This document shows positions 1-64,000 of a DNA stretch of 64,000 nt, in pieces. The translations under genes and the position numbers were made by a program. Source of the DNA: a virus (Duplodnaviria > Caudoviricetes); IMG/VR virus record IMGVR_UViG_3300035502_000313, positions 96,001 to 160,000 of that record. One strand, given 5' to 3'. Positions within the stretch are counted from its first letter, which is position 1, and every line of letters starts with the position of its first letter. A model generated the notes under the pieces. That model saw nothing but the letters and a program-made list of their open reading frames with translations. It had not been told where the DNA came from and made no database searches.

Positions 1-1836
1 ATTTAGCATTAAATAATTCCCGCTTTTATCAGTTGTAATGAATTGATCTGATCCATCATTTCCTAATATAGGTACATTTCGTTTAATTTTTAATTTACTT
101 GAGATACCGTTTATTTTTATTGTATTTTTATCATTACTGAACGCTTCTCCTGTATATACATTCTTTTCATTATTCTTATTAAATAACAAGTATAAAAAAT
201 ATCTTGTTTCATCTATATTATTAAAACTATTATTAAAAAATTCATACGATGTTCTATCAAATTTAGAAGGCGTGTTATCGTTATAAAAAGATTCAAAATT
301 TGATAGATTTTCTTCTGAATGAGAAAAATCATTTCCATCTTTATCAAATAAGACATTTTCGAATAATTCTGGATATACAATAACAATATTTTTTATTAGT
401 TTATGATATGGATCTGATACTTTAAATGTAGCAATATCTTCAATAGTATCATTTTCTATACAGCATATTCTTTTTCTTATATATGTTTTATAACTATTAT
501 TTCCTCCGGTAAAAAAATCTATAAATCTACTAACATCATTCATTATTTCATTTTTAAAAATAGTATCGTTTACATATTGTGATGAATAAGTTACTCTATA
601 GATCATTCCACTTGAACTCAAATTTCTAGTCTTTAAAAATGCGTCATATGGACAAAAATTATCACCTGTAATAAAATCTTTTACATGTATTCTTTTAACT
701 CCACCTTCAATATTATAAGCAACAAATCCATTATGATTATCAAAATCCCACCACGATCCTACTAAAATATCACCTTTAGTATATCTAAAAGATAAACCAG
801 TATTATTACCGTTAACATAAATACCGTTATTAGATATATTAGAATAAGAACTAAATTTCATTGTATCAATATTTATTGGTTTAAACATCATAGAACTATC
901 TAGTTGATTAGAACTCCAATTATCACCGCTAGTTGTATCTGTCAATACATAATAATATTTATTTCTGTCTTCTTCAGGTATATATTCACATTCATCCTTA
1001 AAATAAATATACGCAGTATGATCTTCACTTTTCCACATTCCGAGATTTGTTAATTCATTATATGTAAAACAGAATTTTTCTATAAATGTATCATTTAAAG
1101 TTCCATTAATTTTTTTAAAAGAATGCATTCCTGTAACATTTTCCATTCCAACATCAGAATTTATCATATTTATAAATGGAAATACCAGATTTTGAATTGA
1201 TACATTTATTCCATTTATATTAATACAATCTAGATTTGCCACAGGTGTCATAGTTCTTTGTGTAATATTTCCTTCATCATCAGTTATATTTACAGGAATT
1301 TCATACACAACATCATCTTCACTGTTTCTTAATAATGCATGCTTATCTTCTTCATTATCAAATTCAACAGCAGCATCAAATACTGAAGTATCTATTTTAT
1401 ATGTATAACCAGTCATATCTTCGTCGCCAGTTATATCAAAAAGTTTTAAATCACAATCACCAGCACCTGTACCAGTGATAAAGTCCTCGAAATTAGTTTG
1501 ACTACAAAAATGCATTGTAAAGTTGTCAAAATCTATGATTACCATTACGTAATCATCGTTTTTCCACACATCTTGTACAGTAGCATAAGCTTTTCCTTCT
1601 CCGATACTGTCTTTTAAAATTCTACCAGCGAAGTCATATACTTTATCTTCTGATACACTTAGTATAGTTTCACCTTCTGAATTATTAAGTGTCCAACTAG
1701 AAGATTTGAAATCGCTTGTTGCTGTAAAGAGTTTTAATACTTTACCAGCAAGCTTTACTGGATAACTTGTATCCATAGTAAGTATCGATCCACTATGATG
1801 TAAATCCATACGTCTATTTAAAAAGTTTGTAGACAT
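1..1836 (-). CDS. Hypothetical late protein (>612 aa), truncated by the left window edge; absent from the ORF track
   Basis: ATG at 1836 with an AGGAGG RBS and late promoter 1866-1877. Reads MSTNFLNRRMDLHHSGSILTMDTSYPVKLAG...; no in-frame stop in the stretches checked. Confidence 0.75.
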   Translation of the reverse strand, partial: MSTNFLNRRMDLHHSGSILTMDTSYPVKLAGKVLKLFTATSDFKSSSWTLNNSEGETILSVSEDKVYDFAGRILKDSIGEGKAYATVQDVWKNDDYVMVIIDFDNFTMHFCSQTNFEDFITGTGAGDCDLKLFDITGDEDMTGYTYKIDTSVFDAAVEFDNEEDKHALLRNSEDDVVYEIPVNITDDEGNITQRTMTPVANLDCININGINVSIQNLVFPFINMINSDVGMENVTGMHSFKKINGTLNDTFIEKFCFTYNELTNLGMWKSEDHTAYIYFKDECEYIPEEDRNKYYYVLTDTTSGDNWSSNQLDSSMMFKPINIDTMKFSSYSNISNNGIYVNGNNTGLSFRYTKGDILVGSWWDFDNHNGFVAYNIEGGVKRIHVKDFITGDNFCPYDAFLKTRNLSSSGMIYRVTYSSQYVNDTIFKNEIMNDVSRFIDFFTGGNNSYKTYIRKRICCIENDTIEDIATFKVSDPYHKLIKNIVIVYPELFENVLFDKDGNDFSHSEENLSNFESFYNDNTPSKFDRTSYEFFNNSFNNIDETRYFLYLLFNKNNEKNVYTGEAFSNDKNTIKINGISSKLKIKRNVPILGNDGSDQFITTDKSGNYLMLN

Positions 1837-1890
1837 ATATAATTTCCTCCTTTTCTTTAAGTATTTATAATAAAGTTCTTCTATTACAAC

Positions 1891-1923
1891 AAAAAAGAAG
1901 AGTTGTGAATGAACACAACTCTT
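1891..1923 (-). terminator. Intrinsic terminator ending the 7556->1922 operon
   Basis: AAGAGTTGTG/CACAACTCTT stem followed by a T-run on the minus strand. Confidence 0.8.
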
Positions 1924-2695
1924 ATCTTTTATATTGAATACTCATAAGAATAGAGAATAATTCTCTATTAAACATTTGATTGTTTGATATGTTTAATACA
2001 TTCTTATAACTATCGTCTATAAACATAACACCATAATGTCCAAGTCTATACATAGAATCCGAATTGAATTCACGATAGTATTCAATATCAAGTTGTCTAT
2101 TATCATAACGTTGTATAAATGTCATTAACTCTTGTATAGCACCTACAATGTTACCCTTGACAACTTGCTTTAATATATAAGATAGAAACGATAGATAAGC
2201 TGAGTGTAGTTCTAGCTTACTATCATTAATACCTTTGATGTCTAGTATATCACCAGAATCATCAAGTTCATTCATACCATAATATATCTCTATTCCTCTA
2301 CAATAGATATACATATGATATGAATTTCTATGTGTAAATTCTATGTTACCAAAAGTTGTATATTGTAATCTTCTCATAACATAGAATGCGTCTTTCTTTA
2401 TAGATACTATATCATCTTCTGTTAGGTTATTAGATTCAATTAAGCACTTACGAGCCCACTCAAATCCTTCACTTATAACCCTCGACATTTCTGGATTCTT
2501 CTGAAGATTACCTATAGCTATCTCTCTCTGCATCTTCGACATTTGAAGATACATGTTATATTCTTGAGCAGTGATATATCCACCCTGTAAAAGGATGGAT
2601 ATATTTGCCTTTGCTATATCATACTCATGGATTTCATTAATGATAAACTTTACTTTCTTTGTATAGAGTGTTCTTTTATAGAGTTCATTATTCAT
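1922..2695 (-). CDS. Small DNA polymerase palm-like protein (family A/B-like motifs A and C only)
   Basis: EYDIAKANISIL resembles motif A and VSIKKDAFYV resembles motif C; only 257 aa. Confidence 0.5.
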   Translation of the reverse strand: MNNELYKRTLYTKKVKFIINEIHEYDIAKANISILLQGGYITAQEYNMYLQMSKMQREIAIGNLQKNPEMSRVISEGFEWARKCLIESNNLTEDDIVSIKKDAFYVMRRLQYTTFGNIEFTHRNSYHMYIYCRGIEIYYGMNELDDSGDILDIKGINDSKLELHSAYLSFLSYILKQVVKGNIVGAIQELMTFIQRYDNRQLDIEYYREFNSDSMYRLGHYGVMFIDDSYKNVLNISNNQMFNRELFSILMSIQYKR

Positions 2696-3198
2696 GCTAA
2701 ATCACCATGATCTGAGTAAAGTTTATCAGTTCCAAACATTTGGATATATGTCTCCATATTCCTATCAAACATCTGAATTCCATCTGTAGAGAAATCACCA
2801 TCACTAATGATGTCATTCATTATGTCCGTACAAATATTACATTTGAATCCATAAGAGTCAGTTATAAACTTCATTAATGCTTCAATCATATTAATAGATA
2901 TATCGTTATTCCAATCACAAATAATGAAAACACTATACCCATTATATAACGTTCGCATCAAATCAACAAGCTGTCTAAATGCAGCTGGAGAAGTTGTGAT
3001 ATAAGAGATATACATATTATCAAACTCAAACTCATTGAAGAATACTTGCTCTGTTGAACTCCAATAAGGATTCAAAGCATCAAGCTTTTCTACTCCTTCT
3101 ACTAATGAGTTAAAGTTAATGTATATATAGTCTATCTTATTTGGATTCATCCTTAGTATACTATATACCTGAGGAGTTCCAAATATAAGTGCACTCAT
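2692..3198 (-). CDS. Hypothetical protein, possible DUF488-like fold
   Basis: LNP...F...Y...I...L..L....VFIICD...L..F....G pattern shared with 3214-3795. Confidence 0.4.
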   Translation of the reverse strand: MSALIFGTPQVYSILRMNPNKIDYIYINFNSLVEGVEKLDALNPYWSSTEQVFFNEFEFDNMYISYITTSPAAFRQLVDLMRTLYNGYSVFIICDWNNDISINMIEALMKFITDSYGFKCNICTDIMNDIISDGDFSTDGIQMFDRNMETYIQMFGTDKLYSDHGDLA

Positions 3199-3213
3199 TA
3201 CACATACCTCCTT

Positions 3214-3795
3214 TTAATACTGTATGAATAATTGATCATTAGGTCTATTAGAAAGTTTATATCTATTAACGATATCCTGAACCTTAACTACACATTCAGG
3301 AATAATACCTTGACTTAATAAGAGTTGCGGATTACTTCTAATATCTCCAATTCCATAACATAAAACTCCGAATCTAGAATAGAGATAATCAACCAATGCT
3401 TTACAAATCGGCATCCACATTTTAGCATCATCATTGTCAAAGTAAAGAATATAATCAAAGTTTCTTTCAAGCATTCCAGCAAGAAGAACTGCAATATACT
3501 CTTGAATATCTGGGTCGTTATCAAGCTTGTTATAATACTCATAAACAAAGTTATTATAATCCTCATCAATAAGGAAAAACATTGCTCTTGAGTTTGGTAA
3601 TAGAATACTAGCAACGATATAATCATCACCGCTACCTTCTATATCATTGACAACAACAATCTTTGTATGGTGTATTTCTTGATTAACACCACTGTTTTTA
3701 CAAGCCTCTGCATATGCCTGTAAATAAGTTCCCTTATAATTAATAAGGAACTGTAATTCTGTAGCATTTCCAGCCACCATTATATTTCCAATCAT
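3214..3795 (-). CDS. Hypothetical protein, possible DUF488-like fold
   Basis: ILLP...F...Y...L...ILYFD...L..YL...G pattern; AGGAGG RBS. Confidence 0.4.
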   Translation of the reverse strand: MIGNIMVAGNATELQFLINYKGTYLQAYAEACKNSGVNQEIHHTKIVVVNDIEGSGDDYIVASILLPNSRAMFFLIDEDYNNFVYEYYNKLDNDPDIQEYIAVLLAGMLERNFDYILYFDNDDAKMWMPICKALVDYLYSRFGVLCYGIGDIRSNPQLLLSQGIIPECVVKVQDIVNRYKLSNRPNDQLFIQY

Positions 3796-3872
3796 TGAAC
3801 TTCCTCCTGTTATTTATATTATGAGTAAGTTGGAGTTGATGTAATTACCAACTCCTAACCTACATAACACGA

Positions 3873-5912
3873 TTATCTACGACGATTCTTCTTTTTCTTC
3901 TTACCATATTTCTGTTGCTGTTTACGAGTACCCTGTTTTTCATTGCCAATCACTGCCATATTATACTGGTCAACAATTGATATCTTCTCAGGGACTGTTT
4001 TAGGTTCTGGATCTGAAGTTTCTTCTTCATCAACATCATATCCTTCTTCTACAGTACAAGTATTATCATCTTCACTAGAAGCATTGATATCATTGATGAT
4101 ATCTTCTACAGAAGTTTCGTCAGGTTGTACAGTTTCACAATATACCTGCTCTGCATAATTCTCAGCAAGACTAATTGTGTAGTACTTATTTGTATCTACT
4201 TCAAAGTCATACTCTCCACTTTCAGATGCAAACTTCATATTAGATACAGCAGAAGAAATGAACTTCAGAATGTTAGAAGAATTGTATGTGAAGTTTCCTG
4301 AGAGAACGATGTTATATCTGTAATCTTCAAGAGACATACCAATAGCAGATCTATATACATCATATACATCCTTATAGATACAGAATCTAAATACATCTGA
4401 ATTCTCATCAGTATCAAATGAATTGAGTTCGAGCAATAACTTCCAGAAGTTAATAATGCTCATAAAGAATGTCTTTGTATTCTTTACATTAAGGATGAGC
4501 TTATAGAATACTAAGAACATATCCTCATTCATCTCTGCACCGCTTATCTTTCTAAGCATTGCATTGAGCATTGTATCTGCTGTGCCAACATTATCCTCTG
4601 TAATTGTTACACATTCGCCATAAGAATTTATAGTAGCAGCACTAACTTCCCTATACATTCTAAAAGCTTCTTCTTCAGATACAAACGGATTATCTGTAAT
4701 GATCATGCTATTAATAGCTTTGATCAGATTTGTAACAGGAACATTACTAGAATCTACTGCCTGTTCAAATGTCAGACCTGCATTGAGTTTATTGAAAGCA
4801 TTCATGAAGTTAGCTTTCTTATCTCCAACAACTACGACAGGTTTTGCAGGTTCAACCTTTACTTCTTCAACAATATTATTTACTGTTGTTTCTTCGTTGT
4901 TGTTGATAGGAGTTATAATAACTCTTCTCTTTTTCTTAGGTGCAGAGTTAATGTGAGTATCAAATACATGATTCACATTATTATTGAGATTCGATATACT
5001 AGAATCTACATGATTACTCTTTCCACCTGTTTCTTTTACTGATATAACTTCACCAGTTTCAACGCTTGAAATTATTATTTTCATTTTCTTTACTCCTTCA
5101 TTCTTTTTATATCCAACTGCACTTAACAAGGATTTTATATCGTCACCTTCTGGTTTTGATAATGTAGAAGCTAAGTATGTCCTTCCACATTCGGAACATA
5201 CAATATTGTTAAATCCTTCATCATAATCAAGTGTACCAGAACAAAGTTTTCCATTCAATATATCTTTACATAATCTCTTTTTAGGATCTGCTACATACAT
5301 TGATGGATAGTCCAATAACACTGGTCCGAAACCAGATCTATAACCCCAGTTCTTCATACTTCTAGTTCCAATATCATCCATAGCGATATTGTTATTACGA
5401 ATCTTGAAATATAAGATATCAAAGATTTCTTGAGAATACTTTGTAAACTCAGATACATCTTTAATCGGGATTACATTTTCTATGATAGCTAAACTACCAC
5501 ATGGTGATACTTCGAATATCTTATTGCAGAATGGCTTTAAAACATTCTGATTCACATATTCTTTGAGATTACTTGTAAATCCGACATTATCAGTTGCTAC
5601 TTTAGCAACAACTCTTTTATCGTAATTACATACATAAGCTCTTCTATTAGTACCCCCACCAATAAGGCTGAAACCTCTTCTATTCATCAATTCACCAAGT
5701 AATCTATACTTCTCTTTTACATTACAATGCATTGCAGGAGAAGTAGCAAGCTTATGAATAAAAGCGATATCATTTTGGGTAAAGTATGATAACAACGGAT
5801 TGACTTTAAAACTATCAAACCATGCTATCCACTGCTTCATGAGTTTAGACTCTTTAATTACATCTTTTCTATAGATGTCAGAAAGATTATTTTTTATTTT
5901 CATTTCAAACAC
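3873..5912 (-). CDS. Protein kinase-like protein with Zn ribbon and long C-terminal region
   Basis: Gly loop IGGGTNR, VAKV lysine, helix-C Glu (NLKE), catalytic DIGTRSMKNW, LLDY, then C..C/CSECG cysteines; basic C-terminus. Confidence 0.75.
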   Translation of the reverse strand: MFEMKIKNNLSDIYRKDVIKESKLMKQWIAWFDSFKVNPLLSYFTQNDIAFIHKLATSPAMHCNVKEKYRLLGELMNRRGFSLIGGGTNRRAYVCNYDKRVVAKVATDNVGFTSNLKEYVNQNVLKPFCNKIFEVSPCGSLAIIENVIPIKDVSEFTKYSQEIFDILYFKIRNNNIAMDDIGTRSMKNWGYRSGFGPVLLDYPSMYVADPKKRLCKDILNGKLCSGTLDYDEGFNNIVCSECGRTYLASTLSKPEGDDIKSLLSAVGYKKNEGVKKMKIIISSVETGEVISVKETGGKSNHVDSSISNLNNNVNHVFDTHINSAPKKKRRVIITPINNNEETTVNNIVEEVKVEPAKPVVVVGDKKANFMNAFNKLNAGLTFEQAVDSSNVPVTNLIKAINSMIITDNPFVSEEEAFRMYREVSAATINSYGECVTITEDNVGTADTMLNAMLRKISGAEMNEDMFLVFYKLILNVKNTKTFFMSIINFWKLLLELNSFDTDENSDVFRFCIYKDVYDVYRSAIGMSLEDYRYNIVLSGNFTYNSSNILKFISSAVSNMKFASESGEYDFEVDTNKYYTISLAENYAEQVYCETVQPDETSVEDIINDINASSEDDNTCTVEEGYDVDEEETSDPEPKTVPEKISIVDQYNMAVIGNEKQGTRKQQQKYGKKKKKNRRR

Positions 5913-5915
5913 CCC

Positions 5916-7556
5916 TTAAAAATAAGCTTCCATTTCTTCATCTGTTAATTGTACAGGTGAAGAAAATCCAGACTCAGATGTAACGTCTTCTTCATGTTGA
6001 GATATAATCTCACCAGTATCATCATCTACTGTCATAATACCAAATGTTCTTTGCTCTGGAACAATTCCACCAGTCATATTCTTAGGAATGAATAAATTTT
6101 CTGTGGCTAATTCTGGAGTTACAGTTTTGGTATACATGAACTGATTCTCTGGTTTATTATAATCTTCAAGAGTTAACTGTTCTACAGGTGTCTTAGCAAA
6201 TGTAGGATGATAATGTGCATCTGGTGCTGTAGCACTTCCTAAATTACCAGACATTACTTTATCCATAAACAGCTTTCTCTTAATGTCATACTCTTGTTGT
6301 AACTTCTGATGAACTAACGGATCATTGTTCATTTCTTGTGGTGTTGAGATAAGAGACTTATAATGTAAATCCCTCTCAAAATCATAAGATAAACTAAAGA
6401 AGTTTGATCTATTAGCATAGTCAAGTTCAGTATGACAACAGCTAGAAAGAATATCTCTGAAGTTTTCTCTAGAGAACGATGCTGTCTGTAAAGCTCTCTG
6501 AATCAATCTTTCATGTTTTTTCCAATCGATTCGTTCGTCTTCCCATCTAGCAAATTGTTCATCTATTGATAATCCAGCTGCTTTCCAACTGTTCCATCTA
6601 TTGATATTATCTACATATGACTTATTAAACAAGTTTCTAAAGGTATTAACATACTTATTATAATAAGCAATCTGAGCATACATCTGCTGTATCTCATACT
6701 GTTCCTTTCTATCATCAATCTGAGTATGTGTAGTATATGCCTGACCTAAAGCATCCCTTTCATGATTGACTTCTCTAACAATGTCACCAGTAGCTATATC
6801 AATAATCTTGAAATTGCAAGCTCTTTGGAATCTAATACCACGACAGTCATAAACATCATAAACTACATTATTTCCATCATCTGTCATAGACTGCATCTTT
6901 TCCTGTTGAGCTTTAGCTTGTGCTTCCTGCTGTTCTTTATAGATTTGATCAGCAGGTTTGAATTTAAAAGACTCAGCCCACTTAAGTGCTTCATCTGTTC
7001 CTACCATTCTGGCTGATAAGAGAGCCCATCCATACTTCTGATTATCTGCAAACTCTCTCTGTTGTTCACAATAGTCAAAGTAATTAACCATTTGAGTTGC
7101 ATTAGGAAAACTATATGGATTGATTCCATATAGTTTCATACCAGGAGTATATTGTTTTAGTCTTTCATCATTTGGGTTCATACCATAACCATAATAATTG
7201 TTATAGAATCCATTATTATTGAAAGACATACCAGTACTTGGGTTAGACCCAACTTGAAACAAATTAACTCTTCCCTGAGGTTGTCCTCCTGCAGCGAAGT
7301 TTGCTTCCCAAGGTGGAGAAATAGAAATAGCTTCATGCTGATTGTTTGGTTGATTAGCATAGTTTATAACAATACCGCTATTGTCACTATCTGCACTAAC
7401 TGATAACATCTCAGCATATTCTGGATTGTTAGAAATGAAGTTCTCCACCTCTTCATTTGACATTCCATTTAGTGTGTTTTGTATTTGGTTATCCTGAACT
7501 CTCGTCATTGCAGACGCTCGTTTCAGATTAGCCATTCTTTCTTCTTTTGATAACAA
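5916..7556 (-). CDS. Hypothetical protein, first gene of an early operon
   Basis: 546 aa ORF with GAGGAG RBS and early promoter 7627-7634. Confidence 0.7.
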   Translation of the reverse strand: MLSKEERMANLKRASAMTRVQDNQIQNTLNGMSNEEVENFISNNPEYAEMLSVSADSDNSGIVINYANQPNNQHEAISISPPWEANFAAGGQPQGRVNLFQVGSNPSTGMSFNNNGFYNNYYGYGMNPNDERLKQYTPGMKLYGINPYSFPNATQMVNYFDYCEQQREFADNQKYGWALLSARMVGTDEALKWAESFKFKPADQIYKEQQEAQAKAQQEKMQSMTDDGNNVVYDVYDCRGIRFQRACNFKIIDIATGDIVREVNHERDALGQAYTTHTQIDDRKEQYEIQQMYAQIAYYNKYVNTFRNLFNKSYVDNINRWNSWKAAGLSIDEQFARWEDERIDWKKHERLIQRALQTASFSRENFRDILSSCCHTELDYANRSNFFSLSYDFERDLHYKSLISTPQEMNNDPLVHQKLQQEYDIKRKLFMDKVMSGNLGSATAPDAHYHPTFAKTPVEQLTLEDYNKPENQFMYTKTVTPELATENLFIPKNMTGGIVPEQRTFGIMTVDDDTGEIISQHEEDVTSESGFSSPVQLTDEEMEAYF

Positions 7557-7684
7557 AATTATATTCTCCTCTCAATAGTTATTCATTAAGTAGTAAAATA
7601 AGAAGTTGTATCTTATCATTACATAAATAATATATGTTTCAACTTATTATTAAATAATTGTACAGTAAGGAGTGATTCTTAACA

Positions 7685-8374
7685 ATGATTAAACCAGAGT
7701 CATTATTAAATGACGTTACCTTATTTGACAAAGGTAAGAATGCTAGATACCATATAGATGGTAGGGGTATTCCTAGTGTAACTGAGTTATTATCTTTTAT
7801 AGATAATGAAGGCTTAATCTCTTGGGCTAATAGAGTTGGTAGACAAGGACAAGATAATAGAGAGATAGCTTCTAAAGCTGCAGAGTTTGGAACAATGGTT
7901 CATGAATCGATTGAGATGTATATAAAAAAGAAACCTAATGAAGAAGATAATGTTTGTTTAGATGCTTTTAAAGAATGGTGGCAAGGTATAAATCAATGTC
8001 ATAGAGTTAAGGTATTAGGACAAGAGCAAAAACTAATGTGTGAATATTTCGCAGGAACATACGATTTACTCATAACAATAGATGATAAACCATATCTTAT
8101 AGATTTCAAAACATCTAATCATGTAGGGTATAAATACTTTATGCAGTTAGCTGCGTATAGATATTTACTATATACACAGAAGAATATAAACATACAAGGA
8201 TGTATAATTCTTCAGTTTTCTAAAGAAGAAGCTAAATATCGTGAGTTTAATCTTGACTTTACTAATCCATATGATTATGAGTTTATAGAAAACTGTCATA
8301 GAGCTTTCTTTGGACTTGTATACACATATTATAATACTAAATTATGTCAACGCCAATTTGGTTCAATATTCTAA
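7685..8374 (+). CDS. PD-(D/E)XK exonuclease (RecB/Cas4/MGME1-like)
   Basis: PSVTELL, GTMVHESIE, AGTYDLL, IDFKTS, MQLAAY motifs. Confidence 0.85.
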   Translation: MIKPESLLNDVTLFDKGKNARYHIDGRGIPSVTELLSFIDNEGLISWANRVGRQGQDNREIASKAAEFGTMVHESIEMYIKKKPNEEDNVCLDAFKEWWQGINQCHRVKVLGQEQKLMCEYFAGTYDLLITIDDKPYLIDFKTSNHVGYKYFMQLAAYRYLLYTQKNINIQGCIILQFSKEEAKYREFNLDFTNPYDYEFIENCHRAFFGLVYTYYNTKLCQRQFGSIF

Positions 8375-8381
8375 AAATATA

Positions 8382-8416
8382 TCTGGGTGAGCCGAAACTC
8401 ACCCAGACTTTATTTT
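8382..8416. terminator. Terminator between convergent genes
   Basis: TCTGGGTGAG-CCGAAA-CTCACCCAGA then T-rich tail. Confidence 0.8.
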
Positions 8417-8427
8417 CGTTTATATAA

Positions 8428-9963
8428 TTATTCTTCTTCAGAACCAGACTGCTGTTCTGTTTCTTCTTTAACTTCAGGGTCAGTAGTCTCGCTTTCTTCA
8501 GTACCAGTAGTTGTTTCTGGAGTAGTAGAAGTTTCTTCTTTAGTTGAAGATTCAGATGTATCAACATCTTTCTTAGGTTCAGAATCAGTATCAACTTCCT
8601 CAGACTTATCTGTAGAAGGATCTGTTTCTTCTGTAGTTTCAGAAGAAGATGTATCATCCTTAGTATCATCTGTATCTGAAGAATCTGTTGTAGTATCTTC
8701 GTCATCATCAGTGTCTTCAGGCTTTTCGAAGAATAACTTTTCTTCAGTAAATTCATCAAATTCAGCATCATACTTTTCTTCATGGATATTCTTAGAAATG
8801 ATATCACCATTATCGTCAAAGATAGTAAGGTATCTCTTCTTAGTTGTTTCTCCAGTATCTTCATCAGTAGTATACTCATACTTTACTTCATTGATTACAA
8901 CGAATTCATCATCAACGAGTTTCTTTGTAATAACAGAAGTACGTCTTCCCTCTTCGTCATACTCATATGTAGATACCATAGAGTTATCTTCGGAATATAC
9001 AATAAGATTACCATCTTTATCATATACTGTTTTAATAGTCTTATCTTTTTCTAATTTACCTGTTGCACAATCTGTAACTCTAGTTGAAGTAATAGAAGTT
9101 ACATCACCAGTGTCTTCATCAGTAGACTTTTCTGTACGAGAAAACAGTTCTTTTCCATCTTCAAACTTATACAATGAAATTTCATCTCCCTTTAAGTTAT
9201 ATACATGCTCTTCTGTAAGTATACCATTCTTAACAACTTTACCAATCTTATAGTCAGCTGCTGGTACATATGAAGTAACAACGTAAGATATGAGTTTCTT
9301 TGTAGTTGTTCTAATATCAAAGAATCTTTCAGTCTCAGAAAGAATCTTACCTTCACTATTGAAGTCTCTTTCATAATCAATTTCAATATGCTTATCACCA
9401 TCGATTACTTTATAGATTCTTCCAGCTTCATCAAAGAAAGCTCTATAAGGTGTATGAGTCATCTTAGACTTGATAGTCATTTCTGTAATACGACTTACTT
9501 CACCTCTAAAATATTCTCTGGTTCTAACAGTCTGCATACCCTTTGACTTTGAACGGATAACATTATTATCTATATCATACTCATAACTATCAGTACGATA
9601 TACTAATCCATCTCTCATCAATGATTCTTCTTTAATAAGTCTACCAAGTTTATCATAATACTTCTTAGAACCAATCTTTTCAATATCAAGAAGTTTACCA
9701 TTTTTCTTTACAGACTTTGTAACAGAACAACTTAGAGTATTACCTTCACTATCTTTTTTATAATCATAATTATACATTGTAACAAACTCATCACTCGTTA
9801 CTATCTTACCATCAGGATATACTCCATCTTTATCTTTGAAAACAATAACTGTGTCTAATTTTGTTTCACTAGTTACATCTTTTTTAGTGTCATCAGAATA
9901 CTTTTTTGTAGTCTTATGGTTAATATATTTAACAACACCGTCTTCAATTACAATATCACTCAT
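8428..9963 (-). CDS. YD/RHS-repeat-like beta-hairpin protein with acidic Thr/Ser-rich tail
   Basis: Repeated YxYDxxG units (YDKLGRL, YEYDIDNN, YDKDGNL, YEYDEEGR); low-complexity D/E/T/S C-terminus. Confidence 0.55.
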   Translation of the reverse strand: MSDIVIEDGVVKYINHKTTKKYSDDTKKDVTSETKLDTVIVFKDKDGVYPDGKIVTSDEFVTMYNYDYKKDSEGNTLSCSVTKSVKKNGKLLDIEKIGSKKYYDKLGRLIKEESLMRDGLVYRTDSYEYDIDNNVIRSKSKGMQTVRTREYFRGEVSRITEMTIKSKMTHTPYRAFFDEAGRIYKVIDGDKHIEIDYERDFNSEGKILSETERFFDIRTTTKKLISYVVTSYVPAADYKIGKVVKNGILTEEHVYNLKGDEISLYKFEDGKELFSRTEKSTDEDTGDVTSITSTRVTDCATGKLEKDKTIKTVYDKDGNLIVYSEDNSMVSTYEYDEEGRRTSVITKKLVDDEFVVINEVKYEYTTDEDTGETTKKRYLTIFDDNGDIISKNIHEEKYDAEFDEFTEEKLFFEKPEDTDDDEDTTTDSSDTDDTKDDTSSSETTEETDPSTDKSEEVDTDSEPKKDVDTSESSTKEETSTTPETTTGTEESETTDPEVKEETEQQSGSEEE

Positions 9964-10033
9964 AAAAAATAATCCTCCTTTTATAAATGCATTTATTATA
10001 AAGTTGTGGGGTGATGATGCTCACCCCACTCTT

Positions 10034-10552
10034 TTATAATTCGATTTCAACTACTTTGCCTTCTCTGATTGATTTACGTACATCTATTATACGTTGATTA
10101 GTACTTCCTCTCCAAGCACAATCTAGAGAAACCTTATCCTTTTCAAATCTACCATCTATAAGATAATCAATATTATGAAGTAGGTTCAAATATGACTTAC
10201 AACCATCCTTAATTATCTTTAAGATTTCTTCATAAGTGAAACCTGTATAACAGATTATATCAAGAGTATGCATACCAGCATTATTAATCTTCAATGCTAA
10301 TTCTGCAAGTGCATCTGATTGTAGAAAAGGTTCTCCACCTGAGAAAGTGACACCAGCTATAACAGGATCTTTTATAATCTCATTATAGATTTCATCAGTG
10401 TCAATAAATTTTCCATCTGTAGGATTATGAGTTTGGGGGTTCTGACAACCTTCACAATTGTGATAACACCCCTGAGTGAAAATTGTGTATCTTAACCCAG
10501 GACCATCGACAATGCTGTTTTTAACTATTCCAGCTATCTTAAGTTTAGCCAT
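10034..10552 (-). CDS. nrdG: Anaerobic ribonucleotide reductase activating protein (radical SAM)
   Basis: SIVDGPGLR, CYHNCEGC, GVTFSGGEPF, IDGRF, RGSTNQR. Start moved to ATG 10552 behind GGAGG. Confidence 0.95.
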   Translation of the reverse strand: MAKLKIAGIVKNSIVDGPGLRYTIFTQGCYHNCEGCQNPQTHNPTDGKFIDTDEIYNEIIKDPVIAGVTFSGGEPFLQSDALAELALKINNAGMHTLDIICYTGFTYEEILKIIKDGCKSYLNLLHNIDYLIDGRFEKDKVSLDCAWRGSTNQRIIDVRKSIREGKVVEIEL

Positions 10553-10553
10553 A

Positions 10554-11363
10554 TTAAACTCCTCCCAAATTCTTATAAAGTTTATTACGGTTGATTTCAT
10601 CTTCTAAATCTATTCGAGAATATCTATATTCATCTACACAAACATTCATTTTCTTATCAATTTTATTTAATTCAGTTTCCAAATCATAGATATCGTTTAT
10701 ATCTGGTTTTTCTTCTCCAAAGATATAATCTTCACATTCTGTAATTATATCATCTTCTTCGCCATCCATTTCTAATTGAATACCATATGAATAACTGTTT
10801 GTCCAATCAGTATATTCCGGTGATGGAATCATTACATATGGATTATCTCTATCTAAGAAATGGAACAAATTATCTGAATATCTAGTATCCCATGCTCCTG
10901 GAACCTTCATTAGAGGACGTATTCCACATTCAAGGAATAATCTATATCTTGGAAGGAATCCTCGATCATTAGTGTAGAACAGACCCATCCCAGGTTCGTT
11001 TGCTATATAGGAGAAAGTAATAAGATCTCCATATAATATGGTTATAAGACTATACCAAAAAGCATTATTAGCTGACCATGCATCATAAGAGCATACATGA
11101 AAACTATCATAATTTAAATCAGATATATTTGTTACATAACCACGAGTTCTGAAACCAGTGGTAGAACTCTTGTTGTACTCAAACAATTTGATATTTTGAG
11201 AACAAAGCAAATAAGCTTCTATCTCATCTTCCCATATACAACCATCAATACATTCTATTTCAAATATTTCATTAAGTCTTTTGTGGAAAGTTTTGATAGC
11301 AGCGGATCCTTCAGGAGTTCCATTGCTCATAAAGGTAATAAAATTTTCACACCAATTTGGCAT
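10554..11363 (-). CDS. DUF1281/YubB-like protein
   Basis: N-terminal MPNWCEN, DAWS and EPGMG motifs. Confidence 0.55.
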   Translation of the reverse strand: MPNWCENFITFMSNGTPEGSAAIKTFHKRLNEIFEIECIDGCIWEDEIEAYLLCSQNIKLFEYNKSSTTGFRTRGYVTNISDLNYDSFHVCSYDAWSANNAFWYSLITILYGDLITFSYIANEPGMGLFYTNDRGFLPRYRLFLECGIRPLMKVPGAWDTRYSDNLFHFLDRDNPYVMIPSPEYTDWTNSYSYGIQLEMDGEEDDIITECEDYIFGEEKPDINDIYDLETELNKIDKKMNVCVDEYRYSRIDLEDEINRNKLYKNLGGV

Positions 11364-11381
11364 ATTAATCCTTCTTTCTTT

Positions 11382-11615
11382 TTACTTCTTGCTGGTATAT
11401 GAAAGCATACTACCAGCAATCATGATTGTTGATGAGCAAGCATATAATCCTATTAAATGCGTTGCTGACCATGTTACTTCCGGTATTAACCATTCAAATA
11501 TCTTGAAAATAAGAAATGATGGTATTATAGGTATTAACAAAAGTATAGCGATAAATATCCATGCTATTAGAGCATTTCTACGCTTTTCCTCTTGTTCTTG
11601 CTTTTTATCTGACAT
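11382..11615 (-). CDS. Small membrane protein
   Basis: Two hydrophobic segments; AGGAG RBS. Confidence 0.65.
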   Translation of the reverse strand: MSDKKQEQEEKRRNALIAWIFIAILLLIPIIPSFLIFKIFEWLIPEVTWSATHLIGLYACSSTIMIAGSMLSYTSKK

Positions 11616-11668
11616 ATTTCATCATCTCCTTTCTTTAAAATTTGATATGATCATTCATATCGTATATA

Positions 11669-12139
11669 TTATATACAATCATCTGTAGAAATGAAAAGAT
11701 CACGAGTTACATATTTATTGGTAATGACTTTCTTCTTAATCTTATTACCAAAAGAGTTGGTACATATAACTAGATTATTCTTATAATATCTATAACTTTC
11801 TTGATATCCAGAATAATCCCAATAGTCACATATATTACCCTTAGAATTGTATTTACATTTCCAAGAACATCCACGAGTATCTATATATGATAATGGTCTT
11901 CTATCTTCATCATATTCTATCCAATATTCAAACTTCTCATATCCGATATATTGCATACTATAAATAACATCTCCGAATGAATTACGTTTAACAACAGGAG
12001 ATTTATCTTGAGTTATCTCTTGAGAAAGACTATAACTTAATGTAGGTTTTGGTGTGAATTGGTTGGCTCTTTTCTTAAGATCACTATGTTTATATGAAGA
12101 GTATTTAGGATGAGACCTCTTTTTTCTGGTTCTGCTCAT
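11669..12139 (-). CDS. Hypothetical protein with short YD-like beta repeats
   Basis: EYDEDRR, KYNSKGN repeats; GGAGG RBS; late promoter 12158-12169. Confidence 0.6.
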   Translation of the reverse strand: MSRTRKKRSHPKYSSYKHSDLKKRANQFTPKPTLSYSLSQEITQDKSPVVKRNSFGDVIYSMQYIGYEKFEYWIEYDEDRRPLSYIDTRGCSWKCKYNSKGNICDYWDYSGYQESYRYYKNNLVICTNSFGNKIKKKVITNKYVTRDLFISTDDCI

Positions 12140-12208
12140 AACATCATCCTCCTTTATTATAAAAAAGTTATCGACCCAGTAGGAAACAAATCCTACTGGG
12201 TCTTTATA

Positions 12209-12736
12209 TTATGAACGCTTAACTACCTTAATACCTGCATTAATGCAGTTTCTAATCTGATTATCACATCTACGTAGAAGACCGCATGATAGATAATGCT
12301 TAGTATGATCAATTAATCCCTTATTAACTTCATCACACTCTACTACTACATATACATCATCAATATCAATACCATAATGCTCACAGATATTACCTACTGC
12401 TACAGCATCATTAGAAATATCGTTATCAGACATATAAATGTCAAGAAGTCTGCCATCAATGAAGTATGCTTCAGAACAAGAGCACTCATTCTTTCCACAA
12501 GTGCATTCTGATTTACCACACTTAGGACACTTCTTTACTTCACCTTTACAAATAGGCATTGCGTCTTCATCCATCTTAATACCATTAGGTACTACAACAT
12601 CAGAAAAGTTATGACCATTACCAATTGTATCTTGGAAGCTATCACATGCTTCAGTACATTCATCCTTAGTTACAGCATTTTTACAAGACTTACCAGATTC
12701 TGTAAGAATGCTAAAAATTCTTTCATTGAAACTCAT
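12209..12736 (-). CDS. Cys-rich hypothetical protein, possibly in the virion head
   Basis: CPKCGKSECTCGKNECSC cluster; AGGAGG RBS. Confidence 0.65.
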   Translation of the reverse strand: MSFNERIFSILTESGKSCKNAVTKDECTEACDSFQDTIGNGHNFSDVVVPNGIKMDEDAMPICKGEVKKCPKCGKSECTCGKNECSCSEAYFIDGRLLDIYMSDNDISNDAVAVGNICEHYGIDIDDVYVVVECDEVNKGLIDHTKHYLSCGLLRRCDNQIRNCINAGIKVVKRS

Positions 12737-12750
12737 AGTATATTCCTCCT

Positions 12751-14220
12751 TTAATATGGTGCTGAAGCTATAGACTTCAACATACTATCGTTAATTTCAT
12801 ATATACTGCTAACACCTTTAGTACGTTTGCAGCTGACTTTATTAAAAGCAAAGTACTTACCATTCATACTTTGAAGAATAGTTAAGTCCTCATACTCACG
12901 AAGTAATTTCTTTTTATACTCATATTTAACAGGGTCTAATACATTAAACACTATAGGCTTAGCCTCGTTAAATACTATTTGAGTTTGGAACTGTAATGTA
13001 GCTAAAGAACTATTAAAGTTTTCTTGAATCAATTCTTTATCTACATACTCTAATAGATTACTAAATTCTAATTGGTCATATGATAATACCTCATCAAATT
13101 CTGTTACTAATGTAGGAAGAAATTGACAGTCTACATACGATTCATTAGTATATCTAGTATATATTTCTTTTAATATATTAACAATATCATCACCAATATA
13201 TTTAAATGTTTTCACTTCAGCATCTTCAAGAAGTTCTGAGCTTTTCTTACGCTTTAGTTTACCAGTTTCTTTATCTCTTATAATCATAAACTCAGATGTT
13301 ATATCATTAGATAAAGCAAATTCTGTTTCAAATGTATTCTTATTCATTATATTTGAAATAAACATACTAGGCTGAATGTCAGATGTAATTCCAGGAGCCA
13401 TTCCACCGATAGCACAAGGACCAGTATGCTCATGAACTCTAGAAATTGTTTTAGGTTCATCCTCATTAGAATAAGATTCTTTCAATTCAGCAAATATAGT
13501 AAGCAATTGTACAAACTCGTTATTAGTAAGTCTAATATAGTTATACTCACCTTGATCTGTAATGAACTTTTCTTTCATTAATTGCTTAGCTCTATATTCT
13601 GGCATATCACGATTATTCTTATTATCTCCGCCATCTTTAATATCAAATACTAAATTATATGGTAGATAAATAGCATCTGTAATCCAAGTATGTTCTTTTC
13701 CATCATATTCATAATAAATTGTAGGTCCTGGAGTTAGTAAATCTCCAGAATCAATATTCAATACATTATCACAAAATTCAAGAAACTTCTTTTCATAACT
13801 TCCCACGTAAGTTTTGTATGTTCCATCAGACCATCTATACTTACCAGAAATACCACGATTAGCAAGCATTTTAGTTTCTTGCCATTCCATATCATCTAGT
13901 AATGTGGTCTTACCATATACTTTAAGCATATTCTTTTCATAATTCTTTCTGGCTTGTGCTTTACAGTTTTCTGAACAATATGCTTTATATCTTACAGATT
14001 TCTCGTCCCATTCAGTAGGCTTCTTGCATATACGACAAGTACCAGTAGAAGCTCCTACTGGTTCTTTCTTATTACAAACATCAAATACAATTCTATTTGC
14101 AGTAAACCCTTTTTCATCACATAGCATATCATCATGATGCTTATCTATATGACTAGCAAGACTAGTTCTTTCAAAAGATTTATTACAAAATATACATTTA
14201 TATTTTCGAGCAGAAGACAT
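12751..14220 (-). CDS. Zn-finger plus TnsA/T4 gp4-like PD-(D/E)XK nuclease with C-terminal extension
   Basis: C2H2 finger (CIFC...H...HH), CRIC/YCSENC, GSYEKKFLEFCD, WITD...DIKD. Confidence 0.6.
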   Translation of the reverse strand: MSSARKYKCIFCNKSFERTSLASHIDKHHDDMLCDEKGFTANRIVFDVCNKKEPVGASTGTCRICKKPTEWDEKSVRYKAYCSENCKAQARKNYEKNMLKVYGKTTLLDDMEWQETKMLANRGISGKYRWSDGTYKTYVGSYEKKFLEFCDNVLNIDSGDLLTPGPTIYYEYDGKEHTWITDAIYLPYNLVFDIKDGGDNKNNRDMPEYRAKQLMKEKFITDQGEYNYIRLTNNEFVQLLTIFAELKESYSNEDEPKTISRVHEHTGPCAIGGMAPGITSDIQPSMFISNIMNKNTFETEFALSNDITSEFMIIRDKETGKLKRKKSSELLEDAEVKTFKYIGDDIVNILKEIYTRYTNESYVDCQFLPTLVTEFDEVLSYDQLEFSNLLEYVDKELIQENFNSSLATLQFQTQIVFNEAKPIVFNVLDPVKYEYKKKLLREYEDLTILQSMNGKYFAFNKVSCKRTKGVSSIYEINDSMLKSIASAPY

Positions 14221-14301
14221 ATTTCATTTATCCTCCTTTCATTAGTGTATTTAATATTATGTTTTTGTAAAACTAAATTATTTTAGATATATATAATATA
14301 A

Positions 14302-14470
14302 GTGAATAAGAGATAGATATAAGTCTATCCTTGAACAGCTTATTCTCTAGACTACAATAGTCTAGATTTGGTCTAGCTCTAAGACCGTAATAAAATTGAG
14401 CGATTTAAATAAGTTAAAATGCATTGCTGATAACGGAACAGTCAACAATGCTTAAATTCTATGTTCCATT
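14302..14470 (+). ncRNA. Structured early leader or RNA with two hairpins and two H-type pseudoknots
   Basis: Pairings read directly from the sequence; details in findings. Confidence 0.55.
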
Positions 14471-14488
14471 AAAGTACAGGAGCTTATT

Positions 14489-14755
14489 ATGAAAACAACA
14501 ACTATGACAACAATAACAGCGGGCAATGTAATATTAACAAAGGATATCTTACAGTATCACTGGGATAAGAATCTTGGTGGTTATATGTTAATATTAACAA
14601 ATGAAGGTATAACAATAACAGATAGAGAAGACGGAGAAATTCAGTTTGATCCGTCATTTGATAGAGACGAACTTACTAGAAAGATTCGTCAGTCTGTTAG
14701 ATGTAATTGGGAAGACGCAAAATTTTATGCGTCTTACTATACAAGAAATATTTAA
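14489..14755 (+). CDS. Small early hypothetical protein
   Basis: AGGAG RBS, early promoter 14290, terminator 14756-14788. Confidence 0.7.
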   Translation: MKTTTMTTITAGNVILTKDILQYHWDKNLGGYMLILTNEGITITDREDGEIQFDPSFDRDELTRKIRQSVRCNWEDAKFYASYYTRNI

Positions 14756-14870
14756 AAGAAGGCGTGCATAAAGCACGCTTTCTTTTTAATAGATTAAATT
14801 ATTTTTTCATTATATATCATTGTAGTGATAGGATGAATACTATCAAATAAATTAATTTTGGAGGTTTACT

Positions 14871-15209
14871 ATGAACACGAAAAGGGAATTTGACGAGAAG
14901 AAGAATCTGAAAATAGCGTTAGGCAAGAGTTATCGTCTTCATAATTTTGACGATATCGTAAATTACCTTATCGCCATGGAATCTCAAAGGTTCCTCAGAG
15001 AAGTAATGTTCTCTAAAGACCATAACAACAAGTTCTCAGATCCATTACTGAGAAATGTTGTAAACGCTGATGATTTCTATTATAGTGCTATAATAAAAAT
15101 CACAGAAGGTCACAGCACACAGTTTCGGTATAACTTTATGAATAAGATATTCGATGAGAGTATCCCACTTACCCTTAGAGCGGAGATGCTTGATTTTGTA
15201 AAGTTATAA
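14871..15209 (+). CDS. Small early hypothetical protein
   Basis: GGAGG RBS, early promoter 14813, terminator 15236-15270. Confidence 0.7.
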   Translation: MNTKREFDEKKNLKIALGKSYRLHNFDDIVNYLIAMESQRFLREVMFSKDHNNKFSDPLLRNVVNADDFYYSAIIKITEGHSTQFRYNFMNKIFDESIPLTLRAEMLDFVKL

Positions 15210-15235
15210 GAAGCTGTACTTACACAAAGGGAAAC

Positions 15236-15270
15236 AAAGAAACGTGCTAATTAAAGCACGTTTCTTTTTT
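15236..15270. terminator. Bidirectional terminator; 26 bp identical to 33663-33688
   Basis: AAAGAAACGTGC-TAATTAAA-GCACGTTTCTTT. Confidence 0.85.
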
Positions 15271-15273
15271 ATA

Positions 15274-16986
15274 TTAATACTTGTTTACATTAAGAGTTGG
15301 AAGAATGAACTGGTTAGCAGTAGCCATGATAGTAATAATCTTAGAGATAGTATTGAGTGTGCATGTATCTGTATCAATACTTGTAAGAACTTTACCATCA
15401 TATTGTCTTGACACAATATTGAGAGGCATTCCCTTTTCAATAGACTCTGCTACAATATCATCAACAGACTCCATATTGTTCATAGTATCATATAACATAC
15501 TTGAAATTTCTACATATGCTGAATAAATGATAGTAGCAATAGCAAGCTTTGTCGAGTTAGCACTATCAGAATAGTTATCAAATATAGTCTTAGAAGCACG
15601 AAGACCCTCAAAGTTAGCAGCATAACCAACACCATTTAATGCTGCAGAACGACAGTTAAGAACAGCATCTTCGAGAAGGTCACGTTCAGCATCTCTATCT
15701 GCTACAGTAATACCGCCAACAAAGATTTCTACCATCTTACCCTTTAGAGAGTGAAGTCTCTTCTTAAGTGTATAAATATCTGTAGTATTGTTTCCTTCTA
15801 CCTCAAGCTTTTCAATCTGCTTTTCGAGATAATCAGTTCTCTGCTTAAATAGAGCTGTTGGATTACCATCTTCATCATACATATTTAATGGATAAACAAA
15901 AGTTGTCTTATTAGCATCAGAATTAACCTGAACAGCAGTACCAGCAAAATCATCAATTGTATCAGGTGTAGGAGCAAGACCCTTCTTAATATCTTCAGCC
16001 TGAATTTCTACATCAAGATACTTCTTAATATACTTACAACCACAAAGGTCACAGATATCTTCAAACTGTTCCATATCACAACCCTGAATATCTGTAATAA
16101 TATTCAACCAACCACGATTAGCAGCAGGTGCAGCAGCCATAGACTGCATAAGCATATCAATGTAAGAAGAATAGTCACGAGAAATCTTTGGTGCCATAAT
16201 AACTGTAGGAACCATATCTTCTGGTTTCTGATTCTTAATAGGACCAACAATATTCTTATAAAGAATAGCATCAAGGAATGTACCCATTTCGATAGTATCA
16301 ATTGGATCTTTAAATGCATAAATCTTAGGATTCTTGATTACACAAGCATTCTTGTCTACATCGTTAATAAGTGTAGGATCAAGGAAACCACAATCAATTG
16401 TCATACCATTAATCTCTTTAAGATATGTAGTACCATTCATAGATGCCTTTACATCAATATATACATCAAGTCCATATGTAGTATAAACATCCTTAACAAT
16501 AGATGCTAGCTTTTCATTATCATTTGTAGAGATAAGTGCAATATCATACATACTGACAATATCAGCTTCTCTAGAGTTGTTCTTAATCTCTTCACAGATT
16601 TCTTCAGTTACTTCCTTGAACTGAGTTACAATACTAGCAGGAGTAATCAAAGAAGAGTTTTCTTCTTCATATTCGGCAAGTTTCTTAAAAATAAGAGACG
16701 AAAGAATTGTGATAGATGTAGTAGAATCACCAATCTTAATAGCTTGTGTTCTTGTTTCCTCTTCAATATCAGAAAGAACAGACTTTTCGATTTCACCAGC
16801 AAACTGGATACTTCCAAGAATAGTATGACCATCCTTTGTATATCTAGGAAGTGCACCTTCCTTATAAATAATTGTATTAGAACCAAAAGGACCGAAGGAC
16901 TTACTTAGTGCATCCTTAAGAATATCCATAGTTTCAAGCTGAACTCTTCTAAGAGATTCTTTGTTAACAATGTTTGTGAAAGACAT
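15274..16986 (-). CDS. groEL: Phage GroEL-like chaperonin
   Basis: FGPFGSNTII, TKDGHTIL, IGDSTTS, VEIFVGG, LEDAVL; no GGM tail. Confidence 0.9.
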   Translation of the reverse strand: MSFTNIVNKESLRRVQLETMDILKDALSKSFGPFGSNTIIYKEGALPRYTKDGHTILGSIQFAGEIEKSVLSDIEEETRTQAIKIGDSTTSITILSSLIFKKLAEYEEENSSLITPASIVTQFKEVTEEICEEIKNNSREADIVSMYDIALISTNDNEKLASIVKDVYTTYGLDVYIDVKASMNGTTYLKEINGMTIDCGFLDPTLINDVDKNACVIKNPKIYAFKDPIDTIEMGTFLDAILYKNIVGPIKNQKPEDMVPTVIMAPKISRDYSSYIDMLMQSMAAAPAANRGWLNIITDIQGCDMEQFEDICDLCGCKYIKKYLDVEIQAEDIKKGLAPTPDTIDDFAGTAVQVNSDANKTTFVYPLNMYDEDGNPTALFKQRTDYLEKQIEKLEVEGNNTTDIYTLKKRLHSLKGKMVEIFVGGITVADRDAERDLLEDAVLNCRSAALNGVGYAANFEGLRASKTIFDNYSDSANSTKLAIATIIYSAYVEISSMLYDTMNNMESVDDIVAESIEKGMPLNIVSRQYDGKVLTSIDTDTCTLNTISKIITIMATANQFILPTLNVNKY

Positions 16987-17016
16987 ATATTATTTCCTCC
17001 TTAATAATTATATTAC

Positions 17017-17781
17017 TTAATTGTTTTTCTTTTTCTTTTTTACCACAAATCGCAATGTTGCATAATCAGGGTCATCTTTTCTATAAGTATCGATGATTCC
17101 TGTCTTAGAATAACCATTTTCCCAAAGATAATGAGAAACTTTTATATCTGGATATGGTTTATCATCAAATGTAATATTGAATTTGTAGTTCATGAAAAGG
17201 ATTCTTTTTTCATTGAATTTATTCTTAAATTTAAAAACATCGTTCTTATTCTTAAAAATAAACTCTGTATACTCATCTAATGACAAATCAGATGGGTCTT
17301 CTTTAACAATGATATTTACCTTAGAATGGTACTTTCTAATTACAGCTTCTTCCTCTTTAGAAGTACACAGCACTGTAACATGTACATTATCTATATTTGT
17401 ATATACAGAAATTAAAAAGAATAAACCAGTAATAGCCATATACTTATCTTCTTTAAGTAAGTCTGAATATCTTGTAGTCATGATTTCTTTATAAATATTA
17501 TTGGCTATTTCTTTATCTCTAATACATATAGTTACAGGATTAGGATCATTCCTATTTAAAAGAATTGTCTTAACTTGCTTGGTTGTCATATTCATAATCT
17601 TCTGATTAACATACTTTGGATTATTGAATTCTTCTTGAATCATTCTTAGAATAGCAAAATCTAAATCAACAAGTGTATTAAACATAACGAGAAAATTATG
17701 ATATCCAGTAGCTGGGTCGTTCTTTATTTCTTTTCTTGTTCCATCAGAATGAACTTCTTCGACTTTAATATCTTGAATCAT
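17017..17781 (-). CDS. Hypothetical protein, possibly a degenerate HAD-like fold
   Basis: 254 aa ORF; FNTLVDLD segment. Confidence 0.55.
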   Translation of the reverse strand: MIQDIKVEEVHSDGTRKEIKNDPATGYHNFLVMFNTLVDLDFAILRMIQEEFNNPKYVNQKIMNMTTKQVKTILLNRNDPNPVTICIRDKEIANNIYKEIMTTRYSDLLKEDKYMAITGLFFLISVYTNIDNVHVTVLCTSKEEEAVIRKYHSKVNIIVKEDPSDLSLDEYTEFIFKNKNDVFKFKNKFNEKRILFMNYKFNITFDDKPYPDIKVSHYLWENGYSKTGIIDTYRKDDPDYATLRFVVKKKKKNN

Positions 17782-18014
17782 TCTTGTAACACCACCTTTA
17801 TATCTTCTTTCTTCTTACCAACAGGTAATACATATAGTGTTTCATCTTTCTTCATTAGATGCTTTACACAATCTGAATTATAATAGATGAACTGAAGTGC
17901 TTCTTCTTCAGTATTAAAAGTCATATTAGAATAACCAGAGAATAAATATCTACCAGTGTGATCTTTGTAAAGAAATGAAACTTTATCGTTATTACGTTTT
18001 GCGATAGTAAACAA
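17778..18014 (-). CDS. Hypothetical protein
   Basis: AGGAGG RBS with TTG start; overlaps the next gene (ATGA). Confidence 0.6.
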   Translation of the reverse strand: MFTIAKRNNDKVSFLYKDHTGRYLFSGYSNMTFNTEEEALQFIYYNSDCVKHLMKKDETLYVLPVGKKKEDIKVVLQE

Positions 18015-18035
18015 AATTTATATCCTCCTAATAAT

Positions 18036-18338
18036 TTATCTATTACGTCTAATAAGAATAGATACTATAAAATATATAATAGCATAAAATGATATACTTG
18101 CCATTATACAATATAACAAAGCATTGTATTTGTTTTCTAAATACATAAAACTTCTATTTCTACTAAGTAGTCTATATATTATAGCACCAATTTTTGTTCT
18201 TGGTTTTTCTCCATCACCAAAAAATAACTGATATAGAACAAGAGTTATTGATACTATAAACACAACCATCCATATTATTAATCCTATCATACAACTTCTC
18301 CTTTTCAAAAGAGAGGGATAACAAATTATCCCTCTCAA
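18036..18338 (-). CDS. Small membrane protein (true start probably MIGLIIW)
   Basis: Two transmembrane segments; AAGGAG lies upstream of the internal ATG. Confidence 0.55.
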   Translation of the reverse strand: MRGIICYPSLLKRRSCMIGLIIWMVVFIVSITLVLYQLFFGDGEKPRTKIGAIIYRLLSRNRSFMYLENKYNALLYCIMASISFYAIIYFIVSILIRRNR

Positions 18339-18354
18339 TTATATTTTACTTATC

Positions 18355-19155
18355 TTAGTCCAACAAAGAAGCAATCTCATTCATAGCATCTTCATAATCT
18401 GTAGAGTTAATCTTAGGACTCTCTGAATTAACTGATGTTGAATTGTTATTGTACCAACTTGACTTGCTATTGAATTTACTGCTGCTATTCTCACTCTTAA
18501 TACCAAGCTTTTCTCTAGCATCTTTAATAAAGTTAAATGTACGATTATCGTTAGCCTTGTTTGCTTCAAGAACGGATGATGCCATAGCACTTGTATATGC
18601 TTCTACAAAACTCTTAAGAAGAGTTTCAATCATATCGAGTTCAATAGAACTTGAATAGTCTGTATACTTTTCAAAGTCATTACTATTTACATAGTTTACG
18701 ATTCCATATACATCTGTAGTATTAATCTCGTATGCCGCTTCTCCTTCTTTAGAACCGTCAGCTCCAATAAGATTAATAACAATGAAAGTTCCCTTTACAT
18801 TGTACATCTTCTCACCATTTGCAATATAGATAACTCCTTTATTTGTAGGAACACCAATATTTGTATAGGCATCAGGATTTGCTCTAAACTGCTGAATACA
18901 ATGCAAGAACATCTGAGCCTTTGACGGAGAAAGATAGATATCGATATGATTATTTGTATCAACCTTATTAGCAGAACCTTCCTGAACAATGATAGGATTC
19001 ATTGTAATCTTGAGAAGAGAACTCCAATATGTGAAATTAAGACAAGTGTTATCCACCTTAGATGTTGAGTTGAAGAATCTGAAAGATGAACGTGTAGACG
19101 GTGAAAAAGTATTGTTACCACCATTCTGATTGTTGCTATTGTTGTTAGTCATCAT
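18355..19155 (-). CDS. Putative single-stranded DNA-binding protein
   Basis: Beta-rich core, N/S-rich linker and acidic-hydrophobic C-terminus; inference only. Confidence 0.35.
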   Translation of the reverse strand: MMTNNNSNNQNGGNNTFSPSTRSSFRFFNSTSKVDNTCLNFTYWSSLLKITMNPIIVQEGSANKVDTNNHIDIYLSPSKAQMFLHCIQQFRANPDAYTNIGVPTNKGVIYIANGEKMYNVKGTFIVINLIGADGSKEGEAAYEINTTDVYGIVNYVNSNDFEKYTDYSSSIELDMIETLLKSFVEAYTSAMASSVLEANKANDNRTFNFIKDAREKLGIKSENSSSKFNSKSSWYNNNSTSVNSESPKINSTDYEDAMNEIASLLD

Positions 19156-19288
19156 TTTAATTTACCTCCTGGCTTTAAGCCATATTTATTTTATTAAATT
19201 GTTATAGCTATACTAATTTGTAACTATCCTATTGCCTTCAATTACGTCAACTTATTAATAAAAGTCCTTAAGAAAGGAGAGAAATAAA

Positions 19289-21604
19289 TTGGCTGTTAAA
19301 ATAGTAAATACTGGTGTTACTATATATGATGATGACTCAGATAATACAGATGTCACTTATAGTAATCCACAATATCTAGGTAATATGAATCCTATACCAG
19401 ACAATAAAACTAGTCCAAAACGTTATGTTCCTTTGGCTGGATTATTCGGTGCTAAGAAAGCTTCTTCCGATGTACAAGAAGATACAAGATGTGATTCTAG
19501 TGGTAATTATGTTACAGTATATTATCAAATGAATACAGAGAATAAATCATTCTTAGAGATGCATTATTATTTAAGAGCTATTGGTATAAAGAATAATAAG
19601 TTTCATCTTTTATTATATGATAAGGATTTAGCTGGAGTAGATCCATATGATCAATCTCTTCCTACATACATGAAACAAAAGATATTCTTAGAATGTCAAA
19701 GAAACTTTTGGTATTATGTAAGAGAAGTAGTTAGAGTACAGAGTCAGGGTGGTCCTTATGTAAGATATAGATTAGACAGAGGAAACCTTGCATTGAACTT
19801 CTGTTTTACATTAAATCTAAATATATATGAAGAACAACCTCGTCAGACAGGTAAAACTGTTGGTACTAACGTATGGTTCTCGTGGGTTTATAACTTTGGT
19901 TCTCGTAACGCTAATATGATATTCTTAAACAAGAAACATGATGACGCTAAGCGTAACCTTAATGATTTAAAAAATATTATAAAAGCGTTACCATCTTATT
20001 TAAGATTCGACCAAGCTTTTGGTATTGACGGTAAGAAACTTAAAGCAACCAACACTGTACAATATCTACAGCATAAGATTAACTTTAATAAAATAGAAGC
20101 ATTACCAATGGCTAGAAACCGTACATCTGCTATATCATTACTCCGTGGTCGTACAGTAACAAATTGCTGGATCGATGAGTCTGCGTTCTTCCAATATCTT
20201 GAAGAATCATTACAGAATGGTATGCCTGCTCTTACAACTGCATTTAGAAACTGTAAGATAAATGGTGCTCCTCATGGTTTATGTCTTACATCTACACCAG
20301 GCTTCTTAACCACAGAAGAAGGACAGTATATGTATGATCTAAAAAATAAGATGACACCATTCTCTGAGTTATGGTATGACTTCTCACTTAAGCAATTAAC
20401 TGATACACTAAATGCTAATGAGAAATCTATTTTTGTATATATCAGAACTACATATCAACAGTTAGGTTATAGTGAAGAATGGTTAAAAGAAAGAATCAAA
20501 GAACAGAACCAGAAATGGACTGATATACGTCGTGAATTCTTACTTGAATGGGCAACAAGTTCTGAGAACTGTCCTTTTACTCAAGATGAATTAAGAAACG
20601 TACAACGTTTCGTACAAAATCCAATTAAGCAAATCTATATTTCAAATTATCTATTTAATATCTATAGTGAAATCAATCCTAGAATAAAGACATTGATTGG
20701 TGTCGACGTAGCCGCTGGTTATTCTAAAGACTCATCTGCTATATCTGTAGTAGATTCTTCTACAACAAAATTAGTAGCTGACTTTAACTGTAACTATATT
20801 AACCCAGTGGATTTAGGTAATGTAATATACAATCTTGTATTAAACTACTTACCTAACTCGCTTGTTACTATCGAGCGTAACGGTGTAGGCACAGGTACTC
20901 TAGCACAATTAATGAAATCTAAGATTAGAAATAATCTATACTTTGAGATAAAAGAACGTACAATAGAAGAACGTTTAGACGGATTCAAAGCAAATAAACG
21001 TAAACAAATGACAAAAGTATATGGTGTAGATAATACTCAAATAGTAAGAGAAAGACTTATGGATTTACTTACAGATAGAGTAAGAGACCATTATGATAAA
21101 TTTGTTTCACCTGTTCTATTTGAAGAATTAAAGAATCTTGAATTAAAGAAAACTGGTAAGATAGACCACTCTGCTAATAGTCACGATGATGGTTTGTTCT
21201 CATTTTTATATGCTATATATCCATTATATTATGGAAAGAATGTAAGAGAGAACTGGCATATTTCTATTCCTACATTAAAAACTGCTGATGATGAAGCAGA
21301 AGAAATATTCCAAGATTATAGTGCTACTGAAGCAATACCTATAGTTAGAGATATAGAAAATCTTGAAAACGATGATATGATTCAAGAGCAGTTGTCTAAG
21401 CTAGATAGAACAAAGTTATATCAACAATTCCTTTCTGAACAACAGTATGAAAATGATATGGCTATGGCAAGAATCCTAGCAACTAAAACAGGTAGAGATG
21501 CTTATGCTGATAAGTTCAATATTCCAAGAAATCAACTTGACGATAATGATAATGGATTTGATATGCTAACTGCTATTGACAATTTCTATAGTGAAGATAA
21601 TTAA
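19289..21604 (+). CDS. terL: Terminase large subunit
   Basis: Walker A PRQTGKT, Walker B WIDESAF, TSTPG, nuclease GVDVAAG...IERN...HDD. Confidence 0.93.
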   Translation: MAVKIVNTGVTIYDDDSDNTDVTYSNPQYLGNMNPIPDNKTSPKRYVPLAGLFGAKKASSDVQEDTRCDSSGNYVTVYYQMNTENKSFLEMHYYLRAIGIKNNKFHLLLYDKDLAGVDPYDQSLPTYMKQKIFLECQRNFWYYVREVVRVQSQGGPYVRYRLDRGNLALNFCFTLNLNIYEEQPRQTGKTVGTNVWFSWVYNFGSRNANMIFLNKKHDDAKRNLNDLKNIIKALPSYLRFDQAFGIDGKKLKATNTVQYLQHKINFNKIEALPMARNRTSAISLLRGRTVTNCWIDESAFFQYLEESLQNGMPALTTAFRNCKINGAPHGLCLTSTPGFLTTEEGQYMYDLKNKMTPFSELWYDFSLKQLTDTLNANEKSIFVYIRTTYQQLGYSEEWLKERIKEQNQKWTDIRREFLLEWATSSENCPFTQDELRNVQRFVQNPIKQIYISNYLFNIYSEINPRIKTLIGVDVAAGYSKDSSAISVVDSSTTKLVADFNCNYINPVDLGNVIYNLVLNYLPNSLVTIERNGVGTGTLAQLMKSKIRNNLYFEIKERTIEERLDGFKANKRKQMTKVYGVDNTQIVRERLMDLLTDRVRDHYDKFVSPVLFEELKNLELKKTGKIDHSANSHDDGLFSFLYAIYPLYYGKNVRENWHISIPTLKTADDEAEEIFQDYSATEAIPIVRDIENLENDDMIQEQLSKLDRTKLYQQFLSEQQYENDMAMARILATKTGRDAYADKFNIPRNQLDDNDNGFDMLTAIDNFYSEDN

Positions 21605-21647
21605 CAAAAATACAGAGGTGGGATTTTTATATCCCACCTCCATTTTA

Positions 21648-22475
21648 TTACTTAATATAGTCACTCAAATCAGATAAGAAGTTATAGAAATCCTTGATTC
21701 CTCTATCTAGTTCTTTCTTATATTCATCACAATCTTTCGAGAGTGTCTTCATTTCTTCCCCAACATTGATTCCTGTATCTAGTTTTTTCTTATATTCATC
21801 GCAACCTTTAGCGATTGCTTTCATCCCTTCCCCAAACTGAACTGACATCTTTTTGATGTCCTTAATAACTTCCGCCTCAGTATTTTTATCCTTAAAAGTA
21901 GGAGTTTTTTCAGTTGCTTTATTGTTTTCTGGTTTAATCTTGTCTTTTATCTTATTATCATTAATCTCTTTAGAGTCACACTCATGTAGACATTTCTTTT
22001 TACAATCTGGACTGCAAGATTCTTTATTTAGATATCTAAGACTTTCAGTTATAGAATCAACCTTATCATTTACTTTGTTAATCTTATCAACCTTTTCGAT
22101 AGGAGTCTTCTTAGTACTATTAATTATAGAACCAAAGAAAGAAGGACCAATTTTGATATTATCTGTACAAAGAAAACAATTTACACAGTCACCATCGCAC
22201 TTAGCAGTGGTTACCTTAGCTTCTTCTCTTACTTTTACTATGATCCATTCTTCGGAAAACAGTTCAATCATTGTTTCTTTCCATGGAACGTTACCATATC
22301 TAGATTGTACATAAAGATATGGAGCTGTCATCTTAGAATTATCTGTAGGAGTCTGAACTCTAATTACAACTTCTTCAGACCATTCAGGAAGTCTAATTCC
22401 ATAATCTTCTGGATATTCCTTAATAAAGTCAAATGCATATCCGAATGTCACATTTTTCTTAATAACTTTATACAT
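21648..22475 (-). CDS. Tad2/DUF2829-like anti-defence sponge domain (about 80 N-terminal aa) fused to a Cys/Lys-rich extension
   Basis: TFGYAF...IRLPEW...SKMTAPYLY...VPWKETMIELFSEEW. Confidence 0.65.
   Translation of the reverse strand: MYKVIKKNVTFGYAFDFIKEYPEDYGIRLPEWSEEVVIRVQTPTDNSKMTAPYLYVQSRYGNVPWKETMIELFSEEWIIVKVREEAKVTTAKCDGDCVNCFLCTDNIKIGPSFFGSIINSTKKTPIEKVDKINKVNDKVDSITESLRYLNKESCSPDCKKKCLHECDSKEINDNKIKDKIKPENNKATEKTPTFKDKNTEAEVIKDIKKMSVQFGEGMKAIAKGCDEYKKKLDTGINVGEEMKTLSKDCDEYKKELDRGIKDFYNFLSDLSDYIK
21694..21837 (-). repeat. Imperfect 72-bp (24 aa) tandem duplication
   Basis: GEGMKAIAKGCDEYKKKLDTGI / GEEMKTLSKDCDEYKKELDRGI. Confidence 0.85.
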
Positions 22476-22479
22476 ATAA

Positions 22480-22746
22480 TCATTCTCCTTCTCTAATAAA
22501 ATTAGTAATCTTTACATTATCAAATTTTTTATAAGCATCAATATAAAGCTCATTTAAATCACCATTGTATGTACACTCATAATACATTCCATCAGGAAGC
22601 GTAGTACTGATTAAGGCTTTCCAATTCTGAAGTGTCTTACAAGTCCATACTGTATATACATCAGAAATTGAAAATTTTACTTCATCTGTTACATCAAGAT
22701 GTTTTAATACATACTCATAAACAGCTTGTCTCATTTTTTCAAACAT
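22480..22746 (-). CDS. DUF6275-family phage protein
   Basis: VYTVWTCKTLQNWKALISTTLPDGMYYECTYNGDLNELYIDAYKK. Confidence 0.75.
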   Translation of the reverse strand: MFEKMRQAVYEYVLKHLDVTDEVKFSISDVYTVWTCKTLQNWKALISTTLPDGMYYECTYNGDLNELYIDAYKKFDNVKITNFIREGE

Positions 22747-22764
22747 AATTGTTTTCCTCTTCTC

Positions 22765-23151
22765 TTAATTAAATGTAGCAATATCGTTATGCCCAATTTC
22801 TTCAAAACCAGAAGTACTGAGCTCTTCAATTGTTCTAATATCACATACGTTTATTGTACGAATCTTAGATTCTCCATCCTCAGAACAATCAACAGAAATA
22901 GTATCAACAACAAATGGTTTAGTTTCTTTTGTCACATAAGATAATACTTCTTTTGTTTGACTCATTGTAAAAGATACAATACGACCATTTAGTGTATGAA
23001 TACCACATTCATTATCGGCAACGGTAATCTTATACACATCATCGGTATCAACTTCAATTACTTTATGAGCAATTCTATTCTTTTCTTGATAACTCAATTC
23101 AAGAACTAATCTAATCACAGCCTTAGCTTCACATTTCAAAAAATTAATCAT
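22765..23151 (-). CDS. Hypothetical late protein, paralog of 49000-49554
   Basis: Start moved to ATG 23151 behind AGGAGG; late promoter 23179-23190. Confidence 0.7.
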   Translation of the reverse strand: MINFLKCEAKAVIRLVLELSYQEKNRIAHKVIEVDTDDVYKITVADNECGIHTLNGRIVSFTMSQTKEVLSYVTKETKPFVVDTISVDCSEDGESKIRTINVCDIRTIEELSTSGFEEIGHNDIATFN

Positions 23152-23231
23152 AGGAATTATAACCTCCTTTATTATATTTATTGAAATGTTATACAAGGAG
23201 ATATTTAATCCCCTTGTATACATTCATAACA

Positions 23232-23462
23232 TCATCTATCATCATTTAATCTTGCTAAGGTTAATTCAATAAGATTATTAGTTGGAGTAACGATATTATC
23301 TAATACGTCTTGCTCCATATCTAACCAAACTTTCTTACGTTTTAAAAATGGAGTATCATTTATCTTGCCAATTATCTGACCACAGATTATTGCTTCTCTC
23401 AATCCCCAGTAGCCATCACAAGCTCTTTCATTACACCACTTTTTAAATTCTCTATATGTCAT
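23232..23462 (-). CDS. Hypothetical phage protein
   Basis: MTYREFKKWCNERACDGYW; TAATG coupling with the upstream gene. Confidence 0.7.
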   Translation of the reverse strand: MTYREFKKWCNERACDGYWGLREAIICGQIIGKINDTPFLKRKKVWLDMEQDVLDNIVTPTNNLIELTLARLNDDR

Positions 23463-25144
23463 TATCTCGCCTTCTTATTTCTCTTTCTAAGTTTCTTACT
23501 ATTTCTAGCTTCAAGAGGAATCATATACTCAGAAATTTTATCAAGAATATATACAATCTTATCAGAAACAATATCATTTACTTCACTATTGTTATTAGTG
23601 AAAGCAACTGTATATACAGCATTAGAAGCATAATATGCATAAATGTGCTCTGTAAGAGTATCAGCTTCAATAGCACTTAATACTGTATTAGCTACAAGAA
23701 CAATAAGTGTATTAATATAAGCTTCAGAATACAATCTATACTCATTGAATTTATTAAGTCCAATAGAATAGAACTTTAACTTTCTAGGAGAAGGCTCAAC
23801 AGTAGCAACCTTTTTATCATACTCATCTTCAAACTTCTTAAAACTATCACGAGCAGTCTTATAAGCTTTATTGATATTAGAAGGGGTTGCTTCAATACTA
23901 TTAATTACTCTAGTAAGATTAATAGCTTCTTTAAATGAGCTAGAAACTTCTCTTAACTGAGTAGCTTTATCAGGGTCTTCTTCCTGAATCTCATCAGCCT
24001 TTTCTTCAAGCTTATCAGTAAACTTATGATAAACTTCATCAGAGTATTCATCCATCATTGTACCAGCAATATTATTCATAGGAGCAAGGGTTTCCTTTAA
24101 TTCTTCATTAAAGTCCTTAATCTCTTTATCAAGATAAGTATTGTTTACAAGGTCATTAATGAATGACTTAGCAAAAAAGTTAATTGTAGCTTTATCAGCA
24201 CCACAAGATGCTGCCTCGGTAGAGATTACAGTCTTGATTGAATTTGGAAGTGCTTCAAATACATTAAACTTTTCACCAGACTTATATCTGTTCATAACTT
24301 CAATAAGCTGTGCTGCTTCTTCGTATGTTACGCTGTCATACTTATCCATAAGTGTAGATGTAAGAATGTTTTCATCTACAGTTAATGATGTTGCAGGAAC
24401 ATCGTTGAATTCCTCAAGAGTCATCTCATGTTCTTCTTCTACAGCTTCTTCCTGAGTATCTTCTGTTTCTTTATCAAGAGATTCCTTTAAACCATCAGCA
24501 GAAGTTACATAGTTTACAGTATCAATTAATTCTTGAGTAACATCGCTTAGTGTTTCACTAGTTGTATATGTGTTTCCTTCAAGAACAGTATTAGATACAA
24601 AACTTGGGAAAGACAACATTGAACTCATTTCTTCTTTAGATAATTCAACAGTGTCTTCACCCTCTCCAATAGTGATATTTTCAATAACAACATCATCTGT
24701 TGCAGCAGTGTCATATGTCTGAAAAGAACTTGTGTCCTCAGACACTACCTCCTTTTCACTATCAGAAACTACTTCTGTTGCATTGTTTTCTGGTTCACTT
24801 GTTTCAAGACCTCTCATGATTTCTTCTTCGATCGATTTCATTACATCGTCCTCCTGATTATCATTTAGTTTATTAATATATTTATCATATATTCCTTTGG
24901 CTTTTAAAGCATTAACCTCTTCTTGAGAAAGTGGTATATCGCTATTGATGATACTATTCATAATATCTTCTTCAATAATATCGGCGTCTTTCTCAAAATA
25001 GATTTTTTCTTGTGCATTTGGATTGTTGATTATATTATCCATAATCATTACATCTGGGTTATTTTCTCTGGCTGAACATAATTTCCCTATAAGGGCATCT
25101 ATATCATCATCAGACAACCCTTTTACGAATTCCTCATCACTCAT
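23462..25144 (-). CDS. Hypothetical acidic protein
   Basis: 560 aa ORF coupled to its neighbours. Confidence 0.7.
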   Translation of the reverse strand: MSDEEFVKGLSDDDIDALIGKLCSARENNPDVMIMDNIINNPNAQEKIYFEKDADIIEEDIMNSIINSDIPLSQEEVNALKAKGIYDKYINKLNDNQEDDVMKSIEEEIMRGLETSEPENNATEVVSDSEKEVVSEDTSSFQTYDTAATDDVVIENITIGEGEDTVELSKEEMSSMLSFPSFVSNTVLEGNTYTTSETLSDVTQELIDTVNYVTSADGLKESLDKETEDTQEEAVEEEHEMTLEEFNDVPATSLTVDENILTSTLMDKYDSVTYEEAAQLIEVMNRYKSGEKFNVFEALPNSIKTVISTEAASCGADKATINFFAKSFINDLVNNTYLDKEIKDFNEELKETLAPMNNIAGTMMDEYSDEVYHKFTDKLEEKADEIQEEDPDKATQLREVSSSFKEAINLTRVINSIEATPSNINKAYKTARDSFKKFEDEYDKKVATVEPSPRKLKFYSIGLNKFNEYRLYSEAYINTLIVLVANTVLSAIEADTLTEHIYAYYASNAVYTVAFTNNNSEVNDIVSDKIVYILDKISEYMIPLEARNSKKLRKRNKKAR

Positions 25145-25955
25145 CTTCTAATTCATTCTCCTTTTCTTCATCATATTCTTCTGATGATGCAACTTCTGGA
25201 GTAGAATTCTCAGAATCTGATATAATAAGATTTTGAATAGCTACTCGTATTTCAGTAAGAATAGATGGAATATTTATAACTTTACAAATCTCATCTTTAA
25301 ACAGATTACCCATAGGAGCAATATTAGAATAAATAAAATCACATGTCTCTCTAGGATAATTGAATGTCAAGAATGTATAGAAGTCAATATCAAAACCAGA
25401 GATATAATAAATTACTTCTCTGATTCTAGCAATAATGACATCTACATTTTTAGAATTGTCAAACACTTTTCTTATATAATTAGTAGTACTATCTTTACTC
25501 TTCTTATACTTGTCAAGACCCATGTTATTATATATCTCGTTCTTATACATATAGATATAACGAGCAAAGAAATTAATTATGTTTCTGGAAAAACCAGAAA
25601 CAAAGATGTCATACATATTATATGCTAAGACATAACAGTCTGGGTTATCACCAATATACTGAAGATTAAATGAGTTACATATTTTATTAATTATAGTAAG
25701 ATAAGTCTCTTGTCTAATAGACATTATGTTTTCTCCATCATTTGGAAAATTATTTAACATACCCTTGAAGTTAAGTTCATATGAGTTAATAATATTTGGA
25801 TTTGAAATGGTCGAGTTAAATGCAAAACGATTTCTTATATTAGAATCAATAACGTCCATAACGTATTGGGTATTAAACTTAGATAAGATTTCAGCAATCT
25901 CACCTTCTGCCACCATATTATATACGTTACTATTTCTATACAAATCAATAGGCAT
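25137..25955 (-). CDS. Hypothetical late protein
   Basis: AGGAGG RBS; late promoter 25988-25999. Confidence 0.7.
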   Translation of the reverse strand: MPIDLYRNSNVYNMVAEGEIAEILSKFNTQYVMDVIDSNIRNRFAFNSTISNPNIINSYELNFKGMLNNFPNDGENIMSIRQETYLTIINKICNSFNLQYIGDNPDCYVLAYNMYDIFVSGFSRNIINFFARYIYMYKNEIYNNMGLDKYKKSKDSTTNYIRKVFDNSKNVDVIIARIREVIYYISGFDIDFYTFLTFNYPRETCDFIYSNIAPMGNLFKDEICKVINIPSILTEIRVAIQNLIISDSENSTPEVASSEEYDEEKENELEDE

Positions 25956-26058
25956 AAAACGTACCTCCTTTTCTTATGCTTATATTTTAATAAATTGTTG
26001 TAGGTATTGTTGAAACGAAAAAATAAAGGGCACGATAAAGTGCCCAGTATTCTCTTGA

Positions 26059-26853
26059 TTAATCAATTACATCGGATACAAAATCTAAGTATCCATCTGA
26101 AGTAACTGATATATCAAATCCATAAAATTCTGGAATTTTGCTTGGAAAATATGATAAGAGTATATTTACAAAGTTCATCAAATCCTTACCATATTTTGAT
26201 CTTCTATAAATATCAGAAAGATTCTTATACTTATCAAAATCAAGTAATGAATTTATCGTAAGTACATGATCTTTTATATATCTATGTATTTCTTTTTTAA
26301 CAAGGTCTTTTTCCTCATCATCATAGATACTTCTTACAAGGAAAATACTATTTGCTTCTGCGACTTTATGGAATCCTAACATTGACGATATATCAATCCA
26401 GTCATTAGGTACATTTGTTTTAATACATCTAGCAACTGGAATGTTATACAGTTTTAAGCATTCATTAGGATATTGATATTCAAATCCCTTGATTAATGAT
26501 ATTTGGAATGGATTGATTGTTGTAGTAGACATTACTTTTGTCTTAAACTTTTCCATCATATTATTCCATACATTATTCTTACTTTCATAATTGATATAAT
26601 CAAATATTAAGAATACATCCAAAATTTCACTAACAGTAATGCAGTTATCTTCTTCTGTTATCTTTTTGAATGATTTGACTATATTATATACATCCCAGCT
26701 TAATTTGTTTTCCCTTACAAATTTTTCTAAGATGCTAATACTGTTATTGTAATCATCGATTTCATTCTGTTCAATCAGAATCATATGATTACCTTTATCA
26801 ATTCTCTTTGATTTGTTTTCCCTATTTTCAATCTTACCGTTTTTGATATTCAT
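26059..26853 (-). CDS. Hypothetical protein
   Basis: 264 aa ORF; AGGAG RBS. Confidence 0.65.
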   Translation of the reverse strand: MNIKNGKIENRENKSKRIDKGNHMILIEQNEIDDYNNSISILEKFVRENKLSWDVYNIVKSFKKITEEDNCITVSEILDVFLIFDYINYESKNNVWNNMMEKFKTKVMSTTTINPFQISLIKGFEYQYPNECLKLYNIPVARCIKTNVPNDWIDISSMLGFHKVAEANSIFLVRSIYDDEEKDLVKKEIHRYIKDHVLTINSLLDFDKYKNLSDIYRRSKYGKDLMNFVNILLSYFPSKIPEFYGFDISVTSDGYLDFVSDVID

Positions 26854-26916
26854 TTACATACACTCCTTAAAATTATGTAAAACAGGGTGGATTTCATTCC
26901 ACCCTGCCATCGAGTT

Positions 26917-27990
26917 TTACTTACGTCTTGAAACCTTGTGCTTATTATATCTATCGATATTATCAATAAGTACAAACTGGAACGCAATCTTGTTTGCTAT
27001 ATCATCAAGATTGAAAGTTTTCTTAATAGCAGCATACTCTACATCAGGAATAGTGATATTGAAAATGATATCTTTCTTATTGTCATTCTCGTCAGTCATA
27101 TTGACATTGTAATTCGAATAACAATTGTTAATACCCTTATTGATTCCAATAATTGTCTTTAACATGCAATCTTTAAAGGTAACGATATTCTCTTCGATAA
27201 ACGAAGCCCAATCTTCAGGTACAGTTACTTTTACCTGATGAATGGTAAATCCCTTATCAGTGAAGAAGTATGCAAGCTTATACTTGATTTCTTCATCATA
27301 ACGGAAATTCTCAAAGTACTCTCTTTTCTTAAGAGATATCTTAAGACCTATCTTATCTCTTGATGAGAAAAGAGACTGATTGATTCTTGCAGGGTATTCA
27401 CTAAAAGGAACCCTGTCAGTAAGAATATCAATAACATCAGTAACAAAGCTGACATTTCTATTCTTACGATGTTTTTCAATTACCTGCATTATTCTTGCAG
27501 ATAACTTGACATCGACATTGTATGCTGTTTTGTATCTTGGACTGATATTCAATTCCGATTCATCAGGAATATCAAGAACAGTCAAAAGACTTGTAACAAG
27601 TCTTGACGATGTGACATCAAACTCTTGTGCTACAGTTTTGATGATTTCATCATCGTCATCATTCACAGTAAATGATGGGTGCGTAAACTCTGGAATTACA
27701 ACACTGTTATTCATCATTATATTGAATTTTTCAATAGCCTGCTGAATATCATTTATGTTATATCCAGTTTCAGAAACTTCTATAGGACTTGAATGCAGCT
27801 GAAAATAGCTGTCATTCAGCATGTACATAACAATACGTCTGTACACCTCCGTCACAGAGGTTTTAAGATTTGTAGCATATGTTTTTACTTTGTTGTGACG
27901 AGTCGTAGGAACATAAGCCTTAACGATATTAGACAATGCTACGTTGTCTGGTACGTTTATCGTATCCTGGATTACTTCTTTGTTAGTCAT
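26917..27990 (-). CDS. Hypothetical early protein
   Basis: 357 aa ORF; AGGAG RBS; early-type promoter 28060-28067. Confidence 0.65.
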   Translation of the reverse strand: MTNKEVIQDTINVPDNVALSNIVKAYVPTTRHNKVKTYATNLKTSVTEVYRRIVMYMLNDSYFQLHSSPIEVSETGYNINDIQQAIEKFNIMMNNSVVIPEFTHPSFTVNDDDDEIIKTVAQEFDVTSSRLVTSLLTVLDIPDESELNISPRYKTAYNVDVKLSARIMQVIEKHRKNRNVSFVTDVIDILTDRVPFSEYPARINQSLFSSRDKIGLKISLKKREYFENFRYDEEIKYKLAYFFTDKGFTIHQVKVTVPEDWASFIEENIVTFKDCMLKTIIGINKGINNCYSNYNVNMTDENDNKKDIIFNITIPDVEYAAIKKTFNLDDIANKIAFQFVLIDNIDRYNKHKVSRRK

Positions 27991-28071
27991 ATTATGACCA
28001 CTCCTTTATTTTTAATAATATAAACAGGATGGAATTAACCATCCTGTTTATTCATATTTATAATATATAGA

Positions 28072-28146
28072 TTACATATGTTTTACTCTATCTCTTTCTT
28101 CAGCACGTTTTGCCGAATTCCATCTGTCTAATGTACCTACAAGATA
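28072..28146 (-). CDS. nrdD: NrdD exon 3 (YLVGTLDRWNSAKRAEERDRVKHM*)
   Basis: Completes the glycyl-radical motif RITG|YL and the conserved C-terminus. Confidence 0.92.
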   Translation of the reverse strand, partial: YLVGTLDRWNSAKRAEERDRVKHM

Positions 28147-28820
28147 CACTTGTTAAAGTGGACTATTCCTTACTCAGTAGAGTCAATGTGTCTAGTCTCT
28201 GCATTCAGAATAATAAATATTAAAATCAAATATACGAGAACGTCTCTTTTTCATCTTACTTCTGACATGGTCTTTTTCTTTAGAATAATATTCTGCTATA
28301 TAATTAGATGCTTCACTAATAGATTTGAAACATAATTTTTCTTTAGTGATTGAGTTTACTATTGTTACTGGTTTAGATATACATATTTTATTATAGGTTA
28401 TATATCTTAGATTAGAATAATGATTATTTCTAGAATTTCTATCTATATGATCTATTTCATATCCTTCTGGTATGTCTCCTAACCAACATTCAGCAACAAC
28501 TTTATGTATCATTACTCTAGTAACAACACCTTTTAAATTTATAAAAGCGTCATAATATCCAGATTCATCTAAGAATATCTTTATATTCTTCTTAGACTTC
28601 ACATTTCTTAAAATAGTGCCGTTCTCATTTATTTCATATAAAAAGTATAATGATTTTATTTTTCTGAACTCAAGGTTTGAATTGTTATTATTCATCTCTT
28701 GATACCTCCATAGTAATTATTTGATTTCTGACCCTTAATAGAGTCTAGCTATGGAAACCCTATTTTATATACAATAGGTTTACATTAGTTTTAGGGCTTA
28801 CTTTATAGGTACTCTAGTTA
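28147..28820 (-). mobile_element. Group I intron 2 in nrdD (674 nt)
   Basis: 5' splice site after U (GGGU paired with IGS GCCC), terminal G 28147, P7 GACUA/UAGUC within CAGAGACUA and AAGGAAUAGUCC. Confidence 0.92.
28192..28695 (-). CDS. Intron-encoded HNH homing endonuclease
   Basis: IHKVVAECW...EIDHIDRNSRNNHYSNL plus a NUMOD1-like tail (FKSISEAS). Confidence 0.9.
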   Translation of the reverse strand: MNNNNSNLEFRKIKSLYFLYEINENGTILRNVKSKKNIKIFLDESGYYDAFINLKGVVTRVMIHKVVAECWLGDIPEGYEIDHIDRNSRNNHYSNLRYITYNKICISKPVTIVNSITKEKLCFKSISEASNYIAEYYSKEKDHVRSKMKKRRSRIFDFNIYYSECRD

Positions 28821-30012
28821 ACCCGTTATACGTCTGATACGTTCAAATGGCTTATCTTCAGTTTCCTTTCTATGACAGTAAGGACACTCATCATTAATTA
28901 CACCAGTGTAACCACATACTGGATCTCTATCTACTGGGTGATTAATAGAACCATATCCAATATTATTATCATGCATACATTTAACAATAGCTTCAATAGA
29001 CTGTACGTTTCTACTTGTATCACCATCAAGTTCTACATAGCAGATATGACCACCATTACATAAATCATGGAAAGGTGCTTCAAGACGAATCTTATCGGCA
29101 GCAGAGATATTAAAGTATACAGGAATATGATTAGAGTTTGTGAAATATTCTCTATCTGTTACACCTTTAATTTCACCATATTTAGCTTTACACTGTCTTA
29201 ATGCTTTTCCCGCATATGATTCAGCAGGAGTAGCTAAAAGACCAAAATTAAGTCCAGTATCTTCAGAAGCTTTATCACAATATTCTCTCATAAGTTTGAC
29301 AATACTATAACCTTTATTCCAATACTCTTCACCTTCACCATGATGATGACCATAAAGAGCAACAAGAGTTTCTGCAAGACCAACAAAACCAATAGAAAGA
29401 GAACCATGTTTAATTACTTCACGAATCTCATCTTCTGGACCAAGCTTATCAGAACCAATCCAAACACCTTCACCCATAAGAAATGGCATATTCTTTACTT
29501 TACGTCTAGCTTGAATTTCAAATCTTTCAAGAAGCTGTTTTTTAGAAATGTCCATATACTTATAAAGAAGCTCAAAGAATTTATCTTCATCACCATTTGC
29601 TTCAAGTGCAAGCATAGGAAGATTGATTGTAGTGAATGAAAGATTACCTCTACCATAAGCAATCTCATTCTCAGGATCATAGACATTTCCCATAACACGT
29701 GTTCTGCATCCCATTTGTGCTACCTCAGTCTCTGGATGACCTGGCTTATAATACTGAAGATTAAATGGAGAATCTAGGAATATATAGTTAGGGAATAAAC
29801 GTTTAGCAGTTACTCTATATGATAACTGTAATAAATCATAATTCTTATCTTCTGGGTTATAGTTTACACCTTCCTTGACTTTGAAGATAACAATTGGGAA
29901 AATACATGTTTCTCCATGTCCTAGACCAGCTTCAAGTGCAAGAAGAAGATTCTTAATAACCATACGTCCTGCATTAGATGTATCTGTACCCAGGTTGATT
30001 GACGAAAAAGGT
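28821..30012 (-). CDS. nrdD: NrdD exon 2
   Basis: PFSSINLGTD, FPIVIFKVKEG, MGCRT, GRGNLSF, TPAES, CPYC, RIRRITG. Confidence 0.95.
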
Positions 30013-31238
30013 CAGTTGTATTATCTTATAGGCTTTTTATCCTATAATTCTGGAGCTTATGATTTCGCTCATACGTTTTAAAACGATACGTCTGTCATTT
30101 CAGACCAGCTTAGCATAGATTTCCACCCTCGTTTAACGTTAGGCATATATACGTGCGATATATAAGTGTATTACTATATAATACAGTGTCGGATACTCGT
30201 GGCGGTATTATATTCTCATATTTGAGTTTCAACCACTATGCGTTACGGTACTTATCTGTGTTAAAAGATAAGTTACCTCGGTATTAACATATCTTATATC
30301 ATATTATTTAAAATAAAGTATTGTTCAAATTTATCTTTCTTTCTAGATAAATATATATTAGCATTGTTATATATGAAATTATAAAATTTCATTATTTCAT
30401 CTTTTCTAGCTATATCAACCATTTCTAAATATATTTTACTATTACATCTTTCTGTTCTCCAATGGGTTATACCTATATATTCTAGTAGCTTTATTATATC
30501 ATTTTTTAAAATTTCATATGTTATAAGAGCTACTCTTCCAGAATAAGAATTGCATACTTTTCTTTCAGGATGAGATAATCTATAAGTAAAACATCCATCA
30601 CCATCAAAGAAACCTCTAATCATATGATTGACTAAATCGTATCTTATAATTGGAAGTGGTCTTAGCCATTTAGGATTGTCTAAACCATAAAAATTTAAAT
30701 CTCTTGCTATTTTAAAACTAGAAACTACACATGATATACATTCTTTATCAGCTCTATTATCTAGTCTTAATGATGTTTGAGCATTTAAAAATTTATGAAA
30801 ATTCTCTACCATATAAGAATCTGTAGTACTTAGTTGTAATATTATTTTTGGAGATGCATTTTGATTACGCTTATTGTAAAATACACATCCATCAGCTAAT
30901 AACAATCCTAAGAAATATGCTTTTTCTTCAGTATCTATAATACTAAAGATATCTTCATTAAGACCTATTGAATATAGTTGTTGTTTAGTATAAATAGGTA
31001 CATTGTATTCTTTAAGTATCTTTGAAATGGTAGGTTGTGATAAATTATATTTACTACATAAACAACTCAAAGGTTGAACATTAGATATATAATCGTTAAC
31101 AATATTTATTTTTATTTCATCAGATATAATTATTGACAATTCATATCACCTTCCTCAAAAGTGATATGATATAAGATAAGCCTTCACCGATTTTACCCGA
31201 TTACGGTATAATATTTCTATTATACTAGGCAAACTTTT
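30013..31238 (-). mobile_element. Group I intron 1 in nrdD (1226 nt)
   Basis: Exon AGGU pairs with IGS GCCU (U.G at the splice site), terminal G 30013, P7 GCAUAG/CUAUGC; splicing restores SRAGAQ-V-PFSS. Confidence 0.92.
30294..31139 (-). CDS. Intron-encoded double-motif LAGLIDADG homing endonuclease with N-terminal HTH
   Basis: YFLGLLLADG and MIRGFFDGDG; TTG start. Confidence 0.9.
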   Translation of the reverse strand: MSIIISDEIKINIVNDYISNVQPLSCLCSKYNLSQPTISKILKEYNVPIYTKQQLYSIGLNEDIFSIIDTEEKAYFLGLLLADGCVFYNKRNQNASPKIILQLSTTDSYMVENFHKFLNAQTSLRLDNRADKECISCVVSSFKIARDLNFYGLDNPKWLRPLPIIRYDLVNHMIRGFFDGDGCFTYRLSHPERKVCNSYSGRVALITYEILKNDIIKLLEYIGITHWRTERCNSKIYLEMVDIARKDEIMKFYNFIYNNANIYLSRKKDKFEQYFILNNMI

Positions 31239-32299
31239 ACCTGTGCACCTGCTCTAGAATGTAATGTATTTAGGTTATGTACAAAACCTTCCATAGCTTG
31301 ATAACAAGCTTTTTCTGTATCTTTATATGACATCTCTAGAATCTTTGTAATATAGTAATTATATACTGAAGAAGATATATTGAATTCACTATATAACTTA
31401 TCATCAAGACCATCATTAGCTTCACAAATTTCAAGATAGTGTTCAAGTTCTTCTAATTCCATATTGTTTATACTATCAAAGAACTCAGTTAATTCATCAC
31501 TATCATTAATAAACATCTTAAACTTTTCATAATTAGCATTGATTGACTTTCTGAATGTTTTATATATTCCAGGAGCCATCGAATAATCAAAATTAGGAAT
31601 CGATTGTCCACCATGCTGATCATTTTGATTGCTTTGAATTGCAATTGCTGCATGTGTAGCATACGATCCAATGCTATTAGGTTCTCTTAGGTAACCATGT
31701 CCTGTATTAAAACCATCCTTAAATAACTTAAGACAGTCAATCTGGCAACATGTTAGAGTAAGTGAATAAAAGTCAAGGTCGTGGATATGGATATAACCAT
31801 CTGTATATGCCTTGGCAATATCTTTACTCATCATATTATTTACATAATAATTCTTAGATACATTTGCACCTACTTGTAACATTGTACCCATAGGAGCATC
31901 GCCATCGATGTTACCATTATCACGCTTAAGGTCATTATCTTTAGATTCTGTATTAAGTAAAGAGGAGATTGTATTTGAAATACTATCTCTAGTATTTCTG
32001 ATTTCTGTTCTCTTCTGACGATAAAGAATATATTCCTTTGCAGTGTCGGCAAAACCATTCTTAATAAGAACACGTTCTACATTATCCTGAATCTTTTCTA
32101 CATCGATTTCGTTTGTATCGTTATCTGAACAATATTTATCACAAGCAGATTCAATATTGTCTGTTAGCTTTGTACAGGTACTTTTATCGAAATCATAATT
32201 GTCCATATAATGAGATGCTTCTACAGCCTTATATATGGCATTATAAATTCTTGTTTTATCAAAATCAACTTTGTTACCGTTACGCTTAATTACTATCAT
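31239..32299 (-). CDS. nrdD: NrdD exon 1 (ATP cone and N-terminus); spliced product 775 aa
   Basis: MIVIKRNG ATP cone, IHIHDLDFY, CCQID, QHGGQS, NLNTLHSRAGAQ; start 32299 behind GGAGG. Confidence 0.95.
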
Positions 32300-32429
32300 A
32301 ATTAAGTCCTCCTTTATAATTATTTTTACTATAAAGTTATATATTGTGTAGATAAAAAATAAACGAAAAAATAGCACCAGCGTACATATAGCGTACGCTG
32401 GCGAATATTTTTGTTTTACCTTATCGACG

Positions 32430-32717
32430 TCAATTTAAATATCTCTTAGCGAATTCATCTTCACCAATATTTTTACGAATTGATGATGTATTGATATACA
32501 CTGCACACAGACAACAATCGAACGGATCTGGTGCAATCAATGTGACTTTACAATCATAAAAGTCATTTACAAAACGAGTGAGATTAATATCACATCCGTC
32601 GATTTCATTTGCGACATCATCATAGAGTTCGAATCCATTAGGCATTGTTTCGAATACTCCGGCATTCTTATAATCTTCAAGAGTTATAAGCTTCTTTGCA
32701 TCGTTTGTTTCATTCAT
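32430..32717 (-). CDS. Small early hypothetical protein
   Basis: Early promoter 32771-32778; GGAG RBS. Confidence 0.65.
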   Translation of the reverse strand: MNETNDAKKLITLEDYKNAGVFETMPNGFELYDDVANEIDGCDINLTRFVNDFYDCKVTLIAPDPFDCCLCAVYINTSSIRKNIGEDEFAKRYLN

Positions 32718-32830
32718 TTTAAATTCTCCAGTCTATGTTTTATTGACTTTATCATCTGTCTATTACTAAAATAATATATAAATAAAAATAAATATTACCA
32801 GGAGTATGGTAGCTCCTGGTAATATAATAA

Positions 32831-33610
32831 TTAAACACAAAACATAATTGGTTGATTAGCATTTGCAGGATTAACATATCCTTCTCTAAGAGTATTAATA
32901 AAGTCTTCTCTTCTTCCAGCCCAGTTTTCAATATAACTTAACTTCAGATCAACTCCAGCGAATATAGTCTCAAGGCCATCATAATGCTGAAGATATGCTA
33001 CTAAAAAGTTAGCTACATCTGCAGTGGCAAGATTTTCAAAAATCTCCATTTGAGTAGGACTTATAGTAGATAGATTAGCAGGATGTGTTACAAATATATC
33101 TAATGGTATATGTCCAAGACCACCAGAAATATCACCATGTGTAGCACTCTGTAATCTAACCATATTAGGATATTTAAAGTCTACGAATATACTATTATTA
33201 AATACAGAAGTTAAATCTGCTCTCATTTGCAATAAAGCTACATCATCCATAGAATAGTTATTATATGCTGACAAATAGTCATAATATCCTATACCAGATT
33301 GCTGAGCCATACCACCATCTTCTTGACCGTATACATCCCAAGCAATATCTCTAACACCTAAGATTTCAGCACCTCCTAAGAGATCAGTATCAATTATATA
33401 ATAACCATCTCTTTTTCTACCTTTATCATTAGTGTCAATAGAAATTCTAACCATATGAGGAAAATAACGAGAGAATGTAAGTAATGTATCTGGAATAATG
33501 ACTTCTTCTACCCAAGTATCTTTAGAAATATCATCAGGTAACATAAGTGGCTTAGTACCTAATCTACGTTCAATCTTATTCAATAAGATATTCATTTTAT
33601 TAAAAGCCAT
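32831..33610 (-). CDS. Putative neck protein (T4 gp13-like)
   Basis: N-terminal KIERRLGTKP...TLLTFSRY resembles gp13; late promoter 33638-33649. Confidence 0.45.
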   Translation of the reverse strand: MAFNKMNILLNKIERRLGTKPLMLPDDISKDTWVEEVIIPDTLLTFSRYFPHMVRISIDTNDKGRKRDGYYIIDTDLLGGAEILGVRDIAWDVYGQEDGGMAQQSGIGYYDYLSAYNNYSMDDVALLQMRADLTSVFNNSIFVDFKYPNMVRLQSATHGDISGGLGHIPLDIFVTHPANLSTISPTQMEIFENLATADVANFLVAYLQHYDGLETIFAGVDLKLSYIENWAGRREDFINTLREGYVNPANANQPIMFCV

Positions 33611-33711
33611 AACTATTACATCTCCTTTATATAATATTACTTAGATGTTAAAAATACGCAAAAAAGAAACGTGCTAATTAAAGCACGTCTCCCTTTCTTT
33701 TGTTTCTTTGT

Positions 33712-33882
33712 TCAGTCTTCACATGTACGGAGATTATCCATGCCTTCACTTAAAACTAGCAGAGTATATGGAATCTCCCACCCATACTTTTCTGAAATCT
33801 TCACCACAGAATCATGGAAATTTGATTGAGAACTATATAGGCATGCAACAACATCTTTTTGCGTTTTGATAGATTCATCCAT
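33712..33882 (-). CDS. 56-aa hypothetical protein absent from the ORF track
   Basis: AGGAGGTG RBS; MDESIKTQKDVVACLYSSQSNFHDSVVKISEKYGWEIPYTLLVLSEGMDNLRTCED*. Confidence 0.7.
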   Translation of the reverse strand: MDESIKTQKDVVACLYSSQSNFHDSVVKISEKYGWEIPYTLLVLSEGMDNLRTCED

Positions 33883-33895
33883 GGTATCCACCTCC

Positions 33896-34552
33896 TTACT
33901 TTTTTGTTGTCAGAGCATATTTATTAATTGCTCTGTTGTTTTCGTCTGTGACCATTCTGATAATAGACTGGTCTCTAAGTAGCACATTGAGTGTTACCTC
34001 AATTGCTATCTTAGATAACTGGCGATTAGTGAACCAATACTGTTCCCATTGGTCACCAAAGTATCGATCCAAGATCCTTTTGATCTTGGTATCAATTGAA
34101 TCACATGATCGAATGTGGTCAACTTCAGACTTCATAAGTCTGAGCTTAGCGTTTTGATCATTCTGAAACGCCATACTTCTACCAGCGAGAAAATAGTCAA
34201 TCTCTTGCTGGTCTACTACTGGTTTTGATCGTCTATACTCATATGAGCATAACCTTTTAATGATGCAAGACGATCCTTCCTCTGTAGTGATATGTACGTA
34301 CATATCCACAGAGGAGAGATTTCCTACTTCACATAAAGTTATCCTTTCTTGATAATCAACCTCCTTAAATCTGTGAATCGCATAAATAATGGCTTCTGTA
34401 CTGTTTTCAAACAGATACATCAAACCATCATTGAAAGAGCACATTACCCTTTCGAATTTCCCGAACTGGCTTTCTATTTCTCTTATAGCCTCGGAACGTC
34501 CTATTACATCCTCTAAGTCAAAATTTAAGTTACCCTGATTATTGTTGTTCAT
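33896..34552 (-). CDS. Early hypothetical protein
   Basis: Early promoter 34623-34630 and a structured leader. Confidence 0.7.
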   Translation of the reverse strand: MNNNNQGNLNFDLEDVIGRSEAIREIESQFGKFERVMCSFNDGLMYLFENSTEAIIYAIHRFKEVDYQERITLCEVGNLSSVDMYVHITTEEGSSCIIKRLCSYEYRRSKPVVDQQEIDYFLAGRSMAFQNDQNAKLRLMKSEVDHIRSCDSIDTKIKRILDRYFGDQWEQYWFTNRQLSKIAIEVTLNVLLRDQSIIRMVTDENNRAINKYALTTKK

Positions 34553-34635
34553 TTTGTTACCTCCTGCCTTTTATTGGCAATAAAATTTTAATTAACAGTT
34601 GAACGCTCTGTTAATCACTATTATAATATATAATC
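34553..34635 (-). promoter_or_regulatory. Early promoter plus two-hairpin leader, homologous to 48810-48887
   Basis: TATATTAT..AGTGATTAACAG-loop-CTGTTAAT..TGCC-loop-GGCAGGAGG. Confidence 0.75.
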
Positions 34636-34701
34636 TATTATAATTATACAGAAGGTAAAATAACAGGGTAGTTAATCTACCCTGTTATCATATACTTTAT
34701 C

Positions 34702-35001
34702 TTATATTATCTTTATTATTAGTTTATTATCATTATCTGGTATATAGGTTAAGACTCTATATGCCTTACCATAAATAACGACATTTTGTTCCGATGGTAG
34801 TGTATTAATTATATCAATGTCTTTAGAACTGAATCCTGTAATATCATACATTACACAAGTACCATCTGTACATGCATTTACTGTGTATGAAGAATCCTTT
34901 AATAGTGAGTATATAATCATATTTTGATTGATATATTTAATAACATAATCGACGAGGTTAATACCAGATATATTTTTTGTAAAACTTAGTATATCATCCA
35001 T
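34702..35001 (-). CDS. Hypothetical protein in the baseplate operon
   Basis: GGAGG RBS; TAATG coupling with the -1 frame extension. Confidence 0.7.
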   Translation of the reverse strand: MDDILSFTKNISGINLVDYVIKYINQNMIIYSLLKDSSYTVNACTDGTCVMYDITGFSSKDIDIINTLPSEQNVVIYGKAYRVLTYIPDNDNKLIIKII

Positions 35002-35198
35002 TACGGTATTAATCCTCCTTCTTCTAATGCGTCTTCCATTGCATCAGCCTGAACCTGTTCCTTACCTTCTTCAGATTGCATCTTTTCATATGCTATTGTG
35101 TACAAGATTTGAAACATAGCACAAGGCATTTCATATAACTCCATAAGAGATATTCTACCTTTATAATAGGTTGAAACTTGCTCTATACGTCTTATATC
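35001..35198 (-). CDS. Putative -1 frameshift extension (65 aa, gp51/GT-like) of 35192-36895
   Basis: Open -1 frame from slippery G-AAA-AAG: DIRRIEQVSTYYKGRISLMELYEMPCAMFQILY...; no RBS of its own. Confidence 0.65.
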   Translation of the reverse strand, partial: DIRRIEQVSTYYKGRISLMELYEMPCAMFQILYTIAYEKMQSEEGKEQVQADAMEDALEEGGLIP

Positions 35199-36895
35199 TT
35201 TTTCATAAGACCCAGCTGATGACGTGTAAAAAGCATATTGTCAGGATTAATTTCTTGCTCGTCAATTTTTCTACCACATTTTGGACATCTGCGTTCAGGG
35301 TAGATATAAGAAATATCTCTGATAAGATTACCATTATCATCAAGCTTACCACCATCATACTTATCTGTTTCAACAGAAAGAGCCATAAGCTGGTCAGATG
35401 TCAGTGACTTAAGAATGGTATCAAATGTCTTAATACGACGCTTATATGTCAAAGACTTATCATTAACAACAGGCTTTGTATCAATAGGAATAAGCTGATT
35501 ATTAGCATAGTCAATCTTATAGATTGCATCGATGTAAGATAGTAGAAGAAGTCTATCTTCATACTTAGAGTTAAAATCCTGATTTACAAGAGTAGGTTCA
35601 ATATAAGTGTTATAAAGTGATGGAACCTTAAGAGCAAATACATACTCATCAGAAGCCTGATATAGAGTTACATTATAATCAGAGTTAGAAGAATCTGTAT
35701 TGCCTTCATGAAGAATAGTCATATATTCTTCCTTAATAGCATCAGATTCAAACTTAATCATAGAATGAATTGGAACTGATTCCATGAATACATTATTACA
35801 CTTATCATCACCACAAGAGAATGTGATAATATTAGACAAACCAAATGTAGCCTTATATGCAGTAAACATATAATCATCTACAACAGTATTAGGTGTAATC
35901 ATTGCCCAAGCTTCGAATGTCTTTGGCTTATTAGCATCAATAATATGATCATAAATAAGCTTTAGTTTGTTTTCGATATACTTGTTATAATTACTACCTC
36001 TTAAACGCTGTGGGTCGATAGACTGAATTTCCATTGGCTTCCATGCAGACATTCTAACAGCTTTCTTCTGATTCCATAGAACGCCATCTGCACATTCAAT
36101 AGCCTTAGTCTTGATATCATTGATAACCTTAGCAGCATTGATTGGCTTCTTAGCAATTGTAAAACCATTAAGATTAATAGCCTTAGAAATAGGATTGAAA
36201 GATTTCTTTACTTCCTTTCTAATTGTCTCTTTAATCTCTTCAGTCTTAGCCTTCTCATCTTCTTCCTCTTCAGAATCCTTATCATCTTCATCGTCATCTT
36301 CATCAAGATATTTCATGTCTTCATCTTCAATACCATCAAAAAGATGCTCATCTTCGTCATATACAGATTCATCAGCAGCCATAACGATAGTTTCTTTCTT
36401 AGTACCAGCAACAGGAGCTGAATTTTCAACAGTCTTTTCAATTACAACTGGAGTCTCTTCTTTTACAACAACAGGTGCTACAGGTGTAGGTTCTGGAGTA
36501 GGGGTTGTTGTTACTACAGACTGAGCAGGTTCAACCTCATCTTCAAACTTGTGTACTACAACAGTATTAGATGAAGATGCAGTTAGTTCGTCATCAGAAT
36601 CAATATCACTATCATTTACGATAGCAGCCTCGATTCTTTCTTCCTGACCTTTTCTAAAAGTTTCATTTGTTTCACTCTGTGTTCTGGCAATTGCACCATC
36701 AATTCCTTCAAATGCCTTATCAAGCATTGGATTACCTGTACCGACAATAGGCTCAGGCTTAGACTGTACTACAGCCTCAGCGATATTTGCTTCTTTTACA
36801 TTAGATGTATCTAGCTTCTTTCTTGGCATATTAGATGGAGTAGCAGTTGGAATAGCACCATTAGCAAGCTCAGATAAAGTTACATTTTCAGACAT
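35192..36895 (-). CDS. Baseplate hub assembly / tail assembly chaperone (T4 gp26-like) with long acidic N-terminus
   Basis: CGDDKC and CPKCG Zn motifs, ALKVPSL, near-terminal LF; follows the gp25-like gene. Confidence 0.6.
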   Translation of the reverse strand: MSENVTLSELANGAIPTATPSNMPRKKLDTSNVKEANIAEAVVQSKPEPIVGTGNPMLDKAFEGIDGAIARTQSETNETFRKGQEERIEAAIVNDSDIDSDDELTASSSNTVVVHKFEDEVEPAQSVVTTTPTPEPTPVAPVVVKEETPVVIEKTVENSAPVAGTKKETIVMAADESVYDEDEHLFDGIEDEDMKYLDEDDDEDDKDSEEEEDEKAKTEEIKETIRKEVKKSFNPISKAINLNGFTIAKKPINAAKVINDIKTKAIECADGVLWNQKKAVRMSAWKPMEIQSIDPQRLRGSNYNKYIENKLKLIYDHIIDANKPKTFEAWAMITPNTVVDDYMFTAYKATFGLSNIITFSCGDDKCNNVFMESVPIHSMIKFESDAIKEEYMTILHEGNTDSSNSDYNVTLYQASDEYVFALKVPSLYNTYIEPTLVNQDFNSKYEDRLLLLSYIDAIYKIDYANNQLIPIDTKPVVNDKSLTYKRRIKTFDTILKSLTSDQLMALSVETDKYDGGKLDDNGNLIRDISYIYPERRCPKCGRKIDEQEINPDNMLFTRHQLGLMKKI

Positions 36896-36910
36896 ATGAT
36901 TTCCTCCTTG

Positions 36911-37330
36911 TTATTTAAAATCAGCTAAACTAGCTGTATTTTGTAATACTTCACCAGTTTCTGTATTAATCGGTAGATAAGCATTTAACTCTTCCGAAGT
37001 AATATAGATCTTGATTACTTTTTGATCATTAGTATCATCATCCCCAAGAATACATCTAACATCGGTTAGAGTAAACTGTGGAAGATATGTCATAATTTGG
37101 TTTTTTATAGAATTGGCTAATTTAACCATATCTACTTCAGTTGAATATCTAAATCTAGAAACTAGTCCAACACCCATACCAGGATGAGTCTGAAATGTTC
37201 CAGGTTCTAACAAGATAAGTCTAATCAGCATCAAAGTAGCATAGTCTTCACCTTTTGCTACAAGAGGCTTATAATATTTATCAACGGAAAGTAATGGTTC
37301 AGTTGTATCTACAGAAGTACTATCTGCCAT
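36911..37330 (-). CDS. Baseplate wedge protein (gp25-like)
   Basis: LILLEPGTFQTHPGMGVGL...IKNQIMTYLP. Confidence 0.7.
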   Translation of the reverse strand: MADSTSVDTTEPLLSVDKYYKPLVAKGEDYATLMLIRLILLEPGTFQTHPGMGVGLVSRFRYSTEVDMVKLANSIKNQIMTYLPQFTLTDVRCILGDDDTNDQKVIKIYITSEELNAYLPINTETGEVLQNTASLADFK

Positions 37331-37411
37331 ATTATTACCTCCTTCATTAATATATTGTTTTTGTTATAAAAAAATAAAGCTCTGATTTAACAGAGCCTTA
37401 TTTTTATTTGA

Positions 37412-38311
37412 TTAGTTTTCAGATGTGATTCTAGTTACAACTTCAATAGCCTTTTCTTTTGATTCAGCAGAACCAAGGAAACAGCTAGGGTGAAGGAAAG
37501 TAACTCCATCCCAAGTTCTTACCTCATCAGGAATATTGATAATATGGTTATTCATAGAACCTTCTTCTTTAGGAATAGCTCTAAAGCAATAACCTCCTCT
37601 AGAATTCGGATAGATATAGAACGGGATATTTTCTTTAGTGAGTTCATTAACCATAGAACTGATGTATGTCTCTGTTGCTACATAAACACCATTACTAGTT
37701 TTGATAGCTTTTAAACAGTCTTCATGTTCTTCTACTTCTGCATCGATAGTATAGAACAGATTTCTGAATAAAGTTTTCATAATGGTTACAGCATGTATGA
37801 ATTCATGTTCATTAGTATTAGAAAATCCGTTTGTTCTATTAGGTGGGCAATTTAACTGTCTAATCATAAATGTAAGAGGGTTAGATTCTACACCATTATC
37901 AGCATCATCAATATACTTGATTAATGATTCATATACATAAGTCTTGTGCTTTTCATCAGATACAAACTCTGTGCCAACCTCTCTCCAAATTAATCCAACT
38001 GATGCATATTTTCCACCATCAGGTCTAAACACATGATTAGCTTCTTCACCAACTTGATGATGGTCATACTGTCCTAATCCAATGTCATATACTACACAGT
38101 CTACTGTGTCATCTGTGTATCCTTCTTCAGCAGGCTTAAATGTTTTAACAAGTTCAGTTTTGATTCCATATTTATCTACAAACAACAATTCAAGAAGTGC
38201 TGTTGCTGATACGTCATCTGTATGGAATCTAGGGTTTGAGCTATGTGTTACAAGTGTAACCTCAGTACATTCTCCTTTCTTGATTCTTTCAATGATTTCT
38301 TTAATTTTCAT
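37412..38311 (-). CDS. MYG1/UPF0160-family DHH exonuclease
   Basis: TH...FHTDD, YDIG..YDHHQ, YASVGLIW, IDDADNG, FLHPSCF. Confidence 0.88.
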   Translation of the reverse strand: MKIKEIIERIKKGECTEVTLVTHSSNPRFHTDDVSATALLELLFVDKYGIKTELVKTFKPAEEGYTDDTVDCVVYDIGLGQYDHHQVGEEANHVFRPDGGKYASVGLIWREVGTEFVSDEKHKTYVYESLIKYIDDADNGVESNPLTFMIRQLNCPPNRTNGFSNTNEHEFIHAVTIMKTLFRNLFYTIDAEVEEHEDCLKAIKTSNGVYVATETYISSMVNELTKENIPFYIYPNSRGGYCFRAIPKEEGSMNNHIINIPDEVRTWDGVTFLHPSCFLGSAESKEKAIEVVTRITSEN

Positions 38312-38439
38312 ATAATTAATTCCTCCTTAAGAATTATGATGTATTATATCATACATCAAAATGATATATGATTATATTTTAGTTTTTACAAGTATAAAAA
38401 CTTAACTATAAATAACTCTCACTGAAAGGAACATATATT

Positions 38440-39222
38440 ATGGCTAAATTGAAATACACCTTTGATGACTATATTAATAATCCATCTGGAAAAGGCAGTG
38501 CAGTTATTGCTTCCATTAATAAAGACCAATTTGATAAGGAGCTTATTGGTCTGGAAAGTAATAATGGAAAATCCAGTTATACTGTTTATAAGCAAATTAA
38601 AAGTGGCGGCATAGTATCTTATGTCATACACTTTCTAATTCCTTCTAATACTAAAAATTTCTTTCATGATGTAGTTGTAGAATTTACACCAAAAAAGGAT
38701 GATTCTACTACTAATAGAACGATAAAGAATCATACAGTAAGATTCTTTTCTAATGACAGCAATTTTGTATTTACATATGCTTATACTTTTAAATCACATG
38801 GAGTTCTAATAACAGAACTCGAAAAACTTCTTCCGTTTAGAAGTACTGTACAAAAACCTACTATGCGTAATCCTGACAATGCAATGGGTTATAATAAGAG
38901 TATAGTGTTTGCTTATCTTATTATGCAAAGAAATGGATTATTTGCTAAGGATACACTTAATAGACTTGCTAAGAATGCTGGTATTAATGTAATACGAGCA
39001 AATATTTTACCTTTTGATAAAAAGGAGCAGGAACGTAAGAAAATAACACAAGAAGCTAAAGAGGCTGGAGAAAAAGAAAAAAGAACCCCAGCTAATAAAG
39101 TAATCAAATCTAAGAATCTTCTTGGGGATAAGTTACCATCACCGCCAAAGATTTCTAAGATTGTCGGTAATAGTAAGATGATTAAGAAAGTTTCAAGTGT
39201 CAAAAAATCTAAAAAGCGATAA
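38440..39222 (+). CDS. Hypothetical late protein with basic C-terminus
   Basis: 260 aa ORF; late promoter 38399-38410. Confidence 0.7.
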   Translation: MAKLKYTFDDYINNPSGKGSAVIASINKDQFDKELIGLESNNGKSSYTVYKQIKSGGIVSYVIHFLIPSNTKNFFHDVVVEFTPKKDDSTTNRTIKNHTVRFFSNDSNFVFTYAYTFKSHGVLITELEKLLPFRSTVQKPTMRNPDNAMGYNKSIVFAYLIMQRNGLFAKDTLNRLAKNAGINVIRANILPFDKKEQERKKITQEAKEAGEKEKRTPANKVIKSKNLLGDKLPSPPKISKIVGNSKMIKKVSSVKKSKKR

Positions 39223-39284
39223 GGTTGTATATTATAATGGAGTACAAAGTACAAATTTATTTATAAAACGGGAGGTTAAATAAA

Positions 39285-40913
39285 ATGGATAACAATTTTG
39301 AATCACCAGAAATACTAAATTCACTTCAGCCGATGGATGTATTTGAGTATTCTCATAGTGCATATTATTGGACTGAAGTAGACAATTGGTTTCCACAACA
39401 AGGGGAAGAAATTTTTAAGCAAACCAGAAACGCAATTATTCTTCCAGTGTCCAAGTTTTATGAAAGACCTGAGTCTTCTATGATGCTGGACTATTTTATG
39501 CTTATCTCAAAGAGATGCTACAATTCTGATGAGATCAGAAATCATATTTGTAGATATCTCAATTATTTTGAAAGATTCTATGATAAAGAACAAGAGTTAT
39601 TGTTCCATATGTATAGAATCAAGTTCATGATTGATATTGGAGTACCTACCAGTGACGGTAAGTATAGACAATATACTATGGATGAATTCAAGAATGACAT
39701 AAAAACTTATGTCCTTTCTCAGAGCATCTATAGCAAGACATGGAAAATGGTTGAGGACAATTATCAGCTTGAACTCAACTACAAAAACAAAAGCAATGAA
39801 GCTTTGCAGTACTCAGACCGTCATGGTAAATATCTGATGGAAATTAGTATCTTTATGAATATGCTTATTCCTTTGATGATGCATTTTGTATATAAGAACA
39901 AAATCACATCTACAGATGTAATTCATACACTGATTTTCACAATTTACAACTGGCTGTTTGATATTTACACCAACAAAGATATTATGGCTAAGCGTGGTCT
40001 TCAGCCTGCAGATATGTATTCTAAATTCTATGAGACATCTAGTACAACTATGGCATCTCATTATAAAACAAATGGAACACTTTGGGACATGTCTGCAATT
40101 AGAGGTCACTCACCTATAATCAATGCAAATGATGCAGTTAACACTGTTATTATGCAGGTTATGCCAAAATATACTTTTAAAGGAAACGTTATTACATACA
40201 ATATAACTTCCGTCAGAAATAATATAAAGTATAATATTTCTGATATTAGTTATGAGTATGATTACGTTTCGTTAAGCTCTTCAAAACGTGATGGAGAAGA
40301 TAATACTTCACAGTTGGATAAGTATGAAGCCCATCTTCAGAAAACTGATGAAGGACTAGCACTTCAGAACGATTACAGAGCTAAGAGAGTTATGGAAATA
40401 ATTATTTCATTCGGAGGGTATGTCAGTGATGATGAAATCAAATTTTATAGAAAACGACTTACCGAGAATGGGCAGTTTCTTATAAATCGTTTCCAACAGA
40501 ATCTTGTCAATAATATGTATTATAGATTCTTTGGAGACACAGTATCAATCAATAGTATCAATGGTGATCAGTATATCACTCTTATGATAATTGCTAAAAG
40601 ATTGTTACTGAAAAATGGTATGAAGCTATTACCGTATATAATCTCAAGTAAAGTAGTTAGAATATCTACAAGAACTTCTCTTTGTAAGAAAGAACTTATG
40701 AAGATAGAACAGTCTGAATATTATAATGACTTGCTTAGAAAGTATAATGGTAATGAAAAGATTATCAAGCAGTTTTTATCATTAATAGCAACAACCTTAT
40801 CTAGTGGTTTTAAGATTATTGATTATGATAATTCTCAGTATAATAACTATGAGGTTGTTATGGAAAGCGATATTCTCATCGATGAACTGATGAGATTTAT
40901 TCTTGCAATATAA
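39285..40913 (+). CDS. Sigma-like promoter-specificity subunit of the non-virion RNAP (AR9 gp226-like)
   Basis: Colinear similarity to the recalled gp226 sequence: YTMDEFKNDI, VEDNYQLELN..LQYSD..MNMLIPL, MPKY..VITY, terminal LIDELMRFILAI; early promoter 39228. Confidence 0.72.
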   Translation: MDNNFESPEILNSLQPMDVFEYSHSAYYWTEVDNWFPQQGEEIFKQTRNAIILPVSKFYERPESSMMLDYFMLISKRCYNSDEIRNHICRYLNYFERFYDKEQELLFHMYRIKFMIDIGVPTSDGKYRQYTMDEFKNDIKTYVLSQSIYSKTWKMVEDNYQLELNYKNKSNEALQYSDRHGKYLMEISIFMNMLIPLMMHFVYKNKITSTDVIHTLIFTIYNWLFDIYTNKDIMAKRGLQPADMYSKFYETSSTTMASHYKTNGTLWDMSAIRGHSPIINANDAVNTVIMQVMPKYTFKGNVITYNITSVRNNIKYNISDISYEYDYVSLSSSKRDGEDNTSQLDKYEAHLQKTDEGLALQNDYRAKRVMEIIISFGGYVSDDEIKFYRKRLTENGQFLINRFQQNLVNNMYYRFFGDTVSINSINGDQYITLMIIAKRLLLKNGMKLLPYIISSKVVRISTRTSLCKKELMKIEQSEYYNDLLRKYNGNEKIIKQFLSLIATTLSSGFKIIDYDNSQYNNYEVVMESDILIDELMRFILAI

Positions 40914-40983
40914 TTATGAAATTATTGTGACGGAGGGGACAAAGTTCTCCTCTGTCATTTATATAAACTAGGAGGAAATGTAA

Positions 40984-41988
40984 ATGTTTACTGAAAGAAA
41001 GAAAATAGTTATTGGAGAAACATACTTGTTCGATGTTCTTAATGAAACTAATATGGCTGTAACTTCATCATTAGTAACAGTTATAAAGAAATCAAAACAT
41101 AACAAGTATATTGTCTTGTCTGTTAATAATGGAGATATTTTTGAGACAGACGCTGAATACTTAACTCCATATGTAGATCCTGAAAAAGCTTCTGTTATAC
41201 GTTGTCAGTACGGAACAACAGAATTCACTAATCACGATCTTATTTATTTTGAGACTGTGGATATGATGTTAGACATGCTTAATACTTTAAACCAAGAAGT
41301 AAAGGATGATTTTAAAGCAAGTGAAGAGTTTTCTGATATTATAAAGATGTCAAAAGAACTCACTGCTGATATGAGAGAAAAGGTTACTAAGTATGTAAAC
41401 ATCAGCAATTATAAATCAGCATTCAAAGTATTAGGAAATGCTTATTCTAAGATAAAGAATAACTTTAAATGCAATGAAGAAAAGGCTGTTGATTTATTGT
41501 CTTATATAAATAAAGACTATTCTAAGTTTGACGATATGTTTAACAGTAATGTAGATGATTATATCAGTGGAGATATAAACATTGAAGACTTTATTGATAA
41601 GGCTGAAGATATAATCGAAGAAGCATATCCTAAGGAACTTCTTGAAAATGTTAAAGATATCATAGATCCACGACGTTCAAAAATAAGCAAAGAAGAGATT
41701 AGAGAAACTTTATGTAAGGTAGTTAGACATGCTTATGTAAATGATTGTATAGCTATCATTATAGGATTAGATGATTCAGAAAATTGGCATATCAAATCTG
41801 TATATTTCGATGATGAAGACTATGGTAAAGCTGATGCAATAAATGAAGTTATGGATGATTTTAAAGAATATGTTTATGATATGTATCCTGAATTAGAACA
41901 GCATGATTACTGTGATCCTAAATACAGATTCAATGTTATCACTATAAGCAAAAAAGATAATATTGAAAATGACGATGATATGGAGTGA
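40984..41988 (+). CDS. Hypothetical protein
   Basis: 334 aa ORF; AGGAGG RBS. Confidence 0.7.
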   Translation: MFTERKKIVIGETYLFDVLNETNMAVTSSLVTVIKKSKHNKYIVLSVNNGDIFETDAEYLTPYVDPEKASVIRCQYGTTEFTNHDLIYFETVDMMLDMLNTLNQEVKDDFKASEEFSDIIKMSKELTADMREKVTKYVNISNYKSAFKVLGNAYSKIKNNFKCNEEKAVDLLSYINKDYSKFDDMFNSNVDDYISGDINIEDFIDKAEDIIEEAYPKELLENVKDIIDPRRSKISKEEIRETLCKVVRHAYVNDCIAIIIGLDDSENWHIKSVYFDDEDYGKADAINEVMDDFKEYVYDMYPELEQHDYCDPKYRFNVITISKKDNIENDDDME

Positions 41989-41994
41989 TTTAAA

Positions 41995-42276
41995 ATGAAT
42001 AACACAGAAGTATATCTTCAGGATAAATTTATAAGAACAAGACTTGCGAACATACGCAAGTCTAAGGGTCTTACACAAAAAGAATTATCAGATATATCTG
42101 GTCTTTCTATTGCTACAATAAGCAATATAGAATTTGGGGAGAATTCATATACACTTAGAAGTTTAATTAAGTGTGCAGAAGCTCTCGGATATGAAATTAA
42201 TATAGATAAAAAGGTCGGTGATATAAATGTCAATACCGAAGAAACAGATAAAGGAATTCCTTCTTCAAGCACTTGA
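41995..42276 (+). CDS. XRE-family HTH protein
   Basis: LANIRKSKGLTQKELSDISGLSIATISNIEFG...L. Confidence 0.9.
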   Translation: MNNTEVYLQDKFIRTRLANIRKSKGLTQKELSDISGLSIATISNIEFGENSYTLRSLIKCAEALGYEINIDKKVGDINVNTEETDKGIPSSST

Positions 42277-43282
42277 TGGAATGAAACCAGTGTCCGGAGG
42301 AACAGAACTTGCTGGTCCTTGTCCTATATGTGGAGAAAGAAGAGCAAAGTTTTATATAGGTCCATTTGATGATTCAGATAGACCTATTAGATATAATTGT
42401 TTTGTATGTCCTGCTCAAGGATATGTAGACCAATATTTTCTTGATACTTGTAAGATATCAGCTAATCTAGACCCAGCTATTCTAAAAACTAATAAAGGTC
42501 CAGGTTATATGACTCAAGGACTGTCAAATGATATAAAGTATAATCTTAATTATCATATTGTAACAGAAAGTCCATTAACAGAGATGAAGTTACAATATAT
42601 CAATCAACGTTTAGGAACACAGTTAACTTACCAAGACTGTGCTGATAATAAGATTATTTTAAACATCTCGGACTTACTTGAAACTAATGGTATTTCATAT
42701 TATTCTAGACCACAAGAAGCAATGAAACAATTAGACACTTACTTTATAGGATTTCTATCACGTAGTTGTTCAGCTTTAAATATGAGAAATCTTGTATTTG
42801 GTAAGAAAGATGTATTAAATACTTTTCACGAATCTATGAGATCAAAGTATGTAAACTATAAGATATTTAAGAACGTTGTAGAAGATGATTTTTATGTATT
42901 ACCTTGTAGTGTTGATTTAAGTAAAAAAGTGAGAGTGTTTATAGCAGAAGGTCCTATGGATATTCTAGGAATAAAGTACAATCTAATCAAGAGTACAGAT
43001 AATTGTGTATATATTGCTGGTAGAGGTAAAGCATACGAAAATGCAATGTTATGGATAATAACAACTCTAGCTACTATAGATTTGGAGATTCATACATTCC
43101 CAGATAAGGATGTATCTAACTCGTATATAAGAAATATAATACTAGGTTTTAAATCAACATTTCCTATGTATAGATTCTTTATACACAATAATCAATATGC
43201 TAATGAAAAAGATTACGGTGTTCCAGAATGGCGTATCTCAGATTTCTACTGGGAAGAAAAAAATAATAGCAATTTGATATAA
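42227..43282 (+). CDS. DNA primase (Zn finger plus TOPRIM)
   Basis: CPICG...CFVC; FIAEGPMDILG; FPDKD; KDYG. Confidence 0.85.
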   Translation: MSIPKKQIKEFLLQALDGMKPVSGGTELAGPCPICGERRAKFYIGPFDDSDRPIRYNCFVCPAQGYVDQYFLDTCKISANLDPAILKTNKGPGYMTQGLSNDIKYNLNYHIVTESPLTEMKLQYINQRLGTQLTYQDCADNKIILNISDLLETNGISYYSRPQEAMKQLDTYFIGFLSRSCSALNMRNLVFGKKDVLNTFHESMRSKYVNYKIFKNVVEDDFYVLPCSVDLSKKVRVFIAEGPMDILGIKYNLIKSTDNCVYIAGRGKAYENAMLWIITTLATIDLEIHTFPDKDVSNSYIRNIILGFKSTFPMYRFFIHNNQYANEKDYGVPEWRISDFYWEEKNNSNLI

Positions 43283-43319
43283 AAATAAAGCTGGATGTAG
43301 AGTCCAGCTTTATTTTTAA

Positions 43320-43559
43320 TTAGTCTTCTCCGTACAAATCTTGACGGAGAAGACTTGCTTCTCTAAGGAGAGTTTCAAATCCCTCCAGTTCTAACTCTGG
43401 AGTGATTACTGTCTTTTCTCCTTTGTAGGTGACGACTGGTCTGTCACCATCAAATTCAGTAATTACTGGTTCTCCTTGCATGACAAAGCGAAAGAATCCG
43501 TCTTCATCAATAAACTGGTTTTGGTTTTGTTTTTTCTTCCTTCTTCTTTTTTGTGACAT
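43320..43559 (-). CDS. Small early protein with basic N-terminus
   Basis: Start moved to MSQKRRRKK at 43559 behind GAGGTG; early promoter 43615-43622. Confidence 0.65.
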   Translation of the reverse strand: MSQKRRRKKKQNQNQFIDEDGFFRFVMQGEPVITEFDGDRPVVTYKGEKTVITPELELEGFETLLREASLLRQDLYGED

Positions 43560-43676
43560 ATGCACCTCAGATAGGACGTGGTCTTTATAGCAGTTTCTGC
43601 ATCCTATCACTATTATAATATATAATTATCATAGTTCAACATTTCAATAAAGTATTACAAAAAGGAGGGTTAAATA

Positions 43677-44873
43677 ATGGGTGGTAAATTTATTAATAAG
43701 TCATATTCTGGTACTATTAATGCTCTTACATCTGGTACAATTCAGAAAGTAAAAACAGCCAATTATGTGTTTAATAATAAATCTCCTGTTTTATGTAACT
43801 GGTATAATATTGATAAAGATGCTACCACAATTGATGAGGGTAGTGGACTTCATTACTCCGATGTAGGTAAAACAAGTCCAATTAGATATAAAGTGATTAA
43901 GGATGCTGTTTTCTATGCTCAAGGTATTCAGATTGAAATCAACCTTGAATATGATGAAGAAGGTTTATCAACAGCACCTCCTTCAATTAGCGGTATTATA
44001 TTACCTAATACTTGGATTCCTTATCAGGGAGATCATTTCTTCTTAAAACAATCTGGTAAGGAATATCTATATAGAGTAAATACTGTAGATTATGACACTA
44101 TAGAGAATGGTAATAACTTATATAAGTTTGATGCAGCTATTGATCAGACTGGTGAAACTTATATAGATAAACAAGTTACTGATAGTTATAGAATGATTAT
44201 CAATAATGTAGGAACTAGCTTTAATTCTATTGTAAAAGAATCTATATACGATTGTATTGATATACTTGATGGAATTCTTATACAATTAAAGAATAACTTT
44301 ATATCACTATTCTATAATGATGCTGTACAGACATTTACTTATAATGGTACTTATGGAAAACTTTATGATCCTTACATGATAGAGTTTATTTCTAGAAATG
44401 ATATTCTTAAAGGGTCAGATGAGTATATCTTTGTACATCATGAAGTTCCAGTTCCTAGAACATTCTCAATTGATTATAATAATACTATATATAGAGCATT
44501 AGAAACAAAGACATTAGATCATTTCTCTGTTAATGCTTGTATAGCAAATCCAATTGATAATCAATACTCTCTATTCTCTACAGTAATAGATCAATATTTC
44601 AGTATTGATTATAATAGTAATAATGGTATATATAGATTCAATCCTATAAGTGGCGAACTTATTGGAAGAACAAAAATGAATAATGAGTTTGATGCTTATT
44701 CAGAAGATGCTTATATGAATATCATTATTAAATATATGAATGACTCTAACATAGATTCTAATATCATTCCTTTACTAGAAGATATGGAATTTAAACCTAC
44801 TGTAGACATGTTTTATTGTATTCCTATGATAATATATGTTCTAGAAGCTAGTGTAAAAAAGTTGATGAGTTAA
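43677..44873 (+). CDS. Virion protein, possibly neck (T4 gp14-like N-terminal domain)
   Basis: PYQGDHFF...YLYRVNTVD...LYK; late promoter 43638. Confidence 0.45.
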   Translation: MGGKFINKSYSGTINALTSGTIQKVKTANYVFNNKSPVLCNWYNIDKDATTIDEGSGLHYSDVGKTSPIRYKVIKDAVFYAQGIQIEINLEYDEEGLSTAPPSISGIILPNTWIPYQGDHFFLKQSGKEYLYRVNTVDYDTIENGNNLYKFDAAIDQTGETYIDKQVTDSYRMIINNVGTSFNSIVKESIYDCIDILDGILIQLKNNFISLFYNDAVQTFTYNGTYGKLYDPYMIEFISRNDILKGSDEYIFVHHEVPVPRTFSIDYNNTIYRALETKTLDHFSVNACIANPIDNQYSLFSTVIDQYFSIDYNSNNGIYRFNPISGELIGRTKMNNEFDAYSEDAYMNIIIKYMNDSNIDSNIIPLLEDMEFKPTVDMFYCIPMIIYVLEASVKKLMS

Positions 44874-44928
44874 CATACCTATAAAGCTCAATAAATATAA
44901 TTTTGTATTATTTGAAAGGAGGATTACT

Positions 44929-45414
44929 ATGGATGATTCATTAAAGAATATTGTCACTCCAGATGATTTAATGGAAGAATTTGTTACAGATTCTATTGTA
45001 TCAGATGACGAATTATCTGATTCTATTTTTACTTGTGTAGATAATTATATTGATGATTTATGTATAAGTGTAATGGATGATGAGAATAGTATTCTAGATT
45101 CTGATAATGATGTAGATACTCCATTTACATATATCCTTGATAAAGTAATGGAAAAGGTAGATACAATCGAAAAAATTGAAACAGATGAGTATGCTAAAGT
45201 TATTGCTAAACAATTAGATTTGGATGACAATAAAGATGACGACAATTCTAGTGACCCTGACTATTGTGAAGGTGTTGATTTTGATGAGATAACTCCTGAA
45301 GATTTCCAATTATTTATTAATGGAAATGAAGTTGATAATGATACATATGAAGATGGATATACTTATAGAGCAAATGAACCTGGTTTATTTGACGATTCCA
45401 ACTTCAATGCTTAA
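44929..45414 (+). CDS. Highly acidic late protein
   Basis: AGGAGG RBS; late promoter 44872. Confidence 0.7.
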   Translation: MDDSLKNIVTPDDLMEEFVTDSIVSDDELSDSIFTCVDNYIDDLCISVMDDENSILDSDNDVDTPFTYILDKVMEKVDTIEKIETDEYAKVIAKQLDLDDNKDDDNSSDPDYCEGVDFDEITPEDFQLFINGNEVDNDTYEDGYTYRANEPGLFDDSNFNA

Positions 45415-45432
45415 TTAAAGGAGGTATATACT

Positions 45433-45834
45433 ATGACACGTGATGTTTCAGTTGATGAAATTATTGAAGACGTTATGAATGCTAATAGAGATTTAATCGT
45501 TGAAGAAGCTGTTGATGAGTATTTGTTAGCAGAAAAAGATATTCTAATGGAAGCTACAACAGCCGCTGATAAAATGGTAGACCTTTCCATTGATGCTGAC
45601 TATGATGATGAATCTCAGTATCTTGAAGATGATGAAGAAGTTAATGCATTCATTGATGATTACATTACAGACGATATTGAAGACGAAGAAGATATCTTCC
45701 AAGACACTATTGATGAGTGTGATGAGGGAGAAGACTTTGTTGATGATATCGAAGATGTAACAGATTTTGAAGATTTAGAATCTTTTTTTGATGAAGATGA
45801 TCTTGATTCTTTGATGGATGAAGAAAGAGCTTAA
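45433..45834 (+). CDS. Extremely acidic protein (57 of 133 residues D/E)
   Basis: AGGAGG RBS; composition counted by hand. Confidence 0.7.
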   Translation: MTRDVSVDEIIEDVMNANRDLIVEEAVDEYLLAEKDILMEATTAADKMVDLSIDADYDDESQYLEDDEEVNAFIDDYITDDIEDEEDIFQDTIDECDEGEDFVDDIEDVTDFEDLESFFDEDDLDSLMDEERA

Positions 45835-45858
45835 TGTATTATAAAGGAGGATAAAATA

Positions 45859-46398
45859 ATGATAACACAAGTTACTAAGTATATGTGTACTGTAGAGACA
45901 AAGAACTATCCTGTCACTACTATTAGACCAACAATCAATAGATACTCTTCTATTAGAAAGAAGTTTAGTGCTTCTGAAATTGCAAACTGTCTTGCATGCT
46001 ATGCTATAGTTACACTTCATAAGACAAGTGGTGCTAAGATAAGATTAACTGCTGACAATTTCAAGAGTGTTCTTCTTGCATATAAGAATGAACAGCTCGA
46101 ACAGCAGGAAAGAAACGAAATGCTTGCTCAGGTTAGAAAGAATTCTGAAGCTCTTAAACAGATTAAGGAAGAAGAATCTACAACTGAGACAACTACAGAA
46201 ACTACTACAACAAAGAAAGCTCCAGCCAAGAAGGTTGAAGAAACTGTTGTTGAGACTGAAGAAGTTGTAGAAGAAAAGGAAGATGAAGTAATCGTTCCTT
46301 CTGAGACTGAGTCACTAGAGGAAGTTCAGTCTGATCCTGAGAATCCTGAAACTGCTGACTGGTCTTATATCGACGGTGAAGAAGACGAAGCTGAATAA
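45859..46398 (+). CDS. Hypothetical protein with acidic tail
   Basis: AGGAGG RBS; terminator near 46421-46462. Confidence 0.7.
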   Translation: MITQVTKYMCTVETKNYPVTTIRPTINRYSSIRKKFSASEIANCLACYAIVTLHKTSGAKIRLTADNFKSVLLAYKNEQLEQQERNEMLAQVRKNSEALKQIKEEESTTETTTETTTTKKAPAKKVEETVVETEEVVEEKEDEVIVPSETESLEEVQSDPENPETADWSYIDGEEDEAE

Positions 46399-46456
46399 AA
46401 AATAAACTAATTATACAAAAAAGAACAGCCAGAGTATCACAAGATACTCTGGTCAT

Positions 46457-46620
46457 TCTTTTTAATTCACCTCTTTTCTTATTATATAGATTAGATTATT
46501 GCCACAATAATCAATCGTATAGACCGCCTCCAAATCCATCTCCGAACATACTTAACACCTCCTTTCATTTTAGTATGTTCGATAATAGGCGGAAAGTAAT
46601 ATCTCCTCATATTACCACTA
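46457..46620 (-). ncRNA. Structured early transcript containing only a 12-codon ORF (46549-46511, MFGDGFGGGLYD)
   Basis: Early promoter 46623-46630, nested stems, terminator downstream. Confidence 0.45.
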
Positions 46621-46635
46621 TTATTATATATAACT

Positions 46636-48435
46636 CTAGAACTCTGGATTTACAAATTTAATAGAATCATCAGGTTGAATAGTTAATTCATATAGACATA
46701 GTATATTTTCTTTTGTTACTGTTCTACTAGAGTATCCATTCATACCCAATACTTGAATCTTTGCATCTGCTTGTTTTTCACATTCTTTATTAGCTTCTAT
46801 CGTATACACTGGTTTAACTATAGCAGTATCGCCATCATAGTCCATTCCCATAGCATCAATAAGTCCATTACAAATAGAAAGGGTATCTTCAAATACAGGA
46901 GATGTATTAGAGTTTATGTCTTCATTATTTATAACAGGATACCATTTATAAAATTTATTATTATCTTCAAAATAAGACTGAATTACCATAGGTTGGGTTT
47001 TTACAGTAGATTTTATTCTTACTTTAGATGGATACTGGTTTAAATAAGAGTCAATAGGAAAACGTGTAATAAGAACCATCTTGTCTTCTGTAACATCACA
47101 AGCTGCCATATAGAATAAATCACACCAAGTTAACACTCTCGTTATTTTATGTTCCTGGGAAAATTCTTTCTTTGTTTCATCAAACTCTTTAGAATTGTTT
47201 AATTTATAACCAGAAAAAAACATACCAAAATTTAATTTCTTTAAATCTACAGGCTTTCCAGTCGATGTCTTTAATTCTTTATTTTTAACTTGTCTAGCAA
47301 ATTCTTCTTTATCTACAGGAAGATCAATAGGAATAAATCTATTAGAATAACCGTGTATAAAACGTTCAATTTGTTTATCAAGTTCTACGTCAGAGAAAGC
47401 AATCTGATAATCTACAAGAGGAACCATTACTGTTTCTTTATCATTGATTTTTATAGGATATTCTAATCTACCGGCAAATCTATTTTCAAAGAAACGTCTT
47501 AACCAAAACATTATAAATGGTTTAAAACAACATAATGCAGCAGCTAATGGTAATGCAGCGTGATTCATATCAATCATTAAGTCATCAATATTCTCACCAG
47601 ATACATCTGGAGCAGACATTACAAGACGTGCAGAATAGTCTATAGTTTTATACATAAGACCGCGTTTAATAAGCCCCATTTTACCAGGCAAGTTTGCTGG
47701 AGTTTCTTGACCATTGATAGTGGTTCCATTACCAAACCAGTCAAATATCTGTACAAGAATATTCTGTACTCTAGCTTTTGTAACATCAGATAATGTAAGA
47801 CCAAATCCAGCAGTTTCTTTAAGTGATTTTGTAGCCATTAATAAACTACTATAAAGTTTATTAATCTCACCAACACCGATACCAGCATCTCTAGTATCAA
47901 CGTCTCTATAATATGCTGGGATAACTATATACTTAGTAATCCACATTTCATTTCTATACTTTTCAATAAATTCAACTCTTTTATTTCTAGAAGATGAGTC
48001 GTTCTTCTTAAACTTGATTTTATTGAAATTCTTTTTGAGCCAGTCTATTCCAGTATTACCATCATCAGAAACAATTAATTCACCGTTATCATTAATAATA
48101 AAGTATTCAGTACCATTTACAATACTTTCAATCTTCTTATTTAATTTACATAATGTCTTATACACAAGAGGATGAATAAAAGTTCCTCCTAAATCTATAT
48201 AAGCATAAATACCAGAACGTTCAGCTTTAGTAATACCAAAGATTTCATTTGATAATAATCCATCTTCTGTAGGAGTAGGACCATTGAAGAAAACAGGATT
48301 AGATACTTCTTTAAGCATATTTACTCTAATAAACTTATCTATATCTAATAGAGAAGTCTTTAAATGTTGAGTAGCTGCTTCAGAGAAAAAGTCAGTATCA
48401 TTCTTAGCTATGTTAACAGCCTCATTAATAAGCAT
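46636..48435 (-). CDS. RNA polymerase beta' N-terminal (catalytic) subunit, probably of the virion RNAP
   Basis: DGLLSNEIFG, YIDLG..FIHP, GKMG..KTIDYSARLV, TRFP, catalytic GMDYDGD; late promoter 48465-48476. Confidence 0.9.
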   Translation of the reverse strand: MLINEAVNIAKNDTDFFSEAATQHLKTSLLDIDKFIRVNMLKEVSNPVFFNGPTPTEDGLLSNEIFGITKAERSGIYAYIDLGGTFIHPLVYKTLCKLNKKIESIVNGTEYFIINDNGELIVSDDGNTGIDWLKKNFNKIKFKKNDSSSRNKRVEFIEKYRNEMWITKYIVIPAYYRDVDTRDAGIGVGEINKLYSSLLMATKSLKETAGFGLTLSDVTKARVQNILVQIFDWFGNGTTINGQETPANLPGKMGLIKRGLMYKTIDYSARLVMSAPDVSGENIDDLMIDMNHAALPLAAALCCFKPFIMFWLRRFFENRFAGRLEYPIKINDKETVMVPLVDYQIAFSDVELDKQIERFIHGYSNRFIPIDLPVDKEEFARQVKNKELKTSTGKPVDLKKLNFGMFFSGYKLNNSKEFDETKKEFSQEHKITRVLTWCDLFYMAACDVTEDKMVLITRFPIDSYLNQYPSKVRIKSTVKTQPMVIQSYFEDNNKFYKWYPVINNEDINSNTSPVFEDTLSICNGLIDAMGMDYDGDTAIVKPVYTIEANKECEKQADAKIQVLGMNGYSSRTVTKENILCLYELTIQPDDSIKFVNPEF

Positions 48436-48533
48436 ATAATAAATACCTCCTTATTAAAATTTATTATTAAATTGTTGAAGATACAAAAAAGAACAGCCTA
48501 TCTCACGACAGTCTGTTCCTTTTCGATTATAGA

Positions 48534-48809
48534 TTAGCTGCAATAGTTGCAGTCATAATCCTCCTCTTCATCATAGTTATCAGTAAGTAGTTCAAGGCTA
48601 CTGTAATACTCGTCATCAGCATTGCCTGTAACCTTGTCTATTTCCCTTTGAACTCTGTATTCATATTCGTCCCGTGCTGCTTCAGCCTCTTCACGGGTAG
48701 AATAAGAGCCGACGAAGATTGTATAATCTTCACCTTCAGTGAATTCGGTTGCTTCCGGTAGTACGATAGCATAGCCATCGCCCGTTACGTCATAAACGTT
48801 GAACATCAT
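48534..48809 (-). CDS. Small acidic early protein
   Basis: 26 of 91 residues D/E; early promoter 48876-48883. Confidence 0.7.
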   Translation of the reverse strand: MMFNVYDVTGDGYAIVLPEATEFTEGEDYTIFVGSYSTREEAEAARDEYEYRVQREIDKVTGNADDEYYSSLELLTDNYDEEEDYDCNYCS

Positions 48810-48887
48810 CTTTTTGTTCCTCCTGCCTTTTTGGCAAACTAAATTTTTAATTAACAGTCTCTGTTAATCACTAATATAATATATAAC
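48810..48887 (-). promoter_or_regulatory. Early promoter plus two-hairpin leader, homologous to 34553-34635
   Basis: TATATTAT..AGTGATTAACAG-AGA-CTGTTAAT..TGCC-AAAAA-GGCAGGAGG. Confidence 0.75.
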
Positions 48888-48999
48888 CCATAAATATTTT
48901 AAAATTCAACATATCAATAAAGCTCATATAAGGAAAGTACTTACGATGAAATTTAATAAATGATTTATATTAAAATCTCAAAAGGAGGTAATCATATCT

Positions 49000-49554
49000 A
49001 TGAAAAAGCCTATTTTTTATTATACTGAAGGTCATCCTCATTGTGATGATTATCGTATAGGACCACCGCCATGTTCTTCAGCTAGTACATGTCATCCTTG
49101 TACTCCTCCTGCTAAACCACAGCCATATTATCATGGTAAAGTAAGTGTAACAGGACGTACAGTACTTACGGTTAAATATCTAGATAGACATAATTACTAT
49201 CAGACATTTGATATCAGAGACGGTGAGACATATGAAATTACAGCAGTATCCTCTACAAGAGGTATCTGTAAATTTGCTGGTAGAATTGTTGATTTTGAGT
49301 GTAATAAAGGTATTGAAAAGCTTTTAGATAAGCCACATGAAATTACAATTTCTGCTCTTATTGTAGATTATTCTGATGCTTATGAAAGTAAGTTAATTAG
49401 AATGTATACAAACAATATTGTATCGATCAAACCTATTAAATGCTTTGACGGTGAGATGAACTATCCTACTGAATGTGACTGCGATTATAGCAGTCCTGAT
49501 TATGGTCATGAATGTCATCATGATGAAGAACCTATTTATGACCCATTCGAATAA
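49000..49554 (+). CDS. Late protein with Pro/Cys/His-rich ends, paralog of 22765-23151
   Basis: YEITAV..GI.KFAGRIVDF...VDYSDAYESKL. Confidence 0.7.
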   Translation: MKKPIFYYTEGHPHCDDYRIGPPPCSSASTCHPCTPPAKPQPYYHGKVSVTGRTVLTVKYLDRHNYYQTFDIRDGETYEITAVSSTRGICKFAGRIVDFECNKGIEKLLDKPHEITISALIVDYSDAYESKLIRMYTNNIVSIKPIKCFDGEMNYPTECDCDYSSPDYGHECHHDEEPIYDPFE

Positions 49555-49618
49555 TGTTTAATTATGCGTGGTGAAAGATAACTCTTTCACCATGCACTTA
49601 TTGAAAGGAGTTGCGTAT

Positions 49619-49852
49619 ATGAAAATTTTTGATAATCTTGATATGCGTAGTAATCAGATTACTAACGGTAAATTTGAGTCTGTAAGCATATTACCAACTT
49701 CTAATTTATTTAACGGAAGAATAGTATATAATGAAACCGACAATAAGTGCTATTATTATGATGGTACTAAAGGTAAGTGGGTTTATTGTGCTACTTCTGA
49801 GGATTTAGGAGATATATCTTCTGTTCTTGCATCTGTTGTGGAGGTGAGCTGA
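49619..49852 (+). CDS. Small tail-associated protein, paralog of the N-terminus of 53738-54424
   Basis: ATG 49619 behind AGGAG; [18 protein letters not shown]. Confidence 0.6.
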
Positions 49853-49853
49853 T

Positions 49854-52439
49854 ATGCCTACTATTGAAGAACAACTCAAGGAATTAGTAAAACAGAAAAA
49901 TGCTTTGGTTGATAATTTAAATAATAAAGGTGTATCTGCTACTACAGACGAAAAGTTAAATACACTTGTTCCTAAAGTATTAGATATTACTACTGGTGGC
50001 GGAACAGATACTTCTGATGCTACTATAACATCAAGTGATGTATTATATAATAAGATAGCATATGGTGCTGATGGTAAAGTAATTGGTACTATCCCTATTC
50101 AAACGTCCAAAAACTATACACCTTCTAAGAGTGAACAAACGATTCCTGCTGGTTATTATTCAGAAGACCAGAAGATATACGGTGATGCTGATTTAATTTC
50201 AAGCAATATTAAATCAGGAATTGTTATATATGGAGTTAGTGGTTCATTCACATCTGATGGTACGGCTCAAAGTAGTGATATTTTATCTGGTAAGAAAGCA
50301 TATGTAAATGGTCAAGCTGTTACTGGTAATATTCCTTCTAAAGATGCTGAATCATATAGACCTACTACTAAAGACCAAACTATTTCTGCTGGTCAATATC
50401 TATCTGGTGACCAAACTATCAAAGGCGATGCTAATTTACTTTCAGAGAATATCAAAGCAGGCGTTTCTATATTTAATGTACCTGGTAAATATAGCGGTGC
50501 TAATATGTCTGATACAACTGCAACAACATATGATATCGTAAAAGGTAAAACAGCATATACAGCAGATGGTCTTATTACTGGTGTAATAGAACCTGTTGAT
50601 GATAGTGATTTAAATATAAGTCCTAGTATAGAAAAGAAGATTATATCAGGACCTAAAATAATTGAAGCTGATAAGCAATTGGTAGTTGATTCTGTGTCTG
50701 TAGATTCAGGTGATATTGCTTATGGAAAAACTGTATTTGGAGTATCTGGTGATTTCTCTTATACAAATACACCTGCTACTCCAGAAGAAGTTAAATTAAA
50801 TAAAACGTTCTTTGTAAATGGTGAAGAAAAAGTTGGTACTATGAAGACAATATCTGGTACTAAGATAATTCCAACTACTACAGCATTTACATCTGAATAT
50901 AATGCTTATATAGATAATCCTTATACTATACCTGCAGAGCCTAATCTAATACCAAGTAATATTAGAACTGGTGTTACTATTTATAATGTATCTGGTACTT
51001 ATTCAGAACCATCTGTTTCAGGTACTGGTGCAGAAGCTAATGAAATTGCTAAAGGTAAAACTGCATTTGTAAATGGTGAAGAGGTTGTTGGTACTGCTGA
51101 ATATGTAAATACAATTACATATGAAGCAAAAGAATATGATCAATCTATATCTGGTCCAAAATATATTCCAGATGGTGCTACTGTAACATTCCAAAAAGTT
51201 AATATAAATCCAGATACAATAGTATATGGTTATACAGTATATGGAGAAGCTGGTACATTCTCTTATACAGAAAATGTACCTTCTGCTGATCATGTTACTA
51301 GTGGTAAAGAATACTTTGCTAATGGTAAAAAGTATACTGGTACTATGAAGGAAACTGATGGTTATGAAATTACTCCTACTACAACAGATCAAACAACCGA
51401 TTCAAAAGTTTATCTAAATACACCATATACTATTAAAGGTGATAGAAACTTGGTTCCAGATTACATCTTAAAAGGAAAGACAATATTTGGAGTTGAAGGT
51501 GTATATGAAGCTTTAGATACATCTGATGCAACTGCTGATGCAAGTACTATTTTAAAAGGCTATACTGCGTATGTTAAGGGAGAGAAAGTTACAGGAACAA
51601 ATGAAAATCCTGATACATCTGATGCAACTGCTAATGCTGGTAATATATTAAAAGGATATACAGCATATGTAAATGGTGAGAAAATTACAGGTACTTTTGA
51701 AACAACTACTGAAACATTTGATCCTAAAAATCCTTATATGCCTAGTGATAAAGAAGTAACAATTGCTTGTGCCAATAAACAAGTAACTGCAAATATTGTT
51801 ATTGGAACTGATGCAAATCTTATTCCAGAAAATATTAAAAAAGATGTTACTATATTTGGTGTAACTGGAACTATGGAAGGTGAATCTGGATATGAAGAAC
51901 AGATTGTTTTCGAATGTCCTTTAGCTGAAACTGTAGACAATATTCTAAGTGAATATTTAAATATAGTTGTAGCAAAGAATAATGGAACATACTCTAACTT
52001 AGCAGCTTATGAATATGGTTTTGTATCTGCAGTATCATCTAGTAACAATAGTTATTTGAGTGGTATTTCATTCCTTCCATATGGAAATAGTGATTTTGGT
52101 TTTTATTTTAATACTTCTATAAAAACACATGAAGAAATGTTATTATCTATATCATATTACGAATCTACTTGGGTGAATAATACAATTACACTTCATTTAA
52201 TAGAATGTGATTCTATTAGTGAAATTCAAGATAAAATAAGTTCAAGTTCTTACGCATATTCCTTAGATTTAAAATTGGTTAACACTATGAACTCAACTGT
52301 AGCTAATGGTAGAACTAAAGTATTATTTTCACTTTCCAACTTGCCTGTGGGAACTTACTATTTATATATTGAAGGTACAAATGTTTCTGGTAACGATGCT
52401 GTACTAAATAGATTATCTATTATAGATGTAGAAGTATAA
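49854..52439 (+). CDS. Repeat-rich tail fibre / receptor-binding protein
   Basis: Repeated DATA..DI..GKTAYVNG..VTGT and GDANL..ENIK.GV.IFGV.G units with a distinct C-terminal domain. Confidence 0.7.
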
Positions 52440-52458
52440 AGAAAGGAGGAAATAATAA

Positions 52459-53289
52459 ATGACTCTTATTTATGATAGTAATATCCCCTCTATTTCATGG
52501 GAAAATATAAAAGGTTCTATATATAAAATATACTTCAGGGAAGATATAACTCCTGTAAATGATACTAAAATATCATGTAATGAATATACAGTTGTTATGG
52601 AAATTGAAGAAAATGATGTAGATGAATATATTGAGAATAACAAAGAAAGTCTTCTTGAATTTGCGAAAGAACAAGATAAGATTAAAATAAATGAAAACAA
52701 AATCAATACAATGAAATCTTCTTTAACTAACTCGGATTATAAGGTGCTTAAAAATTTAGAGAATTTTATAATTGGTATTCCTTTTGAAAGTGACTTATCT
52801 ACAATATGTGCTAATAGACAATTAATGAGAGACTCAATCAATAATATCGAAAGTGATATTACTGCTGATGAAGATTTATTAGATCAAGCTAAAGAAAGAA
52901 AGATTAATGAGGTTAGTCTTATATCTCAATCTACAATTATAAATGGTGTAGACTTTAATGGAAAACATTATAAACTCAATACTACAGATCAGATTAATAT
53001 ATCTGCTTTGAACATGATGGCACAAATGGGAAATAAAGTTCCATACCATGCTGATAATGAAGTTTGTAGAGTATTTGAACCAGAGGAAATGATTCAACTT
53101 GCATCAGTAAGTACTCAATGGGTTGTGTATCATACTACATATTTCAACTTACTTAAACATCAAATTCTAGAATATACTACATTAGAAGAAGTAAATGCTG
53201 TATATTATGGAATAGAACTTAAAGAAGAATATCAGCAAGTAATCAATGCCATTACAAATATAGGTGGTGATACAAGTGAGGAAGAATAA
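52459..53289 (+). CDS. Tail fibre assembly-like protein (DUF4376-like C-terminus)
   Basis: DYKVLK, I.NG..F...Y.L...DQIN, YHAD..CR.F, YFN.LK..I. Confidence 0.6.
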   Translation: MTLIYDSNIPSISWENIKGSIYKIYFREDITPVNDTKISCNEYTVVMEIEENDVDEYIENNKESLLEFAKEQDKIKINENKINTMKSSLTNSDYKVLKNLENFIIGIPFESDLSTICANRQLMRDSINNIESDITADEDLLDQAKERKINEVSLISQSTIINGVDFNGKHYKLNTTDQINISALNMMAQMGNKVPYHADNEVCRVFEPEEMIQLASVSTQWVVYHTTYFNLLKHQILEYTTLEEVNAVYYGIELKEEYQQVINAITNIGGDTSEEE

Positions 53290-53722
53290 AATTTTCCAAT
53301 ATCTTTGCCTACTATATTTTGGCGGTTCTTCATATGTAACAATGGAAGTATTTTGGAGACAATACAGTCATTGGTCTATGTTTATTCTAGGAGCATTATG
53401 CTTTGTTATACTCGGTCTTATCAATGAGGTAATTCCTTGGAGAATATCTATAGAAGTTCAAGCATTAATAGGTTCTGGTATTATAACAGCATTAGAATTT
53501 ATCACTGGATGTATTGTAAACTTATATCTTGGATTGGATATATGGAATTATTCAGATATGCCGTTAAATCTATTAGGACAGATATGTTTACCATATAGTC
53601 TTATATGGATTTTTATAAGCGGTATAGCTATCATACTGGATGATTGTTTTAAGTATATCATATTTGATGAAGAAAAACCTTATTATTATTCTATCATATT
53701 TAGAAAGTATTTTTATTTATAA
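53264..53722 (+). CDS. Membrane protein (putative ABC type IV permease/DUF1113-like)
   Basis: GG..Y...E..WR.YSHWSMF..G, IT.LEF..G..VN, WNYS.MP.N..GQICL. Confidence 0.75.
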   Translation: MVIQVRKNKIFQYLCLLYFGGSSYVTMEVFWRQYSHWSMFILGALCFVILGLINEVIPWRISIEVQALIGSGIITALEFITGCIVNLYLGLDIWNYSDMPLNLLGQICLPYSLIWIFISGIAIILDDCFKYIIFDEEKPYYYSIIFRKYFYL

Positions 53723-53737
53723 AGGTAGGTGGTATTA

Positions 53738-54424
53738 ATGCAAATACTAACTAATATTAACTTAGAAAAGAATGAACTCTTAAATGCAATAATTCATAGA
53801 GTTACTTCTGACCCTACTGTAAATTCAAAGAATCAGGGTATGCTAATATATAATACTACTGATAAAAAATTAAAATATTATAATGGTACAGAATGGATTG
53901 TTATAGGAGCTAGTAGTGGTGGTGGTTCTATTAGTATAGATACAACTATCACTGATACATCTACTAACGATAATGCGGCTGGCTCAAAAGCTGTTGTAGA
54001 TTATGTAAAGAGTTCTATCAGTACATATTCTGCTGTAATAAATCAAATTAATAGTGTTAGTAATAATAGCGTATTGAAAGTCAATTCATCCGGTGCTGTA
54101 AGTGGAATCAGTGTAGATACTACAGTTACTAAAAATTCTACAAAACTAATTACATCTGGTGCTGTATATAATGCTATTAATGATGTAATTGCATTAAATA
54201 GAGTAATAGAGACTAATCCAAAGTTGACTAGTAGTTCAGGAAAAGCAACTTGGACTATATCTCTAGATCATAATAATAAAGCATTAGTACAGATATATGA
54301 AGTCAGTACAAATGAAGTAATTTTTGCAAGTATAAAAGATACTGCATCGTCAATAGAAATTACTTTTAATGGTGTTGATGGAAATATATCCGCTGGTACA
54401 TATAGTGCTGTTATTATTTATTAA
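53738..54424 (+). CDS. Tail-associated structural protein
   Basis: GMLIYNTTDKKLKYYNG..W; DTT.T..ST....S.AV repeats. Confidence 0.6.
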   Translation: MQILTNINLEKNELLNAIIHRVTSDPTVNSKNQGMLIYNTTDKKLKYYNGTEWIVIGASSGGGSISIDTTITDTSTNDNAAGSKAVVDYVKSSISTYSAVINQINSVSNNSVLKVNSSGAVSGISVDTTVTKNSTKLITSGAVYNAINDVIALNRVIETNPKLTSSSGKATWTISLDHNNKALVQIYEVSTNEVIFASIKDTASSIEITFNGVDGNISAGTYSAVIIY

Positions 54425-54438
54425 AAGGAGGTATTAAT

Positions 54439-55440
54439 ATGAAACAGAATGATTTCGATTTTGAATCTGTATTTATTGATAATGATAAACCTGAGATGGT
54501 TTTTGATACAACTAAAAGACCTGTACCACCACCATCTAAACCGGCAAAGTCTCCTCGTCAATACGATAGAAGACAAACAGTCATAAATAAGCCTTATTCT
54601 GACAAACCTATCCCTGGTCCATATGTTCCAGACTATGATTTGTCTATAGATACAAGTGCTCCTAATCCAGTTCCAAATACTTACTTAGCACCAGGTCATC
54701 GTCATTGCTGTCCTGATAGAAATATCATTCCTATGAAAGAAGAAGATGATGAATGTGGTTGCTATGTAACTAGACATGAACTTAATAAAGTTCTTGCTAA
54801 TATTGCTAGAGCAGATATCTTTAAAGATTTATCTGAGAATGGTACTACAACTTCTGTAGGTGGTATTAAGAAGGGTACTAAGTTTGATAAGCTTACATTC
54901 TCTAAACTTGTTAAACTAATGCTATATCCAGAAGTTAATACAGAAGATGATGTATATGCTTGCAAATCTCCAGATGGTAAGAGAACTATTCTAAACTCTA
55001 CTGTTAAATATCCTATTGGTGATTTAAAAGAGGGAGATTCTTTAGAAGGCATGACAGTTTCTCAGATTATTGAAGCCATGATTTGCGGAACAAATAAATG
55101 GGGAACTTATTTATGGAAAACTGATCTGATTACTGTAGCTGCTGGTACTACTACTATCGATGCCGAAGAAATTATTCCTAAGCTCGTTGAAGATTATGAT
55201 GTAAAACATAAGTATGAAATGTTAGTAGTATGTAAAGCTGAAGATAAAGAAAACGAAGAGACATATAAATATGATGAGATTATTGCTAAGCGTCATGATT
55301 CACATCAGAAAACTAATGTATCTATCGAAGGTGTTCCTTCTGACATTAAATGGAGTTATAATCCAGAAAGTAAGAAGATTACATTACATACAGATACAGA
55401 AACAACTGTAGATATTGCTATCGTACTTGTAAGAAGATAA
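54439..55440 (+). CDS. Putative structural protein
   Basis: Duplicated VGGIKKGT..F / IGDLKEGDSL motif; lies in a late operon. Confidence 0.55.
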   Translation: MKQNDFDFESVFIDNDKPEMVFDTTKRPVPPPSKPAKSPRQYDRRQTVINKPYSDKPIPGPYVPDYDLSIDTSAPNPVPNTYLAPGHRHCCPDRNIIPMKEEDDECGCYVTRHELNKVLANIARADIFKDLSENGTTTSVGGIKKGTKFDKLTFSKLVKLMLYPEVNTEDDVYACKSPDGKRTILNSTVKYPIGDLKEGDSLEGMTVSQIIEAMICGTNKWGTYLWKTDLITVAAGTTTIDAEEIIPKLVEDYDVKHKYEMLVVCKAEDKENEETYKYDEIIAKRHDSHQKTNVSIEGVPSDIKWSYNPESKKITLHTDTETTVDIAIVLVRR

Positions 55441-55539
55441 TCTAAAGGGAGAAGTTATATAACTTCTCCCGATATTTTATACTTTTCATCCTATAAAATT
55501 ACATCTTGAACTATTTAGTAAATTATAAATGTTAAGGAG

Positions 55540-56271
55540 ATGATTGATGTGGATACACCTAGCTTTATTAAAGTAAAAGGTGATTCTTATGTATTTGCTA
55601 ATGAAGGAACATTCAAATTCTATGTTCCTGAAAAGTATTTTTCTAATAAGCTCGCACAATTCGTAGGAGAATATATCTCACTATTTGGAATGTTATCTTA
55701 TGCAATTTTTGATAAGAATGACAAAGCTATTGGAAAACTAAGAACATTTAAGTTTCCAATCTCATTTCTGACTAAACCAGATGAGATTGAAGTTGTAAAA
55801 GGAATTACTTTAACGAGTAATAACAACCCTAGTGATTATAGAATTCTTAAATATCATAAAGATGGAGTAATCGTAGTAAATTATAATATTGCCGAAGACG
55901 CTGAGAATATTCAGCGTTGGTATTCTGCACTTGATACTGGTGCTTTACCTAATAATTTACCATATGATGAACTTCAAGATTACTTTCTAAGAAATATTCA
56001 ATTGACTGGTAATAAATACTCTGTTTCATTACAATTGATAGGAGTAGTTATTGGTGAATTATGTCGTTCTAGAAAGGATATTGATACTGCGTTCCGTCTA
56101 ACTGACTCAAATGATATGAATAATTATCAGTGGATATCCATTAGAGATATCCCTAAAGGAGTATCTCCATTTACTGCATTACAGTCCGAAGAATGGGACA
56201 AAGCTGTCATTTCTTCTATTATTGCAGACACTAATCGTGATTCTCCTCTTGAGAAAATTATGATGGATTAA
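55540..56271 (+). CDS. Possible stand-alone RNAP beta' C-terminal (clamp) fragment
   Basis: LIGVVIGELCR resembles HIEVIVRQMLR; SPFTALQSEE..AV..SI..SPLEKI resembles region H. Confidence 0.4.
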   Translation: MIDVDTPSFIKVKGDSYVFANEGTFKFYVPEKYFSNKLAQFVGEYISLFGMLSYAIFDKNDKAIGKLRTFKFPISFLTKPDEIEVVKGITLTSNNNPSDYRILKYHKDGVIVVNYNIAEDAENIQRWYSALDTGALPNNLPYDELQDYFLRNIQLTGNKYSVSLQLIGVVIGELCRSRKDIDTAFRLTDSNDMNNYQWISIRDIPKGVSPFTALQSEEWDKAVISSIIADTNRDSPLEKIMMD

Positions 56272-56393
56272 TGCAGATAACTTTTTAACATATTGATAAA
56301 AGGTCATGTAACAACCAGTTTATATGCCTTATATAAAAACACACATAAGATTAAACACACATTTTTAAAAATTTAAAAAGGAGGATAAAACAC

Positions 56394-59300
56394 ATGAGTA
56401 GATATCCTGGCACACAGTTTAAAGTGTACGATAATTCTCAGGCTACAGCTATTGTTCCTGTAACCAATGTGAATGCAGATGACACTGTCAAGTATCTTAC
56501 TTCCTTTGCATCAGTAAAGGGTCCTGAGAGAATTACTCTTACTTCTGGTGACGATTTCTATACCAGATATGGCACTCAGGATAATATAGACTTTAAAAAA
56601 TATGGTCAGCCGTTATTTCAGGCTTCCATGAATATTAATAATGGTGCTGCCCTTCTTGCAAAGAGAGCTGTATTAGATGACGCAACTCTTGGTAATGCTA
56701 CATTAGGTGTGGTTCTTACAAAATATAAAAATGCTAAAATCGAAAACTATAAAGATAGTAACGATGTTACTCATTCTGATAAGATTGGTAGCATTTCTTT
56801 TTCTGAAAAAGTTTATTCTAAGTATTCTTTAGCTCCTATAGTTTTTAGTATAGATAATGTAAATGATTATTCAAATGCTATTCAAATTGTAGATGAATAC
56901 AAGGAAAGATATGATGCATATAAAGATTACATTACTGATGTAATTTCTAATGAAAATACACCTGATAAAACATTCCTTAATAAATTATTTAATAAGGGTG
57001 AGGATTCTGATAAGATCCTTAGTGGTTTTACTCAGTCTATATACTATGATTCAGAAGATAAAGTAGTTGATGTATTCAACGATGGTAAAACTTCTGTTCG
57101 TAAGGTAAGTAGTATTACAACTGGTATTTATAATTCTAATCAAAAAACATATTCATCTAATTTTACTATTGATGATATTACAGGTGATAATGCATCCAAA
57201 GAAACTTCTATTGATGCAACAAATACAATTAATAGTGTAAAAGATGCATTTAAAGATACATCTTTATGGAAAGCTAGTAAAGATGATGATAGTGGGAAAA
57301 TAACTTGGGAAAAGATTAGTACTGAAGTAACATTTGCAAATGTTTTTGATAAAGAAATTTCTATTGATAGAATTTTCAATTATGATGTATCTAGTAAATC
57401 TGATAGTGAAATTTCAGCAAAATTAATTGATGATGTTAGTGCTAAACATCCTGAATGGTCAGAAGATGATTATAGCTTAGGTGATGAATATGCCCTAATA
57501 ATTCCTGGTGTTAAAGTTTCTGGTTATAGCACTACTGCAAGACTTCTAAATGATATTATGGTTGAACATAGTGGTTATATTGAATGTGAATATGTATTCC
57601 CTCTGTTTACTATATTCGATAATGGTCGTGGCGAATCTGTCAAGTCTATTGGTATTGAATATGATTCTGCTACTTCTGTAACTCTTAAGAAGGCAGTTTA
57701 TTCATTATCTATCTATAACTATGCTACGGCTAAGAGACTAGAGAAGTTCTCTTTCTCGTTAAATCCTTATGCTCGTAATAATAGTACAGGTTATTCATTT
57801 GATATTGAATCTGCAGTAAACTATGTTTCTGAACAAGTTAACGTTAAGACATATTATGAATCTTATGATGCACTTCTTGAAACACTTCAGGAAATCTTAC
57901 AGTCTACGGATGATACATTAATTGAAAACAATGATATTTTGTTTGGTCATAATCTAAACGGTAAATATCCTGCATATAATTCATACTATACATCATCTAT
58001 GCTTAAGAGAAGTACATATGTTTATGACTATGCACATCTAGATATTTTTGATGATGATACTCTTACTGTAAATGCTTACTGTGATAGTGATAATATGACA
58101 AGTACTATATCTAATTTAAAGGTTAAGTACTATTTCTATAACTATATCAGACAGCAGAAGAGTCTTTTAGAAAGACTTGAAATGGGTTCGAATGGTTACT
58201 ATCTTGGAAGATCTACTGATAGATCAGAACAGGCTACTGATGTTGTACCATTTATTGTTATTGACGATACAGATACAACACTAGGTGATGATTCTTCGAC
58301 TATTTCTATGTCTACCATAATGAGTTTGACTGGTCAGACCAATGGTGCTGTTATTTCAGATGTAACTGAAGATGTAGAATCTTCTGATATAACTTATAAA
58401 CCTATAATTCAGAGCAACTTCATTGAATTTAAAGTTAAGTTAGCTAAAGCTTTAATATACAAAGATGGAAAACTTGATAGTTCTGGCGGTGATAATGGTA
58501 TAGTATATATTACATCAAATGATAAGACATTATCCAGAAGTGATGTAATATCTGCTGAAAGTGATGATACTGGAAAAATAACTGGCACAGTTCCAGCTGC
58601 ATTTTCAGGTTATGTATTAGCATATAATTCTAAGAAGAAGTCTTATGATTATACTGCTATTACAATCTGGATACCACTATCTACTGATTTCTTATATCAA
58701 GAACAGTATAGAAGATTCTTTGCCGGTGAATTCGATAGAGATATCTTTAACCTTGATATTTACTTCCCTAATGCATTATTTGATGCAAACTACTCTGATT
58801 CAACTAAACTTGCAATCCAGAGACTTGCTGCATATAGAGGCGACTTTATGTGCTATATGGATATGGGTGTTAATAAGATATCTAGCTATGCAGATTGCTA
58901 CGAAAGAATCCCATCTACAACAGGTGGTCTTGAACTTACTGAAGATGATAATGAATATAAATATATCAGAGATATGCATATTGCTGTAACATGCTTGTCA
59001 TACAAGATTAGAAATCCTTATGATAACAAAGTAATTTCTGTAACAGCAACTTACGGATTATCAAATCTATATATTTCTCACTTCTTAGATGATGTAGGTA
59101 AGGTATTTGCTGGTATTTCTAATAATATTACTATCAATAATATTCTTGAGGGATCGGTAAGTTACATTCCTAAGATTTATCCTACAAGTGAAATGACATC
59201 ATTAAATAACATTGGTGGTGTATATCCTTCTGATGATGAAACTATTATCAATGAAAAGCAGCTTATGTGTGATCTAAGAGTTAACTACGGTTGCTATTAT

Positions 59301-59672
59301 GATGATAGATTCTCTATCGAAACAGAATATACTATGAATGCTGCTGAAAGTGAATTCTCTTATTGGAACAATGTGGCACTTGTTTGTCTCATGATGCAGT
59401 CCATTAGAAAGGCTTGCCCATCTGCAAGATATCAGTTCATTACTTCTGATGATCTTACTGTATATCAGAATGCAGTTGAAACAGCAATGAAGCCTTGGAA
59501 GAATAAGTTCGCTAGCATCTCGTTCAAGTATGTTCAGGACGATACTGCTATTGAAAACAAGATTTTCTATGCTGCTATTGAAGTTGTATTTAAGCCATTT
59601 GCTCAGGCAGAAATCTTCGAGCTTACAGCACTTAACTACTCAACTCTATCTAGCAGTGTAACAAGTATTTAA
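56394..59672 (+). CDS. Tail sheath protein with large insertions
   Basis: N-terminal YPG...YDNS, F.S.KGP, F...YG; C-terminal LAAYRGD...D.G, IEVVFKPF. Confidence 0.8.
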   Translation: MSRYPGTQFKVYDNSQATAIVPVTNVNADDTVKYLTSFASVKGPERITLTSGDDFYTRYGTQDNIDFKKYGQPLFQASMNINNGAALLAKRAVLDDATLGNATLGVVLTKYKNAKIENYKDSNDVTHSDKIGSISFSEKVYSKYSLAPIVFSIDNVNDYSNAIQIVDEYKERYDAYKDYITDVISNENTPDKTFLNKLFNKGEDSDKILSGFTQSIYYDSEDKVVDVFNDGKTSVRKVSSITTGIYNSNQKTYSSNFTIDDITGDNASKETSIDATNTINSVKDAFKDTSLWKASKDDDSGKITWEKISTEVTFANVFDKEISIDRIFNYDVSSKSDSEISAKLIDDVSAKHPEWSEDDYSLGDEYALIIPGVKVSGYSTTARLLNDIMVEHSGYIECEYVFPLFTIFDNGRGESVKSIGIEYDSATSVTLKKAVYSLSIYNYATAKRLEKFSFSLNPYARNNSTGYSFDIESAVNYVSEQVNVKTYYESYDALLETLQEILQSTDDTLIENNDILFGHNLNGKYPAYNSYYTSSMLKRSTYVYDYAHLDIFDDDTLTVNAYCDSDNMTSTISNLKVKYYFYNYIRQQKSLLERLEMGSNGYYLGRSTDRSEQATDVVPFIVIDDTDTTLGDDSSTISMSTIMSLTGQTNGAVISDVTEDVESSDITYKPIIQSNFIEFKVKLAKALIYKDGKLDSSGGDNGIVYITSNDKTLSRSDVISAESDDTGKITGTVPAAFSGYVLAYNSKKKSYDYTAITIWIPLSTDFLYQEQYRRFFAGEFDRDIFNLDIYFPNALFDANYSDSTKLAIQRLAAYRGDFMCYMDMGVNKISSYADCYERIPSTTGGLELTEDDNEYKYIRDMHIAVTCLSYKIRNPYDNKVISVTATYGLSNLYISHFLDDVGKVFAGISNNITINNILEGSVSYIPKIYPTSEMTSLNNIGGVYPSDDETIINEKQLMCDLRVNYGCYYDDRFSIETEYTMNAAESEFSYWNNVALVCLMMQSIRKACPSARYQFITSDDLTVYQNAVETAMKPWKNKFASISFKYVQDDTAIENKIFYAAIEVVFKPFAQAEIFELTALNYSTLSSSVTSI

Positions 59673-59689
59673 GAAAGGAGGAATGACTC

Positions 59690-60847
59690 ATGGCAAACTA
59701 TTCTACACCTACGACAGTAGCAACCTCTGGTGCATTTAAGGGATTAAAAACACCTAGAGATTTGCTCAATTATAATCTTATGAGAGGTGTTACTGACTTT
59801 AGTAATCTCGAACAATGGGATTTATATGAAAAGGGTTATCCATTTCTTTGTGTAATTTCTATTCCTGATTTCTTAAGAGACTTAGCTTCTAAAGATACTA
59901 AGATTAAAAATATCGTAAATAACTACGTTCATATTCTAGAAAATGATTTCCGTGGTATTGATAACATTGAAAATATCACAGGTGATTCAGGTGGTGAAAT
60001 CACAAATGGTATTAGAAGTATCCAGCTTATCAATAAGGTAACTAAGGCTTCTAACTCTAACTTCACTATAAACTACTATGAACGTTCTGGTTCTATCCTT
60101 ACTAAGGCTCATGAACTTTATCTTACAGGTATTAAGGATCCAGATACTCAGGTTAAGCATTATCATGGTCTTATCGATGACTGGATTTATTATGGTCTTG
60201 ATACTGATTCTGGTAAGGATCCTGGTCCACATCGTGAATGCTTTACTTTCTTATACTTTGTAACTGATAATACAATGACTAAGATTGAACGTGCATTCTT
60301 GATTGCAGCTGCTCAGCCTACAACTGCTAACTTCTCTGATCTTTATTCTGGATCAAAGGGTGATATTCAGTTCGTTGAACTTGCATTATCATTTAATGGA
60401 TTCTTCATTAATAATGACTATGTATATCAGAAGGCTGAAGACATGCTTCTAGCTATGCGTAATCCTACTAACTACACAGATACTAGAATTATTGTTGATA
60501 GCAACAACTTCAGATATGATGCTATCTCTAATGCAGGTATTCATTCTAGCGATAGTGACAATTTTGCTACACCTACTTACTTCTCTGAAGATAGTGGTAA
60601 CGCTGCTACTAGTCAGGCTCTTATGTCTGATACTATTACATCAACACCATATGTTGATTATGCACCTGGTAGCAGTAGTAATAAGGGCAGTGCAAGTGGT
60701 GATGTTAGTGAATACAAGAATGTAGTTGCATCCATGGCTGGATCAGAGCATATAGTTAATAAAGTTTCAAAAATAGATGCTGTTGAAACAGGTTTAAAAG
60801 AAACAGCTAAAAGTGCACTAAAAACACTTGGTACAATACTTGGATAA
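59690..60847 (+). CDS. Tail tube protein
   Basis: Directly follows the sheath; F.INYYERSGS...Y..GIKDP, A.PT.A motifs. Confidence 0.6.
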   Translation: MANYSTPTTVATSGAFKGLKTPRDLLNYNLMRGVTDFSNLEQWDLYEKGYPFLCVISIPDFLRDLASKDTKIKNIVNNYVHILENDFRGIDNIENITGDSGGEITNGIRSIQLINKVTKASNSNFTINYYERSGSILTKAHELYLTGIKDPDTQVKHYHGLIDDWIYYGLDTDSGKDPGPHRECFTFLYFVTDNTMTKIERAFLIAAAQPTTANFSDLYSGSKGDIQFVELALSFNGFFINNDYVYQKAEDMLLAMRNPTNYTDTRIIVDSNNFRYDAISNAGIHSSDSDNFATPTYFSEDSGNAATSQALMSDTITSTPYVDYAPGSSSNKGSASGDVSEYKNVVASMAGSEHIVNKVSKIDAVETGLKETAKSALKTLGTILG

Positions 60848-60901
60848 TTTTATTTATAAAAATAAAAATAACCCCGATGGATTTTCTCCATCGGGGATTT
60901 A

Positions 60902-63208
60902 TTATTCTTCTTCATTTTCATTTTGAGATGCAGCAACATGTTGCTTAGCTTTATGAGCAATATCTTCAAGTTCAGTAATATTAAGATATGAACCAAGATT
61001 ATATTTATTAATTTCACGGATTACTTCATTCTTAATCTTTTCATCTTCATCTGGATCAAGAATTAATTGTGCAACACTCTGAGAGTATTCATTAACGTTA
61101 GTCATCATCTGGTTAGTATTTGTAATATTCAAGAACATTGGAGGAGGTAATACTACAGACAATGTTATATTATCATCAAACTCATTATTATATATTTTAT
61201 TTACTATACGAGTAAGATTAGCTTGATATCTACTTTGACGATTATATACTTTTCTTAAGAACTTACTTGATGACATTGTTAACTGTGATGAATAATCTAC
61301 TGAATTACGCATCTGAATCATTTCCATAGGAACATCAGTACTATTTACCGCCATTTCTTCAAGAGTAGTCATAAACTCAGTTTGATATTCTACTTGCTGA
61401 CCTTGCATAACCTCAAAGTCTATAGGAGAACCACCAGGACCTCTAGGAATAATATAATCATTAAACATACCAGTTATATTAAGAATATGATTAATATTCT
61501 CAATCTGTCTAATACCAAAGTTACTTTTCTTAATCTGGTTTATTGTATTAAGAAGAGTCTTTGATATATTTGTATCGACTGTTTGATTTACATAATATAC
61601 ACGTTTATCCTGTGCTCTTGTCATATTCCAAATAGCGTGAGTTATATACATTGCAGAATATATTGTTGCTGGGAACATTGCTTTGTTTAAATCAGAGATA
61701 CCTCTATGAGTATCTTTATTCATATTAAAGTATACATGTTCCATATCATCTGGTGGAATATATGTAACTCTAATCTTATTCATACGAGAACTATTGTTAT
61801 CATAATTATATTTAAGAACTGTATAAATTTCATTTCTTAAATCCTGATTAGAATTTATAAACTTAGCATCAATAAAATTAGAAATTTGATTAGCTATATA
61901 TCTAACAATATTGTTTTGTTTCTGTGACTGATCCATCATACTATTTGTAGAAAGAATAGAGTTAGAGCCTTTAAGAGACATTGTAGGGTCTTGCATCTTA
62001 TCATAATCTCCTACAGGATTATAAGGACCATCAACTTCGATATAGTAATATCCAAAACAATATTCCTCAATATAAATAGGAATAACATGCTTACGTTCAA
62101 GAATTCTTACAATTGTACCTGGGACATTAATATACTTATCATCTTTTGATTTCTTTTTTATTGATTCTTTATCAATAAGACCATCTTGTCCTCTATCGTC
62201 AAATGATTTAAACTCTAGATCATCTTTAATAGTCTTATCAAATCTTCCTTTTACTATATCACGTATATTCTCAGCTGATTCAATAATCGTTTCTTCTGAG
62301 AAATTTGCACCTTCATAATTCAATGACATCTCGTTTAATGAATGCTTGGCTTTTTCAAACTTTAATGTTGTTTCAGCAATAGAGTTTATAACTCCAGTAG
62401 AACATTCAATTTCGATATTATCAAGACCACATTCTGTAAACATTTCTGGTTTAATATTATCTGGGAGTTTATCCATAGTAATTTTACCATCTTCTGTAAT
62501 AATAGAACCTTCTTTAATATTAATATCAGCACGAATATTGTTCTTCTGTTTCAATAATCTTGCTACAGCTTTCTTATAAGGAACTATATATACAAATGCT
62601 TCACCGTACTTAGATGCTGAGTCATAAACTTGCTCAGCTAGTTCTTGAATCTTATATTGTTCTTTGATAAACTTAATATGCTCATTATAAGTTTCTGAAT
62701 CATTATTAATATTTGAAGATGTGATATTAATAAAGTCTTTAGAAAAGTGATCTGCAGATAATACATTATCCTTTCTTGTATCTAGTGCCTCTTGTAATCT
62801 AGGCATATATTTAAGAATAGTATCAATCTTATTATCATAATCAAATACTGTTGTGGTATTGTTAATAAATCCCATTAAACCAGATTCAACTACTTGACTA
62901 TCATTGATGAGTTCTTCTAACTGTTTACCAGCTTCTTTATTTTCTCCACTTACAGAACTTCCTTGCTGTTGCATTCTGGAATAAAGAGTACTCATAGTAC
63001 CCTTACCAGTATTATTCATATTAACAGTCACTATATTATCTATAGATGTATCTAACTTAGATTTGATATTCTCTAAGTCTTGTTTATTAGATGGCTGAGA
63101 ATAATATGTTTTACTATAAAGATTATCCAAATTATCTTGAACAGAATTAGATAACTTAGTAATGATACTGTTAGTACGCTTTTTAGTACTATCATCTTTT
63201 TTAGCCAT
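60902..63208 (-). CDS. Portal protein (T4 gp20-like)
   Basis: SKYGEAFVYI, TRAQDKRVYYV, DYIIP, IDFEVMQG; late promoter 63237-63248. Confidence 0.8.
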   Translation of the reverse strand: MAKKDDSTKKRTNSIITKLSNSVQDNLDNLYSKTYYSQPSNKQDLENIKSKLDTSIDNIVTVNMNNTGKGTMSTLYSRMQQQGSSVSGENKEAGKQLEELINDSQVVESGLMGFINNTTTVFDYDNKIDTILKYMPRLQEALDTRKDNVLSADHFSKDFINITSSNINNDSETYNEHIKFIKEQYKIQELAEQVYDSASKYGEAFVYIVPYKKAVARLLKQKNNIRADINIKEGSIITEDGKITMDKLPDNIKPEMFTECGLDNIEIECSTGVINSIAETTLKFEKAKHSLNEMSLNYEGANFSEETIIESAENIRDIVKGRFDKTIKDDLEFKSFDDRGQDGLIDKESIKKKSKDDKYINVPGTIVRILERKHVIPIYIEEYCFGYYYIEVDGPYNPVGDYDKMQDPTMSLKGSNSILSTNSMMDQSQKQNNIVRYIANQISNFIDAKFINSNQDLRNEIYTVLKYNYDNNSSRMNKIRVTYIPPDDMEHVYFNMNKDTHRGISDLNKAMFPATIYSAMYITHAIWNMTRAQDKRVYYVNQTVDTNISKTLLNTINQIKKSNFGIRQIENINHILNITGMFNDYIIPRGPGGSPIDFEVMQGQQVEYQTEFMTTLEEMAVNSTDVPMEMIQMRNSVDYSSQLTMSSSKFLRKVYNRQSRYQANLTRIVNKIYNNEFDDNITLSVVLPPPMFLNITNTNQMMTNVNEYSQSVAQLILDPDEDEKIKNEVIREINKYNLGSYLNITELEDIAHKAKQHVAASQNENEEE

Positions 63209-63321
63209 TTAAATATACCTCCTTCGATATTGATATTAATAGATTGTTGGATTGGTCGATAATGACGGGATTGTAAAAGCAATAAGAGAACCATGCTCTT
63301 TTACAAGCATGGTTCTTTTTG

Positions 63322-63924
63322 TTATATATTCAGAAATCTCATAAATGTGCTTACATCATGTGCTTTTTTATGTGTTATAAATTTTACAGTAAAATAATCA
63401 CTACCAGTTCTATAATATAACTCTGCATCTAATTCTGTGCTTTTAGTACCAGGCAACATAGTGGGAGCTATATACATTGGTCTATTATCAATAAAGAACT
63501 TTCCTGCTCCATCTGCTGATTTTTTTATTAATACATTATTATAGAAAGTCTCATCTGTATTTAAAGAGTTTACATAAGATACATTATCAGATGTATAAAT
63601 ATCATTTGATATAGCTTTAAGAATACTCATAGCTTTATTATATTGCTGAATTGCATTATAAACTCCTATATTATCAAATGTATCTAATACACCAATATCT
63701 AATTCATATCCAATAGTCTTTTCTTTAATTACATCAACAGAATACATCTTATTGAAATATCTATCACTAATATCTTTACACTTAATCATTTTAATTCCAC
63801 TTGAATTAGGTGAGAATACTATATCTCCAAATACTGGATCTCTAGCTATATATACATAACTATCAGAAGCATTTAATTTAAATTCAGATATATATCCTCC
63901 AAGAATAGCACTTATATTAGTCAT
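63322..63924 (-). CDS. Hypothetical protein
   Basis: GGAGG RBS; terminator near 63287-63320. Confidence 0.65.
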   Translation of the reverse strand: MTNISAILGGYISEFKLNASDSYVYIARDPVFGDIVFSPNSSGIKMIKCKDISDRYFNKMYSVDVIKEKTIGYELDIGVLDTFDNIGVYNAIQQYNKAMSILKAISNDIYTSDNVSYVNSLNTDETFYNNVLIKKSADGAGKFFIDNRPMYIAPTMLPGTKSTELDAELYYRTGSDYFTVKFITHKKAHDVSTFMRFLNI

Positions 63925-64000
63925 TGTTAGTCTCCTCCATCTGCTTCGGTTTGCTATATAAATATCCTTCCTTAAGTGTATTAAAAATCTCTGTAAAGTT
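63917..64000 (-). CDS. 3' end of a gene entering from the right window edge
   Basis: ...NFTEIFNTLKEGYLYSKPKQMEETNND*, overlapping the next start. Confidence 0.5.
   Translation of the reverse strand, partial: NFTEIFNTLKEGYLYSKPKQMEETNND

Follow-up and report, generated by a model that had tools for sequence, protein, structure and literature searches.

The 64-kb window analysed here (64,000 nt, the whole stretch under study) belongs to an uncultured, AR9-like jumbo phage from IMG/VR, whose complete (100%) genome of 212 kb has direct terminal repeats. As regards the anaerobic Firmicute host proposed in the preliminary description, the features seen are a GC content of 31% and a strong Shine-Dalgarno motif, AAAGGAGG. 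Within the window, a 542-aa open reading frame occupies positions 39285-40913 of the plus strand, as the preliminary description had stated, in the following setting:

38440..39222, plus strand: conserved upstream neighbor, homolog of the AR9 gene directly upstream of gp226 (BLASTP E 3e-26, 34% identity; phrog_20045)
39228..39238, plus strand: early-type promoter-like element TATATTATAAT, beginning 57 nt ahead of the gp226-like start codon (ATG)
39285..40913, plus strand: gene encoding the predicted gp226-family subunit (fifth, sigma-like) that confers promoter specificity on the non-virion RNAP, 542 aa (profile, AF2 model, Foldseek, VIA-align, tblastn)
40077..40079, plus strand: Thr265 codon, aligned with AR9 gp226 Val206 (alignments; column hypervariable in the family)
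40083..40085, plus strand: Trp267 codon, equivalent to AR9 Trp208, near-invariant anchor of the 2.1bis-helix motif (W in 91/93 family sequences)
42227..43282, plus strand: DNA primase (phrog_19847, E 2.8e-32), completing the gp226-x-primase synteny as in phiR1-37

As a single-sequence query, the 542-aa protein returned nothing useful from Pfam, PHROGs or the PDB, and its homology is visible only through tblastn, which finds BpSp gp281 and phiR1-37 g245, and through a family profile. This profile matches AR9 gp226 (PDB 7s01_A) with an E-value of 1.5e-64 over residues 10-462 of 464, and pairwise BLASTP against AR9 gp226 gives an E-value of 8e-14. The AF2 model (pLDDT 91) recovers the two-domain fold of the solved gp226, with both domains covered (Foldseek against 7s01_A, E 1.4e-14; VIA-align, Z 27.1 over 437 aligned residues); the global rmsd between model and gp226 is high (∼15 Å) owing to domain orientation. 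Judged by profile and predicted fold, the protein is a genuine, distant relative of AR9 gp226, and the homology claimed in the preliminary description stands, as does the structural match that it had anticipated from AlphaFold and Foldseek. Clustered at 50% identity, the very large, uncultured gp226-like family yields no fewer than 439 clusters.

Genomic neighborhood analysis supports this assignment, the synteny around the gp226-like gene being common to AR9, BpSp, phiR1-37, S6 and LPJP1. Two neighbors that might have been assigned by synteny were rejected: ORF 40984-41988 lacks similarity to the AR9 primase, the primase being 42227-43282, and ORF 35192-36895 does not correspond to the GroEL gene of the AR9 neighborhood, the GroEL-like gene of the phage lying at 15274-16986 of the window. 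Elsewhere, the genome encodes split β homologs (βN, genome positions 31413-33134, E 1e-36; βC, genome positions 37122-39359, E 2e-80; against AR9 gp105 and gp089), with which the gp226-like protein would assemble as the sigma-like subunit. A weak β'-like match was seen at 46636-48435 of the window. Upstream of the gp226-like gene lies an AR9-like early core, TATATTAT, matching seven AR9 promoters annotated as ‘early’ (ATATATTAT), one of which precedes AR9 gp226 itself. Because this core precedes the gene, its earlier designation as an early gene is plausible from sequence; the injected virion RNAP probably transcribes it early, from the AR9-type early core.

The second class of promoter is far more widespread. 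The motif AAC[AT]-N6-TA occurs 116 times on both strands of the window, a number that is near chance by itself. However, it is strongly concentrated on the sense strand of gene-upstream regions, where it is found in 62 of 107 regions genome-wide (∼60% of transcription units). The antisense strand gives 19 such regions, and 500 shuffles give 15.0±3.6 with a maximum of 25. The position of the motif peaks 25-34 nt 5' of the ATG. The gene-upstream instances in the window number 20, reproducing the count first given for these promoters, and are distributed as follows:

3820..3837, minus strand: two overlapping late-type motifs, upstream of 3214-3795
7641..7652, plus strand: late-type motif, upstream of 7685-8374
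9994..10005, minus strand: late-type motif, upstream of 8428-9963
12158..12169, minus strand: late-type motif, upstream of 11669-12139
14252..14263, minus strand: late-type motif, upstream of 12751-14220
19192..19203, minus strand: late-type motif, upstream of 18355-19155
19249..19260, plus strand: late-type motif, upstream of 19289-21604 (terminase large subunit)
25988..25999, minus strand: late-type motif, upstream of 25137-25955
33638..33649, minus strand: late-type motif, upstream of 32831-33610
34589..34600, minus strand: late-type motif, upstream of 33896-34552
37348..37359, minus strand: late-type motif, upstream of 36911-37330
38373..38384, minus strand: late-type motif, divergent, for gene 37412-38311
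38399..38410, plus strand: late-type promoter AACTTAACTATA(AAT), 29 nt before the ATG at 38440
43638..43649, plus strand: late-type motif, upstream of the virion structural gene 43677-44873
48465..48476, minus strand: late-type motif, upstream of 46636-48435
48908..48919, plus strand: late-type motif, upstream of 49000-49554
55509..55520, plus strand: late-type motif, upstream of 55540-56271
56287..56298, plus strand: late-type motif, upstream of 56394-59672
63237..63248, minus strand: late-type motif, upstream of the virion structural gene 60902-63208

Promoter strictness was judged by anchoring on TAA, de novo EM having returned the Shine-Dalgarno motif AAAGGAGG and no promoter. Among 165 TAA-anchored sites, AAC stands at positions -11 to -9 in 40, with 11 for the runner-up triplet and 0-6 for one-mismatch variants. 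The promoter is therefore strict for AA at -11/-10, like that of AR9, accepts A or T equally at -8, and has a downstream half of the form wATAAw. It was very improbable, in our assessment, that these sites are -10 boxes of the host sigma-A type (TATAAT/TAATAA) with an AAC upstream by chance, and that the gp226 homolog has another specificity. The wATAAw half does resemble a -10 hexamer, and the phage has lost both the -9G-stacking tyrosine and the βN arginine discussed below; however, AAC is dominant at a fixed spacing (40 sites, against at most 11 for any other triplet), and position counts upstream of it show no evident -35-like element. Furthermore, the motif is the exact AR9 late consensus, AAC(A)-N6-TA (PMC9209446, PMC5449584), and it recurs in the two distant gp226-family relatives that were examined for it, one ThyX-positive (G029, 47 regions against 17.8±3.9) and one without a thymidylate synthase (G009, 30 regions against 14.9±3.7). 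AR9-type late promoters are thus present and abundant in this phage. By homology with AR9 gp226, the N-terminal domain and βN would capture the template strand of the -10-like element, and this capture would direct initiation at 5'-AAC(A/T)-N6-TAA-3' promoters.

The promoter is preserved; several residues that shape the -10 pocket in AR9 are not kept. The register given in the preliminary description proved correct: W267 corresponds to AR9 W208, gap-free to Y305/Y246, in three independent alignments (pairwise BLASTP with AR9 gp226, MAFFT with five known dU-phage homologs, and profile-to-PDB), placing T265 at V206, L266 at I207 and M269 at Y210. Valine at gp226 position 206 is absolutely conserved in dU phages, and in AR9 the V206 Cβ lies 3.9 Å from C5 of the -10U (PMC9209446). 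Here the valine required at this position for the AR9 uracil pocket is replaced by Thr265. Since it is the V206 Cβ that approaches C5 of the -10U, T265, being isosteric with valine, could in principle still exclude the methyl group. However, few columns of the gp226-like family are as poorly conserved as the one aligned with V206: across 93 sequences it holds V in 18, T in 15, G in 13, K in 10, L in 6, I in 5 and A in 4, besides others. In close relatives residue 265 is K, I, I, T, I and I (K, I or T in sisters at 63-78% identity), and in the wider clade it is S, D, Q, K, A, P or G. The change from I207 to L is conservative, and Y210, the -9G-stacking residue in AR9, has become M. On the partner subunit, βN R363, which stacks on the -10U in AR9, is Ser here and Asn in most of the phage's clade, while βN Lys375 is kept. 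With both βN R363 and the -9G-stacking Tyr lost, the base-contacting surface therefore differs from that of AR9, and the earlier proposal that the U-selective pocket is kept is not supported. The AR9 residues of the U-only -10 pocket are changed at three points: V206→T (K/I in sisters), Y210→M and βN R363→S.

Several of these features fail as markers of uracil DNA. βN R363 was considered as a dU marker and ruled out: most ThyX/ThyA genomes retain it, and its loss is confined to the phage's own subclade. Val at the V206-equivalent column also occurs in many ThyX-positive genomes. Enrichment of the AAC promoter is seen in ThyX-positive G029 as well as in G009, which lacks a thymidylate synthase; because both features occur together with ThyX, neither marks dU. 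Instead, the data suggest a combined marker set of no ThyX/ThyA, a Zn-type Dcd and V-I-W. G009, lacking a thymidylate synthase, does look like a dU candidate.

Gene content is likewise at odds with the genome first predicted for this phage, in which dT would be replaced by dU, T265 would act as V206, and the nvRNAP would read U-containing promoters only. Such DNA is documented in AR9/PBS1, BpSp, S6 and phiR1-37 (PMC7598289), and several observations agree with it: a gp226 homolog is present with a threonine isosteric with valine, the AAC promoters are strict, every cultured phage in the phage collection that has a gp226 homolog by sequence is AR9-like, and a gene of a dCTP deaminase family is encoded, as anticipated (DCD; 113.8 bits with TIGR02274, whose cut-off is 92.8). 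In addition, neither a dUTPase, whose absence had been foreseen, nor a UDG was found in the phage genome, which is compatible with dU too. However, a thymidylate synthase was expected to be absent, and the phage encodes a ThyX (PF02511, 122.8 bits; TIGR02170, 103.3 bits against an equivalog cut-off of 87.9) with intact motifs (RHR…S-x-RY, ARxxLPxN and LRxDxHAQxEI). This apparently intact enzyme, present in the phage itself and in 33/45 relatives, would make dTMP, which a dU phage must destroy. The five known dU phages show the opposite pattern (ThyX 0/5, ThyA 0/5, Zn-type Dcd 5/5, DCD 0/5); in the phage genome no Zn-type Dcd (PF00383) was found. Among the 45 related jumbo genomes sampled, ThyX occurs in 33, ThyA in 8 and either in 41.

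No homolog of AR9 Ugi, the inhibitor that had been proposed as a further sign of dU, was found in the phage genome by blastp or phmmer. Ugi-type inhibitors are small and are not known to be conserved between dU phages. As to the dTMP/dTTP-degrading enzymes Dtm and Dtt of dU phages (PMC12697855), the phage genome yielded no HAM1 (Dtt), the phiR1-37 positive control being detected, and no YfbR-HD; the search with PF06941 (PBS1-type Dtm) is uninformative, the AR9 record itself having no match. With a ThyX, with no Zn-type Dcd and no Ugi or HAM1 homolog found, and with residue 265 shifting among K, I and T in sister phages and Y210 and βN R363 unconserved, the dU prediction is not borne out: a uracil-DNA genome is unlikely because the phage has its own ThyX and has lost key residues of the uracil pocket.

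The DCD itself may point in the same direction. Among solved structures it is closest to the bifunctional enzyme of M. tuberculosis (E 1.5e-21) and to those of B. halodurans and M. jannaschii, with a weaker match to the monofunctional E. coli Dcd (E 1.8e-7). Above the cut-off, DCD was found in 15 genomes, namely the phage and 14 relatives, all ThyX-positive (15/15). Because it occurs only with ThyX in the phage group and is closest to dUMP-forming bifunctional enzymes, the DCD appears to fit dTMP synthesis more than dUTP accumulation; DCD and ThyX together would constitute a dCTP→dUMP→dTMP route. The 285-aa protein adjoining ThyX was considered as a thymidylate kinase and rejected, the similarity being limited to an 18-residue P-loop match (PHROG, E 7.5e-4) that nothing in Pfam, NCBIfam or the PDB backs; the protein is called ‘P-loop kinase-like’ here.

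The ThyX is unusual in two respects: it contains an insertion of ∼140 aa, and its RHR-X6-S spacing is one residue short of that in the T. maritima enzyme. With these two features, the enzyme could conceivably have an altered chemistry. The features could be read as signs of another non-canonical pyrimidine, such as a 5-substituted dU made by an insertion-bearing ThyX-like enzyme, with the pocket residue tracking the modification. The homologs of the clade (386-580 aa) have insertions of ∼140 aa or longer, and the pocket column is extremely variable. We nevertheless regard this as quite improbable: the enzyme scores above the NCBIfam equivalog cut-off and keeps all substrate-binding motifs in the alignment, and a ThyX-derived hydroxymethylase is not known.

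Taken together, the evidence favors, with a probability of roughly 0.75, a phage whose AR9-type non-virion RNAP works with a σ-like subunit and AAC promoters on thymine DNA. Its virion DNA is probably thymine-containing, as far as gene content and residue states indicate, and the phage would then represent a naturally occurring variation on the U-dependent AR9 system.

Template-strand, uracil-dependent promoter recognition by AR9 is currently described as a trait of dU jumbo phages, and uracil dependence is thought to let AR9 ignore host DNA. Here, the AR9-type specificity subunit and promoter consensus are found together with gene content that points to thymine, both in this phage and in a large metagenomic family, and the U-specificity residues of AR9 vary freely across the gp226-like family. 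On balance, we lean towards a broader reading, in which this phage, along with most members of its very large, uncultured family, would be an AR9 relative with thymine DNA whose nvRNAP reads 3'-TTG-5' for 3'-UUG-5' on the template strand via a rebuilt -10 pocket, whereas dU (AR9, S6, phiR1-37 and the candidate G009) would be a minority state, arisen or lost within one transcription system. If true, thymine reading would be the natural counterpart to the engineered V206G enzyme. Confirmation would make the template-strand AAC promoter separable from the uracil requirement, provide a natural series of residues in the pocket (V, T, I, K, G, D and others) for testing how U/T discrimination is built, and mean that neither a gp226 homolog nor AAC promoters suffice by themselves for calling a dU genome.

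Among known systems, AR9/PBS1 gp226 (PDB 7S01, 7UM0, 7UM1; PMC9209446, PMC5449584) belongs to the same family by profile and fold in both domains. The two share the invariant Trp (W208/W267), the conserved gene upstream and the primase downstream, the AAC(A)-N6-TA late consensus and the early core before the gene. However, identity is only 21-23% and the protein described here is 78 residues longer; V206, I207 and Y210 have become T, L and M, and the partner βN R363 has become S. Position -8 is A or T equally here and A in AR9, and the phage has ThyX and DCD, without a Zn-type Dcd or Ugi, making U-dependence unlikely. BpSp gp281, Staphylococcus S6_1200, Listeria LPJP1 and Yersinia phiR1-37 g245 also belong to this family, and these other dU jumbo phages share part of the GroEL / hypothetical gene / gp226 / primase neighborhood. 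All five dU phages combine V-I-W-x-[Y/F] and βN Y-R with the absence of ThyX, ThyA and DCD, whereas the phage described here differs in each of these. A more remote comparison is phiKZ, a thymine-DNA phage whose late promoters follow another consensus than the one found here. Its gp68, the fifth subunit of the nvRNAP (PDB 7OGP, 8QUE), has a similar C-terminal domain (Z ∼12 over 156-167 residues) with undetectable sequence similarity, and the protein described here falls clearly within the AR9 part of the family.

The open reading frame at 39285-40913 (+) of the window, whose product is 542 aa, belongs firmly to the family of AR9 gp226, the specificity subunit of the AR9 non-virion RNA polymerase (nvRNAP), because homology, fold and gene neighborhood agree. 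The window spans positions 96001-160000 of its source virus record, a single contig of 212,182 bp with direct terminal repeats, rated 100% complete. As a single query the protein has no match in Pfam, PHROG or PDB sequences; tblastn against cultured phages retrieves Yersinia phage phiR1-37 g245 (E 1e-8) and Bacillus phage vB_BpuM-BpSp gp281 (24.6% identity, 85% query coverage, E 7e-8), itself orthologous to AR9 gp226 (PDB 7s01_A, E 4e-171). Among 1.84 billion representative proteins the family has at least 439 clusters (E ≤ 1e-3), and a profile from 84 full-length members matches AR9 gp226 over residues 10-462 of 464 at E 1.5e-64. Structurally, AR9 gp226 is the best match to the AlphaFold2 model (pLDDT 91; Foldseek E 1.4e-14; VIA-align Z 27.1, 437 residues aligned), whereas phiKZ gp68, the next match, aligns in its C-terminal domain only (Z about 12). 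The homology claimed in the preliminary description is thus borne out.

The metagenomic branch of the family carries a well-conserved W-[DEN]-[KM]-Q-x-I-R-G after the Trp (family alignment; loci L013-L092), which is missing from the homologs of the five cultured dU phages and marks a distinct gp226 subfamily. In Listeria phage LPJP1 the annotation divides the homolog (locus L004:2707-4329) between two neighboring CDS, 2707-3855 and 3934-4329; either the gene is split or the deposited record contains a frameshift.

The surrounding genes and the other polymerase genes are as follows.

Window 38440-39222, upstream of the gp226-like gene: homolog of the gene directly upstream of AR9 gp226 (E 3e-26)
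Window 37412-38311 (-), divergent from the gp226 gene cluster: MYG1/UPF0160-family protein (PF03690, E 1.6e-21)
Window 46636-48435 (-): 599-aa ORF weakly similar to residues ~319-459 of bacterial RNAP β' (E about 4e-3)
Window 15274-16986 (-): GroEL-like chaperonin (phrog_5725 E 7e-64; Cpn60_TCP1 E 4e-16)
Window 8428-9963 (-), behind an AAC promoter: 511-aa protein with an RHS repeat match (PF05593, E 7e-7)
Whole record 31413-33134: AR9 βN homolog
Whole record 37122-39359: AR9 βC homolog

A DNA primase gene lies two genes downstream of the gp226-like gene, as in phiR1-37. In AR9, BpSp, S6, LPJP1 and phiR1-37 the GroEL gene is two genes upstream of gp226, whereas here it lies 22 kb away on the opposite strand. 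The 599-aa ORF, preceded by its own AAC promoter at 48465-48476, probably belongs to one of the phage's two RNAPs as a β'-N piece. MYG1/UPF0160 is an unusual family in a phage.

In AR9, gp226 I207 and βN R363 clamp the -10U between them, and C5 of this base is 3.9 Å from Cβ of gp226 V206; βN K375 hydrogen-bonds the base, gp226 Y210 stacks on -9G, V206G makes the enzyme accept T, and Val at 206 is 'absolutely conserved' in dU phages (Fraser et al., PMC9209446). BLASTP, MAFFT and HMM alignment agree with the gapless register originally proposed, W267 to Y305 on W208 to Y246, which therefore places T265 at V206, L266 at I207 and M269 at Y210. The claim that the U-selective pocket is kept is not supported. 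The five cultured dU-phage homologs read V-I-W-x-[Y/F] in gp226 and Y-R in βN, whereas the studied phage has T-L-W-D-M, and its βN retains K375 but has Ser in place of R363. That Thr, isosteric with Val, could mimic V206 is a fair point. The V206 column is, however, among the most variable over 93 family sequences (V18, T15, G13, K10, L6, I5, A4, others), reading S, D, Q, K, A, I, T, V, P in the nearest relatives by rank and K, I, I, T, I, I in IMG/VR genomes at 63-78% identity. Because Lys, Ile and Thr alternate among sister phages, residue 265 is free of the constraint that holds this position in dU phages. βN R363 is retained across most of the family regardless of nucleotide genes, with S or N specifically in the studied phage's subclade.

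The AAC[AT]-N6-TA promoters, which match the AR9 late-promoter consensus (PMC5449584, PMC9209446), are real. With 468 matches genome-wide, the motif is common by chance at 31% GC, but its sense-strand matches cluster in front of genes: 62/107 gene-upstream regions carry one, versus 19 when the antisense strand is read and 15.0±3.6 (500 shuffles; maximum 25), with a sharp peak 25-34 nt ahead of the start codon. The 20 instances upstream of genes in the window thus stand. The extended late-type consensus is AACWttttwATAAw. With sites anchored on the downstream TAA only (n=165), AAC occupies -11 to -9 in 40, against 11 for the runner-up triplet and 0-6 for single-mismatch variants; AACA and AACT are equally frequent. 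The 62-nt leader of the gp226-like gene contains no such element; it holds the following.

Window 39228-39238 (+): early-type promoter-like element TATATTATAAT, core shared with AR9 early promoters

All seven AR9 promoters with an 'early' annotation, including the one in front of AR9 gp226, have this core, so the gene may reasonably be taken as early. The only pointers to a Firmicute-like host are a strong AAAGGAGG ribosome-binding motif and the low GC content.

Nucleotide metabolism bears on the predicted replacement of dT by dU.

Whole record 14692-15852 (-) (locus L006:1447-2607): ThyX (PF02511 122.8 bits; TIGR02170 103.3 bits, thyX equivalog cut-off 87.9)
Whole record 9168-9731 (-) (locus L155:669-1232): DCD-fold protein above the TIGR02274 equivalog cut-off

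The ThyX motifs RHR…S-x-RY, ARxxLPxN and LRxDxHAQxEI align with T. maritima ThyX. The protein has an insertion of ~140 aa between profile positions ~66 and ~40-185, and its spacing is RHR-X6-S. In 33/45 related jumbo genomes there are homologs, 386-580 aa long, whose match is split in the same way. ThyX is found in 33 of these 45 and ThyA in 8. Among solved structures, the DCD protein comes closest to bifunctional enzymes that form dUMP, from M. tuberculosis (E 1.5e-21), B. halodurans and M. jannaschii; the match to monofunctional E. coli Dcd is much weaker (E 1.8e-7). DCD above cut-off occurs in 14 relatives and the studied phage, all ThyX-positive, and in 0/5 dU phages. On the simplest reading, DCD and ThyX would provide dTMP for a 69% A+T genome by the route dCTP→dUMP→dTMP. 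The genome encodes no detectable ThyA, trimeric or dimeric dUTPase, UDG, HAM1 or Ugi homolog, nor the zinc-type deaminase that serves PBS1 and phiR1-37 as dCTP deaminase (PMC12697855). Of the checks originally proposed, that for a dCTP deaminase is positive, in the DCD family rather than the zinc type.

Neither the AAC promoter nor a gp226-type subunit is a marker of dU, because the promoter is also enriched in two relatives, G029 (ThyX; V-L-W; 47 regions versus 17.8±3.9) and, more weakly, G009 (30 versus 14.9±3.7), and many ThyX genomes likewise have Val at the 206 column; Gly is found mainly in ThyA genomes among the sampled relatives. Of the sampled genomes at least 90% complete, only two combine a Zn-type Dcd with the absence of both synthases: G009 (locus L028) and G010 (L030; gp226 P-L-W). 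G009 (201 kb, 100% complete; whole record in L132-L141) has no ThyX, ThyA or DCD; a 430-aa ORF contains its Zn-type Dcd, gp226 reads A-V-I-W and βN reads H-R (L099/L122). It is a better candidate dU phage than the studied one, because the dU signature is matched on all counts.

We therefore favor, with a probability of about 0.75, a phage with thymine DNA whose nvRNAP works with an AR9-type specificity subunit. Another non-canonical pyrimidine, to which the unusual ThyX insertion might point, is very unlikely, and dU in place of dT, as predicted earlier, is probably wrong and scarcely more plausible: a zinc-type deaminase is present in 5/5 dU phages and lacking here, and ThyX or ThyA occurs in 0/5 of them, whereas the studied phage encodes ThyX.
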